This document shows positions 1 through 64,000 of a DNA stretch of 64,000 bases, in pieces; the first letter of the stretch is position 1; each line of letters begins with the position of its first letter. The notes under the pieces are model-generated. The model had not been told where the DNA came from. It searched no databases and was given only the letters and a program-made list of their open reading frames with translations. A program made the translations under genes and the position numbers. The DNA comes from Rebecca billardiae RCC1528 (taxonomy: Eukaryota; Protista; Haptophyta). The DNA lies in contig OZ251232.1 in NCBI GenBank assembly GCA_965240325.2, positions 930,001 through 994,000 of the forward strand, read 5' to 3'.

Positions 1-3000
1 CGAGTCGGTGCAGCCCAGGACGGCGTAGACGCAGACGATGTCGCCCTGCTGCGTCGCGGCCGAGCGGTAGTTGGTGGCCTCCGAGTCGGTGCAGCCGAAG
101 ACGGGGTATGCGCAGCACGAGGGCTCGGTGGGCGAGCAGCCGTACGCCATCGAGTTGTAGTTCTCAGCGATGGGGTCGATGCAGCCGGCGAGCGGCGGCG
201 GGGGCGACGGCGGCGGTGGGCTTGGCGGAGGGAAGGGCGGCGCCGGGGGCGGGCTCGGCGGCGGGCTCGGCGGTGGGCTCGGCGGAGACTTGGGTGATTC
301 TGGTGGTGGCGACGGCGGCGCCGACGGCGGTGGTCGGCTTGGTGGTGGCAATGGCGGCGGGCTTGGTGGCGGGCGGGGGGGCGGGCTAGGCGGGGGGGTC
401 GGCGGTGGCGGTGGCGACGGAGGCGGGCTCGGTGGTGGGCTTGGCGGTGGGCTGGGCGGAGGTGGGCTTGGCGGCGGGCTTGGCGGCGGAAGCGGTGGCG
501 GTGATGGTGGCGGCGATGGCGGTGGCAATGGTGGCGGTGGGCTGGGCGGTGGGCTGGGCGGCGGGCTGGGCGGCGGGCTGGGCGGCTGTGACGGCGGTGG
601 TGATGGCGGCGGCCTCGGTGGTGGGCTCGGCGGTGGTGAGGGCGGCGGGCGCGGGGGCGGCGATGGCGGGGGGCTTGGAGGTGGGTTGGGTGGCGGTGAA
701 GGCGGTGGTGTTGGCGGCGGGCTGGGTGGCGGCGACGGTGGCGGCGAGGGCGGAGGGCTTGGAGGCGGGCTTGGCGGTGGCGATGGAGGCGGCGATGGCG
801 GTGGACTCGGGGGCGGGCTTGGTGGCGGAGGGGGTGGCGGGCTCGGCGGTGGACTGGGCGGTGGCACGGGCGGTGGACTGGGCGGTGGCGAGGGCGGGGG
901 TCTCGGGGGCGGGCGTGGCGGCGGCGAGGGCGGAGGGGTGGGCGGCGGTGGTGACGGCGGCGGTGGTGATGGCGGTGGTGACGGCGGCGGGCTTGGTGGC
1001 GGATATGGTGGCGGTGGCGATGGTGGCGGAGGGCTTGGCGGTGGCGATGGTGGCGGCGGCGGTGGTGGTGATGGCGGTGGAGATGGCGGCGGTGGTGATG
1101 GCGGCGGGCTTGGCGGCGGGGGTGGCGGGGGTGACGGTGGCGGAGATGGTGGCGGTGGGCTCGGCGGCGGCGATGGTGGCGGCGGCGGTGGCGGTGACGA
1201 TGGCGGCGGCGGTGATGGCGGCGGGCTTGGCGGCGGGGGTGGCGGGGGTGACGGTGGCGGAGATGGTGGCGGTGGGCTCGGCGGCGGCGATGGTGGCGGC
1301 GACGGTGGCGGTGACGGCGGCGGAGACGGCGGCGGTGGAAAGGGTGGAGGACTGGGTGGCGGTGTGGGCGGCGGCGGCGAGGGCGGCGGCGGGGACGGCG
1401 GCGGGGACGGCGGCGGCAACGGTGGAGGCGGCTGTGGCGGCGGAGACGGTGGCGGCGACGGTGGCGGGCTTGGTGGCGGTGTTGGCGGTGGCGGAGAGGG
1501 CGGCGGTGGGCTTGGCGGCGGTGACGGCGGCGGCGTCGGTGGAGGCGGCTGTGGCGGCGGAGACGGTGGCGGCGTCGGTGGAGGCGGCTGTGGCGGCGGA
1601 GACGGTGGCGGCGACGGCGGCGGGCTAGGTGGCGGCGTCGGTGGAGGCGGAGAGGGCGGCGGCGGGCTTGGTGGCGGTGACGGCGGCGGCGTCGGTGGAG
1701 GCGGAGAGGGCGGCGGTGGGCTTGGTGGCGGTGACGGCGGCGGCGTCGGTGGAGGCGGAGAGGGCGGCGGTGGGCTTGGTGGCGGTGACGGCGGCGGCGT
1801 CGGTGGAGGCGGAGAGGGCGGCGGCGGGCTTGGCGGCGGTGACGGCGGCGGCGTCGGTGGAGGCGGAGAGGGCGGCGGTGGGCTTGGTGGCGGTGACGGC
1901 GGCGGCGTCGGTGGAGGCGGAGAGGGCGGCGGTGGGCTTGGTGGCGGTGACGGCGGCGGCGTCGGTGGAGGCGGAGAGGGCGGCGGTGGGCTTGGTGGCG
2001 GTGACGGCGGCGGCGCCGGTGGAGGCGGAGAGGGCGGCGGTGGGCTTGGTGGCGGTGACGGCGGCGGCGTCGGTGGAGGCGGAGAGGGCGGCGGCGGGCT
2101 TGGCGGCGGTGACGGCGGCGGCGTCGGTGGAGGCGGAGAGGGCGGCGGTGGGCTTGGTGGCGGTGACGGCGGCGGCGTCGGTGGAGGCGGAGAGGGCGGC
2201 GGTGGGCTTGGCGGCGGTGACGGCGGCGGCGTCGGTGGAGGCGGAGAGGGCGGCGGCGGGCTTGGCGGCGGAGACGGTGGCGGCGACGGTGGCGGGCTAG
2301 GTGGCGGTGTTGGCGGTGGCGGAGAGGGCGGCGGTGGGCTTGGCGGCGGTGACGGTGGCGGCGACGGTGGCGGGGAGGGTGGAGGCAACGGCGGCGGCGG
2401 GGACGGCGGCGGGATCGGCGGCGGCGGGGACGGCGGCGGGGATGGCGGTGGGCTTGGCGGCGGGGACGGCGGCGGGGACGGCGGCGGAGGAGATGGCGGC
2501 GGTGAGGGCGGCGGAGAGGGCGGCGGAGAGGGCGGCGGCGGACTTGGTGGTGGACTGGGAGGCGGGCTCGGAGGCGGCGGTGGCGACGGCGGCGGCGACG
2601 GTGGCGGCGCCGGCGGTGACGGTGGTGGAAAGGGCAATCCGCGAGGTGGTGGTGGGGGCGAAGGAGGTGGCGGTGAGGGCGGCGGTGAGGGCGGCGGGCT
2701 CGGCGGCGGCGGTGACGGCGGCGGGGATGGCGGTGGGCTTGGCGGCGGTGACGGCGGAGGCGACGGCGGAGGTGGCTGTGGCGGCGGCGACGGTGGCGGA
2801 GAGGGTGGCGGCGGGCTTGGCGGCGGTGACGGTGGCGGCGACGGTGGCGGTGAGGGCGGAGGCAGCGGCGGCGGCGGTGAGGGCGGCGGGCTCGGCGGCG
2901 GCGAGGGCGGCGGTGAGGGCGGCGGCGGTGAGGGCGGTGGGAATGGTGGCGGCGATGGAGGAGGCGAAGGCGGCGGTGGCGATGGCGGTGGTGATGGCGG

Positions 3001-5673
3001 AGGCGTAGGCGGCGGCGGCGAGGGCGGCGGTGGGGACGGAGGTGGTGAGGGCGGCGGGGAGGGCGGCGGCGAGGGCGGCGGGCTTGGCGGAGGAGGGCTT
3101 GGCGGTGGGCTTGGTGGCGGGCTCGGCGGCGGACTCGGTGGTGGCGGCGGCGAGGGCGGAGGTGAAGGTGGCGGCGAGGGTGGCGGCGAGGGCGGCGGGC
3201 TCGGCGGCGGCGGGCTCGGCGGCGGGCTCGGCGGCGGGCTCGGCGGCGGGCTCGGCGGCGGGCTCGGCGGCGGGCTCGGCGGCGGCGGCGAGCGCGCGGT
3301 GCCCTGCAGGTCACGCAGCTGTGAGAAGCCTTGAGAGTAGACGTCACCCACCTCAGCGCTCGACAGCACGCCCGAGTAGATGCCGATGTCGTCGACCGAG
3401 CCGATGAAGCTCGCGGAGGCCGCGCCGGTGCCCGAGCACGCGCGGAGGTTGGACGCCGCCGTGCTCAGCGAGGAGGCGAGCGTCACCGAGCCGTACTTGC
3501 CGCCGTGCAGCTGGCCGCCGTCCACTGCAAACGCGACTGCCGTCACGCCGTCGTACCGGATCGCCGCGTGGATCCACACGTCCGGCGTGGCGCCGGACTC
3601 GCCCGTGCCGGAGGTCGCGCCGCAGAACGTGTTGCCCAGGCCGCCGACGCGCACGCAGAGCCCCGAGGTGGACGAGACGAACACGGCGAAGAGCTGGTAG
3701 CTCGAGTCGGCGCCCCAGCCTAGCACGGCCTTGGATCCCGAGCCCGCGGTGCGCTTGTACCAGAGCGAGACAGAGCGCGAGGCGGAGCCGACGAGCTGCG
3801 TGTTCGACGCCTGCGTGGCGCCCTGCGCGAACTCGGAGCTGCCGCCGCACACGAGCGCCGCGCCGATCGCGCCCTCGCCCTTCGCGGAGATCCCCGACGC
3901 CGTGAGCGAGGTGAGGTTGTCGCCCTGCGGCCCGATGTCCTCGCCGATCGTCGGCACGGCGTCCGTCCAGTCAAACGCGTAGTGGTGGAGGAGGGCGGCC
4001 GCCTCCGGCGGTGGCGGGCTGGGCGGCGGCGGCGGCGGCGAGGGCGGCGGGCTCGGCGGCGGCGAGGGCGGCGGCGGGAGCGGTGGCGGAGAAGGCGGCG
4101 GGGCGGGCGGCTGGCCGGGCGGCGGCGACGGCGGCGGGCTCGGCGGCGGCGGGCTCGGCGGCGGCAGCGGCGGCGGCGACGGCGGCGGCGGCGAGAGCGA
4201 CGTGCCGGTCAGGTCGAGCGCGCTGGCCGCGTTGCTGATGATCGCGGTGATTTCAGACACGGTGAGGATCCCCGTGTACAGGCCCAAGTCGTCGATCGCA
4301 CCGCGGAAGAAGGCGGGCAGCAGCCCGCCAATCAGAGAGCCGCCGACTGAGATGAGCGAGTTGCGCCCGCCGCCCGTGTCGAGCGCGACGCCCGTCTTCT
4401 CGGCGACGGTGCCGTCCTCGTACAGCCGGAGGTCGGCGCCGTCGAAGGTCACCGCGACGTGCACCCACGTCAGCGCGGTCAGCGTCGACGCGCTCGGCAG
4501 CACGAAGACGCCCGTCGTGCCGTACGCCACGCGCACCTTGTCCGAGCTCACGCCGAGCTGGAAGATCTTGTTGTCCGCCTCAACGCCGTACGAGAGGGCG
4601 GACATGGCCAGGCCCGTGCCGGTGGCGTTCAGCCGGAGCCAGAGGGAGAACGAGCGCGTGCTCGCGCTCGAGATGTTCGCCGTCGCGTTCAGCCCGGCGA
4701 TGTCGTCCACCGTGAAGAGGCTGGAGCCGTCGAGCTCGAGCGCGCGCCCAATCTTGCCGTCGGACGCGTAGCTGGCGGCGCCGTCGACGGTGCTCAGCCC
4801 GTCGGTCTGGCCGTTCAGCGTGAAGTGCGCGCGCAGCGCGGCCACCTGCGGGGCGAAGGACTCGCCGTTCGCGGATATGAGCGCGATCCCGTTGTTGTAC
4901 AGCGTCGTCACCTCCGAGGAGGAGAGCGCGCTGCTGTACAGGGCGAGGTCGTCGATCAGGCCGCCCCACGTTGTACCCTCGCGGTCGCCGACGCACACGC
5001 GGAAGTTGGTGTCGCTGGTGGCCAGCGTGGGCGAGCCCGTCACGCTCTTTGCAGAGCCGCTGCCCCAGTCCAGATACATCGTCGCCGTCGGCGAGTTCGA
5101 CGTGCTGAAGGTGATGACGACGTGGTACCAGCGCGGGCTGGCATAGTCGATGGTCGTGTCGTCAAACTCGAGGCTGTACGAGCCGATGGTCTTGACCGTG
5201 CCCAGGCCCAGCCCACCCGTCGTCCCGCTTGGAACGCCCACTGCGGCGATGTCAAAGAACGAGTTCTCCGCGGCGAAGGCAGGCGGCACCCCCGCCCCAA
5301 CGCCGACGATGCCCGTGTCGCTCGTGCTTGACGCGCCCGGGTAGAACCACACGGCGACTGTGCGGGCCGAGGAGCCAGAGAACCCGTTCCCGGACACAGC
5401 TCCCGTCACGAAAGCGTTCGATCCGGCGCAGTCCAGCGCGGACTCGATCTGGCCCGCCTCGTCGTAGCTCGCACTCCCGCTGCTCGCGGTGAGCGTCGCG
5501 CTGCCCACGTCCGCCACCAGCGTGTCGTCGAGCTGGAACAGAAATTGCAGCGACGAGCGGACGGGGACTGGCGCGATCAGGCCGAGGACGAGAGCCAGCG
5601 CCGATCGCTGTGCGAGAGCGCCTGTCCGCCTGCCGCCGCCCGCGCGACCAGCGGTGCCCCGGCTCGATGGCAT
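1..5673 (-). CDS. Giant secreted/surface protein A (3' end beyond window): signal peptide, 3 LamG/ConA-like domains, SPPP stalk, GCxDxxAxNY Cys repeats
   Basis: Not in the ORF track because there is no stop in the window. ATG at 5673 reads MPSSRGTAG...ALALVLGLIAPVPVRSSLQFLFQLDD...SARTVAVWFYP. The same frame runs to position 1 (...LAGCIDPIAENYN...LGCTDS). LamG-like segments at ~5550-4870, ~4840-4200 and ~3985-3300; stalk at 193-3291. Confidence 0.85.
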   Translation of the reverse strand, partial: MPSSRGTAGRAGGGRRTGALAQRSALALVLGLIAPVPVRSSLQFLFQLDDTLVADVGSATLTASSGSASYDEAGQIESALDCAGSNAFVTGAVSGNGFSGSSARTVAVWFYPGASSTSDTGIVGVGAGVPPAFAAENSFFDIAAVGVPSGTTGGLGLGTVKTIGSYSLEFDDTTIDYASPRWYHVVITFSTSNSPTATMYLDWGSGSAKSVTGSPTLATSDTNFRVCVGDREGTTWGGLIDDLALYSSALSSSEVTTLYNNGIALISANGESFAPQVAALRAHFTLNGQTDGLSTVDGAASYASDGKIGRALELDGSSLFTVDDIAGLNATANISSASTRSFSLWLRLNATGTGLAMSALSYGVEADNKIFQLGVSSDKVRVAYGTTGVFVLPSASTLTALTWVHVAVTFDGADLRLYEDGTVAEKTGVALDTGGGRNSLISVGGSLIGGLLPAFFRGAIDDLGLYTGILTVSEITAIISNAASALDLTGTSLSPPPPSPPPLPPPSPPPPSPPPSPPPGQPPAPPPSPPPLPPPPSPPPSPPPSPPPPPPSPPPPEAAALLHHYAFDWTDAVPTIGEDIGPQGDNLTSLTASGISAKGEGAIGAALVCGGSSEFAQGATQASNTQLVGSASRSVSLWYKRTAGSGSKAVLGWGADSSYQLFAVFVSSTSGLCVRVGGLGNTFCGATSGTGESGATPDVWIHAAIRYDGVTAVAFAVDGGQLHGGKYGSVTLASSLSTAASNLRACSGTGAASASFIGSVDDIGIYSGVLSSAEVGDVYSQGFSQLRDLQGTARSPPPPSPPPSPPPSPPPSPPPSPPPSPPPPSPPPSPPPSPPPSPPPSPPPPPSPPPSPPPSPPPSPPPPSPPPSPPPSPPPSPPPSPPPPSPPPPTPPPSPPPSPPPPSPPPSPPPFPPPSPPPPSPPPSPPPSPPPSPPPPLPPPSPPPSPPPSPPPSPPPPSPPPSPPPQPPPPSPPPSPPPSPPPSPPPSPPPPSPPPSPPPSPPPPSPPPPPRGLPFPPPSPPAPPPSPPPSPPPPPSPPPSPPPSPPPPSPPPSPPPSPPPSPPPPSPPPSPPPSPPPSPPPSPPPPIPPPSPPPPLPPPSPPPSPPPSPPPSPPPPSPPPPTPPPSPPPSPPPSPPPSPPPPSPPPPTPPPSPPPSPPPPSPPPPTPPPSPPPSPPPPSPPPPTPPPSPPPSPPPPSPPPPTPPPSPPPSPPPPSPPPPAPPPSPPPSPPPPSPPPPTPPPSPPPSPPPPSPPPPTPPPSPPPSPPPPSPPPPTPPPSPPPSPPPPSPPPPTPPPSPPPSPPPPSPPPPTPPPSPPPSPPPPSPPPPTPPPSPPPSPPPPSPPPPTPPPSPPPSPPPSPPPQPPPPTPPPSPPPQPPPPTPPPSPPPSPPPPSPPPPTPPPSPPPSPPPSPPPQPPPPLPPPSPPPSPPPPSPPPPTPPPSPPPFPPPPSPPPSPPPSPPPSPPPSPPPPSPPPSPPPPPPPSPPPSPPPPSSPPPPPPPSPPPSPPPPSPPPSPPPPPPPSPPPSPPPPSPPPSPPPPPPPSPPPSPPPPSPPPPYPPPSPPPSPPPSPPPPSPPPPTPPPSPPPRPPPRPPPSPPPSPPPVPPPSPPPSPPPPPPPSPPPSPPPSPPPSPPPSPPPSPPPSPPPSPPPSPPPTPPPSPPPNPPPSPPPSPPPRPPPSPPPSPPPRPPPSPPPSQPPSPPPSPPPSPPPSPPPPLPPPSPPPSPPPLPPPSPPPSPPPPSPPPSPPPSPPPSPPPPPTPPPSPPPRPPPSPPPLPPPSRPPPSAPPSPPPESPKSPPSPPPSPPPSPPPAPPFPPPSPPPPSPPPPLAGCIDPIAENYNSMAYGCSPTEPSCCAYPVFGCTDSEATNYRSAATQQGDIVCVYAVLGCTDS
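193..3291 (-). repeat. Ser-Pro(3-4) coding repeat (extensin/HRGP-like stalk) of gene A, including a 54-bp higher-order unit at ~1630-2270
   Basis: The reverse strand reads SPPP/SPPPP continuously. The unit ggcggcgtcggtggaggcggagagggc... recurs every 54 bp (1631, 1685, ...). Confidence 0.95.
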
Positions 5674-6599
5674 GCGGCTGGACTGCCACCGCCAGGCCGA
5701 GAGCGATGACAACGCTGACTTGATGTGAAGCCGGCGGCTGCGCCGGCCGCCGGGCGGCCGATTGGCCGAAGCTGCCAGCAGCTGAGAAAAAAAGGGGTTA
5801 CGGTTTCTTCCTTGGTGGGAACGAGGACGCGCTGGCCGGAGATTACTTACGACTACTAGTAAGTATTTCTGGGTGACCAGCGCGCCCTTCCCCCACAAGC
5901 CGCCGCCGCCGCCGTGCGCCAAGAAGCCCCGGACTGGGAAGCCCTGGCAGTGGCCCACCCCACGCACGGAGACGACCCAAAACTTGAGCGCCTGATGGCT
6001 TCGCCCGCCCGGCCAGGCACGCCGCACGCGCTCCGGCGCTTGTGTGTCCCATAATAATGTTGCGTTCGTCAATGTGCGAATGACGATGATGATTGATTCG
6101 TCGCGGATCTGCATGTGAATCAAAGCTGTATTTCCCCTCACAAACTTGGCGCGCCGATATAATAATTAAATATGGGGCACAACACCCGTCCGGGGCATAG
6201 CATGCTGACGAAATTGCAGATCAGATACAATCCCGTGGCCGATCCTGCGCTGATCAGATTCCGGGCGGGTGGATCACTTATTGATATTAATAACCTCAAA
6301 GGTGCAATCCAACGCCCAATAATGATGTGGCTAAAATGTGGGTGTCGTGAAACCCGTGGTCGATGATCATTGGACAGTGAAGGCTGGCTTGCGCCCACGC
6401 GGGTACGAACCGTAACTGCAACGAGATGTGCGCCGTGTGGCTCGGGAAGCCGCTGCCGCGCCTGTCGGCAATAGCAAGTACTCAACAAGTCCGCCCGGGC
6501 CGGAACTCGTCGGAGCTATTTGAGGGCTGCGCTGCGCTGCACCAGGGAGTTGCCGGTGCTCACCAGCCCCAAGTGCCGCTCGGCGACGCCGTCAGCGCC
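5674..6599. promoter_or_regulatory. Putative shared divergent promoter region between paralogs A and B
   Basis: ~0.9-kb AT-richer non-coding gap between the two outward-facing ATGs (5673 minus, 6600 plus). No specific motif identified. Confidence 0.4.
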
Positions 6600-7574
6600 A
6601 TGACTCGTGCGTTCAGCGGGCCGCTCGCAAGCTGGCGCCCGGCGAGCCTCTCGACCTGTGCGGTTGCGCTGCTCCTGAGCTGCGCCTGCCGCCCGACCGA
6701 ACGTGCGCGCTCGGCACGGCGCCGCACGGGCGCTGCGCTGCGCGTGCCAGCGCCCATCCGCGGTGCATGGGCTGCACTGCTCCGAGGGATGGGCCACGCG
6801 TCACCGGCGCGTCCGGCGCGCGCACCCACGTCTCACGTGGCGCACCGCGCACGCCTCTCGGCGCCCCACCCGCGCAGAGGCCACGCCCACGCTGATCCAC
6901 CACTACAACCTGAACAGCGACGCAAACGACACGACGGGCGTGGGCGGCTTCGTCCATGGCGCCGCCGTGCAGCTCAGCTTCGACGTGCCCGGGCAGGTGG
7001 GCGGATATGGGCAGTGGTCCAAGGCGCTCGGGACCACGCTCACGCTCGACCGCGCCGCGCTCCCGACCACGGCCGACCCCGACTGGACGTGGACGATCAC
7101 GTTCTGGCTGTACATCTCGTCGAGCGACACCAACGCGTACTCGAGCATCTTCTACTACGCCGACGAGCTGCTGGTGGGGTACTACGCGTCCGCAGGCGCG
7201 AAGAAGATGATCCTCGCGCGGCACATGAACGAAGGCCTCGACATCAACAACTTCAACTTTGGCACCGCCTCGCTGCTGAAGGACGAGTGGTTCAACGTCG
7301 CGCTCAAGTACGACGGCAGCTCGCTCACCACGTACGTGGACGGCACGTCCGACAGCGTCCTGTCGTACACGGACACGCTGGTGCCGGCGACGTCGGGCTC
7401 GCTGGTCTTCGGCGAGTTCCTCGGCTACTCGCCCAACATCGACTTCCTCACGATGAACGGCCGGATTGACGACGTGGCATTCGACAGCGTCGCCCTCAGC
7501 GCGGGAGACATCCGCGGGCGCATGTCCGACGCAAACTCGACGAACCCGATCGACGCGTCGGGGGTGGCACTGCC

Positions 7575-7605
<31 letters not shown>

Positions 7606-10600
7606 CCCTCGACATCGGCGCACCACTGGAAGCTCAACCGCAACCCGCTCGATTCGCAGGTGTGCTGCGCGCCCGCACGGCGCGCGCGGCGCGCGCGAGA
7701 GCGCTTCCCGCCCTGCGGCCGAGCTCCGCGCGTGTGCCGGCTGCGCGGCTGGGGCAGAGCGCATGCCGTCGCCCCGCGCGCTGACGGCTTCCCCTCGCCC
7801 GCGCCCCACGCCGCGCGCGCGCGCCCGTTCGCGCACCTCTCCGCAGGGCTCGCTCGACTTCACCGAGGTGGGCGCAGTGTCGTACGAGCTGCACACGGCC
7901 CTGCTCGGCAGCGGCGCCAAGCTGAACGGGCTGACGGCCTACCTCACCGCGAGCGATCCGGGCTCGTCCTTCTCCGGGTCGACGTCGCGCGCGGTGAGCC
8001 TGTGGTTCAAGAGCACCCAGTCCAACCCGGACACGCGCGGCATCTTCGCGTACGGCGGCTCGACGACGCTGGGCGGCTTCGAGCTCGTCACGATCTCGAC
8101 GACGCTCTACTTCCGCGACGGCGGCAGCTTCCACGCGGCCGGCACCTTTTCCGTCGGCACGTGGCAGCACGTGGCCGTCATGTACGACGGCTCGTCGGTG
8201 ATCGTGTACCAGGACGACACGCAGACGCTCTCGAAGGCCCTCGCGCTCTCCACGACGAGCGGCGGCATCGTCGTCGGCTTCCGCGACAACTTGTTCAAGG
8301 GGTCCATCGACGACATCTGCCTCTTCCCGCGCACGCTCAGCACCGCCGAGATCACCGAGATCTTCGGCGCCACGGCTGACTGCGCGGGCGAGGTGCCGCA
8401 ACCGCCGCCGCCGCTGCCGCCGCCGAGCCCGCCGCCGAGCCCGCTGCCGCCGCCGAGCCCGCCGCCGGGCCCGCCGCCGAGCCCTCCGCCGCCGCTGCCG
8501 CCGCCGAGCCCGCCGCCCGAGCCGCCACCAAGCCCGCCGCCGTTGCCGCCGCCGCCCTCACCACCACCGAGCCCACCGCCGCAGCCGCCACCGCCGTCGC
8601 CGCCGGCGCCTGCGGCCGTGCTTCTTCGGCACTGGGGCATGGATACAAAGGTCACCGACTCGATCGCGGGCAACTCTCTCTCGTTCGTACGCGGCGCGGG
8701 CAACGACCCGTACAACGTGACCTTCGTGCCGGGCGCTATCGTCGGCAGCGCGGCCGTGCTCCCCGCTGGAGAGGACGTGCAGGGAGAAGAGGCGGCGGAC
8801 GTGCCGGCGGGCGTCCTCGGCACGAACTCGCGCTCGGCGTGCGCGTGGTTCCGCCAGACCGCCGCGGCGAACACGGTGATCATGTCGTGGGGCTCCGAGA
8901 GCGCGGGCGCCCTCTTCGAGCTGCTCGTCGATGACACGGGTCTGCCCTGCTTCTTTGGAGGACTCGGCTTTGTCGCGTGCGCCGACGCGGGCGCGGTGTC
9001 TGTCGGCACGTGGGGTCACATGTGCGTCACGTTCTACGGCGCGAACCAGGCCCTCCGCGTGTACGTGGACGGCGCCCTGCAGAAGACGGTGACCTTCGCC
9101 CTCGACACCGCGACGGTCGCATCGCAGGGCATCCGCCTCGCCGGAGGCTCCACCTCCTTCGGCTTTGAGCGGCTGGGCGGGGAGATGGACGAGGCGGGCG
9201 TGTGGACGGGGGTGCTCACCGCCGACGAGGTGAGCACGATCTACACGGACAACCTCGCGAAGATCGATCTGCAGGGCAACACGCGCTTCCCGCCGCCGCC
9301 CTCGCCGCCGCCGAGCCCGCCACCGAGCCCGCCTCCAAGCCCTCCACCGCCAAGCCCGCCGCCGTCGCCGCCGCCGTCGCCGCCGCCAAGCCCGCCGCCC
9401 CCCTCTCCGCCGCCCTCGCCTCCTCCGCTCCCGCCGCCAAGCCCACCGCCGAGCCCACCGCCGCCGAGCCCGCCGCCATCGCCGCCGCCCAGCCCGCCGC
9501 CCAGCCCGCCGCCCAGCCCGCCGCCGCCGAGCCCGCCGCCGAGCCCGCCGCCGAGCCCGCCGCCATCGCCGCCGCCGTCGCCCCCTCCTCCGTCGCCCCC
9601 GCCGAGTCCACCACCGAGCCCGCCACCAAGCCCGCCACCTCCGAGCTCGCCACCAAGCCCGCCGCCGAGCCCACCGCCGAGCCCACCGCCGAGCCCACCG
9701 CCGCCGACCCCGCCGCCAAGCCCACCTCCAAGCCCGCCTCCCATCCCGCCGCCGTCGCCGCCACCTCCATCGCCGCCACCCAGCCCACCGCCGAGCCCGC
9801 CGCCGAGCCCGCCGCCGTCACCACCGCCTCCGTTGCCGCCGCCATCACCGCCGCCAAGCCCGCCGCCGTTCCCACCGCCGAGCCCACCACCGCCGTCCCC
9901 GCCGCCGTCCCCGCCGCCGAGCCAGCCCCCGTCCCCGCCACCGTCCCCGCCGCCACCGCTGCCCCGGCCGCCCCCCTCGCCACCACCTAGCCCACCGCCG
10001 AGTCCACCGCCCTCGCCACCGCCTCCATCCCCGCCACCAAGCCCGCCGCCAAGCCCACCGCCGAGCCCACCGCCAAGCCCGCCACCGCCACCGAGCCCGC
10101 CACCGTCTCCGCCGCCGTCCCCGCCGCCGTCCCCGCCGCCCAGTCCGCCGCCACCCAGCCCGCCGCCCAGCCCGCCGCCGCCGAGCCCGCCGCCGAGCCC
10201 ACCACCCAGCCCGCCACCGAGCCCACCGCCGTCCCCACCACCGAGCCCGCCGCCACCAAGCCCACCGCCGAGCCCACCGCCGAGCCCGCCGCCGAGCCCG
10301 CCACCGAGCCCACCGCCGCCGAGCCCGCCGCCGAGCCCGCCGCCATCACCGCCGCCATCACCTCCACCGAGCCCGCCGCCAAGCCCGCCGCCGCCATCGC
10401 CGCCGCCGAGCCCGCCGCCGTCACCACCGCCCAGCCCGCCGCCCAGCCCGCCACCACCGAGCCCACCGCCGAGCCCGCCCCCCAGCCCACCACCGCGCCC
10501 ACCGCCAAGCCCGCCACCGCCACCGAGCCCGCCACCGTCCCCGCCGCCCAGTCCGCCGCCGTCCCCGCCGCCCAGTCCGCCGCCACCGAGCCCGCCGCCC

Positions 10601-13600
10601 AGCCCGCCGCCACCGAGCCCGCCACCGAGCCCACCACCCAGCCCGCCACCGAGCCCACCGCCATCCCCACCACCGAGTCCGCCGCCGCCGAGCCCGCCAC
10701 CGAGCCCACCGCCGAGCCCGCCGCCGAGCCCGCCTCCGAGCCCGCCGCCGCCGAGCCCGCCGCCATCACCGCCGCCATCACCGCCGCCATCACCTCCACC
10801 GAGCCCGCCGCCAAGTCCGCCGCCGCCATCGCCGCCGCCGAGCCCGCCGCCGTCACCACCTCCCAGCCCGCCGCCCAGCCCGCCACCACCGAGCCCACCG
10901 CCGAGCCCGCCCCCCAGCCCACCACCGAGCCCACCGCCAAGCCCGCCACCGCCACCGAGCCCGCCACCGTCTCCGCCGCCGTCCCCGCCGCCGTCCCCGC
11001 CGCCCAGTCCACCGCCACCCAGCCCGCCGCCCAGCCCACCACCACCAAGCCCGCCGCCGAGCCCACCACCCAGCCCGCCACCGAGCCCACCGCCGTCCCC
11101 ACCACCGAGCCCGCCGCCGCCGAGCCCACCGCCGAGCCCACCGCCGAGCCCGCCGCCGAGCCCGCCACCGAGCCCACCGCCGCCAAGCCCGCCTCCGAGC
11201 CCACCGCCATCACCGCCGCCATCACCTCCACCGAGCCCGCCGCCAAGCCCGCCGCCGAGCCCGCCGCCGAGCCCGCCGCCTCCATCGCCACCCCCGAGTC
11301 CGCCGCCGTCACCACCTCCCAGCCCGCCGCCCAGCCCGCCACCACCGAGTCCACCACCGAGCCCACCACCGAGCCCACCGCCCAGCCCGCCGCCGAGCCC
11401 GCCACCGCCACCGAGCCCACCGCCGTCCCCGCCACCATCCCCTCCGCCGTCCCCGCCGCCCAGTCCGCCGCCGCCAAGCCCACCACCGAGCCCGCCGCCA
11501 AGTCCGCCGCCAAGCCCACCGCCGTCACCTCCACCGCCGAGCCCGCCGCCATCACCACCGCCATCACCTCCACCGAGCCCACCGCCAAGCCCGCCGCCGC
11601 CGTCACCGCCGCCGAGCCCGCCGCCAAGCCCGCCGCCGAGCCCGCCGCCGAGCCCACCGCCGCCGAGCCCGCCTCCGAGCCCGCCGCCATCACCGCCGCC
11701 ATCCCCTCCACCGAGCCCGCCGCCAAGCCCGCCGCCGAGCCCGCCGCCGAGCCCGCCGCCACCATCGCCACCACCGAGTCCGCCGCCGTCACCACCACCC
11801 AGCCCGCCGCCCAGCCCGCCACCACCGAGCCCACCGCCGAGCCCACCGCCCAGCCCACCACCGAGCCCACCGCCAAGCCCGCCACCGCCACCGAGTCCGC
11901 CGCCGTCCCCGCCGCCGTCCCCGCCGCCGTCCCCGCCGCCCAGTCCGCCGCCACCAAGCCCACCACCAAGCCCGCCGCCAAGCCCGCCGCCGAGCCCACC
12001 GCCATCCCCACCACCGAGCCCACCGCCACCAAGCCCACCACCGAGCCCACCGCCGAGCCCGCCACCGAGCCCACCGCCGTCACCTCCGCCACCAAGCCCA
12101 CCGCCGAGCCCACCGCCATCACCTCCACCGAGCCCACCGCCAAGCCCGCCGCCGCCGTCACCGCCGCCGAGCCCGCCGCCAAGCCCGCCGCCGAGCCCGC
12201 CGCCGAGCCCACCGCCGCCGAGCCCGCCTCCGAGCCCGCCGCCATCACCGCCGCCATCCCCTCCACCGAGCCCGCCGCCAAGCCCGCCGCCGAGCCCGCC
12301 GCCGAGCCCGCCGCCACCATCGCCACCACCGAGTCCGCCGCCGTCACCACCACCCAGCCCGCCGCCCAGCCCGCCACCACCGAGCCCACCGCCGAGCCCA
12401 CCGCCCAGCCCACCACCGAGCCCACCGCCAAGCCCGCCACCGCCACCGAGTCCGCCGCCGTCCCCGCCGCCGTCCCCGCCGCCGTCCCCGCCGCCCAGTC
12501 CGCCGCCACCAAGCCCACCACCAAGCCCGCCGCCAAGCCCGCCGCCGAGCCCACCGCCATCCCCACCACCGAGCCCACCGCCACCAAGCCCACCACCGAG
12601 CCCACCGCCGAGCCCGCCACCGAGCCCACCGCCGTCACCTCCGCCACCAAGCCCACCGCCGAGCCCACCGCCATCACCTCCACCGAGCCCGCCGCCGAGC
12701 CCGCCGCCGCCGTTACCGCCGCCGAGCCCACCGCCAAGCCCACCGCCAAGCCCGCCGCCGAGCCCACCGCCGCCGAGCCCGCCTCCGAGCCCGCCGCCAT
12801 CACCGCCGCCATCACCTCCACCGAGCCCGCCGCCAAGCCCGCCGCCGAGCCCGCCGCCGAGCCCACCGCCTCCATCGCCACCCCCGAGTCCGCCGCCGTC
12901 ACCACCTCCCAGCCCGCCTCCCAGCCCGCCACCACCGCTCCCACCGCCGAGCCCGCCACCCAGCCCACCGCCGAGCCCGCCGCCGAGCCCGCCACCGCCA
13001 CCGAGCCCGCCACCGTCTCCGCCGCCGTCCCCGCCACCGTCCCCGCCGCCGAGCCCGCCACCACCGAGCCCGCCGCCGAGCCCACCTCCCAGCCCGCCAC
13101 CGAGCCCACCGCCGTCCCCACCACCGAGCCCACCGCCGCCGAGCCCACCGCCGAGCCCACCGCCGAGCCCGCCGCCGAGCCCGCCGCCGAGCCCACCGCC
13201 GCCGAGCCCGCCGCCGAGCCCGCCGCCGTCACCGCCGCCATCACCGCCACCGAGCCCGCCGCCAAGCCCGCCGCCGAGCCCGCCGCCGAGCCCACCGCCT
13301 CCATCGCCACCCCCGAGTCCGCCGCCGTCACCACCACCCAGCCCGCCTCCCAGCCCGCCACCACCGCTCCCACCGCCGAGCCCGCCACCCAGCCCACCGC
13401 CGAGCCCGCCGCCGAGCCCGCCACCGCCACCGAGCCCGCCACCGTCTCCGCCGCCGTCCCCGCCACCGTCCCCGCCGCCGAGCCCGCCGCCACCGAGCCC
13501 GCCGCCGAGCCCACCTCCCAGCCCGCCACCGAGCCCACCGCCGTCCCCACCACCGAGCCCACCGCCGCCGAGCCCACCGCCGAGCCCACCGCCGAGCCCG

Positions 13601-16600
13601 CCGCCGAGCCCGCCGCCGAGCCCACCGCCGCCGAGCCCGCCGCCGAGCCCGCCGCCATCACCGCCGCCATCACCTCCACCGAGCCCGCCGCCAAGCCCGC
13701 CGCCGAGCCCGCCGCCGAGCCCACCGCCTCCATCGCCACCCCCGAGTCCGCCGCCGTCACCACCTCCCAGCCCGCCGCCCAGCCCGCCACCACCGAGCCC
13801 ACCGCCGAGCCCACCACCGAGCCCACCGCCCAGCCCGCCGCCGAGCCCGCCACCGCCACCGAGCCCACCGCCGTCCCCGCCACCATCCCCTCCGCCGTCC
13901 CCGCCGCCCAGTCCGCCGCCGCCAAGCCCACCGCCGAGCCCGCCGCCAAGCCCGCCGCCAAGCCCACCGCCGTCACCTCCACCGCCGAGCCCGCCGCCAT
14001 CACCACCGCCATCACCTCCACCGAGCCCACCGCCAAGCCCGCCGCCGCCGTCACCGCCGCCGAGCCCGCCGCCAAGCCCGCCGCCGAGCCCGCCTCCGAG
14101 CCCACCGCCGCCGAGCCCGCCTCCGAGCCCGCCGCCATCACCGCCGCCATCACCTCCACCGAGCCCGCCGCCAAGCCCGCCGCCGAGCCCGCCGCCGAGC
14201 CCACCGCCTCCATCGCCACCCCCGAGTCCGCCGCCGTCACCACCTCCCAGCCCGCCTCCCAGCCCGCCACCACCGCTCCCACCGCCGAGCCCGCCACCCA
14301 GCCCACCGCCGAGCCCGCCGCCGAGCCCGCCACCGCCACCGAGCCCGCCACCGTCTCCGCCGCCGTCCCCGCCACCGTCCCCGCCGCCGAGCCCGCCACC
14401 ACCGAGCCCGCCGCCGAGCCCACCTCCCAGCCCGCCACCGAGCCCACCGCCGTCCCCACCACCGAGCCCACCGCCGCCGAGCCCACCGCCGAGCCCACCG
14501 CCGAGCCCGCCGCCGAGCCCGCCGCCGAGCCCACCGCCGCCGAGCCCGCCGCCGAGCCCGCCGCCATCACCGCCGCCATCACCTCCACCGAGCCCGCCGC
14601 CAAGCCCGCCGCCGAGCCCGCCGCCGAGCCCGCCGCCTCCATCGCCACCCCCGAGTCCGCCGCCGTCACCACCACCCAGCCCGCCGCCCAGCCCGCCACC
14701 ACCGAGCCCACCGCCAAGCCCGCCACCCAGCCCACCACCGAGCCCGCCGCCAAGCCCGCCACCGCCACCGAGCCCGCCACCGTCTCCACCACCGTCCCCG
14801 CCACCGTCCCCGCCGCCCAGCCCGCCACCACCGAGCCCGCCTCCGAGCCCACCACCCAGCCCGCCACCGAGCCCACCGCCGTCCCCACCTCCGAGCCCGC
14901 CGCCGCCGAGCCCGCCGCCGAGCCCACCGCCGAGCCCGCCGCCGAGCCCGCCGCCGAGCCCACCGCCGCCGAGCCCGCCTCCGAGCCCGCCGCCCAGTCC
15001 ACCGCCGAGCCCGCCGCCGAGCCCGCCGCCACCATCGCCGCCTCCGAGTCCGCCGCCGTCACCGCCACCCAGCCCGCCGCCCAGCCCGCCACCACCGAGC
15101 CCACCGCCGAGCCCGCCACCGAGCCCACCGCCCAGCCCACCGCCAAGCCCGCCACCGCCACCGAGCCCGCCACCGTCTCCGCCGCCGTCCCCGCCACCGT
15201 CCCCGCCGCCCAGCCCGCCGCCACCGAGCCCGCCTCCGAGCCCACCACCCAGCCCGCCACCGAGCCCACCGCCGTCCCCACCGCCGAGCCCGCCGCCGCC
15301 GAGCCCGCCGCCGAGCCCGCCGCCGAGCCCGCCGCCGAGCCCGCCGCCGAGCCCGCCGCCGCCGAGCCCGCCGCCGAGCCCGCCGCCGAGCCCGCCGCCG
15401 AGCCCGCCGCCCAGCCCGCCGCCGAGTCCGCCGCCGAGCCCGCCGCCGAGCCCGCCGCCTCCATCGCCACCTCCGAGTCCGCCGCCGTCACCACCTCCCA
15501 GCCCGCCGCCCAGCCCGCCACCACCGAGCCCACCGCCAAGCCCGCCACCCAGCCCACCACCGAGCCCGCCGCCAAGCCCGCCACCGCCGCCGAGCCCGCC
15601 ACCGTCTCCACCACCGTCCCCGCCACCGTCCCCGCCGCCCAGCCCGCCACCACCGAGCCCGCCTCCGAGCCCACCACCCAGCCCGCCACCAAGCCCACCG
15701 CCGTCCCCACCTCCGAGCCCGCCGCCGCCGAGCCCACCGCCGAGCCCACCGCCGAGCCCGCCGCCGAGCCCGCCGCCGAGCCCACCGCCGCCGAGCCCGC
15801 CGCCGAGCCCGCCGCCATCACCGCCGCCATCACCTCCACCGAGCCCGCCGCCAAGCCCGCCGCCGCCATCACCGCCGCCGAGCCCGCCACCGAGCCCACC
15901 GCCGTCCCCTCCGCCGAGTCCACCGCCGCCGAGCCCACCTCCGAGCCCGCCGCCGAGCCCGCCGCCGAGCCCGCCGCCGAGCCCACCGCCGCCGAGCCCG
16001 CCGCCGAGCCCGCCGCCATCACCGCCGCCATCGCCTCCACCCAGCCCGCCGCCAAGCCCACCGCCGAGCCCGCCGCCGAGCCCGCCGCCTCCATCGCCAC
16101 CCCCGAGTCCGCCGCCGTCACCACCTCCCAGCCCGCCGCCCAGCCCGCCACCACCGAGCCCACCGCCGAGCCCGCCACCCAGCCCACCACCGAGCCCGCC
16201 GCCAAGCCCGCCACCGCCACCGAGCCCGCCACCGTCTCCACCGCCGTCCCCGCCGCCGTCCCCGCCGCCCAGCCCGCCACCACCGAGCCCGCCTCCGAGC
16301 CCACCACCCAGCCCGCCACCGAGCCCACCGCCGTCCCCTCCACCGAGCCCGCCGCCGCCGAGCCCACCGCCGAGCCCACCGCCGAGCCCGCCGCCGAGCC
16401 CGCCCCCGAGCCCACCGCCCCCGAGCCCGCCGCCGAGCCCGCCGCCATCACCGCCGCCATCACCTCCACCGAGCCCGCCGCCAAGCCCGCCGCCGCCATC
16501 ACCGCCGCCGAGCCCGCCACCGAGCCCACCGCCGTCCCCACCACCGAGCCCACCGCCGCCGAGCCCACCGCCGAGCCCGCCGCCGAGCCCGCCGCCGAGC

Positions 16601-19600
16601 CCGCCGCCGAGCCCACCGCCGCCGAGCCCGCCGCCGAGCCCGCCGCCATCACCGCCGCCATCACCTCCACCGAGCCCGCCGCCAAGCCCACCGCCGAGCC
16701 CGCCGCCGAGCCCGCCGCCTCCATCGCCACCGCCGAGTCCGCCGCCGTCACCACCACCCAGCCCGCCGCCCAGCCCGCCACCACCGAGCCCACCACCGAG
16801 CCCGCCACCCAGCCCACCACCGAGCCCGCCGCCAAGCCCGCCACCGCCACCGAGCCCGCCACCGTCTCCACCGCCGTCCCCGCCGCCGTCCCCGCCGCCC
16901 AGCCCACCACCGCCGAGCCCACCGCCGAGCCCCCCACCCAGCCCGCCACCGAGCCCACCGCCGTCCCCACCACCGAGCCCGCCGCCGCCGAGCCCACCGC
17001 CGAGCCCACCGCCGAGCCCGCCGCCGAGCCCGCCCCCGAGCCCACCGCCGCCGAGCCCGCCTCCGAGCCCGCCACCCAGTCCGCCGCCTTCGCCGCCGCC
17101 GCCGTCGCCACCTCCGTCCCCGCCCCCGAGCCCACCCCCGAGCCCTCCGCCAAGCCCGCCGCCTCCATCACCACCGCCAAGTCCACCCCCGAGTCCGCCT
17201 CCATCACCGCCACCCAGCCCGCCGCCGCCCTCCCCACCACCGTCACCTCCGCCATCACCTCCGCCTTCGCCACCACCGAGCCCTCCGCCTCCCAGCCCGC
17301 CGCCCTCGCCGCCGCCGAGCCCGCCACCTTCGCCACCCCCGAGCCCGCCGCCACCAAGCCCACCGCCGAGCCCACCGCCGAGCCCACCGCCAAGCCCGCC
17401 ACCGCCACCAAGCCCACCCCCGTCCCCGCCACCGTCCCCGCCGCCATCCCCGCCGCCAAGTCCGCCGCCACCTAGCCCACCACCAAGCCCGCCGCCAAGC
17501 CCGCCGCCGAGCCCACCGCCGTCACCTCCGCCGCCGAGCCCGCCGCCATCACCACCGCCATCACCTCCACCGAGCCCACCGCCAAGCCCGCCGCCGCCAT
17601 CTCCGCCGCCGAGCCCGCCGCCATCACCGCCGCCAAGCCCGCCGCCGAGCCCGCCGCCGAGCCCGCCGCCGAGCCCGCCGCCATCACCGCCGCCGAGCCC
17701 GCCACCGCCGAGCCCGCCGCCGAGCCCACCGCCGAGCCCACCGCCGAGCCCACCGCCGAGCCCACCGCCGAGCCCACCGCCGAGCCCACCGCCGAGCCCT
17801 CCACCGCCACCAAGCCCACCCCCGTCCCCGCCACCGTCCCCGCCGCCGTCCCCGCCGCCAAGTCCGCCGCCACCTAGCCCACCACCAAGCCCGCCGCCAA
17901 GCCCGCCGCCGAGCCCACCGCCGTCACCTCCGCCACCGAGCCCGCCGCCATCACCACCGCCATCACCTCCACCGAGCCCACCGCCAAGCCCGCCACCGCC
18001 ATCACCGCCGCCGAGCCCGCCGCCATCACCGCCGCCAAGCCCACCGCCGAGCCCACCGCCGAGCCCGCCGCCGAGCCCACCGCCGTCACCTCCGCCGCCG
18101 AGCCCGCCGCCATCACCACCGCCATCACCTCCACCGAGCCCACCGCCAAGCCCGCCGCCGCCATCACCGCCGCCGAGCCCGCCGCCATCACCGCCGCCAA
18201 GCCCACCGCCGAGCCCGCCGCCGAGCCCGCCGCCGAGCCCGCCGCCATCACCGCCGCCGAGCCCGCCACCGCCGAGCCCGCCGCCGAGCCCGCCGCCGAG
18301 CCCGCCGCCGAGCCCACCGCCGAGCCCGCCACCGAGCCCACCGCCGAGCCCACCGCCGAGCCCTCCACCGCCGTGCCCGCCGCCGAGCCCGCCGCCATCA
18401 CCGCCGCCATCACCGCCGCCGAGCCCGCCGCCGAGCCCGCCGCCGAGCCCGCCGCCGCGCCCGCCACCAAGCCCGCCACCCTCGCCGCCGCCCTCGCCGC
18501 CGCCCTCGCCGCCGCCCTCGCCGCCGCCCTCGCCGCCGCCCCCACCGCCCCCTTCGCCGCCTCCCTCGCCGCCCCCCTCGCCGCCGCCGAGCCCACCGCC
18601 ATTTCCACCGCCAAGCCCGCCACCCAGTCCACCGCCGTCCCCACCACCGAGCCCACCGCCATCGCCGCCACCATCACCACCGCCCTCTCCGCCGCCGCGC
18701 CCACCGCCATCCCCGCCTCCTTCGCCACCTCCGAGCCCGCCACCACCCACAGGCCCGCCAAGTCCCCCACCTTCGCCGCCACCGAGCCCTCCTCCCTCAC
18801 CTCCGCCGCCCTCGCCTCCGCCGAGCCCGCCACCGAGCCCGCCGCCGGGCCCGCCGCCGAGCCCGCCGCCGAGCCCGCCGCCGAGCCCGCCGCCGAGCCC
18901 GCCGCCGAGCCCGCCGCCGAGCCCGCCGCCGAGCCCGCCGCCGAGCCCGCCGCCAAGCCCGCCGCCAAGCCCGCCGCCAAGCCCGCCGCCCGCGCCGCCA
19001 CCCTCGCCGCCGCCCTCACCGCCGCCCTCACCGCCTCCACCGCCGCCGCCCTCACCGCCGCCGAGCCCACCGCCATCTCCTCCGCCCAGCCCGCCGCCCA
19101 GCCCACCGCCCAGCCCACCGCCCGGCCCACCACCGAGCCCGCCGCCGAGCCCGCCGCCGAGCCCGCCGCCAAGCCCGCCGCCAAGCCCGCCGCCAAGCCC
19201 GCCGCCCTTGCCGCCACCCTCGCCGCCGCCCTCGCCACCGCCATCACCGCCGCCCCCGCCGCCGCCCTCGCCGCCGCCCTCGCCGCCGCCCTCGCCGCCG
19301 CCGAGCCCACCGCCATTTCCTCCGCCAAGCCCGCCGCCAAGCCCGCCGCCAAGCCCGCCGCCCGCGCCACCGCCCTCGCCGCCGCCCTCGCCGCCGCCCT
19401 CACCGCCGCCACCGCCACCACCGTCACCGCCGCCGAGCCCACCGCCGTCTCCTCCGCCCAGCCCGCCACCAAGCCCACCACCAAGCCCGCCACCAAGCCC
19501 GCCGCCGAGCCCGCCACCGAGCCCGCCACCGTCAATTCCACCACCATTTTCACCTCCAAGCCCACCGCCGTCACCACCACCACCCTCGCCACCTCCAAGC

Positions 19601-22600
19601 CCGCCTCCGCCATCGCCACCGCCTTCCCCGCCGCCAAGCCCGCCGCCGTCTCCACCGCCGAGCCCACCGCCGAGTCCACCACCAAGCCCACCGCCATCTC
19701 CACCGCCGAGCCCGCCGCCAATCCCACCACCAAGCCCGCCGCCATCACCACCGCCAAGCCCGCCGCCACCGAGCCCGCCTCCAAGCCCTCCTCCATCGTC
19801 GCCTTTCCCGCCGCCGAGCCCGCCTCCTCCGAGCCCACCACCTAGCCCACCTCCGCCGAGCCCGCCACCGAGCCCGCCCCCAGAATCACCCTCTCCTCCG
19901 CCAAGCCCACCGCCGCCGTCGCCCCCGCCGCCGCTCGCCGGCTGCATCGACCCCATCGCTGAGAACTACAACTCGATGGCGTACGGCTGCTCGCCCACCG
20001 AGCCCTCGTGCTGCGCATACCCCGTCTTCGGCTGCACCGACTCGGAGGCCACCAACTACCGCCCGGCCGCGACGCAGCAGGGCGACATCGTCTGCGTCTA
20101 CGCCGTCCTGGGCTGCACCGACTCGTGGGCGGCCGACTACAACTCGCTCGCAGACACGTACAGCAGCTGCCAGCCATACACGCTGGGCTGCACGGACACG
20201 GTCGCGCTCAACTTCGACAACGCGGCGGACACAAACGACGGCTCGTGCGAGTACAACATCGCCGGGTGCACGGTCTCCACCGCGTGCAACTACAACTCGC
20301 TCGCCACGGTCTTCTCGTCGTGCGACTTCAGCTGCCGCGGCTGCACCGACCCCGCTGCCTCCAACTACGACAGCGCCAAGTCGCTCGACGACGGCAGCTG
20401 CGTCTACCCCGGCTGCACGAACACGGGCGCGGACAACTACGACTCGACGGCGAGCCAGCTGCTGCAGGGCTCGTGCGTGTTTCCACGCGTCGGCTGCACG
20501 GACTCGCGCGCGACCAACTACGACTCGCTCGCCGCTGTGGACAGCGGCCAGTGTGTCATCTTTGGCTGCAACGTCCCCACGGCCCTCAACTACAACTCGG
20601 AAGCGACGGCCAACGACGGCAACTGCGCGTACGGCGTGCTTGGCTGCACCGACCCGACGGCCTCCAACTTCCGCTCGGACGCCACCGTGGACAGCGGCGG
20701 CTGCACCTACGACGTGGCTGGGTGCAGCGTGACCAGCGCCAGCAACTACGATTCGAGTGCGACGGTGTATGACGGCACGTGCGAGTACGCGCAGCTCAAG
20801 TGCAACGTCGAGGGCAGCCTGAACTACGACTCGTCCGCCAGCCCGGCGGAGAGCGACGCGTCCATCTGCATCCCGTACATCACCGGCTGCCGCAACTCGC
20901 TCGCGACGAACTACAACTCGCTGGCGACGGTGCAGCTCAGCGCGTCCGACTGCACGCTGCCGCGCCCAGGCTGCCGCGACCCGACGGCGATCAACTACAA
21001 CTCGCTCGCCAACACGGACGCGGTTCCGGACACGTGCGTGCAAGTGGTGCTGGGCTGCACGGACCCGACCGCGCTCAACTACAACTCGCTCGCCAACACG
21101 CTGCTCGCAGGCTCGTGCACGCAAGCCGTGCTCGGCTGCACGGACACGGGCGCGCTCAACTACCGCTCGGACGCCAACGTCAACCAGGGCTGCATCCAGC
21201 CATCTCTGGGCTGCATGGGGCCTCACGCGCTCAACTACGACTCGTCCGCCACCGTCGACGACGGCAACTGCGTCTTCGCCGTGCTCGGCTGCCGGGACGC
21301 CTCCGCGCTCAACTACAATCCGCTGGCCACTGTGAGCGACGGCTCGTGCGTCCTCCCCGTGTCCGGCTGCATCGCAACGCGCGCGCTCAACTACAACTCG
21401 CTGGCCAACGTGGATGACAAGAGCTGCACGTTCCCGGTGTTCGGCTGCACCGACTCGACCGCGCTCAACTACCGCCCCGCCGCCACCGAGAACCAGGGCT
21501 GCATCCCGGCGTACCGCGGCTGCACGGCGAAGAACGCGCTCAACTACAACCCCACGGCCAACGCGGACGACGGCAGCTGCATCGCCAAGGTGTTTGGCTG
21601 CACCAAGACGAGCGCAAGCAACTACAACTCGCTGGCGAACGTCGAGTTCGCCGCGTCGACGTGCGTGATCGCCGGCTGCATGGACGTCACCGCGCAGAAC
21701 TTCAACCCTTTCGCTACCGTCGACGGCAAGAATTGCGTGCCGCACGTGGTCGGCTGCACCGACCCGACGGCCAACAACTACGTCACCACCGCCACGCGGT
21801 CTGGCCCGTGCTCGTACAAGGGCTGCACCAACTCGAACGCGATCAACTACGACCCGATCGCGGCCTTCAACGACGGCAGCTGCCAGTTTGCGTACTCGCG
21901 TGGCGTCGTGCAGATCGTCGCGCAGCGCCGTTCGTGCGTCATCAAGGCGGTGCAAGCCAACGGCGCCGTCGTGGGCACAGCCGTCTCCTCCGTGAACGGC
22001 GCCTATGAGCTGCTGTACACCAACAGCGACGCCGCGCTGCGCATCGAGCCGCAGGCGCAGTGCCGCGACACATTGAGCGGGACGTCTCTCACGTACACGC
22101 TGCGCGCACCGCTCGTCTCCAGGGCGATCACGCCGCTCACCACGATGTACATGTACATGCAGGATTTGGACTCTCCGCCGAGCAACCCGCAGGCCGAGCT
22201 GCGCCGCTGCTTCGAGCTCGCGTCCACCGTCAACATCCTCACCTACCGCCCCATGCAGCGGTACCTGGCCCAGGACGCGGCGTCGTACTACGTGGTTCGG
22301 GCGAGCGCGCTACTCGACGCGCTACTTAAACAGCTGGAGGCGCTCTTCCTCCCGTACACGTCGAACGCCGCCATTGAGGCCGCCGTGCTGAACGAGGCCA
22401 TTTCGCTGTGCGTCGGGAGCAGCGGTGAGATCGTGTCGACTTTGACGGACACGACGGCTATGACCACCCTGGTCAAGTCGGCACGCGATGCTCTCGGGCT
22501 GACGCTGACCAGTGGACCGTCCAACCCCGTGCTCAACAACGCAGGCGAGCAGTACGCCACCCGCGCCGCCGAGCTCGTTGTCGTGTGGACTCCGCCCGCC

Positions 22601-25600
22601 GGTGGTCGTCGGCGCCGCCTGGACACGTGCTTCAACACCCAGCTGCAAGCGATGTACTCGGCGGCGGCGTGCCCCAACCCGGGCTGCACGGATGCGGACG
22701 CAGACAACTTCGACTCTGCGGCGACGATCGACGACGAGTCCTGCGCGTTCGGCGGCTGCACCGCCGACAACGCGACCAACTTCGACGCGCAAGCAACCGT
22801 TGACGACGGCTCGTGCGTGTACGACATCTTTGGCTGCCTTGACTCGCGCGCGTGCAACTACAACTCGAATGCAACGGCGCAGGGAGACACGGTGTGCGAT
22901 TACGATATCTTGGGATGCGCGGAGTCGGATGCGCTCAACTACCTCTCGGTGGCGACCATCAACACGGGCTGCACGTACGAGGTGCTTGGCTGTCTCGATC
23001 CTACCGCCACCAACTTTGATTCGAGCGCCAACACGGACGACGGCTCGTGCATCGATCCAGCCGGTGGGTGCACCGATCCCATCGCGGACAACTTCGACTC
23101 GACGGCCGCGGTCGACGATGGCACGTGCGTCGTTGCCGGCTGCACGAACACCAACGCGGACAACTACAACTCGGCCGCCACCTTCAACGACGGCAGCTGC
23201 TTCTTCCTCATCCGCGGCTGCATTGACACGCGCGCAATCAACTTTGACGACTCGGCGACGGTCAACGACGGCTCGTGCGTCATCCCCGGTTGCACCCAGA
23301 CAGCCGCGGACAACTATGACTCGGCCGCGACTCTGAACGATGGCTCGTGCACGGGGGCGATCCCTGGCTGCCTCGACTCGAACGCCGTGAACTACGTGGC
23401 CGGCGCGACTGTCGACGACGGCACGTGCGTCTTCCGCGGCTGCACGCTCACTTTTGCGACCAACTACGACTCGACCGCGACCGACAATGACGGCACGTGC
23501 ATCTACCCCAAGTTTGGCTGCACGGACCCGAGCTCGATCAGCTACCTGTCGACCGCGGACACGAACGACGGCTCGTGCCAGTACGCGGGCTGCCTGGACA
23601 CGAGCGCCACGAACTACGACTCGACGGCCGACGTTGCCGACGCGGGCTCGTGCATCATCCCGGCGCTGGGCTGCACGGACTCCACCGCTGACAACTACAA
23701 CTCAAACGCGGCCGGTGACGACGGCTCGTGCGTCATCACCGGCTGCCTCAACTCGCTGGCCGAGAACTACAACTCACGTGCGACCGTCAACTCGAACAAC
23801 TGCATCAACATCGCCGTCGCCGGCTGCACGGCACCCGACGCGGACAACTACAACCCGCTCGCCACGGTCAACCAGGGCTGCGTGTTCCTCGGCTGCCTCA
23901 ACCCGATCGCGTTCAACTACGACTCGACGGCGACCGACTCCTCGGGCAACTGCATCCTGCCGGTCACGGGATGCACGGACGCCGATGCGGAGAACTTCGA
24001 CTCGGGCGCGAACGTCAACGACGGCTCGTGCGTCTACCCCGGCTGCACCAACTCGCTCTGCTCCGGCTACGACTCGTCCGCGACGACCGACGACGGCAGC
24101 TGCGTGTGCCCAGCGTTTGGCTGCACGGACTCGGCATCGGACAACTACGACTCCACGGCGAACACGGACGACGGCAGCTGCATCGTGCCCGGGTGCACGG
24201 ACATCACTGCGACCAATTTCAACTCGGCAGCGACCGACGACGACGGCAGCTGCATCCCGCCGGTAAGCGGCTGCAGCATCGTGAGCGCCGACAACTTCGA
24301 CTCGCTCGTCACGCAGCTCGTCGCGTCCTCGTGCATCTTCAGCGGCTGCCTCTCGACGCTGGCGAGCAACTACGACTCGACTGCCAACACGCCGGACGGC
24401 TCGTGCATCTTCCCCATCAGCGGCTGCACGGACAGCAGCGCGCTCAACTTCCGCTCGGACGCGGAGGTCGACAGTGGCAGCTGCCAGTACTTTGGCTGCA
24501 CCAACACGGCGGCTGTGAACTACGACCCGTCGGCGACCGTGACGGGCGGCTGCCAGTTCCCCGCGCAGGGTTGCACGAACGTCGCTGCGGACAACTACGA
24601 CTCGGCGGCGGACGAGGACGACGGCAGCTGCGCCATCGGCGGTTGCACGTCGGTGAACGCCGCCAACTACAACTCGCTCGCCACGTACCCGGACGGCTCG
24701 TGCTCGTTCAGCCCTCCGCCAGCGCCGCCACCCGAACCGCCCTCGCCTCCTCCCTCGCCCCCTTCCCTGCCGCCATCCTCGCCGCCCTCGCCACCACAGC
24801 CGCCTCCGTCGCCTCCTCCGCCCTCGCCTCCGCCGTCTCCTCCGTCACCGCCGCCCGCGCCGCCCTCGCCGCCCTCGCCCCCTCCTTCTCCGCCGCCACC
24901 GAGCCCGCCGCCTTCGCCGCCCTCGCCGTCCTCCCCACCACCGCGCCCGCCACCTCCGCGTGATCCGCCATCTCCAGTCACAGCGCCGGCGGGGGAGGTC
25001 AACCTTCTCGGGCAGGAGTTGGTTGAGATCTCGTTTGTCGGACAGGTGCGGCGCTGCGCCGCCCGCGCAACCTGCGCCGCGCGCGCCACCCGCGCCGCGC
25101 GCACACGCACGGTGATGAGCGGGCTCGCCATTGCTCCTGTGCTCACCTCGCCTTCGCACCCCGCGCCGCCTCTGCGACACCGGCCGCTGCCACCAGGTCT
25201 CCATCCTCGCGAGCGCCGGCCTGGTGTGCATGACATGCGCGATTTTGTGTGGCTGGCGGCTGTACGTGCGCCGCTCAAAGCAGCAGAAGGTGCGGCGGCG
25301 CAGTGCGCGCGCGAGCCCCTCGACAGACCAGTGCCCCGCACAGCGCGTGCGAGCGCGCAGCCGCTGGCCGATAACCCACCCTCGCGGACCACCCTTCTGC
25401 ACGCGCCCCACGCACGGCAGGCCAAGGCCGAGGCCGAGCAGATGGAAGCCGCAGCCAAGATCCAGGCCTTCCGCCGCGGGCAGATGGGCCGCACGGCGGC
25501 GAGGCTCAAGCGCGACGAGCTGCAGCAGACGCCGCGAGCGACGGCGTTGGGCGCAATCGGCGCGACGGTCGGCGCAGGCTCCTTCTCGGCGGCACGACTC

Positions 25601-25975
25601 AAGCGTCCGGAGCCGCCTCGGTCGGGAGGGGGAGGGGCACCGCGCATCTCGAGCCAGATGTCCGATGCAGCCGCCTCTGTGAATGGCGCCGCAGCAGCCC
25701 TGGGCGCCGCCTCCGCTGCCGCTGCGTCATCTGCCGCAGCGGCCGGGGCGGCCGTTGCCGCCCTCGCGCAGGGCTGGGGACAGTCGCAGCAGCCTCAACT
25801 CGATCACCGCGAAGCTCCACCGGCACCCGCGTCGCCGACGCACGAGTATGCCGACCTGTCACACTCGCCCGCGGTCGGGGGCGACGATCTTCCGCCTCGC
25901 CCGTACAGCAGGCAGCATGCGCAGGATCGTGCCACGCCGGTCCCGCGCGGCGGTGACGCACAGGGCCGCGTGTAG
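6600..25975 (+). CDS. Giant type-I membrane protein B (~6,243 aa): signal peptide, 3 LamG/ConA-like domains, ~3,550-aa SPPP stalk, ~50 GCxDxxAxNY repeats with a central domain ending in RRRRL, TM helix, cytoplasmic IQ motif
   Basis: Exons 6600-6702, 6878-7659, 7847-25045, 25197-25289 and 25421-25975 are all GT-AG and frame-compatible (18,732 nt). Exon 1 encodes MTRAF...CAVALLLSCAC. LamG motifs include WTITFWLY, WFNVALKYDG, WQHVAVMYDG and WGHMCVTFYG. Exon 4 encodes VSILASAGLVCMTCAILCGWRLYVRRSKQQK. Exon 5 contains AAKIQAFRRGQMGR. Confidence 0.85.
9290..19933 (+). repeat. 10.6-kb uninterrupted Ser-Pro(3-5) coding repeat (stalk of gene B)
   Basis: Continuous SPPP translation with recurring higher-order blocks and no frameshift or stop. 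Confidence 0.95.
19934..24712 (+). repeat. Two arrays of ~25-aa Cys-bridged GC(T)DxxAxN(Y/F)xxxAxxDDGSC repeats
   Basis: Visible in the translation at ~19934-21895 and ~22670-24712, separated by a ~250-aa non-repetitive domain. Confidence 0.9.
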
Positions 25976-26724
25976 GGCTTCATCGCAGGCGCGGCCACGG
26001 CTCAGCCGTGGCGTCGCGCCCGGATCATGGCCCGGGTCAACGGTGGTCGCACTGTTGGCTCCGGCACCAGCAGCCGAGAAGCCAGCACGGCGCTGCTCTC
26101 ATCACTCATCATCATCAATATTTATTATTTATAATAAAATAAGTGCATGCAACCTCCGAACGACCGTTGGGACTTTGGACTTGATGGTTGGATACGGTTA
26201 CCACGGTTACTACCGACAAAGCGTTTAAGCATGGTACTTCGTCGTCAAGCATGATTGGCGCTATAAATAGTCATTAGGGATTCGTAACTGTATGCCGTAC
26301 GTTCGTCACGCCGCCTCTTGTGGAAGTTTGCGACGAAGTTCAAAGTTGAGAGTCACGCGTTTCTCACAGCCGGCTCCCTCGACTAACTTTAATTAGGAGA
26401 TTCTTTGGATGCGACGAAGCCGAATACGCCAGAAGGTGGAAAGACGGCTCAGGGAGGCGGAAGCTGGGAGGGGGGGTATTTACCCGCGCGCGAGCTAATC
26501 ACGCGTGAGAGGTGATATGACTGATGAACATTGAATATGATTGTTGCGCGCGCCTGAAAGCAATCGTCGTCCCGTTGTCATTGGTCATACAACGTTCCAG
26601 CTCGGGGCACCCGCAACCGGCTAGGATGCGCTGGGCGGAAAGCTGGTGCTTGTCAGGAGCACCGACCGAAAGGCTTGTGGTGCCCTCGGCCTGCTCGACG
26701 CAGCGGAAGAGCAGCGGAACACCG

Positions 26725-29700
26725 ATGAGGCGAAACAGCATCGAGGGGCTCTTTGCCAACCTGTTCGGCACAGGCGCCGGCGGGGTCGCCGCCACGCCGA
26801 CCACCAACGCGCCGAAGAAGCTGCCAATCGATCCCGCGGACCTACCGCGCAGCGTGCAGGCAGTGCCGCGGTGGACTGAGATCGCGCCAGACGAGCTGGC
26901 GTACGGCGAGGCACTGGGACGAGGCACGTTCGGCAGAGTATACGCTGGGACTCTCAGAGGCTCACACCCCGTCGCCATCAAGCGCGTGGAGGTCGACGTC
27001 GAGCTGGCCGCCATCGGCAAGGCGGTCGGCGCGCAGCAGGGCCTGCAGCACGCGCACCTGCTGCAGCCGTGTGGGGCATGCACGCTCGACAGCGGGAGCG
27101 CGTGCATCGTGCTGCCGCTCGCGTCGGGGCAGGGCAGCCTGCACCAGCTCCTCCGCGCCGCGCGCGCGCCTCTGCCCGAGGCCGTCGCCGCGCACTGCGC
27201 GCTCGAGGTGGCGAGTGCCCTTGCGTACTTGCACGCGCGCGGCGTGTGCCACCGCGACCTCAAGTCGCCCAACGTGCTGATCGCGGAGGACGGCGCGCTG
27301 AAGCTCGCGGATGCGGGGCTGCCGCCCGTGGCGGGGCAGCCGCCCGCGCTCGCCGTGGGCACCTACTCCCACAACGGCACGCTCGAGTGGCTCGCCCCCG
27401 AGCTGCACGGCGCGCCCGCGCGCAGGAGCGCCGGCAGTGGCGTGGACTTGGCAAAGGTGGGAGCCTGGGCGGAGCGGAGCCGGCGTGGCGGCGGCGTGAT
27501 GCGCTGCGCCCGGCCGCGCCCCCGCCAACACGCGCGCCGCGCCGCGCCTCCCCACGCGCCCCTCGCCGCGCCGCAGGCCGACGTCTACTCCTTCGCCATG
27601 CTGATCGTCGAGCTGCTCACGCGCAAGGCGCCCTGGCAGGGCAAGCGCGGAGACGTGCTTGGCCTGGCGCTGCGGCTGGACAAGCGGCCGAGCGTGCCCT
27701 CGTGGTCGAAGCCGGTGCAGCTCGCCGCGCTCGCGCGCGCGATGTGGGCGCGGCAGCCCGACGCGCGGCCGGCCGTGGACGAGCCGCTCTGCGTCCGGAT
27801 CGACCAGATCCTGCTCGACTGCCCGCGGCCCTCGGACAAGGCGAGCGCAGAGCTGGGTGCTCTCGGCGAGCGCGTCGCGGCGCGGCTGGCGGGCACGCTC
27901 GCTGCGCCGTACGGCACGCAGGCGGCGGCGGCGCCGGCGCCGGCGCCGGGCGCGGGGCAGGTCTTCGCCCTGACGCTGCGCGACAGCACGCCCGCGACGC
28001 CCGTCCTCTCGCGCACGCCCTCGGGGATCGGCGCGTGGCCGCAGATTGTAGCGGCGCTTGACGCGGCGGCGCGCGGCGGCGAGGCCGCGGCCGACGCGGC
28101 CGAGCGCGCGCTCGACGACGCGGCCACGCGCGCGGGCGAGGTGGGCACGGAGCAGACGGCGGCGGAGTCGGGCGCGCTCGCCGCGGTCGTGCGCGCGATG
28201 GGCGCGCACATCGCCTCGCCCGCCGTGCAGGAGGCGGGCTGCCGCGCGCTCGTCAACGTGTGCGCGGGCGCGGACGAGGCGCGCGACGGGCGAGCGCAGT
28301 GCTCGACGCAGGAGGGCGCGATCGAGGCGGTCGTGCGCGCGATGGGCGCGCACAGCGCGCGCGTCGTGCTGCAGGAGGCGGCGTGCAAGGCGCTGATCAA
28401 CCTGACCGCCGGCACGGACGGCGCGCGCGACGCTCGCGCGCAGCGCGCGGCGGAGGACGGCGCGATCGAGGCGGTGGTGCGCGCGATGGGCGCACACGCA
28501 ACGCACGCGACACTGCAGGAGCGCGGCTGCTGGGCGCTGCGCAACATCTGCGCGGGCGACGACCGCGCGGTGGACGCGCGCGCGCAGCGCGCGGTCGAGT
28601 CGAGCGCGCTCGAGGCCGTGGTCCGCGCGATGGGCCTCCACCTCGCCTCCGCCGCCGTGCAGGAGTGGGGCTGCCGCGCCCTGCTCAACATGTGCGTGAG
28701 CGGCGACGACGGCGCCGGCCACGAGAGGCACGCGCAGCGCGCCGCGGACGCGGGGGTGCTCCTCGCGCTCGTGCGCGCGATGGGCAAGCACGGCGCGAGC
28801 GTGGACGTGCAGGAGTGGGCGTGCAAGGCGCTGGTGAACGTGTGCGAGGGCGCCGACCGCGGCGCAGCCGACGCGCGCAAGCAAGCCGCCGCGGACGCGG
28901 GCGCGCTGCCTGCCATTGTCCGATCGATGGGCCTGCTCAAGGGGGCGGGCGCGCCCGTGCTGGCCTGGGAGTGCCGCGCGCTGTCGTGCGTCGCGGGGGG
29001 CACCGACGCCGCGCGGGGCGGGCGCAAGCAGCAGGCGCTCGCCGCGGGCGCGCTCGCCGCGCTCGTCCGCGCGATGGGCGCGTACGCCTCGCGCGCCGAG
29101 CTGCAGAGCGAGGCGGCGCGCGCACTCGTTGAGCTGTGCGCTGGCACGGACGCGGCGCGCGACACGCGCGCCGCGCGCGCGGTCGAGGCGGGCGCGCTGC
29201 CCGCGCTCGTGCGCGCGATGGGCGCGCACGCCGCGGACGCTGAGCTGCAGCTGCACGCGTGCCGCGCGCTGGTCAACGCGTGCGCCGGCGCCGACCTGGA
29301 GGGCCGTGCGCGCCGCGCGCAGCACGCGGCGGACGCGGGCGCGCTCGAGGCGCTGGTCGGCTCGATGCGCGCGCACGCACGCACGGACCCGACTGTGCAG
29401 GAGTGGGCGTGCCGTGCGCTCGTCAACGTGTGCGCGGGCGACGACGCGCCCCGCGCGCGCCGAGCGCAGCTCGCCGTCGACGCCGGTGCACTCGACGCCG
29501 CCGTCGCCGCGCTGACGGCCGAGCTGGCGCACGCCGGCTCGCGCGAGTGGGCGTGCCGCGCGCTCGTCAACATGTGCGCGGGCGTCGACGCGCGGCGCGA
29601 CGCGCGCGCGGACCGCGCCGCGTCCGCGGGCGCGCTGGAGGCGCTGGTCGGCACGCTGGGCGCGCCGCACGCGCCGAGCGCGACCGTGCAGCAGTGGGCG

Positions 29701-30471
29701 GCGCGCGCGCTGACGAACGTGTGCGCGGGCGACGACGACGCGCGTGACGAGCGCGCGCAGCGCGCCGTGCGCGCGGGCGCGCTCGAGGCCACCCTCTCCC
29801 TACTCGGCAGGCACCACGCGGACGCGCCCATGGTGGAGCAAGGCTGCTGGGCGCTGCGCAACCTCACGGCGGGGGAGGACGCGGAGTGGAGCGCGCGCGC
29901 CGCGCGCGCCGCCAGCGCGGGGCTCGTCCAGGCCGTCGCGCGCGCCATGGAGGAGCACGCCGGGGATGCGGGCGTGCAGCACTGGGCCTGCAACGTCCTC
30001 GTGAACGTGACGGCCGGCGACGACGACGCGGCGGACTCGCGGAAGCAACTCGCTGCCGACGCGCGCGCGCTGCCGGCCGTGCTGCACGCCATGCGGCGGC
30101 ACGTCGGCTCATCGGCGCAGCAGGTGTGGGGCTGCCGCGCGCTCGTCAACATCCTCGCGGGCGGCGACCGCGGCCGCCCCGCGCGCGTGCAGCTCGCCGT
30201 GGACAAGGGCGCGCTGGACGCGGTCGTGGGCGGCATGGACGCGCACCCGCACGCCGAGGAGGTCCAGGCGTTCGGCTGCCGCGCGCTCGTCGTGCTGTGC
30301 GCGCCGCCGCACGCCGAGGCGCGCAGGCGGCTCGCGACAAGGCACGGCGCGCGCGGCGCCGCGCTCAGCGCGGAGAAGGCGCACCCAGCCGCGCCGCGCG
30401 TGCAGCGCTGGGCGAACGAGCTTGTGCGCATCCTGCCCTCCGAGCGTGACGCGGGCGGTGGCGAGGTGTGA
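26725..30471 (+). CDS. TKL-type protein kinase (degenerate motifs) fused to ~47-aa ARM-like repeats
   Basis: Motifs GRGTFG, VAIK, HRDLKSPN, LADAG, WLAPE and DVYSF. An in-frame 120-bp intron lies at 27457-27576 (AAG|GTGG...CCGCAG|GCC). About 16 repeats of the form GALxAVVRAMGAH...VQEWGCRALVNVCAG follow from ~28150. The start was chosen at MRRNSIEG; upstream ATGs lie in intergenic-like sequence. Confidence 0.85.
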   Translation: MRRNSIEGLFANLFGTGAGGVAATPTTNAPKKLPIDPADLPRSVQAVPRWTEIAPDELAYGEALGRGTFGRVYAGTLRGSHPVAIKRVEVDVELAAIGKAVGAQQGLQHAHLLQPCGACTLDSGSACIVLPLASGQGSLHQLLRAARAPLPEAVAAHCALEVASALAYLHARGVCHRDLKSPNVLIAEDGALKLADAGLPPVAGQPPALAVGTYSHNGTLEWLAPELHGAPARRSAGSGVDLAKVGAWAERSRRGGGVMRCARPRPRQHARRAAPPHAPLAAPQADVYSFAMLIVELLTRKAPWQGKRGDVLGLALRLDKRPSVPSWSKPVQLAALARAMWARQPDARPAVDEPLCVRIDQILLDCPRPSDKASAELGALGERVAARLAGTLAAPYGTQAAAAPAPAPGAGQVFALTLRDSTPATPVLSRTPSGIGAWPQIVAALDAAARGGEAAADAAERALDDAATRAGEVGTEQTAAESGALAAVVRAMGAHIASPAVQEAGCRALVNVCAGADEARDGRAQCSTQEGAIEAVVRAMGAHSARVVLQEAACKALINLTAGTDGARDARAQRAAEDGAIEAVVRAMGAHATHATLQERGCWALRNICAGDDRAVDARAQRAVESSALEAVVRAMGLHLASAAVQEWGCRALLNMCVSGDDGAGHERHAQRAADAGVLLALVRAMGKHGASVDVQEWACKALVNVCEGADRGAADARKQAAADAGALPAIVRSMGLLKGAGAPVLAWECRALSCVAGGTDAARGGRKQQALAAGALAALVRAMGAYASRAELQSEAARALVELCAGTDAARDTRAARAVEAGALPALVRAMGAHAADAELQLHACRALVNACAGADLEGRARRAQHAADAGALEALVGSMRAHARTDPTVQEWACRALVNVCAGDDAPRARRAQLAVDAGALDAAVAALTAELAHAGSREWACRALVNMCAGVDARRDARADRAASAGALEALVGTLGAPHAPSATVQQWAARALTNVCAGDDDARDERAQRAVRAGALEATLSLLGRHHADAPMVEQGCWALRNLTAGEDAEWSARAARAASAGLVQAVARAMEEHAGDAGVQHWACNVLVNVTAGDDDAADSRKQLAADARALPAVLHAMRRHVGSSAQQVWGCRALVNILAGGDRGRPARVQLAVDKGALDAVVGGMDAHPHAEEVQAFGCRALVVLCAPPHAEARRRLATRHGARGAALSAEKAHPAAPRVQRWANELVRILPSERDAGGGEV

Positions 30472-31074
30472 CGACTGACGAGTGACGATGAAGTGACGGC
30501 GTACGATGAAGTGACGGCGTTCGATCAGACCGCACTACGACGGCGCGGATGAAGCCTGCTCATCCATATCATCGCCCGCGCCGGCGCCGAGCCCACGTAG
30601 CGCCGTCCTAGGCTTGACGACCGCCGCCGGCGACCGCGACCGCCGCTCTGAGTCTGACAGTTGCCTGACCTCGGATGTACAGCTAGCAATTATAATATTA
30701 TAAATTATAATTCAATTATTTACTACTACCGTATATATATATATGTATATAATGGCCCGCGGTGCAGGGCGGAGCGCGCAGCGTGGAGCCCGCACCAGCG
30801 GGCCCGAACCACGTTTCAAAAAGATCTTTGATCAAGAACTGAAAAGGGACGGGGGGCGATTTTTAGGGCTGGCGGAGACCGAGTTTCGAGTTTTTGAGAT
30901 CGCATAGAGAGGTCTATTAGGCCGAAAATAAGCGCGTCCAGCTGATTCCCTTAAGTAAAGTGCGATCTGGACGTCAGCTGGACGTGACATTAGTGTAACG
31001 GTTCGTTACGAGCGCGATTTTAAGTATGAGATTGCCGCCAACCGCCAACCGATAAAAACGGCAAGGCAAGGGCT

Positions 31075-31220
31075 CGGGAAACTTGATCACTTGTAAATGT
31101 GAATAGTAAAATGCTCTCCCCGAGCGCGCCTGTCGCCTCGCAGGCGCACGGGAAACTTGATCACTTGTAAATGTGAATGGTAAAATGCTCTCCCCGAGCG
31201 CGCCTGTCGCCTCGCAGGCC
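31075..31220. repeat. 74-bp tandem duplication
   Basis: cgggaaacttgatcacttgtaaatgtgaat(a/g)gtaaaatgctctccccgagcgcgcctgtcgcctcgcaggc occurs at 31075 and 31149. Confidence 0.9.
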
Positions 31221-31306
31221 GCGCGTCTCGCCCTCTCCTCGCTCCGCTCTCCCCGAGGCTGAGCTCGCGGCCCGCCTGTCACCTCGCAGGCGCGCGCCAC
31301 GGACAC

Positions 31307-32630
31307 ATGCGCGACGAGATCGCGGCGGGGGCGGCGAGATCGCGGCGGGGGCGACGGGCAACAACCTGCCCGCGGGCGCGTTCGTCACTCGAGGAGCAGC
31401 GCGCAAGGGCGAGCCGAGTCCGGAGCACGCGAGCTCGTCGCTCGCCGACCGGAGCAGAGCGCGCCGCCCGCCGCCGCCGAGCGAGCGGCGCGGCAGAGCT
31501 GATGAGCCGGATGCGCCCGGAGCTCGCGCGGCTGAAGGGCGAGCTCGAGCACGCGAGCTCGCGCCTCGACGCCGAGCCCGAGCTCCTCCTCAACTCAGTC
31601 GACGGCGGCCCGGAGCAGAGCGCGCCGCTGCGAGCGAGCGGGCAGCGCGGCAGAGCTGATGAGCCGGATGCGCCCGGAGCTCGCGCGGCTGAAGGGCGAG
31701 CTCGAGCACGCGAGCTCGCGCCTCGACGCCGAGCGCGAGCTCCTCCTCAACTCGGTCGACGGCGGCGCGGAGGTGCAGCAGCGTGAGGACGAGCAGGAGC
31801 ATCAGTGAAACGCGCGCCGGTTCCGGGTCGCGCAGCGGCGCCCAGCTGCCTGCCACGCGAGCGGCGGCCACGTGGCGCGAGGAGGCTGCGTGGGGAAATC
31901 GCCGCGCGCGTCGACGCGGCGATCACCGGGCTGCAGGCCTCGGCAATCGACGCGGTGCGCACCCTCGCCGCCAGCCGCGACGACTCCGCCGTCGAGCTGC
32001 AGCAGCTGCGCGCGCAGATGCCAGAAGTGCCGATGGGCGGCGGCGTATCAGCAGGCTGACGTGCACGAGCACGTGACACGCGGAGGCGCTAGGCGCCAAG
32101 CTGGCGAAGTGCGGCGCCGAGCTCGACGAGCTGAGCGACGCGGCAACGGACGCGCTGGGCGCCCGCGCCGCCATCGTCGCGGCGCCCTCCAGCAGCTCGA
32201 GCAGCTGTGGATAGTTGGCCGTCGAGGCGACCGCGGGTGTGACTCACAGTGTGAGTGAGCCGGCGCGCGGCTCAGCCTGCCGCTGGCAGCCGCCGTCTTC
32301 GAGGCCGACGCGGCGGAGGATGCGGCGGGCGAGCACGGCGGCGCGGTGGAGCAGGCGCGCACGCGCGGCGGCAGGCGCGACGCGCCGCTCGCCTCGTTCC
32401 ACCGCCCCGAGCTCCGCTCGGTCGGTCTCGGTGCGAGGCTGCGCAGCCGGCAGGCCGGGGCCAGCAGTGGCGCGCGCTCTCGCTCTGCCGGCACGAGCGA
32501 CCAGCGGCCCGTCGTCGAGCACATGGCGCAGGGCGAGTACCTCAAGCAGGTGCGCCCGCTCGCGCGCACGCGCCGGCTCGCGCCGCGCCAGCGCCTCTCG
32601 CCCTGCCTGCGCGCGCGCGCCGGCCGCTAG
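31307..32630 (+). pseudogene. Probable decayed coiled-coil protein gene with an internal out-of-frame duplication
   Basis: Protein-like fragments (ELMSRMRPELARLKGELEH, GEIAARVDAAITGLQASAIDAVRTL, VVEHMAQGEYLKQ) lie in different frames. A segment is duplicated with period 157 bp (31501 vs 31658), which is not a multiple of 3. Confidence 0.4.
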
Positions 32631-33531
32631 TCCCCGCGGCGGCCCGCGGACCCGCGGCGACAGTCCTCGGCCCGCCGGCCCGGTGGGCGGCAGTGACTGA
32701 GTTGGCGGTGGCAGCTCAGGCGAACTGTTACACATGTCAGACTGAGACAGCAGCCGACGGAGGGTGCGCCGCGGGCCCCGAACTACGTTCGTTCTACGGA
32801 AAAAGACCGCGGAACGCGGTCATAATTCTGATGTTTCTGATGACGATCGACGATGAGCAATACTCGTTGTCTGGCCGATACACACCCTTACCGCGCTCTG
32901 CGCATGGGGAACCCATGCTCGCAGAGCGAGCGTGGTTCCACCACGCGCGCACGGAGCCGGTCAGCCGGGTGTGTATCGGCCACTCGGACTGACGTCATGT
33001 GTAGCGCTACCCGCGGCGACCTGAAACTGATCGGGCCCAGTGATGACGAGTCTGTCGGGCCAGCATCGTCATTTATTGATGCTGATGCGCATCAATAAGC
33101 GCGCGCGCATCGTCGTCATCATCGTTGCCATCATCTGCATCAGCATCGCTATCATCATCAGCATGCTACTATAATAATCAGCACGCGGTTCACACTGCTC
33201 ACACAGCTCACAGCACGGCGGCCGCGCCGGCGCGTGCGATGCCACCATCATAATCTACTGCTGCAGCGATGTCGTCAATTCAGTATAGTCGGATCGAATT
33301 CTGATGACGACGAGTAGCAGCTAAGACGCGACGAGTAAGTATATATATGCTGACGCGCGTGACGCGATGCGCTTATGATGAAGAGTGCGACCAGTCGTCC
33401 GCTCGTCGTCGCGTGCCGCGATGTCGCGTATCGCCGCACCGTCGTCACCAGCAGCAGCAGCATCCTACCGCCAGCGCAGCATCATCATATGCGCGCTGCG
33501 TGCGCATATCCTCGACGCGAGTCACGCGTCG

Positions 33532-36500
33532 TCAGTCGAAGTCATCGTCGTCATCGTCGTCGTCATAATCGCCAGCGGCCACAGCGGCATCGTCATCAAC
33601 GAGAACACCGCCGCCACCAGCACGCAGATCAGCATCGGCTGTTGACGACCCCGCCACCACCGCCGTCAGCGCAGTGGCAGCGGTCGCGCCCCCGACCGCG
33701 CACCGAGCCGCGGCGTCCGCGCGCAGCAGCGCTGGGCGCCGCAGTGCGCGCGCGGCACGCGCCGAGCGCTGCCGCCGCGCAAGCTCTGCGAGCAGCGTGG
33801 CGTCGCTCAGCTCGTCCAGTGCGGCCTGCTGCTCAGCGCTGGGCGTCTGCGCGGCCGCGGCGAGCGCGGCGTGGCCGATCACGCCGTCGGCGCCACCGCC
33901 CGTCCCGCCGCCAAAGAGCGCCGCCCTGGCCTCGTGCGCGGCGCGCGCGCCGGCGCCGCTCCGCTCGTCCGCGCCTCCGCGCGCGCGTGCGCCCACGAGG
34001 GCGAGCACGTCCGCGACGGCGGGCTCCGAGAGCGGCGCGAGCGCGCGGCCGAGGCACGAGAGGGTGTCGGGGAAGACCGCCTCCTGCGCGGCGAGCAGTC
34101 GCTTCACCTCGCGCCGCTCCTTGGGCGCCTCGAAGCACGCGGGGCAGTTGTCTGCGATCACGGGCAGCCCGGCCTTGAACGAGAAGGCGCGCGTCTCTCT
34201 CTCTCGCACGTGCATCAGCGGCCGCACGACGCGCACGTCGCCCGCGTCGACCTCGTAGCAGCCCTTCATCGTGCGCAGCTTGCCGTTGCGCAGCGCCGAG
34301 AGTAGGAACGACTCGGCGAGGTCGTCGAGGTGCTGCCCGAGGGCGAGCACGCGCGCGCCGCGCCGGCGGCACGCGTCGTACAGCGCGCCTCGCTTGAGCC
34401 GCGCGCAGAAGGCACAGATCGAGTCGCCCTGCATGCTCGAGCGCGCCGAGTCGAAGATGGGCGTCGGCACGTACTCGAGGTCGATGCCGAGGGCAGCCGT
34501 GTACGCGCGCAGGGGAGACGGGTCGAACGCGCTCGTGCCCGGGTCGACCGTCACCGCGCCGAGCGCAAAGAACCCCGGGGGCGAGCGGCGCTGCACCTCG
34601 CGCAGCGCGTGCAGCAGGCACAGAGAGTCCTTGCCTCCGGAGAGACCCACCAGAACTGTCTCGCCCGGGCGGATCATGCGCCACTCGGTGAGAGCGCGCC
34701 ACACGCACCGCATGAGCGAGCGCGGCGGCGCGTGCCAGCCGCCGCCGCCCGGCGCGCGCGGCACGCCCGCCGGCGCCGGCGGGCGCAGCGGGCAGCTCGC
34801 AGTCTGCGCCAGCAAGGCGGAGCCCTCCTCCTCCTCGCACCCAGAGCCGCCGCCCGCGCCGCCCGCGCCGCCGCCCGCGCCGCCCGCGCCGCCCGCGCCG
34901 CCGCCCGCGCCGCCCGCGCCGCCCGCGCCGCCGCCCGCCGTGCGCAGCGGGTGCTTCTGGCTCGAGACGCGCGGCACGGCGCACACGCCGTTCGCCTGCT
35001 CAGCCGCGCGCGCGTGCGGCGCCGCCGGCGGCTGCTTGCACGTGCCCGCCTCTGCCACCCCGTCGGGCTGCGCGGCGGCGTGCGGCCGCGCGCCGGCCGT
35101 GCGCGCGGCCGCGCGCGCGGCCCAAGTGCCGGCCGCCACGTCTGTCGCGCCCTCGCCATCGCTGGGCAGGTCGCAGTCGCTGTCGCTCAGGCACGCGCGC
35201 GCGGCGGGCTGGGCGCGCTGCCGCGGCGCGGAGGGCGTGCTCGCCGAGCAGCCCGACGCCGCCGAAGCGCCGATCGCTGGCGCGTGCGTCGCCTCGGCCG
35301 GCGCCGCCGCAGCCCGCTGCGCCCGGTGCGCGCCGCCCAGCTCAGCGAGCAGCGCGCACGCGCTGGCCGCGTGTGCGCTGGCTGCAGCCGCGCTGCCAAA
35401 GGGCACGCGCGCGGACGGGTCCTGCTGCGCGCACGCCTCGTCCTGGCTGGCGCGCGCAGCGGGGTGTGGCGCCTCGGTACGGGCGGCGGCTTCGGCGGCG
35501 GCACCGTCGGCATCCGGGCCGTTGGGCGCCGCAGCCTCCGCAGCCGCCCCGGCCGCGCGCGGGGGCGTCGCGCTCGCGGCCGCGCGGCTCACGGCTGCGG
35601 CCGCAGGCGCGGAGGCAGCACCACCGGCCGCCCCGGCGGCGGCGGCTGCAGCGGCGGCGCGCCAGGCGCTATATCGCGCCGGGTCGATGGGCCCGTGCAG
35701 CGGCCCCGCCGCGGGCACCACCGACAGCGGCAGCCCTCGCTCCGCCGCGCCGGCGAGCGCCGCTCCGCTCGGCGCCGCGGACGCGCCGGTCGCGGCGCGC
35801 GCCGCACATGTCTCCGCGAGCAGGGCGAGCATCTCGGCCGGGGTGGCGAACCAGCGGAGGGCGGCGGCGGGGCCCGCGTGCGCGTCCGCGTGCGCGCCGA
35901 CGCCGCCGCGGCCGGCGAGGGCCGGCGTCAGCTCGTCCTCCGCGTCGTGCGAGCGCGCAACGCCCGCGGCCGCGGCCGCGCCGAGCGCGCGCCCACCCCG
36001 CGCGCCCAGAGCTGTGAGCTCGCTCTCCGCCGCCGCCAGCTGCTCCGCCCAGCACGCGCCGAGCGCGTCGGGGCCGAGCGCGCGCGCGTCGTCCTCCGGC
36101 GCGAGCCCCGCCGCCTCGCGCCCCGCCGCCGGCTCGAGCGGGAACGCGCAGCTCGCCAGCCAGCGCCGCGCGGGGAAGGAGCGCGCGCGCGTGCGGTGGC
36201 GCGCCTCGCCCGTGCGCGGGTCGAGCCTGTACTGCGGCAGCAGCCGCCAGCCGTGCGCGGCGACGAGCCGGACCGCGGCGGCGAGGTACTCGAGCTCGGC
36301 GGCGGAGGCGAAGGGGGGCAGCGCGACGCGCACGAACCCCGGCCGGAGCAGCTCCGCGCCGCCCACCAGCGCCGCCTCGAGCCTCGCCGAGTCAGCGGCG
36401 GAGATGCCGAGCAGCCGATGCGCGTACGGCCCGGCGCACGCGCAGCCCGCGCGCGCCTGCACGCCGAAGAGGTCGCTGAGCATGGCGCAGGCGGCGTGGT

Positions 36501-37794
36501 GGTGCAGCAGGCGGGAGGGCGCGCCGGGCGCGTGCGCCGGCGCGCGCACGACGAACGAGACCACGGCCGCCCGCGCCGGCGCCGCCCCGTCCGCTGCCGC
36601 GCCGAGCAGCAGCAGCCCTGGCGCGCCGCGCAGCCGGCGCCACAGCGCGGACCCGAGCTCGGCGTGTGCGCGCGCGAGCGCCTGCCGGCCGAGGCGGACG
36701 AGGAGCTGGCACGCGAGGCCGCAGCGCACGCTCCCCACCAGGTCGGGCGTGCCGCCCTCCTCGCGCTCCTCCGCGTTCGCCAGGTACCGGTGGTCCGTCG
36801 CCGTGACGAAGAAAACGGTCCCGCCGCCGACCACCGCGGGCACCGCGTTTGTCAGCAGCCGGCGCTTCACCACGAGCACGCCGGGCGCGCCGACGCCGCC
36901 GGGGAGCTTGTGCGACGAGACGAACGCGGCGTCCTTGTACACCCACGGGCTCGCCGCGCCGTCCGCGTCGAGCACGATCGGGTTCATGTCGAGCGCGCCG
37001 TGCGCGGCGCACGCGGCGTAGTCCCAGAACACGAGCGCGCCCGCGCGGTGCAGCTGCGCGCTCACGGCGTCCACGTGCTCGGCGACGCCGGTGACGTTGC
37101 TCGCGGCGGAGAACGAGCCGATCAGCAGCGGGCGCGGCTCCCGCGCCGCGTGCCGCGCCAGCGCCGCGCCCAGCGCCGCGCGGTCCAGCGTGCCCGTGCG
37201 CGCGTCCTCTGGCAGCGGCTCCACCTCCGCGCCGGCCGCCTCGCGCCACGGCAGCAGGTTCGAGTGGTGCTCGAGCGGGCCGACGAAGACGACGGCGCGC
37301 GGGGTGCCCGCGCGCGGCGGCAGGTGCAGCCCGAGGATCCGCACCAGCCGGTCGATCGCGCCCGTCGAGCCCGTGCCCGTCCACAGCACGACGTCGGCGT
37401 GCGCGCTGCCCGCGCCCGTGCGAGCGTTGAACGCTCGCGCGACGTGCTCGCGCGCCTCGCGGCGGAAGGCGGAGGCTTGCAGGCCGACAGCCGAGGTCGT
37501 GGAGTGCGTGTTCGCGTACAGCGGCAGCACCTCCCGGCGCACCACCTCCTCGAACGTGTGCAGCGCGCGGCCGGACGCCGCCCAGTCAGCGTACAGCAGT
37601 CGCTTCGCACCGAATGGCGTGTGCACGCGCGCGCCGTGGCCGACGACGTCGTCGCGCACGCGCGAAAGCGCGTCGGCTGCGCGTGACGCGGCGAGGTCGC
37701 CCGGCGAGGCGGCCGTCTCGTCGGCCTCCGCGCGCGCCGACGAGAGGTCCACCCCTTCAAAGTGGCGGTACGCGGGCGACGTGGCGGTCGCCAT
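33532..37794 (-). CDS. Fusion: class-V PLP cysteine desulfurase-like domain, Ala-rich linker, TtcA-like PP-loop tRNA thiolase
   Basis: N-terminal motifs: YADWAASGR, EHHSNLLPW, SSHKLPGG (PLP lysine), GGTP, RAGCACAGPY. C-terminal motifs: SGGKDS PP-loop, CAFCARLKRG, LGQHLDD, RPL, NCPAC. Confidence 0.9.
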   Translation of the reverse strand: MATATSPAYRHFEGVDLSSARAEADETAASPGDLAASRAADALSRVRDDVVGHGARVHTPFGAKRLLYADWAASGRALHTFEEVVRREVLPLYANTHSTTSAVGLQASAFRREAREHVARAFNARTGAGSAHADVVLWTGTGSTGAIDRLVRILGLHLPPRAGTPRAVVFVGPLEHHSNLLPWREAAGAEVEPLPEDARTGTLDRAALGAALARHAAREPRPLLIGSFSAASNVTGVAEHVDAVSAQLHRAGALVFWDYAACAAHGALDMNPIVLDADGAASPWVYKDAAFVSSHKLPGGVGAPGVLVVKRRLLTNAVPAVVGGGTVFFVTATDHRYLANAEEREEGGTPDLVGSVRCGLACQLLVRLGRQALARAHAELGSALWRRLRGAPGLLLLGAAADGAAPARAAVVSFVVRAPAHAPGAPSRLLHHHAACAMLSDLFGVQARAGCACAGPYAHRLLGISAADSARLEAALVGGAELLRPGFVRVALPPFASAAELEYLAAAVRLVAAHGWRLLPQYRLDPRTGEARHRTRARSFPARRWLASCAFPLEPAAGREAAGLAPEDDARALGPDALGACWAEQLAAAESELTALGARGGRALGAAAAAGVARSHDAEDELTPALAGRGGVGAHADAHAGPAAALRWFATPAEMLALLAETCAARAATGASAAPSGAALAGAAERGLPLSVVPAAGPLHGPIDPARYSAWRAAAAAAAAGAAGGAASAPAAAAVSRAAASATPPRAAGAAAEAAAPNGPDADGAAAEAAARTEAPHPAARASQDEACAQQDPSARVPFGSAAAASAHAASACALLAELGGAHRAQRAAAAPAEATHAPAIGASAASGCSASTPSAPRQRAQPAARACLSDSDCDLPSDGEGATDVAAGTWAARAAARTAGARPHAAAQPDGVAEAGTCKQPPAAPHARAAEQANGVCAVPRVSSQKHPLRTAGGGAGGAGGAGGGAGGAGGAGGGAGGAGGGSGCEEEEGSALLAQTASCPLRPPAPAGVPRAPGGGGWHAPPRSLMRCVWRALTEWRMIRPGETVLVGLSGGKDSLCLLHALREVQRRSPPGFFALGAVTVDPGTSAFDPSPLRAYTAALGIDLEYVPTPIFDSARSSMQGDSICAFCARLKRGALYDACRRRGARVLALGQHLDDLAESFLLSALRNGKLRTMKGCYEVDAGDVRVVRPLMHVRERETRAFSFKAGLPVIADNCPACFEAPKERREVKRLLAAQEAVFPDTLSCLGRALAPLSEPAVADVLALVGARARGGADERSGAGARAAHEARAALFGGGTGGGADGVIGHAALAAAAQTPSAEQQAALDELSDATLLAELARRQRSARAARALRRPALLRADAAARCAVGGATAATALTAVVAGSSTADADLRAGGGGVLVDDDAAVAAGDYDDDDDDDDFD

Positions 37795-38299
37795 CGTTCA
37801 CGTGCAGTCGGAGGGACGGTTGCTCGGCTTGCCGGGCGTCAATCCGTCATCACGCTCGGGGCCGACGAAGGCGACACGCGCGTGCGCGGCGGCGGGTTTG
37901 CAGCTGACTGACCTGCCGCGCGATCGGGTGGTGCAAGTTGGTGCACGCTTCTTGAGCTGCGCGCCCTTGCAGCCGCCAAAGCCACGACGGCGCGCCTCTC
38001 GTTGGCGGCGCCGGCCTAGGACTCAGTAGTAGGAGAGTCCTGCCACTGCCCGGCCGCCGCCCGACCGGGGGCGCGGTCACGCTGGCCGGGCCGCTCATCG
38101 GTTTGAGCATGCACTGCGCGAGCGGCACTCGCGCACGCACGCGCACGCCGAAGTGGCTGCAGTCGGGGCGGCTGCTATTCTGTCTGCTGCTAGACGCTAG
38201 TCGTCAGACTCAGGCTTTGGGTGGGCGGATCGGGCAGAGCGTCGGGCTCGCGCTAGTGCGGCAATAAGTGCGGATGGCCGGCGATCTGACGGCGTGACG

Positions 38300-41104
38300 C
38301 TACACGCGCCCGCCGAGCCCGTCGACGCCGGCGACGTCCTCGCCCATCTCCGCGAGCGCGCGCGCGAAGCGGCTCGCCGAGCTCATCGCCGTGCGCGCCG
38401 TGTCGAGTGCGAACAGCGCGAGGTCGAACGCGCGGCCGAGCTGCGTCGCGTCCGCGGCCGTGAGCAGCCCCGTCTGCAGCAGCGCGTCGACGTGGAAGCG
38501 CTTGAGCTCGGTGACGGCGCGCGCGGCGAGCAGGTGCAGCTGCAGCGTGACGAGCGCCGGGCTGCGCCGCCGGTGCGCCTCGAGCTCCGCCTTGGCGCGC
38601 TCGAGCACGGGCGCGAGCACCTCAGACGCCACAGCGTCGCGCTCGCCCGTGACGCCTCCGGTGAGCAACGTCACGGCGGTGTGCGCGCGGATGAAGCCGG
38701 AGAGCGCCTCGGTGACTCTGAACGTGGCGTCGAAGACGAGCGCGCGGTACAGCCACTCGCCGAGCAGCGGCAGCGCGCGGAGCGCGCGCTGCCACGCCGC
38801 CGGCCGCGCGCGCGGCAGCGCGTACAGAAGCACGCTCAGCTGCAACGCCAGCGCGTCCTTGGCGCTCGCGTCCGCGTGCAGCAGCAGGTACTCCTCGCCC
38901 GAGGAGAGGGCCTCGGAGAGCGCGCCCAGCGCGGCCGAGTCGAGCTGCTTGCGCACGTACTGCTGCTCGTACTGCAGGCGCAGCGCGGCGAACAGCGTCT
39001 CGACCAGCTCCTCGTCGCGCCGCGGCGGCGCGACGGACAGCGCGCTCCGCGCGACGACGGAGCCTCGGGCGAGCCAGCCGCCGCGGCGCGCGGGCGCGGC
39101 CGACGCGGCGGGCGGCAGAGCGCCGGCCGCGGGCCCGGTGCCGATGGGCAGCTCGTTGGTGGAGCGGCGCCAGAGCTGGCGCGGGTGCTCCTGCGCGGGG
39201 TCCTCCAGCGTGCCCACGTCGAACGCCGAGTGCGCCAGCCGCGCGCCCGCGCCGCCGCGCTCGCCGCTCGGGTGGCGTGCGTGCAGCGCCCGCTGCGCGC
39301 ACTCGACAGCGCGCCGCACGACCGCCGGCGAGAGCAGCTCCTGGTGCGTCATGCGCGGCACGCTGAGCCGGTCGTTGGGGAGGACCGTCGTGCCGCCGAG
39401 CGAGGGCACGAGCGAGAGGACGAGCTCCCACTCCGTCCGCCGGTACAGCCAGTCTGTGCCCGCTTTGGGCGGCGGCGGCGCGTCGCCTGCCGCGGCCGGG
39501 CCGCCCAGCGGCTTGGCGGTCGGGTTGGGCTCGCGCGCGCCGCGGCCGCTGCCGGCGGCGGCGGCCGGCCTGGCGTGCTTGGGCGGCGCGGGCTGAGCGG
39601 GCTGTCCAAAGTGCTCGGCGCGGATGCGCTCCATCGTCGGCCCCTCCAGCTCCTCGATCGCCCGCGCCACCACGCGCGCGCGGTACGGCTTAGCCGGGTA
39701 GAGCGCCAGCGCGTCAAACAGCGCGGGCGTGCTCGTGCCGTTCACGCCCATCGTCAGCACGACGATCGACGCGACCAGGTAGTGGATGCGCTCGCGGTCG
39801 GCGCGCGGGATGAGCTCGTCGTGCAGCACGAGCAGGCTCAGCGCGAGCCCGACCGCGCCGCGCAGCCCCGCGTACACGATCACCGCCGACTCGCCCGGCG
39901 TGAGCGCGTACCCGAGCCGAGAGAGTGCCGGGTAGAGGAGGGCCACGGTGAGAGTTCGGACGGCGAGCAGCAGCAGGTACAGCGGCAGCGCGTGCCACCA
40001 CACGGCGGCGCCGTCGGTGGCGTGGACCGCGGCGTACGCGGCGATGCCCGCGACGAAGAAGATCACCGTCTCCGCCACGTGCCCCAGGAAGGGCAGCACC
40101 GCGTGCGCCACCGCCGCCGCCGAGGGCGAGAGCGCGTACTTGCCCTCGCGCGCAATCAGCAGCCCGAGCGTCACGACCGCGAGCACGCCCGAGACGCTCA
40201 GCATCAGCTCGGCGATGGCGAAGGTGGCGTAGGTGGCGAGGAGCAGCAGGCCCACCTCGACGCGCCAGTCGTTCGTCACCACGCGCAGCCACGACGACAC
40301 CGCCGCGTAGCACGCGCACCCCAGCGCCACGCCGCCGAGCGAGAGCCTCAGGAAGAACGCGACACCCGAGCCGACAGTGTGCGGCTCGGTGGCGCCGCTC
40401 GCGGCCGCGTCGAGGTTGTGCTTGAAGAGGAGGAAGAGGACCATCGCCGAGCCGTCGTTGAGGAGCGACTCGCCGTCGATCACGTCGGACAGCCGCTCGG
40501 GCGCGCCCAGCGCGTGCAGCGTCGAGACCACCGCCACCGGGTCGGTCGCGCTCACGATCGAGCCGAGCGCGAGCGCCGCGTCCCACGACCACGGCGCGCC
40601 GCCCTCGCCGTAGCCGAAGGCGTAGCGCAGCACGGCGCCGACGGCGAAGGTCTGCAGGACGACGCCGGGGAAGGCGAGCAGGAACGTCTGCCACCGCGTG
40701 CGCCAGAACACGTGGAAGTCCATCGAGGACGCGCTCTCGAGGATGAGCGGCGGCAGCAGCACCAGCAGGATCACGTGCGGGTCGACGACCTGCGTCGAGG
40801 CGATGAGCGAGTGGAGCGTGGGGAAGGCCTCCTCGCCGTACGCCTCGTCGATCAGATGCACCGTCATCTCGAAGACGAACGAGATCAGCCCGCCCGCCAG
40901 GAAGACCGAGAGCGTGTACGGAGGCAGCACCAGCTTGCCGCCAAACCGGTCGCGCGCGCGCGGCACGAGCTGCGTCTCGACGAAGCGGAGTGCCGTGCCG
41001 ATGAAGAGGCCGATGATGGAGAGCAGGACGACGCGCGAGGTCGCGTGCTCATCCGCGCCATCGCAGCCCTCCGCCGCGTGCGCGGCCTCGTCACCGCCCG
41101 ACAT
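38300..41104 (-). CDS. CPA1 Na+/H+ antiporter (NhaP/SOS1-like)
   Basis: Many TM segments plus motifs LLPPLILES, SATDPVAV, GESLLNDG, VSGVLAVV and GLRGAVGLAL. Probable start MSGGDE at 41104, because the longer ORF would overlap the GNAT gene. Confidence 0.9.
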   Translation of the reverse strand: MSGGDEAAHAAEGCDGADEHATSRVVLLSIIGLFIGTALRFVETQLVPRARDRFGGKLVLPPYTLSVFLAGGLISFVFEMTVHLIDEAYGEEAFPTLHSLIASTQVVDPHVILLVLLPPLILESASSMDFHVFWRTRWQTFLLAFPGVVLQTFAVGAVLRYAFGYGEGGAPWSWDAALALGSIVSATDPVAVVSTLHALGAPERLSDVIDGESLLNDGSAMVLFLLFKHNLDAAASGATEPHTVGSGVAFFLRLSLGGVALGCACYAAVSSWLRVVTNDWRVEVGLLLLATYATFAIAELMLSVSGVLAVVTLGLLIAREGKYALSPSAAAVAHAVLPFLGHVAETVIFFVAGIAAYAAVHATDGAAVWWHALPLYLLLLAVRTLTVALLYPALSRLGYALTPGESAVIVYAGLRGAVGLALSLLVLHDELIPRADRERIHYLVASIVVLTMGVNGTSTPALFDALALYPAKPYRARVVARAIEELEGPTMERIRAEHFGQPAQPAPPKHARPAAAAGSGRGAREPNPTAKPLGGPAAAGDAPPPPKAGTDWLYRRTEWELVLSLVPSLGGTTVLPNDRLSVPRMTHQELLSPAVVRRAVECAQRALHARHPSGERGGAGARLAHSAFDVGTLEDPAQEHPRQLWRRSTNELPIGTGPAAGALPPAASAAPARRGGWLARGSVVARSALSVAPPRRDEELVETLFAALRLQYEQQYVRKQLDSAALGALSEALSSGEEYLLLHADASAKDALALQLSVLLYALPRARPAAWQRALRALPLLGEWLYRALVFDATFRVTEALSGFIRAHTAVTLLTGGVTGERDAVASEVLAPVLERAKAELEAHRRRSPALVTLQLHLLAARAVTELKRFHVDALLQTGLLTAADATQLGRAFDLALFALDTARTAMSSASRFARALAEMGEDVAGVDGLGGRV

Positions 41105-41183
41105 GCGGTCCAGGACCGGGAGCGGCGCAGCGTGACACTCTTTCGAGACCGGACGGTGACGTCCGGAGTGCGCAGCGCCGCTG

Positions 41184-42191
41184 ATGCTTGCCGCGTTGAT
41201 GGCGGCGACGACGGCGTGCGCCCTCACGGTCCGCACGCTGGGGCTCGCGGATGCGCCGAGCGTGGAGCGCCTCGCCGCGTTGCAGAGCTGGGACCAGCCG
41301 CTCGCCGACGTCGAGCTGCTCTTCCGCCTGATCGAGGCGGACCCGAGCGGAACGAGCGCCGCACTCGGCCACTTTGCAGACGACGAGCTCGTGAGCTGCG
41401 CCGCGCTGCTGCGCATCGATGCGCAGACGTGCTGGCTGAGCTACGTGATCACCGCGGAGGCTTGGCGCCGGCGTGGCCTCGCCCGCGCCGTGTGCACGCA
41501 GCTGGCCGCTCGCGCCAAAGGCGACACCGTCGGGCTGTTTGGCGCAGTCGGCGGTCAGCACCTGTACCGCACGCTTGGCTTTGAGCCGTGCTCAGCGGTC
41601 ACGCTGATGAGCTGGCCGACGGGCGCGCTGGCTGAGCCGTCGCCGGCTGCGTCACCAGCGCGGGCTCTTGCCCCGCACGAGCTCGAGGCTATGCTCCGCG
41701 CGGAGACGCCGGAGCGCGCCGCAGCGATGCGCGAGTGGTACTCTGCATCGCCCGAGCTCGCGTGCGCGGTGCCGCGGCGGGACGGAGCTGGGTTGCTGGT
41801 GTGCGCGCTTGGACGGCCGTGGAACAACGGCAACGTGTTCATAGGGCCCGTGCTAGCAGGCGGACTCGAGTGGCAGGACGCAGAGGGCCACGCAGCCGTG
41901 CACAATGTCCTCATCGGCGCCATGGCTGCCGCAGGGCGCAGGCGAGCGACGAGCGCCGTCGTCCTGCTTGGCCGGGGCGGCGACGTCGAGCGCGTCGTGC
42001 GCGGCCTGGGCTTCTCGGACCTGGTGCAGGGCGGCATGCTCATGATCCGACCGCCACGGGCGGCAGCTCGGACAGACCGCTCGGCGCACGAAGAATCGAG
42101 TGACCGGCAGCCTGTCCAGGGCAGTGGCGTGCTCGCCGGCAACGCGCTGCCCGCTCTCGAGGTGCTTGCGGCGGGTTATGAATTGGGTTGA
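41184..42191 (+). CDS. GNAT-family acetyltransferase (YitH-like), possibly with an N-terminal targeting peptide
   Basis: Motif A WRRRGLARA, motif GQHLYRTLGF, and a second half containing IGPVLA. Hydrophobic N-terminus MLAALMAATTACALT. Confidence 0.75.
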   Translation: MLAALMAATTACALTVRTLGLADAPSVERLAALQSWDQPLADVELLFRLIEADPSGTSAALGHFADDELVSCAALLRIDAQTCWLSYVITAEAWRRRGLARAVCTQLAARAKGDTVGLFGAVGGQHLYRTLGFEPCSAVTLMSWPTGALAEPSPAASPARALAPHELEAMLRAETPERAAAMREWYSASPELACAVPRRDGAGLLVCALGRPWNNGNVFIGPVLAGGLEWQDAEGHAAVHNVLIGAMAAAGRRRATSAVVLLGRGGDVERVVRGLGFSDLVQGGMLMIRPPRAAARTDRSAHEESSDRQPVQGSGVLAGNALPALEVLAAGYELG

Positions 42192-42383
42192 CAATGAGTT
42201 GATAATGACGATGATCAATAATAAGGTTGTCACTGGCGGCGTCCGGCAGCGGCGCCCCGGGCGGTCGGGCCGCGGCCTGCGCGTCCGCAGCTTGTGGGTC
42301 GTCGTCATCGTCATTTGTAACCGCGTGACTCAGATGTGCACTGTCAGCACACATCATGATGAATAAGTGATATGATGAAGCCC

Positions 42384-42492
42384 GTCTCTCTCGATCTCTC
42401 TCTCTCCGACTCTCGTCTAGCTAGTCTCCGCCCTCTCTCTCTCTCTCTCTCTCTCTCTGCTCTCTCTCATCTCTCTCTCTCTCTCACTCTCT
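42384..42492. repeat. Imperfect (CT)n microsatellite
   Basis: Directly visible. Confidence 0.9.
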
Positions 42493-44606
42493 ATGTCTAG
42501 CCGTAGTCCTCAAAGCGCCGGCGCTACCAGATGCAGCGAGGAGGGCAGGCACACGCCGGGCAGGGCGGAGCCACGCGGCGTGACAATGACACCAGACTAC
42601 GACTTTATTTACGTAGATTATATTGTATCATGGGATGTTATTATGATCGAGATATTCGTCTTCGTTCCTCGGCGGAAAACATAGTCGTGCGAGCGGCAGC
42701 CAGCGCTCGGGCCGAGTGCGCTGCTTCAAGCTCAGCACGAGATGCAGGCCTGAGTGAAGTAGCCGCCAGCTGCCGATCGAGCAGATCCGAGATCGCGCGT
42801 CGTTAACGATGCCGGTCAGGCACAGCGGCGGATATCGACTATCGAGCAGCGGGCGCATTGAGCCAGGGGCGCATTCGCAGGCTGGTGGCGGCACGGGCAG
42901 CCATGAGCCGGACGAAGAAGACGAGCCGCCTTAGCCGCAGCTCGACGCCTGATTAATTTGAGCATCCAGCTGCTCACCCAATGGCGAAATAATCGAGTAC
43001 CGTATGCCGATGCCGAAACTCGTCCAACCGAGAGCAGCGCGGCGCGGCACAACCCAACGGGCAGCAGTCCAGGGTCGTCGTCGTGCGCGCGTGCGCAGAG
43101 CAGGTTCATCAATAAATGTTTCGAGTGGCACTGGTCGCACTGGTGACTGGCTCTAGCAGTAGCTAGCTGGCTTCGGTTGACCCCTGCTGCCAGAGACGGC
43201 GGGCACTGTGAGCTCCTTCATTCATGAAGATTGAAGTCACTCGTGAAAACTGCACCGAGGAGGACCTCAACGGATGCCTAGGGCTAGGCTAGATCACTCA
43301 CTCAAGTACGACTAGATGATGACTTCAGAGCGATATCGGGCCAACAAGCACTTCCTAGCAGTAGATAGTTCAGACTCTATTTTTACTATACGTATTTACC
43401 CGGGCCATTTCAGACTGCTCTGGTCATCGAACACGGTCCGTCAGGTCTCAGGACGATCCCGGGGATGCACCCGTAGCTATTGGAAATAATGTGTCACCGC
43501 CGACTGGTTAAATAGCTATATATATTATTCGTCATCAATTATATTATTGGCCATCCCGATAAGTAGCAATAACCGCCCCTACTTGCCACTTGGGGCCCTG
43601 TGGGACACTTATTCGGGCGTTCATTCGGCCGCAGGAATGCAAAGATCATTTTCGGTACGCCCGGTTCGGGCGGTTTCTATTAGACCGCGCGGACTGGCAG
43701 TGGGGTCAGAGCTCCGACGACCGGTACAGTGACTTACACTCCCGAGTGACACAATCTCCCGAAATCTCGAAATATGAAATATCTCCTCGGTTTGTAAGTG
43801 TTTGAGTCCGTTTAAGTTCGTTTAGGCTTAATTCCAGGGTGTAGAATCCGCCTGTGCCAATTTCAGACTGCCAAAATGTGATCTAGACGGTGCGATTCTG
43901 GTGCAAGTAGCGAGATCACCTTGGAGATCATATCGTGTATCTCCCCTACTAATGTTGCCGAGATCGCGTCGAGATTGAGATCGTATATCTCCCGTATGTG
44001 ACATTTTTTCGCAAAACTAGTGTCAGCGTGACCCCATTATCAGCTCATTTATCAGGCGAATATTGACATCCCGAAGTTTGAGAGCCTCATCTCAAGACGA
44101 CAGGAAGTTGGATTTTGGGCCACGCACCCCCCAGTGGGGCTCTGACCCCTCTAGCCAGTCTAGGCAGGGCGGTCAACCGAGTCCCGGACTCGGAGCCAGA
44201 CGCCTGAGACGGGCGAGCCACGCGACTTAGTCGAATCGTCGTCCGAGACTTACGGGTGCGGCGCGCGTGCCCTCTTTCACAGCAGACTATGCACTGCTCG
44301 CTGCCTATGCACTGCTCGCTGCCGAGGCCCGCGTCTGCGGCCCGACCGAGCGGTCCGCCGGTCCGCGGGCGCGGGGAACCGTTCCGAAGATGAGTCCGCG
44401 TGCTGAGCCTGCAGTCGTCGGCCTTGAGCCGGTTAGCGGGCCAGCCGGTGCCGCAGTTCAGGACGTGCGTTGAGCGAGCAACGGCCCGGCGCACCGTCGG
44501 CAGCCGCGCCAGGCCAGCACAATCGCACCCCCAGCAGCGCGGGAGGTGGCAGATGCACGGCGCCGGCGCAGCGGCCAGGGCGCGCCGCGCGCTGCCAGCA
44601 CGCCGA

Positions 44607-45316
44607 TCATGCTGCCCTGCCGGCCGCTAGCCTCTGGTCGAGCCACGGCCGGGAGACGTCGTCGAGGCGGGAGTCGAAGTCGTTCAGCCGATGCTGCGCG
44701 CCGGCCTCGATCATCTCGTTCAGCCGGGAGACCACCGCGTCCGCGTCGTGCAGCGTCACTTCCTTGGTTGGCACGGGCTGCCAGCTGCTGCCGCTGAGCG
44801 CGTGTGCGGTGAGTGAGAGGTTCTCAGCACTCGGCTGCATGTTCCTGTTGTCCACGAGCACGATGCACGCCGAGTTGAAGCGAGAGCGCACCCGCTCGCC
44901 AATCTTCCGCGCCACGTGCCCGAGCTCCGCGTCCGCTCTGCGCTCGTTCGCGTGGTAGTACCCGACGATCGTCAGGCTGCACGTGGAGCAGTACTCATCA
45001 ATCTGCGCGGACGGGGCGCGGCGCGGCGCGGGGCGTCGTCGCAAGGAGACGCGCCGGGTGAGCGTGGGGGCGAAGGGACGGTGGCTGCACGTACCGCGCG
45101 GAGGGCGAGCCGCACCGCGCACACCTGCAAGAACGCCGCCTCCAGCATGGGCGCGAGTGCGAGCATGCCGTGGGACAGGGGCACCGCCTTCACAATCTCC
45201 ACGTCTCCTGGGCTGGTCTCACGGCCGAGCAGCACGCCGTTCACGGCGTCGGCGGGGTGCTTGAAGCAGTGCAGCATGAGCGTGCAGAAGGCATCCTCCT
45301 CGAACGCGTACGGCAT
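44607..45316 (-). CDS. EMC8/9: ER membrane protein complex subunit 8/9 (UPF0172, MPN-like), 195 aa
   Basis: Exons 45316-45125 and 45002-44607 with a phase-0 GT-AG intron. Motifs LHCFKHPADAVNGVLLG, AVPLSH, IVGYYHANE and LNDFDSRLDDVSRPW. Confidence 0.9.
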
Positions 45317-45764
45317 ACTCGAACGGGCCAGTCGCCCACGGGGGCGGGCTCACGGGAGACCGGCGACGATGGCGGCGCGATCGAGGTCGGAGGACCCGGA
45401 CCTTCTGCTCTCCCGGAGCTTGCTCACCAGCCTGGGCGCCGGTGATCTCAGATCGGGACGGTGATCGGTCTTTGATTCGGTGATCAGATGATTCAGATGT
45501 TATGTGACGTCCGCGACTTAGCTGACAGTGTCAGTGACTGTCACTGTCTGAGACAACGGTGTGATGTGCCTGCGAGAATGTCAGAATGATGGTCCCATAC
45601 ATCTATATATTGGCCATTAGCCCAGGCTTGGCAAGGCCACCGAGGCCCGTTGCCAAGGGCAAGGGCAAGGCCCGTGGTCCCGGTCACGAGCATCGGACAG
45701 GTGGAGCCGTCGAGCCGCCCGGGCGTCGGGCGGCACGCTCCGCAGTCACGGCACGGCGGACTGC

Positions 45765-46292
45765 TCAGGCGGGCGCCGTCGTGCGAGACTCCATGTGGAC
45801 GACAGCGTACTTGTACGTGTTCTCCCGCACGACGGAATCGTTGTGGATGTCGACCACGGGCCGCAGCTGCTTCCAGTAGTGGGCGCCATGCATGGGCAGC
45901 GGCTGCGCCAGCCTCTCGCGGTTTGCGGCGATCACCTTCTCCTGCGAGGCGATGTGCGCCGCCAGGCGCTTCTCGTCAGCGACGGGATCACCCATGAAGC
46001 TTTTGGCGATGAACTTGGTGATCGGGTGCATCGAGCCCATCCGGTCGATCTGGTGCTCGGTCCGGGGGTCCAGCGACATTTGGAAGGCGCCATTGTGCCG
46101 GCCCGCGTCGTTGAAGTCGACCTTCTCCGCCTCGCTCTCGGCGCTGTCGGAGGCGCTCACGCGGGAGCCAGGGCGCACCTTGGGGAAGAAGCTGGCGATG
46201 AAGCCGCCCGTCGCCTGCGTTGCCGACGCGGCCGCCGCGGCGGTATCGTCGTCAAGGGGTGTGAAGGCACCATTGTAGCGCGGCTCACCCAT
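45765..46292 (-). CDS. Hypothetical protein (~175 aa; possible upstream exon)
   Basis: GC3-biased, non-repetitive ORF. An acceptor-like CGCGCAG lies just 5' of the ATG (46302-46300). No family recognised. Confidence 0.6.
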   Translation of the reverse strand: MGEPRYNGAFTPLDDDTAAAAASATQATGGFIASFFPKVRPGSRVSASDSAESEAEKVDFNDAGRHNGAFQMSLDPRTEHQIDRMGSMHPITKFIAKSFMGDPVADEKRLAAHIASQEKVIAANRERLAQPLPMHGAHYWKQLRPVVDIHNDSVVRENTYKYAVVHMESRTTAPA

Positions 46293-46891
46293 GGCTCGCC
46301 TGCGCGAGGCGGCGCGCGTCGCGCGGGGATGGCGGGGCGGGCAGGAGCCGGGTGGGGCGTCGCATCAGGTCGTCACGCATCCCGTGCGGTGGGGAGGTGT
46401 GGTGCGCGTGCTCCGCCGAGGGCGTGAAGCGCACCCGCCAAAGGCGACCTTGTCGCAGTGCGCCCGAGGCTGCGAGACAGGCTCGCCGACGAGAGGTCGG
46501 CCGAAAACCAACTCGTGCACGATGGCGGCGGCGGTTGATGCGCGCGTCAGGGTGCGGCGCCATGTATGGTACTGCTGATGTAGTATCATGTAGCAAGTGG
46601 CGCGACGATGTTTTGCCCTGCTTGCCGAGGCTAGTCACGGTTGCTTTGGCACTAGCTAGTTTCACCGACGATGCACTGGTGTCGATTGCTGTCGGCGTCC
46701 TCGACATCACGTCGCAAGTCTGGCGCCCAATGGCAATGCCCGCGGCACTTCAGCGCGGTCCGCCGCGCGCGGCCCCGGGCGGGCGGCGCCCTGGCAAAGT
46801 GGCAACGCCAACGGCATCCTACGGTGGCTGTGGCCAGCGGCATGAATCCATGACCGGATGACGATGGCGGTTGATGACGGATGCTTGATCA

Positions 46892-49800
46892 TCACCGCCC
46901 GGGCGCTTGTGGCCTGGGCAGCCGCATGACAGAGGAGGGCCCGCTCGGTGCCGGCGGCGGTGGCGCCGTCACCCCGGCCACCGCCGCGGTGCCGTTCGAC
47001 CGGCGCAGGCCCCCATCCGGCCCGCTGCCGCTCGGAGTGCCGCTGGACGCGGCGGCCGCCGCGCCCGACAGCCCGGGCCGCGGCTCAGCGAGCGCGCGCA
47101 CCCCCGCAGCCGCGCTCCCGCGGCGCAGCCCGACGGCCGCCGACGGGGGCGTGGCGGCTGGCCCCTTGGGCGCGGGCGGCGGCGGCGGCGGCGGCGGGCG
47201 CGTCATCAGCGCCTCGCGCTCGGCGCGCAGCGCGCGCAGCAGCTCGTCCCGCGCGTCCTCCCTCCTCGCCGGCTCCTCGCCCGCGCCGTCGCCCGCCAGC
47301 GCCGCCGCCTCACGCGGCCCCGCAGCGGAGGAGGCGCCGTCGGTTGCGCGGACGGAGGCGTGGTGGGCCGCGCTCAGCGCGTGGGCGGCGCCGCTGCCGT
47401 TGAGCAAGCGCGCAACCTCGTCGTCACTCGGGTGCGACGGCGCGCCGCTCGCGGCCGCGTCGGCCCAGGGCGCGCCACCGCGCACGCCATTGGCGGCGGT
47501 GCGGCCGGGCTGCGCCGCCGCGCCAGCGCTGAGCGCGGGCGGCGGCGACGCGGCGGCGGCGGGCTTGAAGGGCGCGCGCGCCGGCGGCGCTTGAGGCATC
47601 GCGGCGCCGCCGTTCACGTGGTCGGGCGGCGGCTGCGGCGGCGTGTCATGCTGTTGCGCCTCCGCCAGCCGGCCCGAGCGCCGCGCCACCGCCTGCAGAG
47701 CCGCCTGCCTCGGGCTCAGCTCCATGCTGGCGGGCGCGTCGCGCGCCGGCGGGCGCGGCGCCGTCGGCTGCGGCTGCGGCTCGCGCGGCGACGCGCGCGG
47801 CGGCGGGCTGCGCTCGAGCGGCAGGTAGGGCCGCGGGCTTGGTACCTCGCCAAGGGTGGTCACCTCGCTCGCCTCGATGAGCGTGCCCCGCGCAGCCGAC
47901 CTCTCCGGCGTCACCGCCACCGCCACAGGGCCTGCGCGCCGCGCCTCGGCGGCTGCCCTGCGCGGCGTGAGTGTGGCGCTCGCCGAGGCCTGGGGCCGGG
48001 TCGAGGCCGCGGGCTGCTGCGGCGGCTGCTGCGGCGGGTGGGCGCCGGGCGCAGCGGGCGTGCCCGGCTGTGCGGAGCGAGGGGAGCGTGCCTGGGGCGC
48101 CGCTGCCGGCTGCGCGCGCGTCTGCCGCGGCGAGGGCAGCGAGCCATTCCCCACGCCGCGCGCCGCCGCGTGCCTCGGCGTCGAAGCGTCGCCAGGGCTG
48201 CTCCCCGCCGCGGCAGCGGCCGGGTGGCGGTGCATCGCGCCCACGCTCCGACTCCGGGCGGCGCTGGAGACGGTTGGTCGCTCGAAGGGCTGCCGCTTGG
48301 GCGGAGGCGGCGGCTGGGCCGCGCCGGGCTGTGTGGGCGCGGGGCGGGCGTCGGCGGCCGGCGGCGTCGCGTGCGCCGCGCCCGAGCTGCCCCCGTCCCC
48401 CGCCGCCGCCGCCGGCCGAAGCCGCCGCCCGCCGCAACTCGGCCGACCGGCGTCTCTGCCGCCGGCGGCGGCGGCGGTGGCAGCCGGGGGCGACGTGGCC
48501 GAGGGCGCGCGCACGGGAGGCGTGGCGTCGCGCGCCCAGCCGCGGCGCGCGCTCTGCGCCCCGCCGCCCGCCGCGTCCGCGTGCACGCCATCCAGCCTCG
48601 CGCCACCGCCGCCACGCGCGCTGTGCGCGCCGCCGGCCGTCGGCTGAGTTCGAGGCGCCGACAGCGGCCTGCGCTGCTGCGCCGCTGGCCGCTGCGGCGT
48701 GCCCGCCGCCGCCCCGTCGGCGAGTGCACGCACGATCGCCCGTCGCTCCGCGCCCGCGCGCGCGCGCTCGAGCGCGGCCGCGGCCTCCGCCGCCGCGTCC
48801 TCCGCGCTCGCGCCCGCCTCGAGCGCCGCGCCGACCGCGCGCACCGCGGCGCTGAGCGCGCGCTCGCTCGCCATCGCGTCGACGCCCTCACGCAGCGCGC
48901 GGTCGGCGACGGCCGCGGCCGCGCCGGCGGCGCGGTGCGCGGAGGTGGGGCGCGAGCCGGGCTCGTCGTCGCCGCCGCCAATGCCGCTGTCCGCCGTCGC
49001 GGGCGCGTCCAGCCCCGCCGCGTGCGCGCGCAGCAGCTGCCGCCGCGCGCGCACGGCGATCGCGCGCGCGCTGCCCTCGGGGCGCGTGCCTCGCGCCCGC
49101 TGCGCGCGCTGGAGCGCCTCCGCGGCGCGCGCGCGCGCGGGCGCCGCGTCGCTCGAGACGCGGCGCACGGCCGTGTACATTGCCTCGGAGATGGCCTGCT
49201 CCGCCATCCCCCGCGCGGCCGTGCCCTCGCCGCCGGCAGGCGTGCCCGCGCTCTCACCCGGCCCCGCCGCCAAGCTCCTCGGTGCCGCAGCCGGCTGCAG
49301 CGGCTGCTGCCTCGGCGCCGCAGCCGGCTGCAGCGGCTGCGTGTGGTCCGCACTGTGCCGTGCGGCAGCGGCGGGCTGCGCGGCAGTGCCGCCGGCCGGG
49401 CGCGCGGCTGGCGCCCGCGTGCCCCTCGGCGGCGGCGGCGCGGCCGCCTCCACGGCCACTTGGGGCGCGCGCTGCACCTCGGCCGCGCGCACCGCCGGCT
49501 GAGACTCGGCCACAGGCTGTGGCTGCGGCTGCGGCGCGCCGCTCGCGCACGCGCGGGGCGCCGCGCCTCCGCGCGCGGCGGATGGCGCGGGCCTGGCGCC
49601 GGCGGGGTGCGCAGGCTGCGGCTGGGCGGCGGCGCTGGTGACTGCGGCAGCCGCGCGCGCCTCCTCCCTCGCGCGCTCCGCCGCCTTCTGCTCGGCAGCG
49701 CGCGAGGCATCCCGGCGGTCGCGGCTGCCGCGCCGCGCGGCCTGAATGCTCACCGCGGCGCGCGTGCGCGCGGCCGCCGCCTGCTCCTCGGCGGCGCGCG

Positions 49801-50269
49801 AGGCGGCGCGGCGCGCCGACTGGCCGCGCTGCGTGGCCTGAATGCTCACCGCCGCGCGCGTGCGCGCCGCCGCCGCCTGCTCCTCGGCGGCGCGCGAGGC
49901 GTCGCGGCGGCCGCGCTGGCCGCGCTGCGCAGCCTGGATGCTCAGCGCCGCGCGTGCGCGTGCGGCGAGCTCCACGTCGGCGACGAGGTCGGAGAGCACG
50001 CTGCGGAGCTCGCGTCTGTACCGATAGCGATAGCGCAGCTGGATCGTGCGCGCGCCCGCGTCCGAGACGCTCGATGCGCCCACGCGGCGCGGCGTGCGCC
50101 CGGCCAGAGTGCCGAGCGCGGGCCGCGATTCGTCCGCTCGCGTCGTGGACGTGGACGACGAGGGTGCCTGCGGGCTGCGTCGTTCGGCAGAGGTCGCCGC
50201 GCCAGTCGTGCGCGCGCCACGCCCGCGCGAGGGCGTGCCCGTCGGTGCGGCCACCGGCTCGCCGGGCAT
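46892..50269 (-). CDS. Low-complexity Ala/Pro-rich protein with three tandem IQ calmodulin-binding motifs
   Basis: AALSIQAAQRGQRGRR, AAVSIQATQRGQSARR and AAVSIQAARRGSRDRR in ~90-bp tandem units at ~49690-49960. The start MPGEP at 50269 is tentative. Confidence 0.7.
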   Translation of the reverse strand: MPGEPVAAPTGTPSRGRGARTTGAATSAERRSPQAPSSSTSTTRADESRPALGTLAGRTPRRVGASSVSDAGARTIQLRYRYRYRRELRSVLSDLVADVELAARARAALSIQAAQRGQRGRRDASRAAEEQAAAARTRAAVSIQATQRGQSARRAASRAAEEQAAAARTRAAVSIQAARRGSRDRRDASRAAEQKAAERAREEARAAAAVTSAAAQPQPAHPAGARPAPSAARGGAAPRACASGAPQPQPQPVAESQPAVRAAEVQRAPQVAVEAAAPPPPRGTRAPAARPAGGTAAQPAAAARHSADHTQPLQPAAAPRQQPLQPAAAPRSLAAGPGESAGTPAGGEGTAARGMAEQAISEAMYTAVRRVSSDAAPARARAAEALQRAQRARGTRPEGSARAIAVRARRQLLRAHAAGLDAPATADSGIGGGDDEPGSRPTSAHRAAGAAAAVADRALREGVDAMASERALSAAVRAVGAALEAGASAEDAAAEAAAALERARAGAERRAIVRALADGAAAGTPQRPAAQQRRPLSAPRTQPTAGGAHSARGGGGARLDGVHADAAGGGAQSARRGWARDATPPVRAPSATSPPAATAAAAGGRDAGRPSCGGRRLRPAAAAGDGGSSGAAHATPPAADARPAPTQPGAAQPPPPPKRQPFERPTVSSAARSRSVGAMHRHPAAAAAGSSPGDASTPRHAAARGVGNGSLPSPRQTRAQPAAAPQARSPRSAQPGTPAAPGAHPPQQPPQQPAASTRPQASASATLTPRRAAAEARRAGPVAVAVTPERSAARGTLIEASEVTTLGEVPSPRPYLPLERSPPPRASPREPQPQPTAPRPPARDAPASMELSPRQAALQAVARRSGRLAEAQQHDTPPQPPPDHVNGGAAMPQAPPARAPFKPAAAASPPPALSAGAAAQPGRTAANGVRGGAPWADAAASGAPSHPSDDEVARLLNGSGAAHALSAAHHASVRATDGASSAAGPREAAALAGDGAGEEPARREDARDELLRALRAEREALMTRPPPPPPPPAPKGPAATPPSAAVGLRRGSAAAGVRALAEPRPGLSGAAAAASSGTPSGSGPDGGLRRSNGTAAVAGVTAPPPPAPSGPSSVMRLPRPQAPGR

Positions 50270-50940
50270 TGGGGAATCCGAGGCCACGGCGCCACTGCAA
50301 GACCTGCGTTGACGCCGCCCTTGCGGAACCACACAGCGGCGCTTGCATGCGCCCGGGCCGATGCGGGCGGGTCCACCGGGACGACGGTGACCGATCCGCT
50401 GGCCCACGGCTCGCCGACCCACGGCTACCGCCCTTGCCACGGCGCTCGCCGACTTGAACATGCCTTCTAATCAGACACCGCGCGCCTCATCCCTGCGCCC
50501 GCCGTAAAGTTCGCCCTGATGAAGTTGCGTGCCGCCGAGTGCAGCCTCGCCTCGCGTGCGCGCTGGCGAAGGCGACCGAGGGCTGGTCGACGGTGCGCGA
50601 GGCGGGCAGGTCTGGTCGCGGAGTGTTGGCATCTATCATGGTCCCTTCTAACGCTCATATGGCTTGCCTCCGTACGACGAACGGCCTCTTCTGCGCCCTC
50701 GCCGCCTCGGGAGTCAGGTCAGATCGACCGTTCCGCGAGTTCCGCGCCGGCGGGCCGGCGGCGGCTTCTGCGCGGGAATTATCGCAGATGATCGACTCAC
50801 GCAGTACGTCCAGGCGACACCTGGGGCGCCGTCTGCCGTTCATCGCGCACCAGAGGTGCTGCAAGGGCTAGACACGTCACGGGCTTCCAGAACAGAGAGG
50901 CTACGTAGTATGCTAGCCCCATGCCGCTGACAGTATAATA

Positions 50941-52212
50941 TTAGTACGTGTTGTGCGGCAGCTGACGGTCGAGCTCGCGCGCACTGAGCGACAGCATGCG
51001 CCCGCTCCGGCTCGACGCGGGCGAGGGTGAGCCTCCGTCGTGCGGCGCGGGCACGGCGCGCCGGCTCGCCACTCGGTCGGCGGGGCTGAGGCCCGGCGCA
51101 GCGCTCGGCCCGGCCGCCCTCGGCGCGGGCGAGGCGGCGCCCACGACGACCGCCGGCCGCGGCGTGCGTCGGATCTCCGGGTAGTCTGCGAGCACGGACT
51201 CGCGGAGCACCTCGGCCGCGTAGTCGCGCGTGCCCATGTACCCGAGGTCCAGGCTGAGCTGCGCGAGGGCGGCACGCGAGGTCAGCAGCATGGGCCGGTC
51301 CTGCCACGCGGGCTGCAGGCTGGGCGCGAGGGCGGCGGTGTGGCGCTCGTGGACGGCGCCGTTCGTGCGCCGTGAGAGCGCGTCCATCGCGCGCGCGGCG
51401 TGCGCGCCGGCACCCTCGGGCGCCGTCGCTGCGTGGGCGAACAGCGCCGTCGCGGCGTGTGACGGGCCGCACACGGCTGCGGCGTGCGCGTGCGCGCACG
51501 CGGCCGCCTCGCGCGCGGCGGCCGACCGAGGCCAAGCCCTGGGAGCGGCAGCAGCGCCCCTTGCCTCGTAGTTCAGCGGCGGGGGCTGCACCAGGTCGTA
51601 CACGCCACCGACCGGCCTCTGCTCCTCCGCGCGCGCCGCCGCGCGCGCGTCGAGCGCCGTGCGGGGCCGATGGAAGGCGATCGGTGGCGGCTGGGCGGGC
51701 GCGGACTGCTGCGCGCTGCGGGTGGCGTTGTCAAGCCCGGCCGCGCGCAGGAGGGTGCGCGTCGGGTGCACGGCCCGAGCCCCGGGGAGCAGGCTCTCGC
51801 GCAGCAGCGCCTCGTCAAAGCCGCCGCCGCCCACACCTGAGGCACCCTCGACCACACCATCACCGCCGCCGCCGCCGCCGCCGTCGGTGGTCGCAGCGCC
51901 GTGGGCGACGCTCGTCGGGCGCAGCGGTGGCGGCCGCGCGGGCTGCGCCGACGGCGCCGTGCCCGCGCCGTGCAGGAGCACCGCCTCGCCCGCGCCCGCC
52001 GCGCCGTGCCCGCCGTGCAGCACCCCTGTCTTCGCGTGCACGTGCACGCACGGCGCGCGCAGCCGCACCAACGCTCACACATCCGCAGCCCACGCGCGCG
52101 CTGCAGCGCGCCGTCCGCGCCCAGCGTGTGCTTGCCCGAGAGCGCGCCGCCGGCGAGCGCGCCGTACGCCAGCAGCAGGACGCCATGCGGTTTGAGTCCG
52201 GAGTGGACGGGG
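50941..52212 (-). pseudogene. Deleted copy of the AKR-chimera locus; only the last AKR residues and the unrelated tail remain
   Basis: Collinear and highly similar to ~59724-61044. The ~910 bp matching 61045-61957 (AKR start and core) are missing at junction ~52213. A small indel near 52070 shifts the frame. Confidence 0.8.
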
Positions 52213-52782
52213 GGATCGACGGTCGCGCGCTGGCGAAGGCGATGGCATGGGCGACGGTGCGCGAGGCTGGCGCGCATAGCACCTAATATGGCGGTCGTCC
52301 CTTCGATCGCGATCTATATACGCTTGCTCATGCAGACGACGCTTGACGGCCGCTACTCAGCGCGTGCGCCGACACTTGGTCTTGGCCGTGCCAATTAGTG
52401 GCGGCGCGCGTTGGCGCGCGGCTCGGCTGGCGTCGATCGGCGTGGCACGGCGCGACGGAGGACCAGTCACGCCGGCCGAAGGGCTAGACCGACGGGCGGC
52501 TTTGAAGAGTAGAGTGGCTGTATTCTAGTCCCATGCGTACTGGCTCAAGGCACGGCTGCACTGTGCACACGTCGGCACGACTGCTGACTGCTGCCGCCTG
52601 CCGCCCGCGACTGGCCGACTACCGCAATCAGCTGGGCAACCGGCCGCGTGCACAGGCTGGGGCGGGACGGCCCGCGGCTGCGGACGCGGCGGCTGGCGGC
52701 GCAGTCGGCGCCGGGAGCGGGCATGCAGGCCGACGGCTGCGCGCGCCCACACTGCCCAACGCGCGCCATCCTCCAGGCATCC

Positions 52783-55700
52783 CTAGATGCCGAGGCCCCC
52801 GCTGCGGCCACTGCCTTCCCAGGCCTGTCGGATGGCGGCCTTCTGAGCATCGCTCAGCTGGTTGCCGCTGTGTGCACAGCGGAGGCACGCCGAGGGGAGG
52901 GGAAGCGCGGAGAGGCGAGCGCCGCGGTCGCGCGGGGTGGGGTGGACAGTGTCAGCCCACGCCGCTGCGCACCACACGCCGCGCCGCGCACCGCACCGCA
53001 CCGCACCGCTGCGCACGCGCCGCCACACGCCAAGGGGCGGCGCGCGCGCCGCGCGGCGAGTGCGCCGGGCGCTGCCGCAGCCTCGCGCGACGGCGCTGCT
53101 GCGGCGCCGTGCGCGGGTGCTCGCACGTGCGCGCGATGCGCACGGCGCGCGAGCCCCCCCCACCCCCCCTTCCGCCCGCGCCGCGCGCCGCCCCCCTCGC
53201 CGCGCCGTGCGTGCGCGTACCCCAGGTAGAGCACCTGCAGCTTGGTGTTGGTGCGGAGCGCCTCCGCCAGCGCTGTGCCGGAGACGTCCGTCAGCTGGTT
53301 GTTGCTGTGTGCACAGCGGAGGCACGCCGAGGGGAGGGAAAGCGCGGAGAGGCGAGCGCCGCGGTCGCGCGGGGTGGGGTGGACAGTGTCAGCCCACGCC
53401 GCTGCGCACCACACGCCGCGCCGCGCCGCGCACCGCACCGCACCGCTGCGCACGCGCCGCCACACGCCAAGGGGCGGCGCGCGCGCCGCGCGGCGAGTGC
53501 GCCGGGCGCTGCCGCAGCCTCGCGCGACGGCGCTGCTGCGGCGCCGTGCGCGGGTGCTCGCACATGCGCGCGATGCGCACGGCGCGCGAGCCCCCCTCCC
53601 ACCCCCCCTTCCGCCCGCGCCGCGCGCCGCCCCCCTCGCCGCGCCGTGCGTGCGCGTACATCAGGTAGAGGTCCTGCAGCTTGGTGTTGGTGCGGAGCGC
53701 CTCCGCCAGCGCTGTGCCGGAGACGTCCGTCAGCTGGTTCCAGCTGTGTGCACAGCGGAGGCACGCCGAGGGGAGGGGAAGCGCGGAGAGGCGAGCGCCG
53801 CGGTCGCACGGGGTGGGGTGGGCAGTGTCAGCCCACGCCGCTGCGCACCACGTGCACCGCACCGCACCGCACCGCCCACCGCCATGCTGAGCGCGTGCTG
53901 CCGCACCGGCCGCGCGCGCCGCCCGCCGTGGGGTGACGCGCGATGTGGGGCGCGCGCTGGGCGCGGCCGCAGCCTCGCGCGACGGCGCTGCTGCGGCGCC
54001 GTGCGCGGGTGCTCGCACGTGCGCGCGATGCGCACGGCGCGCGAGCTCCCCCCCACCCCCCCTTCCGCCCGCGCCGCGCGCCGCCCCCCTCACAGCGCCG
54101 TGCGTGCGCGTACCCCAGCCCGAGCCTCTGCAGCTTGGTGTTGGTGCGGAGCGCCTCCGCCAGCGCCCTGCCGGAGACGTCCGTCAGCTGGTTGTCGCTG
54201 TGTGCACAGCGGAGGCACGCCGAGGGGAGGGGAAGCGCGGAGAGGCGAGCGCCGCGGTCGCACGGGGTGGGGTGGACAGTGTCAGCCCACGCCGCTGCGC
54301 ACCACGCGCCGCGCACCGCACCGCACCGCACCGCACCGCACGCGCCGCCACACGCCGAGGGGCGGCGCGCGCGCCGCGCGGCGAGTGCGCCAGGCGCTGC
54401 CGCAGCCTCGCGCGACGGCGCTGCTGCGGCGCCGTGCGCGGGTGCACGCACGTGCGCGCGATGCGCACGGCGCGCGAGCCCCCCACCCACCCCCCCTTCC
54501 GCCCGCGCCGCGCGCCGCCCCCCTCGCCGCGCCGTGCGTGCGCGTACATCAGCCAGAGGTGCTGCAGCTTGGTGTTGGTGCGGAGCGCCTCCGCCAGCGC
54601 TGTGCCGGAGACGTCCGTCAGCTGGTTGTACCTGTGTGCACAGCGGAGGCACGCCGAGGGGAGGGGAAGCGCGGAGAGGAGAGCGCGGTGGTCGCACGGG
54701 GTGGGGTAGGCAGTGTCAGCCCACGCCGCTGCGCACCACGCACCGCGCACCGCACCGCACCGCCCACCGCCATGCTGAGCGCGTGCTGCCGCACCGGCCG
54801 CGCGCGCCGCCCGCCGTGGGGTGACGCGCGATGTGGGGCGCGCGCTGGGCGCGGCCGCAGCCTCGCGCGACGGCGCTGCTGCGGCGCCGTGCGCGGGTGC
54901 ACGCGCGGGTGCACGCGCTGCACACGACGCGCGGCCCGTCCTTCCCCCACTACACCGCCCGCGCCGCCCGCCGCCCCGCTCGCCCCACCGTGCGTGCGCG
55001 TACCTCAGGTGGAGCTCCTGCAGGCGGCAGCTGTCCGCCTGCAGTGCCTGCGACAGCAGCCGCACGCACTCGTTGTCCACGCCCGTCTTGTCGAGATCGA
55101 GCTTGGTCAGCTTGGCACTGTGCGCGGCGAGGTGTGCGATCGCCTGCGCGTGCGCCGCCACCGCCGTCTTCCTCTCCCACTCCGCCTTCTCCAGCCCCAT
55201 CAGCGCCTCTGCTGAGCCCACGCCCACAGCGCGCGCGAGCGCCTCGAGCTGCTCTGCAGAGGCGCGGACTGGAGGCGGCGCCGCGCGCGGCTGCACGGGT
55301 GGCGGCGCCGCCGCCGCGCGCGGCTGCTCCGCAGCCGCGCGGACGGGTGGCGCCGCCGCCGCGCGCGGCTGCTCCGCAGCCGCGCGGACGGGTGGCGCCG
55401 CCGCCGCGCGCGGCTGCTCCGCAGCGGCACGGACGGGTGGCGCCGCCGCCGCCGCGCGCGGCTCTGCGGCGGTCAGCGCCGCGACGAGCTCTGAGGCACT
55501 GGGCCGGAGCACGTATTCCTCTTTGAGGCAGCGCTCCTTCAGGCGGCGGACTGCGAGTGGCGTGCCGGCGGGCAGCCGAGCCCGCGCCCGTCCGTTCGGC
55601 TGCTGCTGCGTGAGCAGCACCTCGACCAGCACGCCAAAGCTGAAGACGTCGGCCTTCTCGCTCGCGTGGCGGCCGAGCAGCACCTCGGGCGGCGCAAACG

Positions 55701-57084
55701 CGGGCGTGTGCCCCGGCACCGTCACGCGTGACTGCGACTTGGTGCGCGCCAGCCCCACATCGGCGAGCTTGGCCAGGCTGTAGTCCTCGTTGAGGAGCAC
55801 GTTGGCCGGCTTGACGTCGTAGTGCACCACGGGCGGCTCGAGCGTGTGCAGGTAGTGCAGCGCGTACGCCACGTGCAGCGCGATGCGCTGCCCGCCCGCC
55901 GCCCAGGCCACGCGCGTCGGCTCAATCGCGAGCGCGTCGCTCAGGCTGCCGCCGCGCATGCGCTCGGTGACGATCATCATGTTCTCCGGCTCGTCGCACG
56001 CGCCCAAAGAGAGCACGATGTGCGGGTGGCGCAGCTGGTGCAGCATCGCCACCTCGCGCTCAAACTCGCGGCGCGCTTCGGACCCCGCGGCGTTCAGCCG
56101 CTTCACCGCGACCGGCTGCGCGCCCCGCAGCCGCGCCGCGTACACGCGCCCAAAGCCGCCGCTGCCGAGCAGCACCTCGCCGCCATCCGCGCCGCGCTCG
56201 ATCTCGACCTCGGCCGGGCGCACGTACCACTGCTGACGCGGCGCTGGCGCGGGCAGGCTGTTCACGCCGGCACCGTGATGCTGCGCAGCGCCGGCAGCGC
56301 CGCGCTCGGCGAGGCGGTGGTAGCGCGCACACGCGTCCGCGTCCTCTCGCGAGTAGATCTCGCCCGGCCGGTGCATCACGTCGACGATGTGCGCGCTGCC
56401 GTAGACGTGTACCACGTTCCACGCGTGCCCTCCAGCGGACACCCTCCCCGCGAAGTCGCCGCGCACCAGCGCGCACTCGATGCCCAGCGCGTCGCACAGC
56501 ACCTTGAAGAGCAGCGCGCGGTGCCGGCACACGCCTAGCGAGATGTCACCGAGCGGCACGAGCATCGAGCCCCTCTCCTGCACGAGGGCGTTGATCTCTT
56601 GGTTGGACTGCTCGACGAGATCGTCCGTCAAGCCCCCGAGCCGCTCGGACACGTGCGCGCCGAGCACCTTGATGCGATCGCGCATGTCCGTGATGGGCTG
56701 CAGCCGAGAGCGAGCTTCCTCGATGCAGTCGCGCAGGGACACGTCGATGCGTGTGTCGACCACGAGCACCTCGCGGCCGCCAGGCGCGCCAGCGGGACGG
56801 CGAGCAAGGTCCTCTGCTGCGGGTAGCGCAGCATCACGGGCCATCCGGCCGGCGTCGACGAAGCCGTCGCCCACGCGCGTGTCGAAGTCGAGCTTGTGCT
56901 CGTTGAAGTACCGCTCGGCGCTGGGCGCAAGGGGCAGCACGAGCACACGGTCGAGCCCGACCTCGCCGATCGCGCTGCCCGGAGCAAGCACGAGTCGGTC
57001 ATCGCCGATGCACGCGCTCACGCGCGCACGGGCACCGCTGCCGACGATCACCACTTCCTTCCCGACGAGGCTCTCAGGGGACAT
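52783..57084 (-). CDS. EDR1/CTR1-domain + TKL kinase + exon-modular RI-type LRR protein (~833 aa)
   Basis: Exons 57084-55004, 54631-54548, 54197-54114, 53743-53660, 53304-53221 and 52867-52783; all introns are GTAC...CACAG, phase 2. EDR1 motifs: GDISLGVCRHRALLFKVLCD, HAWNVV, VDVMHRPG. Kinase motifs: GSGGFG, VAVK, EFEREV, HYDVKPAN, DVG, DVFSFG. LRR: NQLTDVSGTALAEALRTNTKLQxLxLxx. Confidence 0.9.
52868..55003 (-). repeat. Tandem exon+intron units (period 434-454 bp) with near-identical introns
   Basis: Introns of 372, 350, 370, 355 and 353 bp share donor GTACGCGCACGCA and acceptor GTGCCTCCGCTGTGCACACAG, plus an internal (GCACC)n tract. Confidence 0.95.
55260..55470 (-). repeat. 45-bp coding tandem repeat (PRAAAAPPVRAAAEQ) in the kinase-LRR linker
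   Basis: Three full and two partial copies are visible in the translation. Confidence 0.85.
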
Positions 57085-57174
57085 GATGGAGGCTTTTTCT
57101 TTGCCGACGAAGCGAGAAGGGACGCGTCAAGTGATGCTCTTTGGTGATGAACCTATCGGATCGACGAACTTATA

Positions 57175-58617
57175 ACCGATTTCGGGCAACCGTGCTCATC
57201 AAAGTGATTCTCAAGCTGAAGTGAGACTTCAACTTCATCCCCTCTTCGGAAGTGTGTTCGGAAGCCAGCTCCTAGTTCAGAACACCTTCGGTCCTATGAA
57301 GTCGAACGTCCTTTGCGAACGGGTCTCGCTTCGGTACCGCTTCGCAAACTTGACGGCTCGGAGTGGCAAAGTCGTTCCGAAGCGAAGCCAAAGTACAGGG
57401 TCGAGTTGGTCAGCGGGCGGCGGCGGCGGCGAGGGCTTCTCCGGCGGCGGGGCGCGCACGGGGCACGGCGCGGCGGGAGCGGATGTGCTCGCACAGCCGG
57501 CGCGTGCGGACGGGCTGTTGTGGAAGTGCACATGGCGCCCTCCTGCGCAGCGCGTCTTGCGCCATGCCTCTCTCGCCGCGGCTCAGGGCAGCGCGCATGC
57601 GCGCGCCGCCTCAAGGCCAGCCTTGCCGCGCCGCAGCCGACCGCGCGCGCGCCGTGCGCGGCGTGGCCGGGAAGGAACGGGCGCGGCTGCCGGGCGAGAT
57701 GGCGACCTCACGTGTGCTCGCCATGCCGCCCCGCCACGCCTTGACGACCGTGTCGTCGGTCCGTTTGCATGCCTCTTCGGCTGGTCACAAATGGCGTGCA
57801 CGGCCTCGCGGTCGTGACCCTTATCGGGACGATCATTGAGACGCAGAACGGTGCCAGACGGGCACAAGTGCTGTGCGTGCATGCGTGTCTATCACCATAC
57901 GGCCATGTAGAAGGTGCGCCATGCGACGCTTTTCTCGCGCTGATGATCGTTCATCATCATCTTCTTCGAGCTCAGGTCTGGCTTGTTACGACTAGTGGTC
58001 AGCCAACTCGTCAACAGCTGTGTGGATCCGTTATTGTGCCCTTTCGCGGCGTCGCGGGGCGGCATGGCGTGCGCGTATGGCGTCGCCATCTCGCCCGGCA
58101 GCCGCGCCCGTTCCTTCCCGGCCACGCCGCGCACGGCGCGCGCGCGGTCGGCTGCGGCGCGGCACTAGGCTGGCCTTGAGGCGGCGCGCGCATGCGCGCT
58201 GCCCTGAGCCGCGGCGAGAGAGGCGTGGCGCAAGACGCGCGGCGCAGGAGGGCGCCACGTGCACTTCCACAACAGCCCGTCCACACGCGCCGGCTGTGCG
58301 AGCACATCCGCTCCCGCCGCGCCGTGCCCCGTGCGCGCCCCGCCGCCGGAGAAGCCCTCGCCGCCGCCACCGCCGCCGCCGCCGCACAAGCGAACCCGAT
58401 TGGGCAAAGTGCTCCCAACGTGTGAAGCCAGCTTCTCAGAAGAGGGGTCACCGCTTTGACACGTGTTCCGCTTCGACTTCCAAAGTGGAACGCAAACCGC
58501 AAGCTCACTTCGCTTTAGGATTCGACAGAAGCTTTGGAAGTCGAAGTCGGTTCGACTTGACTTTCCAATCTGAAGTCACACAATCAGACTTTATGAGCAC
58601 GGTTGCCCGAAATCGGT
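57175..58617. mobile_element. Non-autonomous foldback/MITE-like element (~1.44 kb)
   Basis: Perfect 25-bp terminal inverted repeats (accgatttcgggcaaccgtgctcat at 57175, reverse complement ending at 58617). Internal inverted arms of ~330 bp at ~57413-57740 and ~58048-58385. No transposase and no clear TSD. Confidence 0.75.
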
Positions 58618-59645
58618 GATACTCAGAACGGGAGTTTCTAAGCCAATAGGATTACAGTACAGTCAAGGGAGGTCTACAGTGATCTATTCTTTAATCACAG
58701 TTCGCGCGACTCTAGAGGTAACTATGTACTACCGACGAAGCTCTCGACAGTAGTAGTGGTGGAACTTAGAGTAGTATCAGACCTGCTTTGCGTCATTGTT
58801 TCGCCCCATCAGGGAATCAACCTGGAGCCTCGAACCCCAAGTTGGCCGGCGCCGCCCGCACGACGCCCGCAAAGTGGCTGAAGTGGCGTGCGGCCTCGCC
58901 TCGGGTCCGCGCTGGCGACGGCGGAGGCTTTGTGACGGTGCGCGAGGCGGGCAGGCCTGGTAGCACCTAATGGCCCCTCAGCTGACGCGCATGGCTCGCC
59001 GCCGTCACTCCGTGGCCTCTTCAGCGCCCAATCCGCCCAAACTGTGTTTGTGTGACTTCAGTGCGTTCGCTTGCGGCTCACGCTTCATCTGCAAGGGCCA
59101 GACGCAGGATCTGTGAAGAGAGAGCTTCGTCTATGCTAGCCGAATGCGCACTGGTTCAAGGCACAGCACGAGCGCTTGTCGCGGACAGAAGCGGACGCGG
59201 CGGTAGGCAACGACGTTGCGTGGATTTGGCGCGGTCGGTGCCCGGTGACACTGCCAGTCGAGTGCGCGGTGCTCGGATCAGCAAACGACGAGTAGAGATC
59301 ACACGTACTGAGGCCCACGGCGCGGGCTGCACGCTGCGCACTCCGCCCTGCACCACGGGCCATATACATTGAAAAACAAACTCAGTTTGCGACTACGTAG
59401 CGTCCGGCCGCGAGGCTGCTCCGACGACGCCGTCACTACTAGTACTAGGTCTAGCTAGTGCTCGCCGAGACGACGACAACTTTTGGCTTTTGCGGCACTT
59501 TACGCTACGGCACAGCAGCACCGGCCTGGGCCTGGCGGCCTAGCAAGGGGCGATCGACTGAGCTGGCCGCAGCAGCGGCCCGCGTGGGCACGGTGAGGCT
59601 GCGGGTGTTGGCCGGGCGTAGTGTCAGGCCGTTAATCGAGTCCGG

Positions 59646-61778
59646 TCATGCTCGACCTCGCAGCGCAGCGCTCTGCTCGGCAGTGCGACGCGCCGCGCCG
59701 CCCCCGTGGGCGTGCGCGTAGCGCGTGTTGTGCGGCAGCCGGTTGAGCTCGCGCGCACTGAGCGACAGCATGCGCCCGCTCCGGCTCGGCGCGGGCGAGG
59801 GTGAGCCTCCGTCGTGCGGCGCGGGCACGGCGCGCCGGCTCGCCGCACGGTCGGCGGGGCTGAGGCCCGGCGCGGCGCTCGGCCCGGCCGCCCTCGGCGC
59901 GGGCGAGGCGGCGCCCACGACGACCGCCGGCCGCGGCGTGCGTCGTATCTCCGGGTAGTCTGCGAGCACGGACTCGCGGAGCACCTCGGCCGCGTAGTCG
60001 CGCGTGCCCATGTACTCGAGGTCCAGGCTGAGCTGCGCGAGGGCGGCACGCGAGGTCGGCAGCATGGGCCGGTCCTGCCACGCGGGCTGCAGGCTGGGCG
60101 TGAGGGCGGCGGTGTGGCGAGCGTGGACGGCGAGTGCCTCCGCACCGCTCGTGCGGCGTGAGAGCGCGTCCATCGCGCGCGCGGCGTGCGCGCCGGAGCC
60201 CTGGGCCGCCGTCGCTGCGTGGGCGAACAGCGCCGTCGCGGGGTGCGACGGGCCGCACACGGCTGCGGCGTGCGCGTGCGCGCGCGCGGCCGCCTCGGCA
60301 GCCGCGGCGGCCGAGGCGGCCGAGCTGGGTGCGCACGGAGCGGCCGACCGAGCCCGAGACCTGGGAGCGGCGGCGACGCCCGTCGCCTCGTAGTGCAGCG
60401 GCGGGGGCTGCGCCAGGTCGTACACACCACCGACCGGCCTCCGCTCCTCCGCGCGCGCCGCCGCGCGCGCGTCGAGCGCCGCGCGGGGCCGATAGAAGGC
60501 GATCGGTGGCGGCTGGGCGGGCGCGGACTGCTGCGCGCCACGGCCCGCGGTGGCATTGTCAAGCCCGACCGCACGCAGGAGGGTGCGTCTCGGGTGCACG
60601 GCCCGAGCCCCGGGGATCAGGCTCTCGCGCAGCAGCGTCTCGTCAAAGCAGCCAATGCACGCACCCGAGGCACCCTCGACCGCACCGCCACCGCCGCCGC
60701 CGCCGCTTCCGCCGGCCGCAGCGCCGTGGGCGACGCTCGTCGGGCGCAGCGGTGGCGGCCGCGCGGGCTGCGCCGACGGCGCCGTGCCCGCGCCGTGCAG
60801 GAGCACCGCCTCGCCCGCGCCCGCCGCGCCGTGCCCGCCGTGCAGCACCCCTGCCCCCGCGTGCACGTGCACGCACGGCGCGCGCACGGCACAGCCGCAC
60901 CGACGCTCGCACAGCCGCAGCCCGCGCGCGCGCTGCAGCGCGCCGTCCGCGCCCAGCATGTGCTTGCCCGAGAGCGTGCCGCCGGCGAGCGCGCCGTACG
61001 CCAGCAGCAGGACGCCATGCGGTTTGAGTCCGGAGTGGACGGGGCCGCAAGCCTCGACGGTCGCGTCCTCCCCGAACTTGCGGTGCAGCACGCTGAAGTC
61101 GTTCTGGATGGTGACGGGCTTCTGCACGCCCAGCCGCGCGCACGCCTCGAGCAGCTTGGCCACGCCGAGCGCGTTCTCGTTGCTCACGCCCCACTGCTTG
61201 ATCTTGCCGGCCGCGAGCAGCTCACCGACCGCGCCGACCGTCTCGTCGAACGGGACGAAGCCCTCGAACTCCTTGCCGCGCACGTAGTTGCGCTGGTCGA
61301 AGATGGCGCTGCACCGGTCGGGCCAGTGCAGCTGGTACAGGTCGATGCAGCGCACGCCGAGCCGCTCCAGCGAGCCGTCGCACGCCGCGAGGACCTGCTG
61401 CCGGCTCATCTCCAGAACGGTCGGCGGCTGCTCGCCCGGCGGGTACTTGCGCTCGCCGACGATGTGCGCGAGGCGCGCGCCCGGGCTGCGCGAGGCCACC
61501 TTCGACGCGATCACCACCTTCTCGCGCCGGCTCGGCTCCTCCTTGAGCCACTTGCCCACGATGCGCTCCGAGGCGCCGCACGTCTCCGCGCGCGGCGGCA
61601 CCGGGTACAGCTCGGCGACGTCGAAGAAGTTGCAGCCCGCCCCGAGCGCCGCCGACATGATGGCGAAGGAGGTGGCCTCGTCCGCTTGCTCGCCAAACGT
61701 CATCGTCATCGTGCCCAGGCAGCCCTCGCTCACCGTGAGCGGGTGCGGCGTGCCCTCGCCGAGCGTGACGTACTTCAT
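59646..61778 (-). CDS. Tas-like aldo-keto reductase, C-terminally truncated and fused in frame to unrelated sequence (chimera or pseudogene)
   Basis: MKYVTLG...CLGTMTMTFGEQ, FFDVAELY, IASKV, IDLYQLHWPDR, WGVSNE, IQNDFS, LLAYGALAGGTLSGKH. AKR similarity ends at ~60960. Confidence 0.7.
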   Translation of the reverse strand: MKYVTLGEGTPHPLTVSEGCLGTMTMTFGEQADEATSFAIMSAALGAGCNFFDVAELYPVPPRAETCGASERIVGKWLKEEPSRREKVVIASKVASRSPGARLAHIVGERKYPPGEQPPTVLEMSRQQVLAACDGSLERLGVRCIDLYQLHWPDRCSAIFDQRNYVRGKEFEGFVPFDETVGAVGELLAAGKIKQWGVSNENALGVAKLLEACARLGVQKPVTIQNDFSVLHRKFGEDATVEACGPVHSGLKPHGVLLLAYGALAGGTLSGKHMLGADGALQRARGLRLCERRCGCAVRAPCVHVHAGAGVLHGGHGAAGAGEAVLLHGAGTAPSAQPARPPPLRPTSVAHGAAAGGSGGGGGGGAVEGASGACIGCFDETLLRESLIPGARAVHPRRTLLRAVGLDNATAGRGAQQSAPAQPPPIAFYRPRAALDARAAARAEERRPVGGVYDLAQPPPLHYEATGVAAAPRSRARSAAPCAPSSAASAAAAAEAAARAHAHAAAVCGPSHPATALFAHAATAAQGSGAHAARAMDALSRRTSGAEALAVHARHTAALTPSLQPAWQDRPMLPTSRAALAQLSLDLEYMGTRDYAAEVLRESVLADYPEIRRTPRPAVVVGAASPAPRAAGPSAAPGLSPADRAASRRAVPAPHDGGSPSPAPSRSGRMLSLSARELNRLPHNTRYAHAHGGGAARRTAEQSAALRGRA

Positions 61779-62569
61779 CGTCTCGTGTGCGCGGGCGACG
61801 CGGAAAGCGGCGGGAGCGGACGCATCCAGTGACGCCCGACGATCGGGTGTCTCGAGACTCGCAGTCTCGGAGTCCGGACGTTGAACGTGCTGGCCGCACG
61901 GCAGGCCGGGGATACGCCCGTCCGCGGCATGATGCCGGCGCGGCCGCCAGCGGCGGCGATCGCCGGTCGCGCGCGCTGGCGAAGGCGATGGCTGGGCGAC
62001 GGTCACGGTGCGCGAGGCTGGCGCGCATAGCACCCAATGGTCTTTATTTATTCTATATTACTGCCCATTCCCCCCCGCGCGTTCGCTTGCTCGGACGCTT
62101 GGCGGCCGCCCCGGCGCGTGCGCGGACGGCGTGCGCCGACGCAGCTTGGCTGTGATCGCTGTGCCACTACGAAAGTAAGCTGGCGCGGCTGCGCCAGGGC
62201 CGGCGGCGGCGCGGCGGAGGACCAGTCACGCCGGCCGAAGGGCTATATAGAAACGGGCTTTGCTGAAGAGAGTCAGTGGCTGCATGGTAGTCCCATGCGC
62301 ACTGGTTCAAGGCACGGCTGCACTGTGCACACGTCGGCACGACTGCTGACTGCTGTCGCCTGCCGCCCGCGACCGGCCGACGACCGCGGTGATCATGATC
62401 AGCTGCTGCTGATGGGCCGAACCGCGGCCGCGTGCACAGGCTGGGGCGGGACGGCCCGCGGCTGCGGACGCGGCGGCTGGCGGCGCAGTCGGCGCCGGGA
62501 GCGGGCATGCAGGCCGACAGCTGCGCGCGCCCACACTGCCCAACGCGCGCCATCCTCCTCCAGGCCTCC

Positions 62570-64000
62570 CTAGATGCGGAGGGTCCCGCCGTCGCGGCCA
62601 CTGCCTTCCCAGGCCTGTTTGATGACGGCATTCTGAGCAGCGCTCAGCTTGTTGCCCCTGTGTGCACAGTGGAGGCACGCCGAGGGGAGGGGAAGCGCGG
62701 AGAGGCGAGCGCCGCGCTCGCGCGAGGTGGGGTGGGCAGTGTCAGCCCACGCCGCTGCGCACCACACGCCGCGCCGTGCACCGCACCGCACCGCACCGCT
62801 GCGCGCGCGCCGCCACACGCCGACTGCCGAGGGGCGGCGCGCGCGCCCCGCGGCGAGTGCGCCGGGCGCTGCCGCAGCCTCGCGCGACGGCGCTGCTGCG
62901 GCGCCGTGCGCGGGTGCTCGCACGTGCGCGCGATGCGCACGGCGCGCGAGCCCCCCCCCCCCACCCCCCCTTCCGCTCGCGCCGCGCGCCGCCTCCCTCG
63001 CCGCGCCGTGCATGCGCGTACCCCAGGTGGAGCACCTGCAGCTTGGTGTTGGTGCGGAGCGCCTCCGCCAGCGCTGTGCCGGAGACGTCCGTCAGCTGGT
63101 TGTAGCTGTGTGCACAGCGGAGGCACGCCGAGGGGAGGGGAAGCGCGGAGAGGCGAGCGCCGCGGTCGCGCGGGGTGGGGTAGGCAGTGTCAGCCCACGT
63201 CGCACCGCACCACGCACCGCCCACCGCACCGCACCGCACCGCTGCGCACGCGCCGCCACACGCCGAGGGGCGGCGCGCGCGCCCCGCGGCGAGTGCGCCG
63301 GGCGCTGCCGCAGCTTCGCGCGACGGCGCTGCTGCGGCGCCGTGCGCGGGTGCTCGCACGTGCGCGCGATGCGCACGATGCGCGAGCCCCCCCCCACCGC
63401 CCCTTCCGCCCGCGCCGCGCGCCGCCTCCCTCGCCGCGCCGTGCGTGCGCGTACCCCAGGCCGAGCCACTGCAGCTTGGTGTTGGAGCGGAGCGCCTCCG
63501 CCAGCGCTGTGCCGGAGACGTCCGTCAGCGTGTTGTCCCTGTGTGCACAGCGGAGGCACGCCGAGGGGAGGGGAAGCGCCAAGAGGCGAGCGCAGCGGAC
63601 GCGCAGGGTGGAGTGGGCAGTGTCAGCCCACGCCGCTGCGCAGCACGCGCCGCGCACCGCACCGCACCGCACCGCACCGCACGCGCCGCCACACGCCGAG
63701 GGGCGGCGCGCGCGCCCCGCGGCGAGTGCGCCGGGCGCTGCCGCAGCCTCGTGCGACAGCGCTGCTGCGGCGCCGTGCGCGGGTGCTCGCACGTGCGCGC
63801 GATGCGCACGGCGCGCGAGCCCCCCCCCCCACCACCCCTTCCGCCCGCGCCGCGCGCCGAACCCCTCGCCGCCCCGTGCGTGCGCGTACCTCAGGTAGAG
63901 CTTCTGCAGCTTGGTGTTGGTGTGGAGCGCCTCCCCCAGCGCAGAGATGTCCGTCAGCTGGTTGCCGCTGTGTGCACAGCGGAGGCACGCCGAGGGGAGG
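62570..64000 (-). CDS. Second exon-modular LRR gene, 3' part (paralog of 52783-57084; 5' end beyond window)
   Basis: Exons 63967-63890 (78 bp), 63538-63455, 63105-63022 and terminal 62657-62570 (GNKLSAAQNAVIKQAWEGSGRDGGTLRI*). Same intron family and phase. Confidence 0.9.

What the first reader, a model, noticed from the sequence alone, without database searches (positions are those of the whole stretch)
52783..55100. Candidate diversifying receptor system: one LRR per 84-bp exon, near-clonal scaffold, hypervariable binding-face codons
Seen: each internal exon encodes the nearly invariant scaffold NQLTDVSGTALAEALRTNTKLQ, mostly identical even at synonymous sites. The x positions of LQxLxLxxN differ in every module, often by multi-nucleotide changes. 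Gene 1: E-H-R-Y, H-W-I-D, R-G-G-W, D-Y-I-N, V-Y-G-G. Gene 2: K-Y-R-D, W-G-G-Y, V-H-G-G. Established: these x residues form the concave ligand-binding beta-sheet of LRR solenoids, the surface diversified in lamprey VLRs and plant NLRs. One-repeat-per-exon shuffling is described for brown-algal (Ectocarpus) ROCO LRR and NB-ARC-TPR genes. Inference: this is an intracellular immune-like recognition repertoire in a unicellular alga, built from swappable cassettes under diversifying selection. The ORF track misses it entirely.
Basis: partly seen in the sequence, partly recalled or inferred. Interest (0 to 1): 0.9.

Follow-up and report, generated by a model that had tools for sequence, protein, structure and literature searches.

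The report
Fast-varying LRR exon array on kinase
A very GC-rich haptophyte alga has a cytosolic kinase gene whose tail is a chain of near-identical one-repeat exons that differ almost only at the four residues expected to touch a ligand, a design already known from brown-algal and fungal candidate immune receptors but not reported in this algal group.

Summary
On the minus strand, gene 1 (57084 to 52783) joins an EDR1/CTR1 peptidase-like domain, a non-RD protein kinase and six RI/NOD2-type 28-residue LRRs. Four LRRs are single 84-bp phase 2-2 exons inside a ~437-bp exon-plus-intron tandem unit. A truncated paralog lies at 62570-64000.

The 12 'x' nucleotides of LQxLxLxxN differ by 58% between units. 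The other 72 exon bases differ by 2.3% and the introns by 1.4-17% (Fisher p down to 1e-12).

Between the paralogs, three junctions are recognisably orthologous, yet half of their x residues differ. Gene 1 has two extra units. Intron types do not follow x-site orthology. This points to unequal crossing-over or gene conversion of cassettes, with selection keeping and renewing diversity on the binding face.

The window holds no silent donor cassettes. Splicing and any immune role are untested.

The same four positions are also the most variable in unrelated RI-type LRR arrays. The principle is published for Ectocarpus ROCO genes and for fungal NLR repeats. The scan has already noted the same cassette design in many other genes on other pieces of this genome. 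Verdict: a real, clean new member of a known kind.

The parts
55004..57084 (-). Gene 1 exon 1: ATG at 57084, EDR1/CTR1 peptidase-like domain, protein kinase, linker and first (cap) LRR; ends ...CTGAG before the GT donor
   Evidence: ORF; Pfam; donor position
56356..56919 (-). EDR1_CTR1_ARMC3 peptidase-like (transglutaminase-like) domain, residues 56-243
   Evidence: PF14381, E=2.2e-29
55591..56172 (-). Protein kinase domain, residues 305-498; non-RD type (GSGGFG, VAVK, HYDVKPAN, DVG)
   Evidence: PF00069, E=1.7e-39; motifs
55274..55462 (-). Four 45-nt repeats coding a PPVRAAAEQPRAAAA linker between kinase and LRRs
   Evidence: TRF; translation
54632..55003 (-). Intron 1 (372 nt, type B), flanked by x codons E-H-R|Y
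54548..54631 (-). LRR exon 2 (84 nt)
54198..54547 (-). Intron 2 (350 nt, type A), junction H-W-I|D
54114..54197 (-). LRR exon 3 (84 nt; scaffold T to R change)
53744..54113 (-). Intron 3 (370 nt, type B), junction R-G-G|W
53660..53743 (-). LRR exon 4 (84 nt)
53305..53659 (-). Intron 4 (355 nt, type A), junction D-Y-I|N
53221..53304 (-). LRR exon 5 (84 nt)
52868..53220 (-). Intron 5 (353 nt, type A), junction V-Y-G|G
52783..52867 (-). Gene 1 last exon: C-terminal half-repeat cap GNQLSDAQKAAIRQAWEGSGRSGGLGI and TAG stop
62570..64000 (-). Gene 2 (paralog, 5' end beyond the window). Exons 63890-63967 (78 nt), 63455-63538 and 63022-63105; last exon 62570-62657. Introns 63539-63889, 63106-63454, 62658-63021 and partial 63968-64000
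50958..52782 (-). 3' flank of gene 1. It belongs to a segmental duplication of about 8.8 kb shared with 59732-62569 and includes a 5'-truncated aldo/keto reductase copy

Best explanation
Gene 1 encodes a soluble 833-residue protein: an EDR1/CTR1 peptidase-like domain, a non-RD Ser/Thr kinase, a Pro/Ala-rich repeat linker and a short C-terminal horseshoe of six RI/NOD2-type LRRs. The LRR part grew by tandem copying of one ~437-bp unit, an 84-bp phase 2-2 exon plus its intron. Unequal crossing-over and gene conversion keep exon scaffolds and introns nearly identical and change the unit number. Selection keeps, and between paralogs renews, different residues at the four solvent-exposed positions of each beta-strand (x in LQxLxLxxN). 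The result is a germline-encoded, fast-evolving binding surface on a constant solenoid. Ligand binding there most likely regulates the N-terminal kinase and peptidase-like module, as in other sensor-plus-effector proteins. Shown here: the anatomy, the concentration of variation at the x sites, paralog divergence, a change in unit number and the intron mosaic. Inferred: splicing, ligand binding, kinase regulation and any role in recognising pathogens or other non-self.
For: Anatomy and reading frame. Unspliced translation leaves the LRR frame after intron 2 because intron lengths are 0, 2, 1, 1 and 2 mod 3. The module matches RI-type LRRs of NOD2, LRRC34 and RI-like proteins. A model of the closest public module relative (P0094, pLDDT 79.5) places x1 and x2 in the beta-strand, alternating with the core Leu, and x3 and x4 just after it. 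That model matches tropomodulin, NOD2, NLRP1 and RI folds. Variation: x sites 58%, scaffold 2.3%, introns 1.4-17%, with p down to 6e-12. For example, units 4 and 5 differ at 6 of 12 x nucleotides but at only 5 of 353 intron nucleotides. Paralogs: junctions J1~JA, J3~JB and J5~JC give the best of 60 possible assignments and are collinear (differences 3, 4 and 2 of 12). Even so, they differ at 9 of 36 x nucleotides, against 4.9% for between-gene type-A introns; the binomial P for the 7 non-synonymous changes is 3e-4. In the last exon pN is 0.117 and pS 0.038, while the first ~145 nt of the 3' UTR differ at 2 positions. Gene 1 has two units without a counterpart in gene 2. Type-B introns i1 and i3 are sisters (support 100/99), although their x sites match gene-2 junctions that carry type-A introns. 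The same four positions are the most variable in most of 19 unrelated RI-type LRR arrays. Precedents: Ectocarpus and Saccharina ROCO LRR exons, phase 2 with four selected concave sites; fungal NLR repeats with concerted evolution plus four hypervariable sites.
Against: There is no transcript evidence for the junctions. Only 8 junctions from 2 genes were available, so codon-model tests were not possible. At the orthologous x codons pS (2/7.5) is as high as pN (7/28.5). The excess over introns may therefore reflect older x codons inside homogenised surroundings, rather than faster adaptive change. Only the type-A/type-B split of the intron tree is well supported; separation by gene has 35/63 support. 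No ligand, expression or population data exist. Short RI-type LRR domains also serve non-immune roles, for example tropomodulin and axonemal proteins, which were the top structural matches.
Confidence: 0.6

Rival explanations
1. A fixed binding surface with concerted evolution and no diversification. Each repeat carries its own specific contact residues for one conserved partner. Gene conversion homogenises everything else, and purifying selection merely protects the x codons from being overwritten. The protein would then be an ordinary signalling scaffold, not a variable receptor.
For: Intron types are discordant with x-site orthology, which shows conversion that spares x codons. pS is about equal to pN at orthologous x codons. 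RI-type LRR folds also occur in housekeeping proteins. The same positional pattern is seen in many unrelated LRR arrays.
Against: Half of the x residues (6 of 12) differ between the two recent paralogs, while scaffolds differ at 0-3 of 72 nt and the proximal 3' UTR by about 1.4%. The last exon shows pN/pS of about 3. Unit number differs between the paralogs.
Confidence: 0.25
2. Very recent tandem duplication followed only by intense positive selection, with no gene conversion. Units would be a few per cent old, and x codons changed 20-40 times faster than neutral sites.
For: Gene-1 type-A introns differ by only 1.4-3.1%, while the flanking x sites differ at 4-8 of 12 nt. Two gene-1 units have no gene-2 counterpart.
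Against: This requires multi-nucleotide changes in most x codons within the time of about 5 intron substitutions. It does not explain x-site orthology across genes combined with a different intron type. Synonymous differences at x codons are also elevated.
Confidence: 0.1
3. A dedicated diversification mechanism: somatic cassette assembly as in lamprey VLRs, targeted hypermutation, or regulated exon skipping that yields combinatorial and junctional diversity.
For: All internal exons are 84 nt and phase 2-2, so any skipping stays in frame and re-forms the split x3 codon (AG|G gives R, AG|C gives S, AT|C gives I, AT|G gives M). Alternative splicing of LRR exons is reported for Ectocarpus ROCO genes.
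Against: Gene 1 is a complete germline ORF. Profile searches found no silent, antisense or orphan cassettes or solo introns anywhere else in the 64-kb window. No RNA family or unusual element lies in the array. There is no transcript evidence.
Confidence: 0.05

Closest known systems
Brown-algal ROCO (LRR-ROC-COR) genes of Ectocarpus and Saccharina (PMC3341825, PMC11378527)
   Same: One LRR per exon, symmetric phase-2 introns and tandem exon duplication or shuffling. Four concave-face positions of LxxLxLxxN are under diversifying selection. The proteins are cytosolic, with a signalling domain attached.
   Different: Here the repeats are 28-residue RI/NOD2-type, not the 23-24-residue type. The LRRs are C-terminal. 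The effector is an EDR1 peptidase-like domain plus a non-RD kinase rather than ROC-COR. The ~350-nt introns are themselves near-identical. No intronic or antisense silent LRR exons were found in the window. The lineage is a haptophyte, not a stramenopile.
Fungal NLR-like genes with highly internally conserved WD40, ANK or TPR repeats (Podospora nwd/hnwd; PMC1805685, PMC2873952, PMC4986451)
   Same: Repeats are more than 85% identical to each other. Exactly four hypervariable surface positions per repeat are under diversifying selection. Repeat number changes, and repeats undergo concerted evolution within and between paralogs. Variable effector domains sit on one repeat type.
   Different: The repeat fold differs (LRR here; fungi have none in their NLRs). 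There is no NACHT or NB-ARC domain. Repeats are separated by introns here.
Vertebrate NOD/NLRC and ribonuclease-inhibitor LRR domains
   Same: The same RI-type 28-residue LRR sequence class (NOD2 5irm/5irl).
   Different: There is no NACHT domain. Vertebrate repeats are not near-clonal, and in zebrafish NLR-B30.2 genes the LRRs are not the variable part (PMC4852459).
EDR1/CTR1 Raf-like MAPKKKs of plants
   Same: An N-terminal EDR1/CTR1 peptidase-like domain followed by a TKL-type kinase.
   Different: Plant members are RD kinases without LRRs. Here the kinase is non-RD (HYD) and carries a C-terminal LRR array. The closest homologue, 56% identical and from Pavlovales sp. CCMP2436, is also followed by RI-type LRR units, but without the intron-per-repeat layout.

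Membership tests
RI-type (ribonuclease-inhibitor/NOD-like) LRR | 28-29-residue period with LxxLxLxxN/CxL followed by an amphipathic helix | tested here: met
   Exons are exactly 28 codons. phmmer of one module hits NOD2 (5irm/5irl), LRRC34 and RI-like proteins.
RI-type (ribonuclease-inhibitor/NOD-like) LRR | Pfam LRR_6 or another LRR model above threshold | tested here: inconclusive
   Single 27-residue modules gave only sub-threshold LRR_4 hits (E=0.02-0.09). The spliced domain could not be submitted by reference.
RI-type (ribonuclease-inhibitor/NOD-like) LRR | Alpha/beta horseshoe fold with x1 and x2 in the concave beta-strand | tested here: inconclusive
   Tested only on the nearest public relative, P0094 (17 of 22 scaffold identity). 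Strands fall on x1-L-x2-L, and Foldseek hits tropomodulin, NOD2, NLRP1 and RI. The window's own spliced protein was not folded.
Ectocarpus-type exon-shuffled LRR receptor genes (ROCO) | One LRR per symmetric exon in tandem | tested here: met
   84-nt phase 2-2 exons. The junctions are inferred, not seen in RNA.
Ectocarpus-type exon-shuffled LRR receptor genes (ROCO) | Excess variation at four concave positions | tested here: met
Ectocarpus-type exon-shuffled LRR receptor genes (ROCO) | ROC-COR GTPase module | tested here: not met
   Pfam finds only the EDR1 peptidase-like and kinase domains.
Ectocarpus-type exon-shuffled LRR receptor genes (ROCO) | Silent or antisense LRR exons in introns and nearby | tested here: not met
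   nhmmer and tblastn find only the 7 in-array exons and 8 complete introns, plus the partial intron at the window edge.
NLR / STAND receptors | Central NACHT or NB-ARC NTPase | tested here: not met
Fungal-type highly internally conserved repeat receptors | Repeats more than 85% identical, with four hypervariable surface positions | tested here: met
   Module identity is 80-87% including x sites (71% for the 78-nt gene-2 exon), and the scaffold is about 98% identical at nucleotide level.
Fungal-type highly internally conserved repeat receptors | Repeat-number polymorphism and concerted evolution | tested here: inconclusive
   Unit number differs between the paralogs, and intron type is discordant with x-site orthology. 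Allelic polymorphism could not be tested.
Lamprey VLR-type somatic assembly | Incomplete germline gene flanked by donor cassettes | tested here: not met
   Gene 1 is a complete ORF and the window holds no donor cassettes.
Plant-type LRR receptor kinase | Signal peptide, extracellular LRRs and a transmembrane helix before the kinase | tested here: not met
   The maximum 19-residue hydropathy is 1.54, inside the EDR1 domain, and the LRRs are C-terminal to the kinase.
EDR1/CTR1 Raf-like kinases | EDR1 domain followed by a kinase | tested here: met
   PF14381 E=2.2e-29 and PF00069 E=1.7e-39.
EDR1/CTR1 Raf-like kinases | RD-type catalytic loop (HRD) | tested here: not met
   The catalytic loop reads HYDVKPAN.

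The most novel reading that the evidence does not exclude
This pavlovophyte may use one interchangeable LRR exon-plus-intron cassette across many effector architectures. Other notes of the scan report it on EDR1-kinases, kinase-RBR ligases, U-box kinases, a KAP NTPase and a TIR-SAM protein. Together these would form a large innate recognition repertoire. Homogenised introns would serve as recombination substrates, and in-frame exon skipping would add combinatorial and junctional (split x3 codon) diversity.
Probability: 0.15. Interest if true: 0.8.

Novelty: new member of a known kind. Interest (0 to 1): 0.5.

Why it matters
Haptophytes are major marine primary producers and are attacked by giant viruses, but their recognition machinery is essentially unknown. 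In Gephyrocapsa huxleyi, virus-resistant cells merely show raised TIR, LRR and NACHT transcripts (PMC12489294). A cytosolic kinase carrying a rapidly diverging LRR face is a concrete candidate sensor that can be tested by expression, binding and strain comparison. It belongs to what the scan suggests is a genome-wide cassette family. The locus also gives a clean natural example of hypervariable codons surviving 2-14 nt from sequence that is being homogenised. That is useful for studying how gene conversion and selection interact.

Tried and rejected
1. I looked for the species or close relatives in public data. The EDR1-kinase query found nothing above 56% identity. A module profile run against 1.84 billion representative proteins gave no near-identical scaffold; the best was 17 of 22 residues. 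Exact-DNA scans of metagenome and viral contigs found nothing. A protein-pattern scan of metagenomes gave only two distant RI-LRR proteins. The family could therefore not be enlarged and codon site models could not be run.

2. I searched the window for silent cassettes or solo introns and found none.

3. An Rfam search of the array found nothing.

4. A lookup of earlier scan notes by sequence came back blank.

5. I did not fold the spliced LRR domain of gene 1.

6. I tested for within-gene concerted evolution using an intron tree. Only the type-A/type-B split is supported; separation by gene is not.

7. Rejected: an assembly or polishing artefact, which would not preserve codon-level differences at exactly four positions per repeat.

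8. Rejected: a plant-type receptor kinase, because there is no transmembrane segment or signal peptide.

9. Rejected: an NLR, because there is no NTPase domain.
Full report
**What is there**

The finding lies on the minus strand of a window with 73.9% G+C. Tandem Repeats Finder reports 4.9 copies of a 437-bp unit at 52854-55023, and a second array of 433-bp units at 62644-64000.

Using the shared donor (GTACGCGCA...) and acceptor (...TGTGCACACAG), the borders fall out mechanically. Gene 1 has a long first exon (57084-55004). It then has four internal exons of exactly 84 nt: 54631-54548, 54197-54114, 53743-53660 and 53304-53221. The last exon runs 52867-52783 and ends in TAG. The five introns are 372, 350, 370, 355 and 353 nt, and all split a codon after its second base.

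Joined, the exons give 2502 nt, which is 833 codons with a single terminal stop. Without splicing, the reading frame leaves the repeat frame after intron 2 and stops inside exon 3 (ORF 54184-57084). The splice model is therefore strongly implied by the sequence, but it has not been seen in RNA.

**The protein**

Exon 1 carries an EDR1/CTR1/ARMC3 peptidase-like domain (PF14381, E=2.2e-29, residues 56-243). It also carries a protein kinase domain (PF00069, E=1.7e-39, residues 305-498). The kinase has GSGGFG, VAVK and DVG motifs, but its catalytic loop reads HYDVKPAN, so it is a non-RD kinase.

Four 15-residue PPVRAAAEQPRAAAA repeats follow, then a divergent first LRR. There is no signal peptide or transmembrane segment; the highest 19-residue hydropathy, 1.54, lies inside the EDR1 domain.

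Each 84-bp exon encodes x4-NQLTDVSGTALAEALRTNTKLQ-x1-L-x2-L-x3. A single module matches the RI-type LRRs of NOD2 (5irm/5irl), LRRC34 and RI-like axonemal proteins. Single modules are too short for Pfam thresholds.

I could not submit the spliced domain because it has no reference. I therefore folded the nearest public relative of the module, P0094, which shares 17 of 22 scaffold residues. The model (pLDDT 79.5) puts beta-strands exactly on x1-L-x2-L, with x3 and x4 just after them. It matches tropomodulin, NOD2, NLRP1 and ribonuclease-inhibitor structures. By homology and by established LRR geometry, the four x residues of each repeat line the concave face.

- Mean pairwise difference is 58% at the 12 x nucleotides and 2.3% at the 72 scaffold nucleotides. 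The introns differ by 1.4-17%.
- All 12 x columns vary, against 5 of 72 scaffold columns and 85 of 391 intron columns.
- Fisher tests of x sites against intron plus scaffold reach 1e-10 to 6e-12 for individual pairs. For example, the units around introns 4 and 5 differ at 6 of 12 x nucleotides but at only 5 of 353 intron nucleotides.
- The five variable scaffold columns are all non-synonymous (T to R, Q to T, T to S).
- Complete identity at synonymous sites is not remarkable in itself. With introns only 1.4-6% apart, fewer than about one synonymous difference per pair is expected.

**Paralog comparison**

Gene 1 and the truncated gene 2 belong to a segmental duplication of about 8.8 kb. This duplication also carries an aldo/keto reductase gene, which is complete next to gene 2 and 5'-truncated next to gene 1.

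By x-site distance, gene-2 junctions A, B and C pair with gene-1 junctions 1, 3 and 5, with 3, 4 and 2 differences of 12. This is the best of all 60 possible assignments and it is collinear. Gene 1 thus has two units (junctions HWID and DYIN) with no counterpart in the visible part of gene 2. That is direct evidence for gain or loss of units.

At the orthologous junctions 9 of 36 x nucleotides and 6 of 12 residues differ. Type-A introns differ by 4.9% between the genes, and the binomial P for the 7 non-synonymous changes is 3e-4. The last exon differs at 11 of 84 nt. Over its first 20 codons pN is 0.117 and pS is 0.038, while the first ~145 nt of the 3' UTR differ at 2 positions. The exposed parts of the LRR domain have therefore diverged faster than their surroundings since the duplication.

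**Homogenisation**

Introns fall into two types that differ by a replaced central block. Introns 1 and 3 of gene 1 (type B) are sisters with 100/99 support. Yet the x sites beside them match gene-2 junctions that carry type-A introns.

Either introns have been converted without touching x codons only 2-14 nt away, or the x-site similarity is convergent. I favour conversion. In addition, synonymous differences at the orthologous x codons (2 of 7.5 sites) are as frequent as non-synonymous ones (7 of 28.5), and both exceed intron divergence. This suggests that x codons are older than their homogenised surroundings, but the numbers are too small to decide. Separation of the introns by gene is not supported (35/63).

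**No sign of a dedicated machinery**

Profile searches with the exon and intron models find only the seven in-array exons, the eight complete introns and the partial intron at the window edge. There are no silent, antisense or orphan cassettes elsewhere in the 64 kb. Rfam finds nothing in the array.

All internal exons are symmetric, so exon skipping would stay in frame and re-form the split x3 codon. That is only a possibility; nothing here shows it.

**Context**

The best relatives of the EDR1-kinase part are proteins of the haptophyte Pavlovales sp. CCMP2436, at 56% identity. The window's composition resembles that published for Diacronema lutheri, 73.25% G+C (PMC8379373). The window's own protein is not in the databases, so the species is not settled.

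In CCMP2436 the homologous gene is followed by unannotated RI-type LRR units. These units are contiguous, with no intron between them. They flip at a perfect palindrome into inverted units next to an assembly gap. The EDR1-kinase-LRR architecture is therefore shared in the order, but the intron-per-repeat layout is not. This fits co-amplification of one intron-bearing unit in the window's lineage.

A module profile search of 1.84 billion representative proteins gave 1149 hits, none with a near-identical scaffold. The best hits come from a fungus, an amoeba endosymbiont and unnamed eukaryotic assemblies, and they show the same look. In 19 proteins with at least six in-register modules, positions 1, 26 and 28 are among the four most variable in 17, 16 and 13 of them, and position 24 in 9. 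The pattern is thus a general property of highly repetitive RI-type LRR arrays.

**Literature**

Ectocarpus ROCO genes have one LRR per 72-nt exon, exon shuffling and positively selected concave residues (PMC3341825). In Saccharina and Ectocarpus the introns are phase 2, four concave sites are selected and the LRR exons are alternatively spliced (PMC11378527).

Fungal NLR-like genes have WD, ANK or TPR repeats that are more than 85% identical. They undergo concerted evolution within and between paralogs and show diversifying selection on four positions per repeat (PMC4986451). My searches found no paper describing this design in haptophytes. In G. huxleyi, virus-resistant cells over-express TIR, LRR and NACHT genes (PMC12489294).

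**Earlier notes of this scan**

These are unchecked leads. They report the same one-LRR-per-84-bp-exon design on other pieces of this genome: on EDR1-kinases, kinase-RBR ligases, a U-box kinase, a KAP NTPase, membrane proteins and a TIR-SAM protein. I could not read those loci. If the notes are right, they make a repertoire plausible.

**Verdict**

The best explanation is a germline tandem cassette array shaped by three forces: unequal crossing-over, gene conversion, and selection for different and changing residues on the ligand face of a cytosolic sensor kinase. The immune interpretation is reasonable but untested. The principle is already known from brown algae and fungi, so this is a new member of a known kind, found in a new lineage and on a new effector architecture.

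Noticed in passing
window 57416-57740 and 58048-58374: Inverted repeat with arms of about 325 nt, 93-98% complementary, and a 307-nt loop. It lies about 330 nt upstream of the gene-1 start codon. It could be a foldback or MITE-like element, or a promoter feature.
   Followed up: no
window 50958-52212 versus 59732-61044; complete gene about 61781 to 59650, minus strand: An aldo/keto reductase gene (PF00248, E=8.9e-37) is complete downstream of gene 2. Downstream of gene 1 only a 5'-truncated copy is present. Both are part of the same segmental duplication of about 8.8 kb.
   Followed up: partly
window 9293-19878 and 332-4193: A 10.5-kb array with a 12-nt period, (CCGCCGCCGAGC)n, with higher-order periods of 63-429 nt. 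There is also a separate 3-4-kb GGC-rich array. Together they may encode giant low-complexity proteins.
   Followed up: no
window 20969-24046: Repeats of 78-150 bp that appear, from the repeat consensus read by eye, to encode a Cys-framed NYN motif.
   Followed up: no
window 28225-29820: About 11 repeats of 144-147 bp (48-49 codons) that look like ARM/HEAT-type repeats.
   Followed up: no
L003 10362-10902 (Pavlovales sp. CCMP2436, MU631381.1): The annotated EDR1-kinase gene P0001 stops before unannotated RI-type LRR units. At about 10522 a perfect palindrome flips the array into 4-5 contiguous, intron-less 84-nt units on the opposite strand, next to an assembly gap. This is either a mis-assembly or a real inversion.
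   Followed up: partly
window 52783-52640 versus 62570-62425: The first ~145 nt after the stop codons of the two paralogs differ at only 2 positions and one 3-nt indel, although the last coding exon differs at 13%. This is either a conserved 3' UTR element or a recent conversion tract.
   Followed up: no
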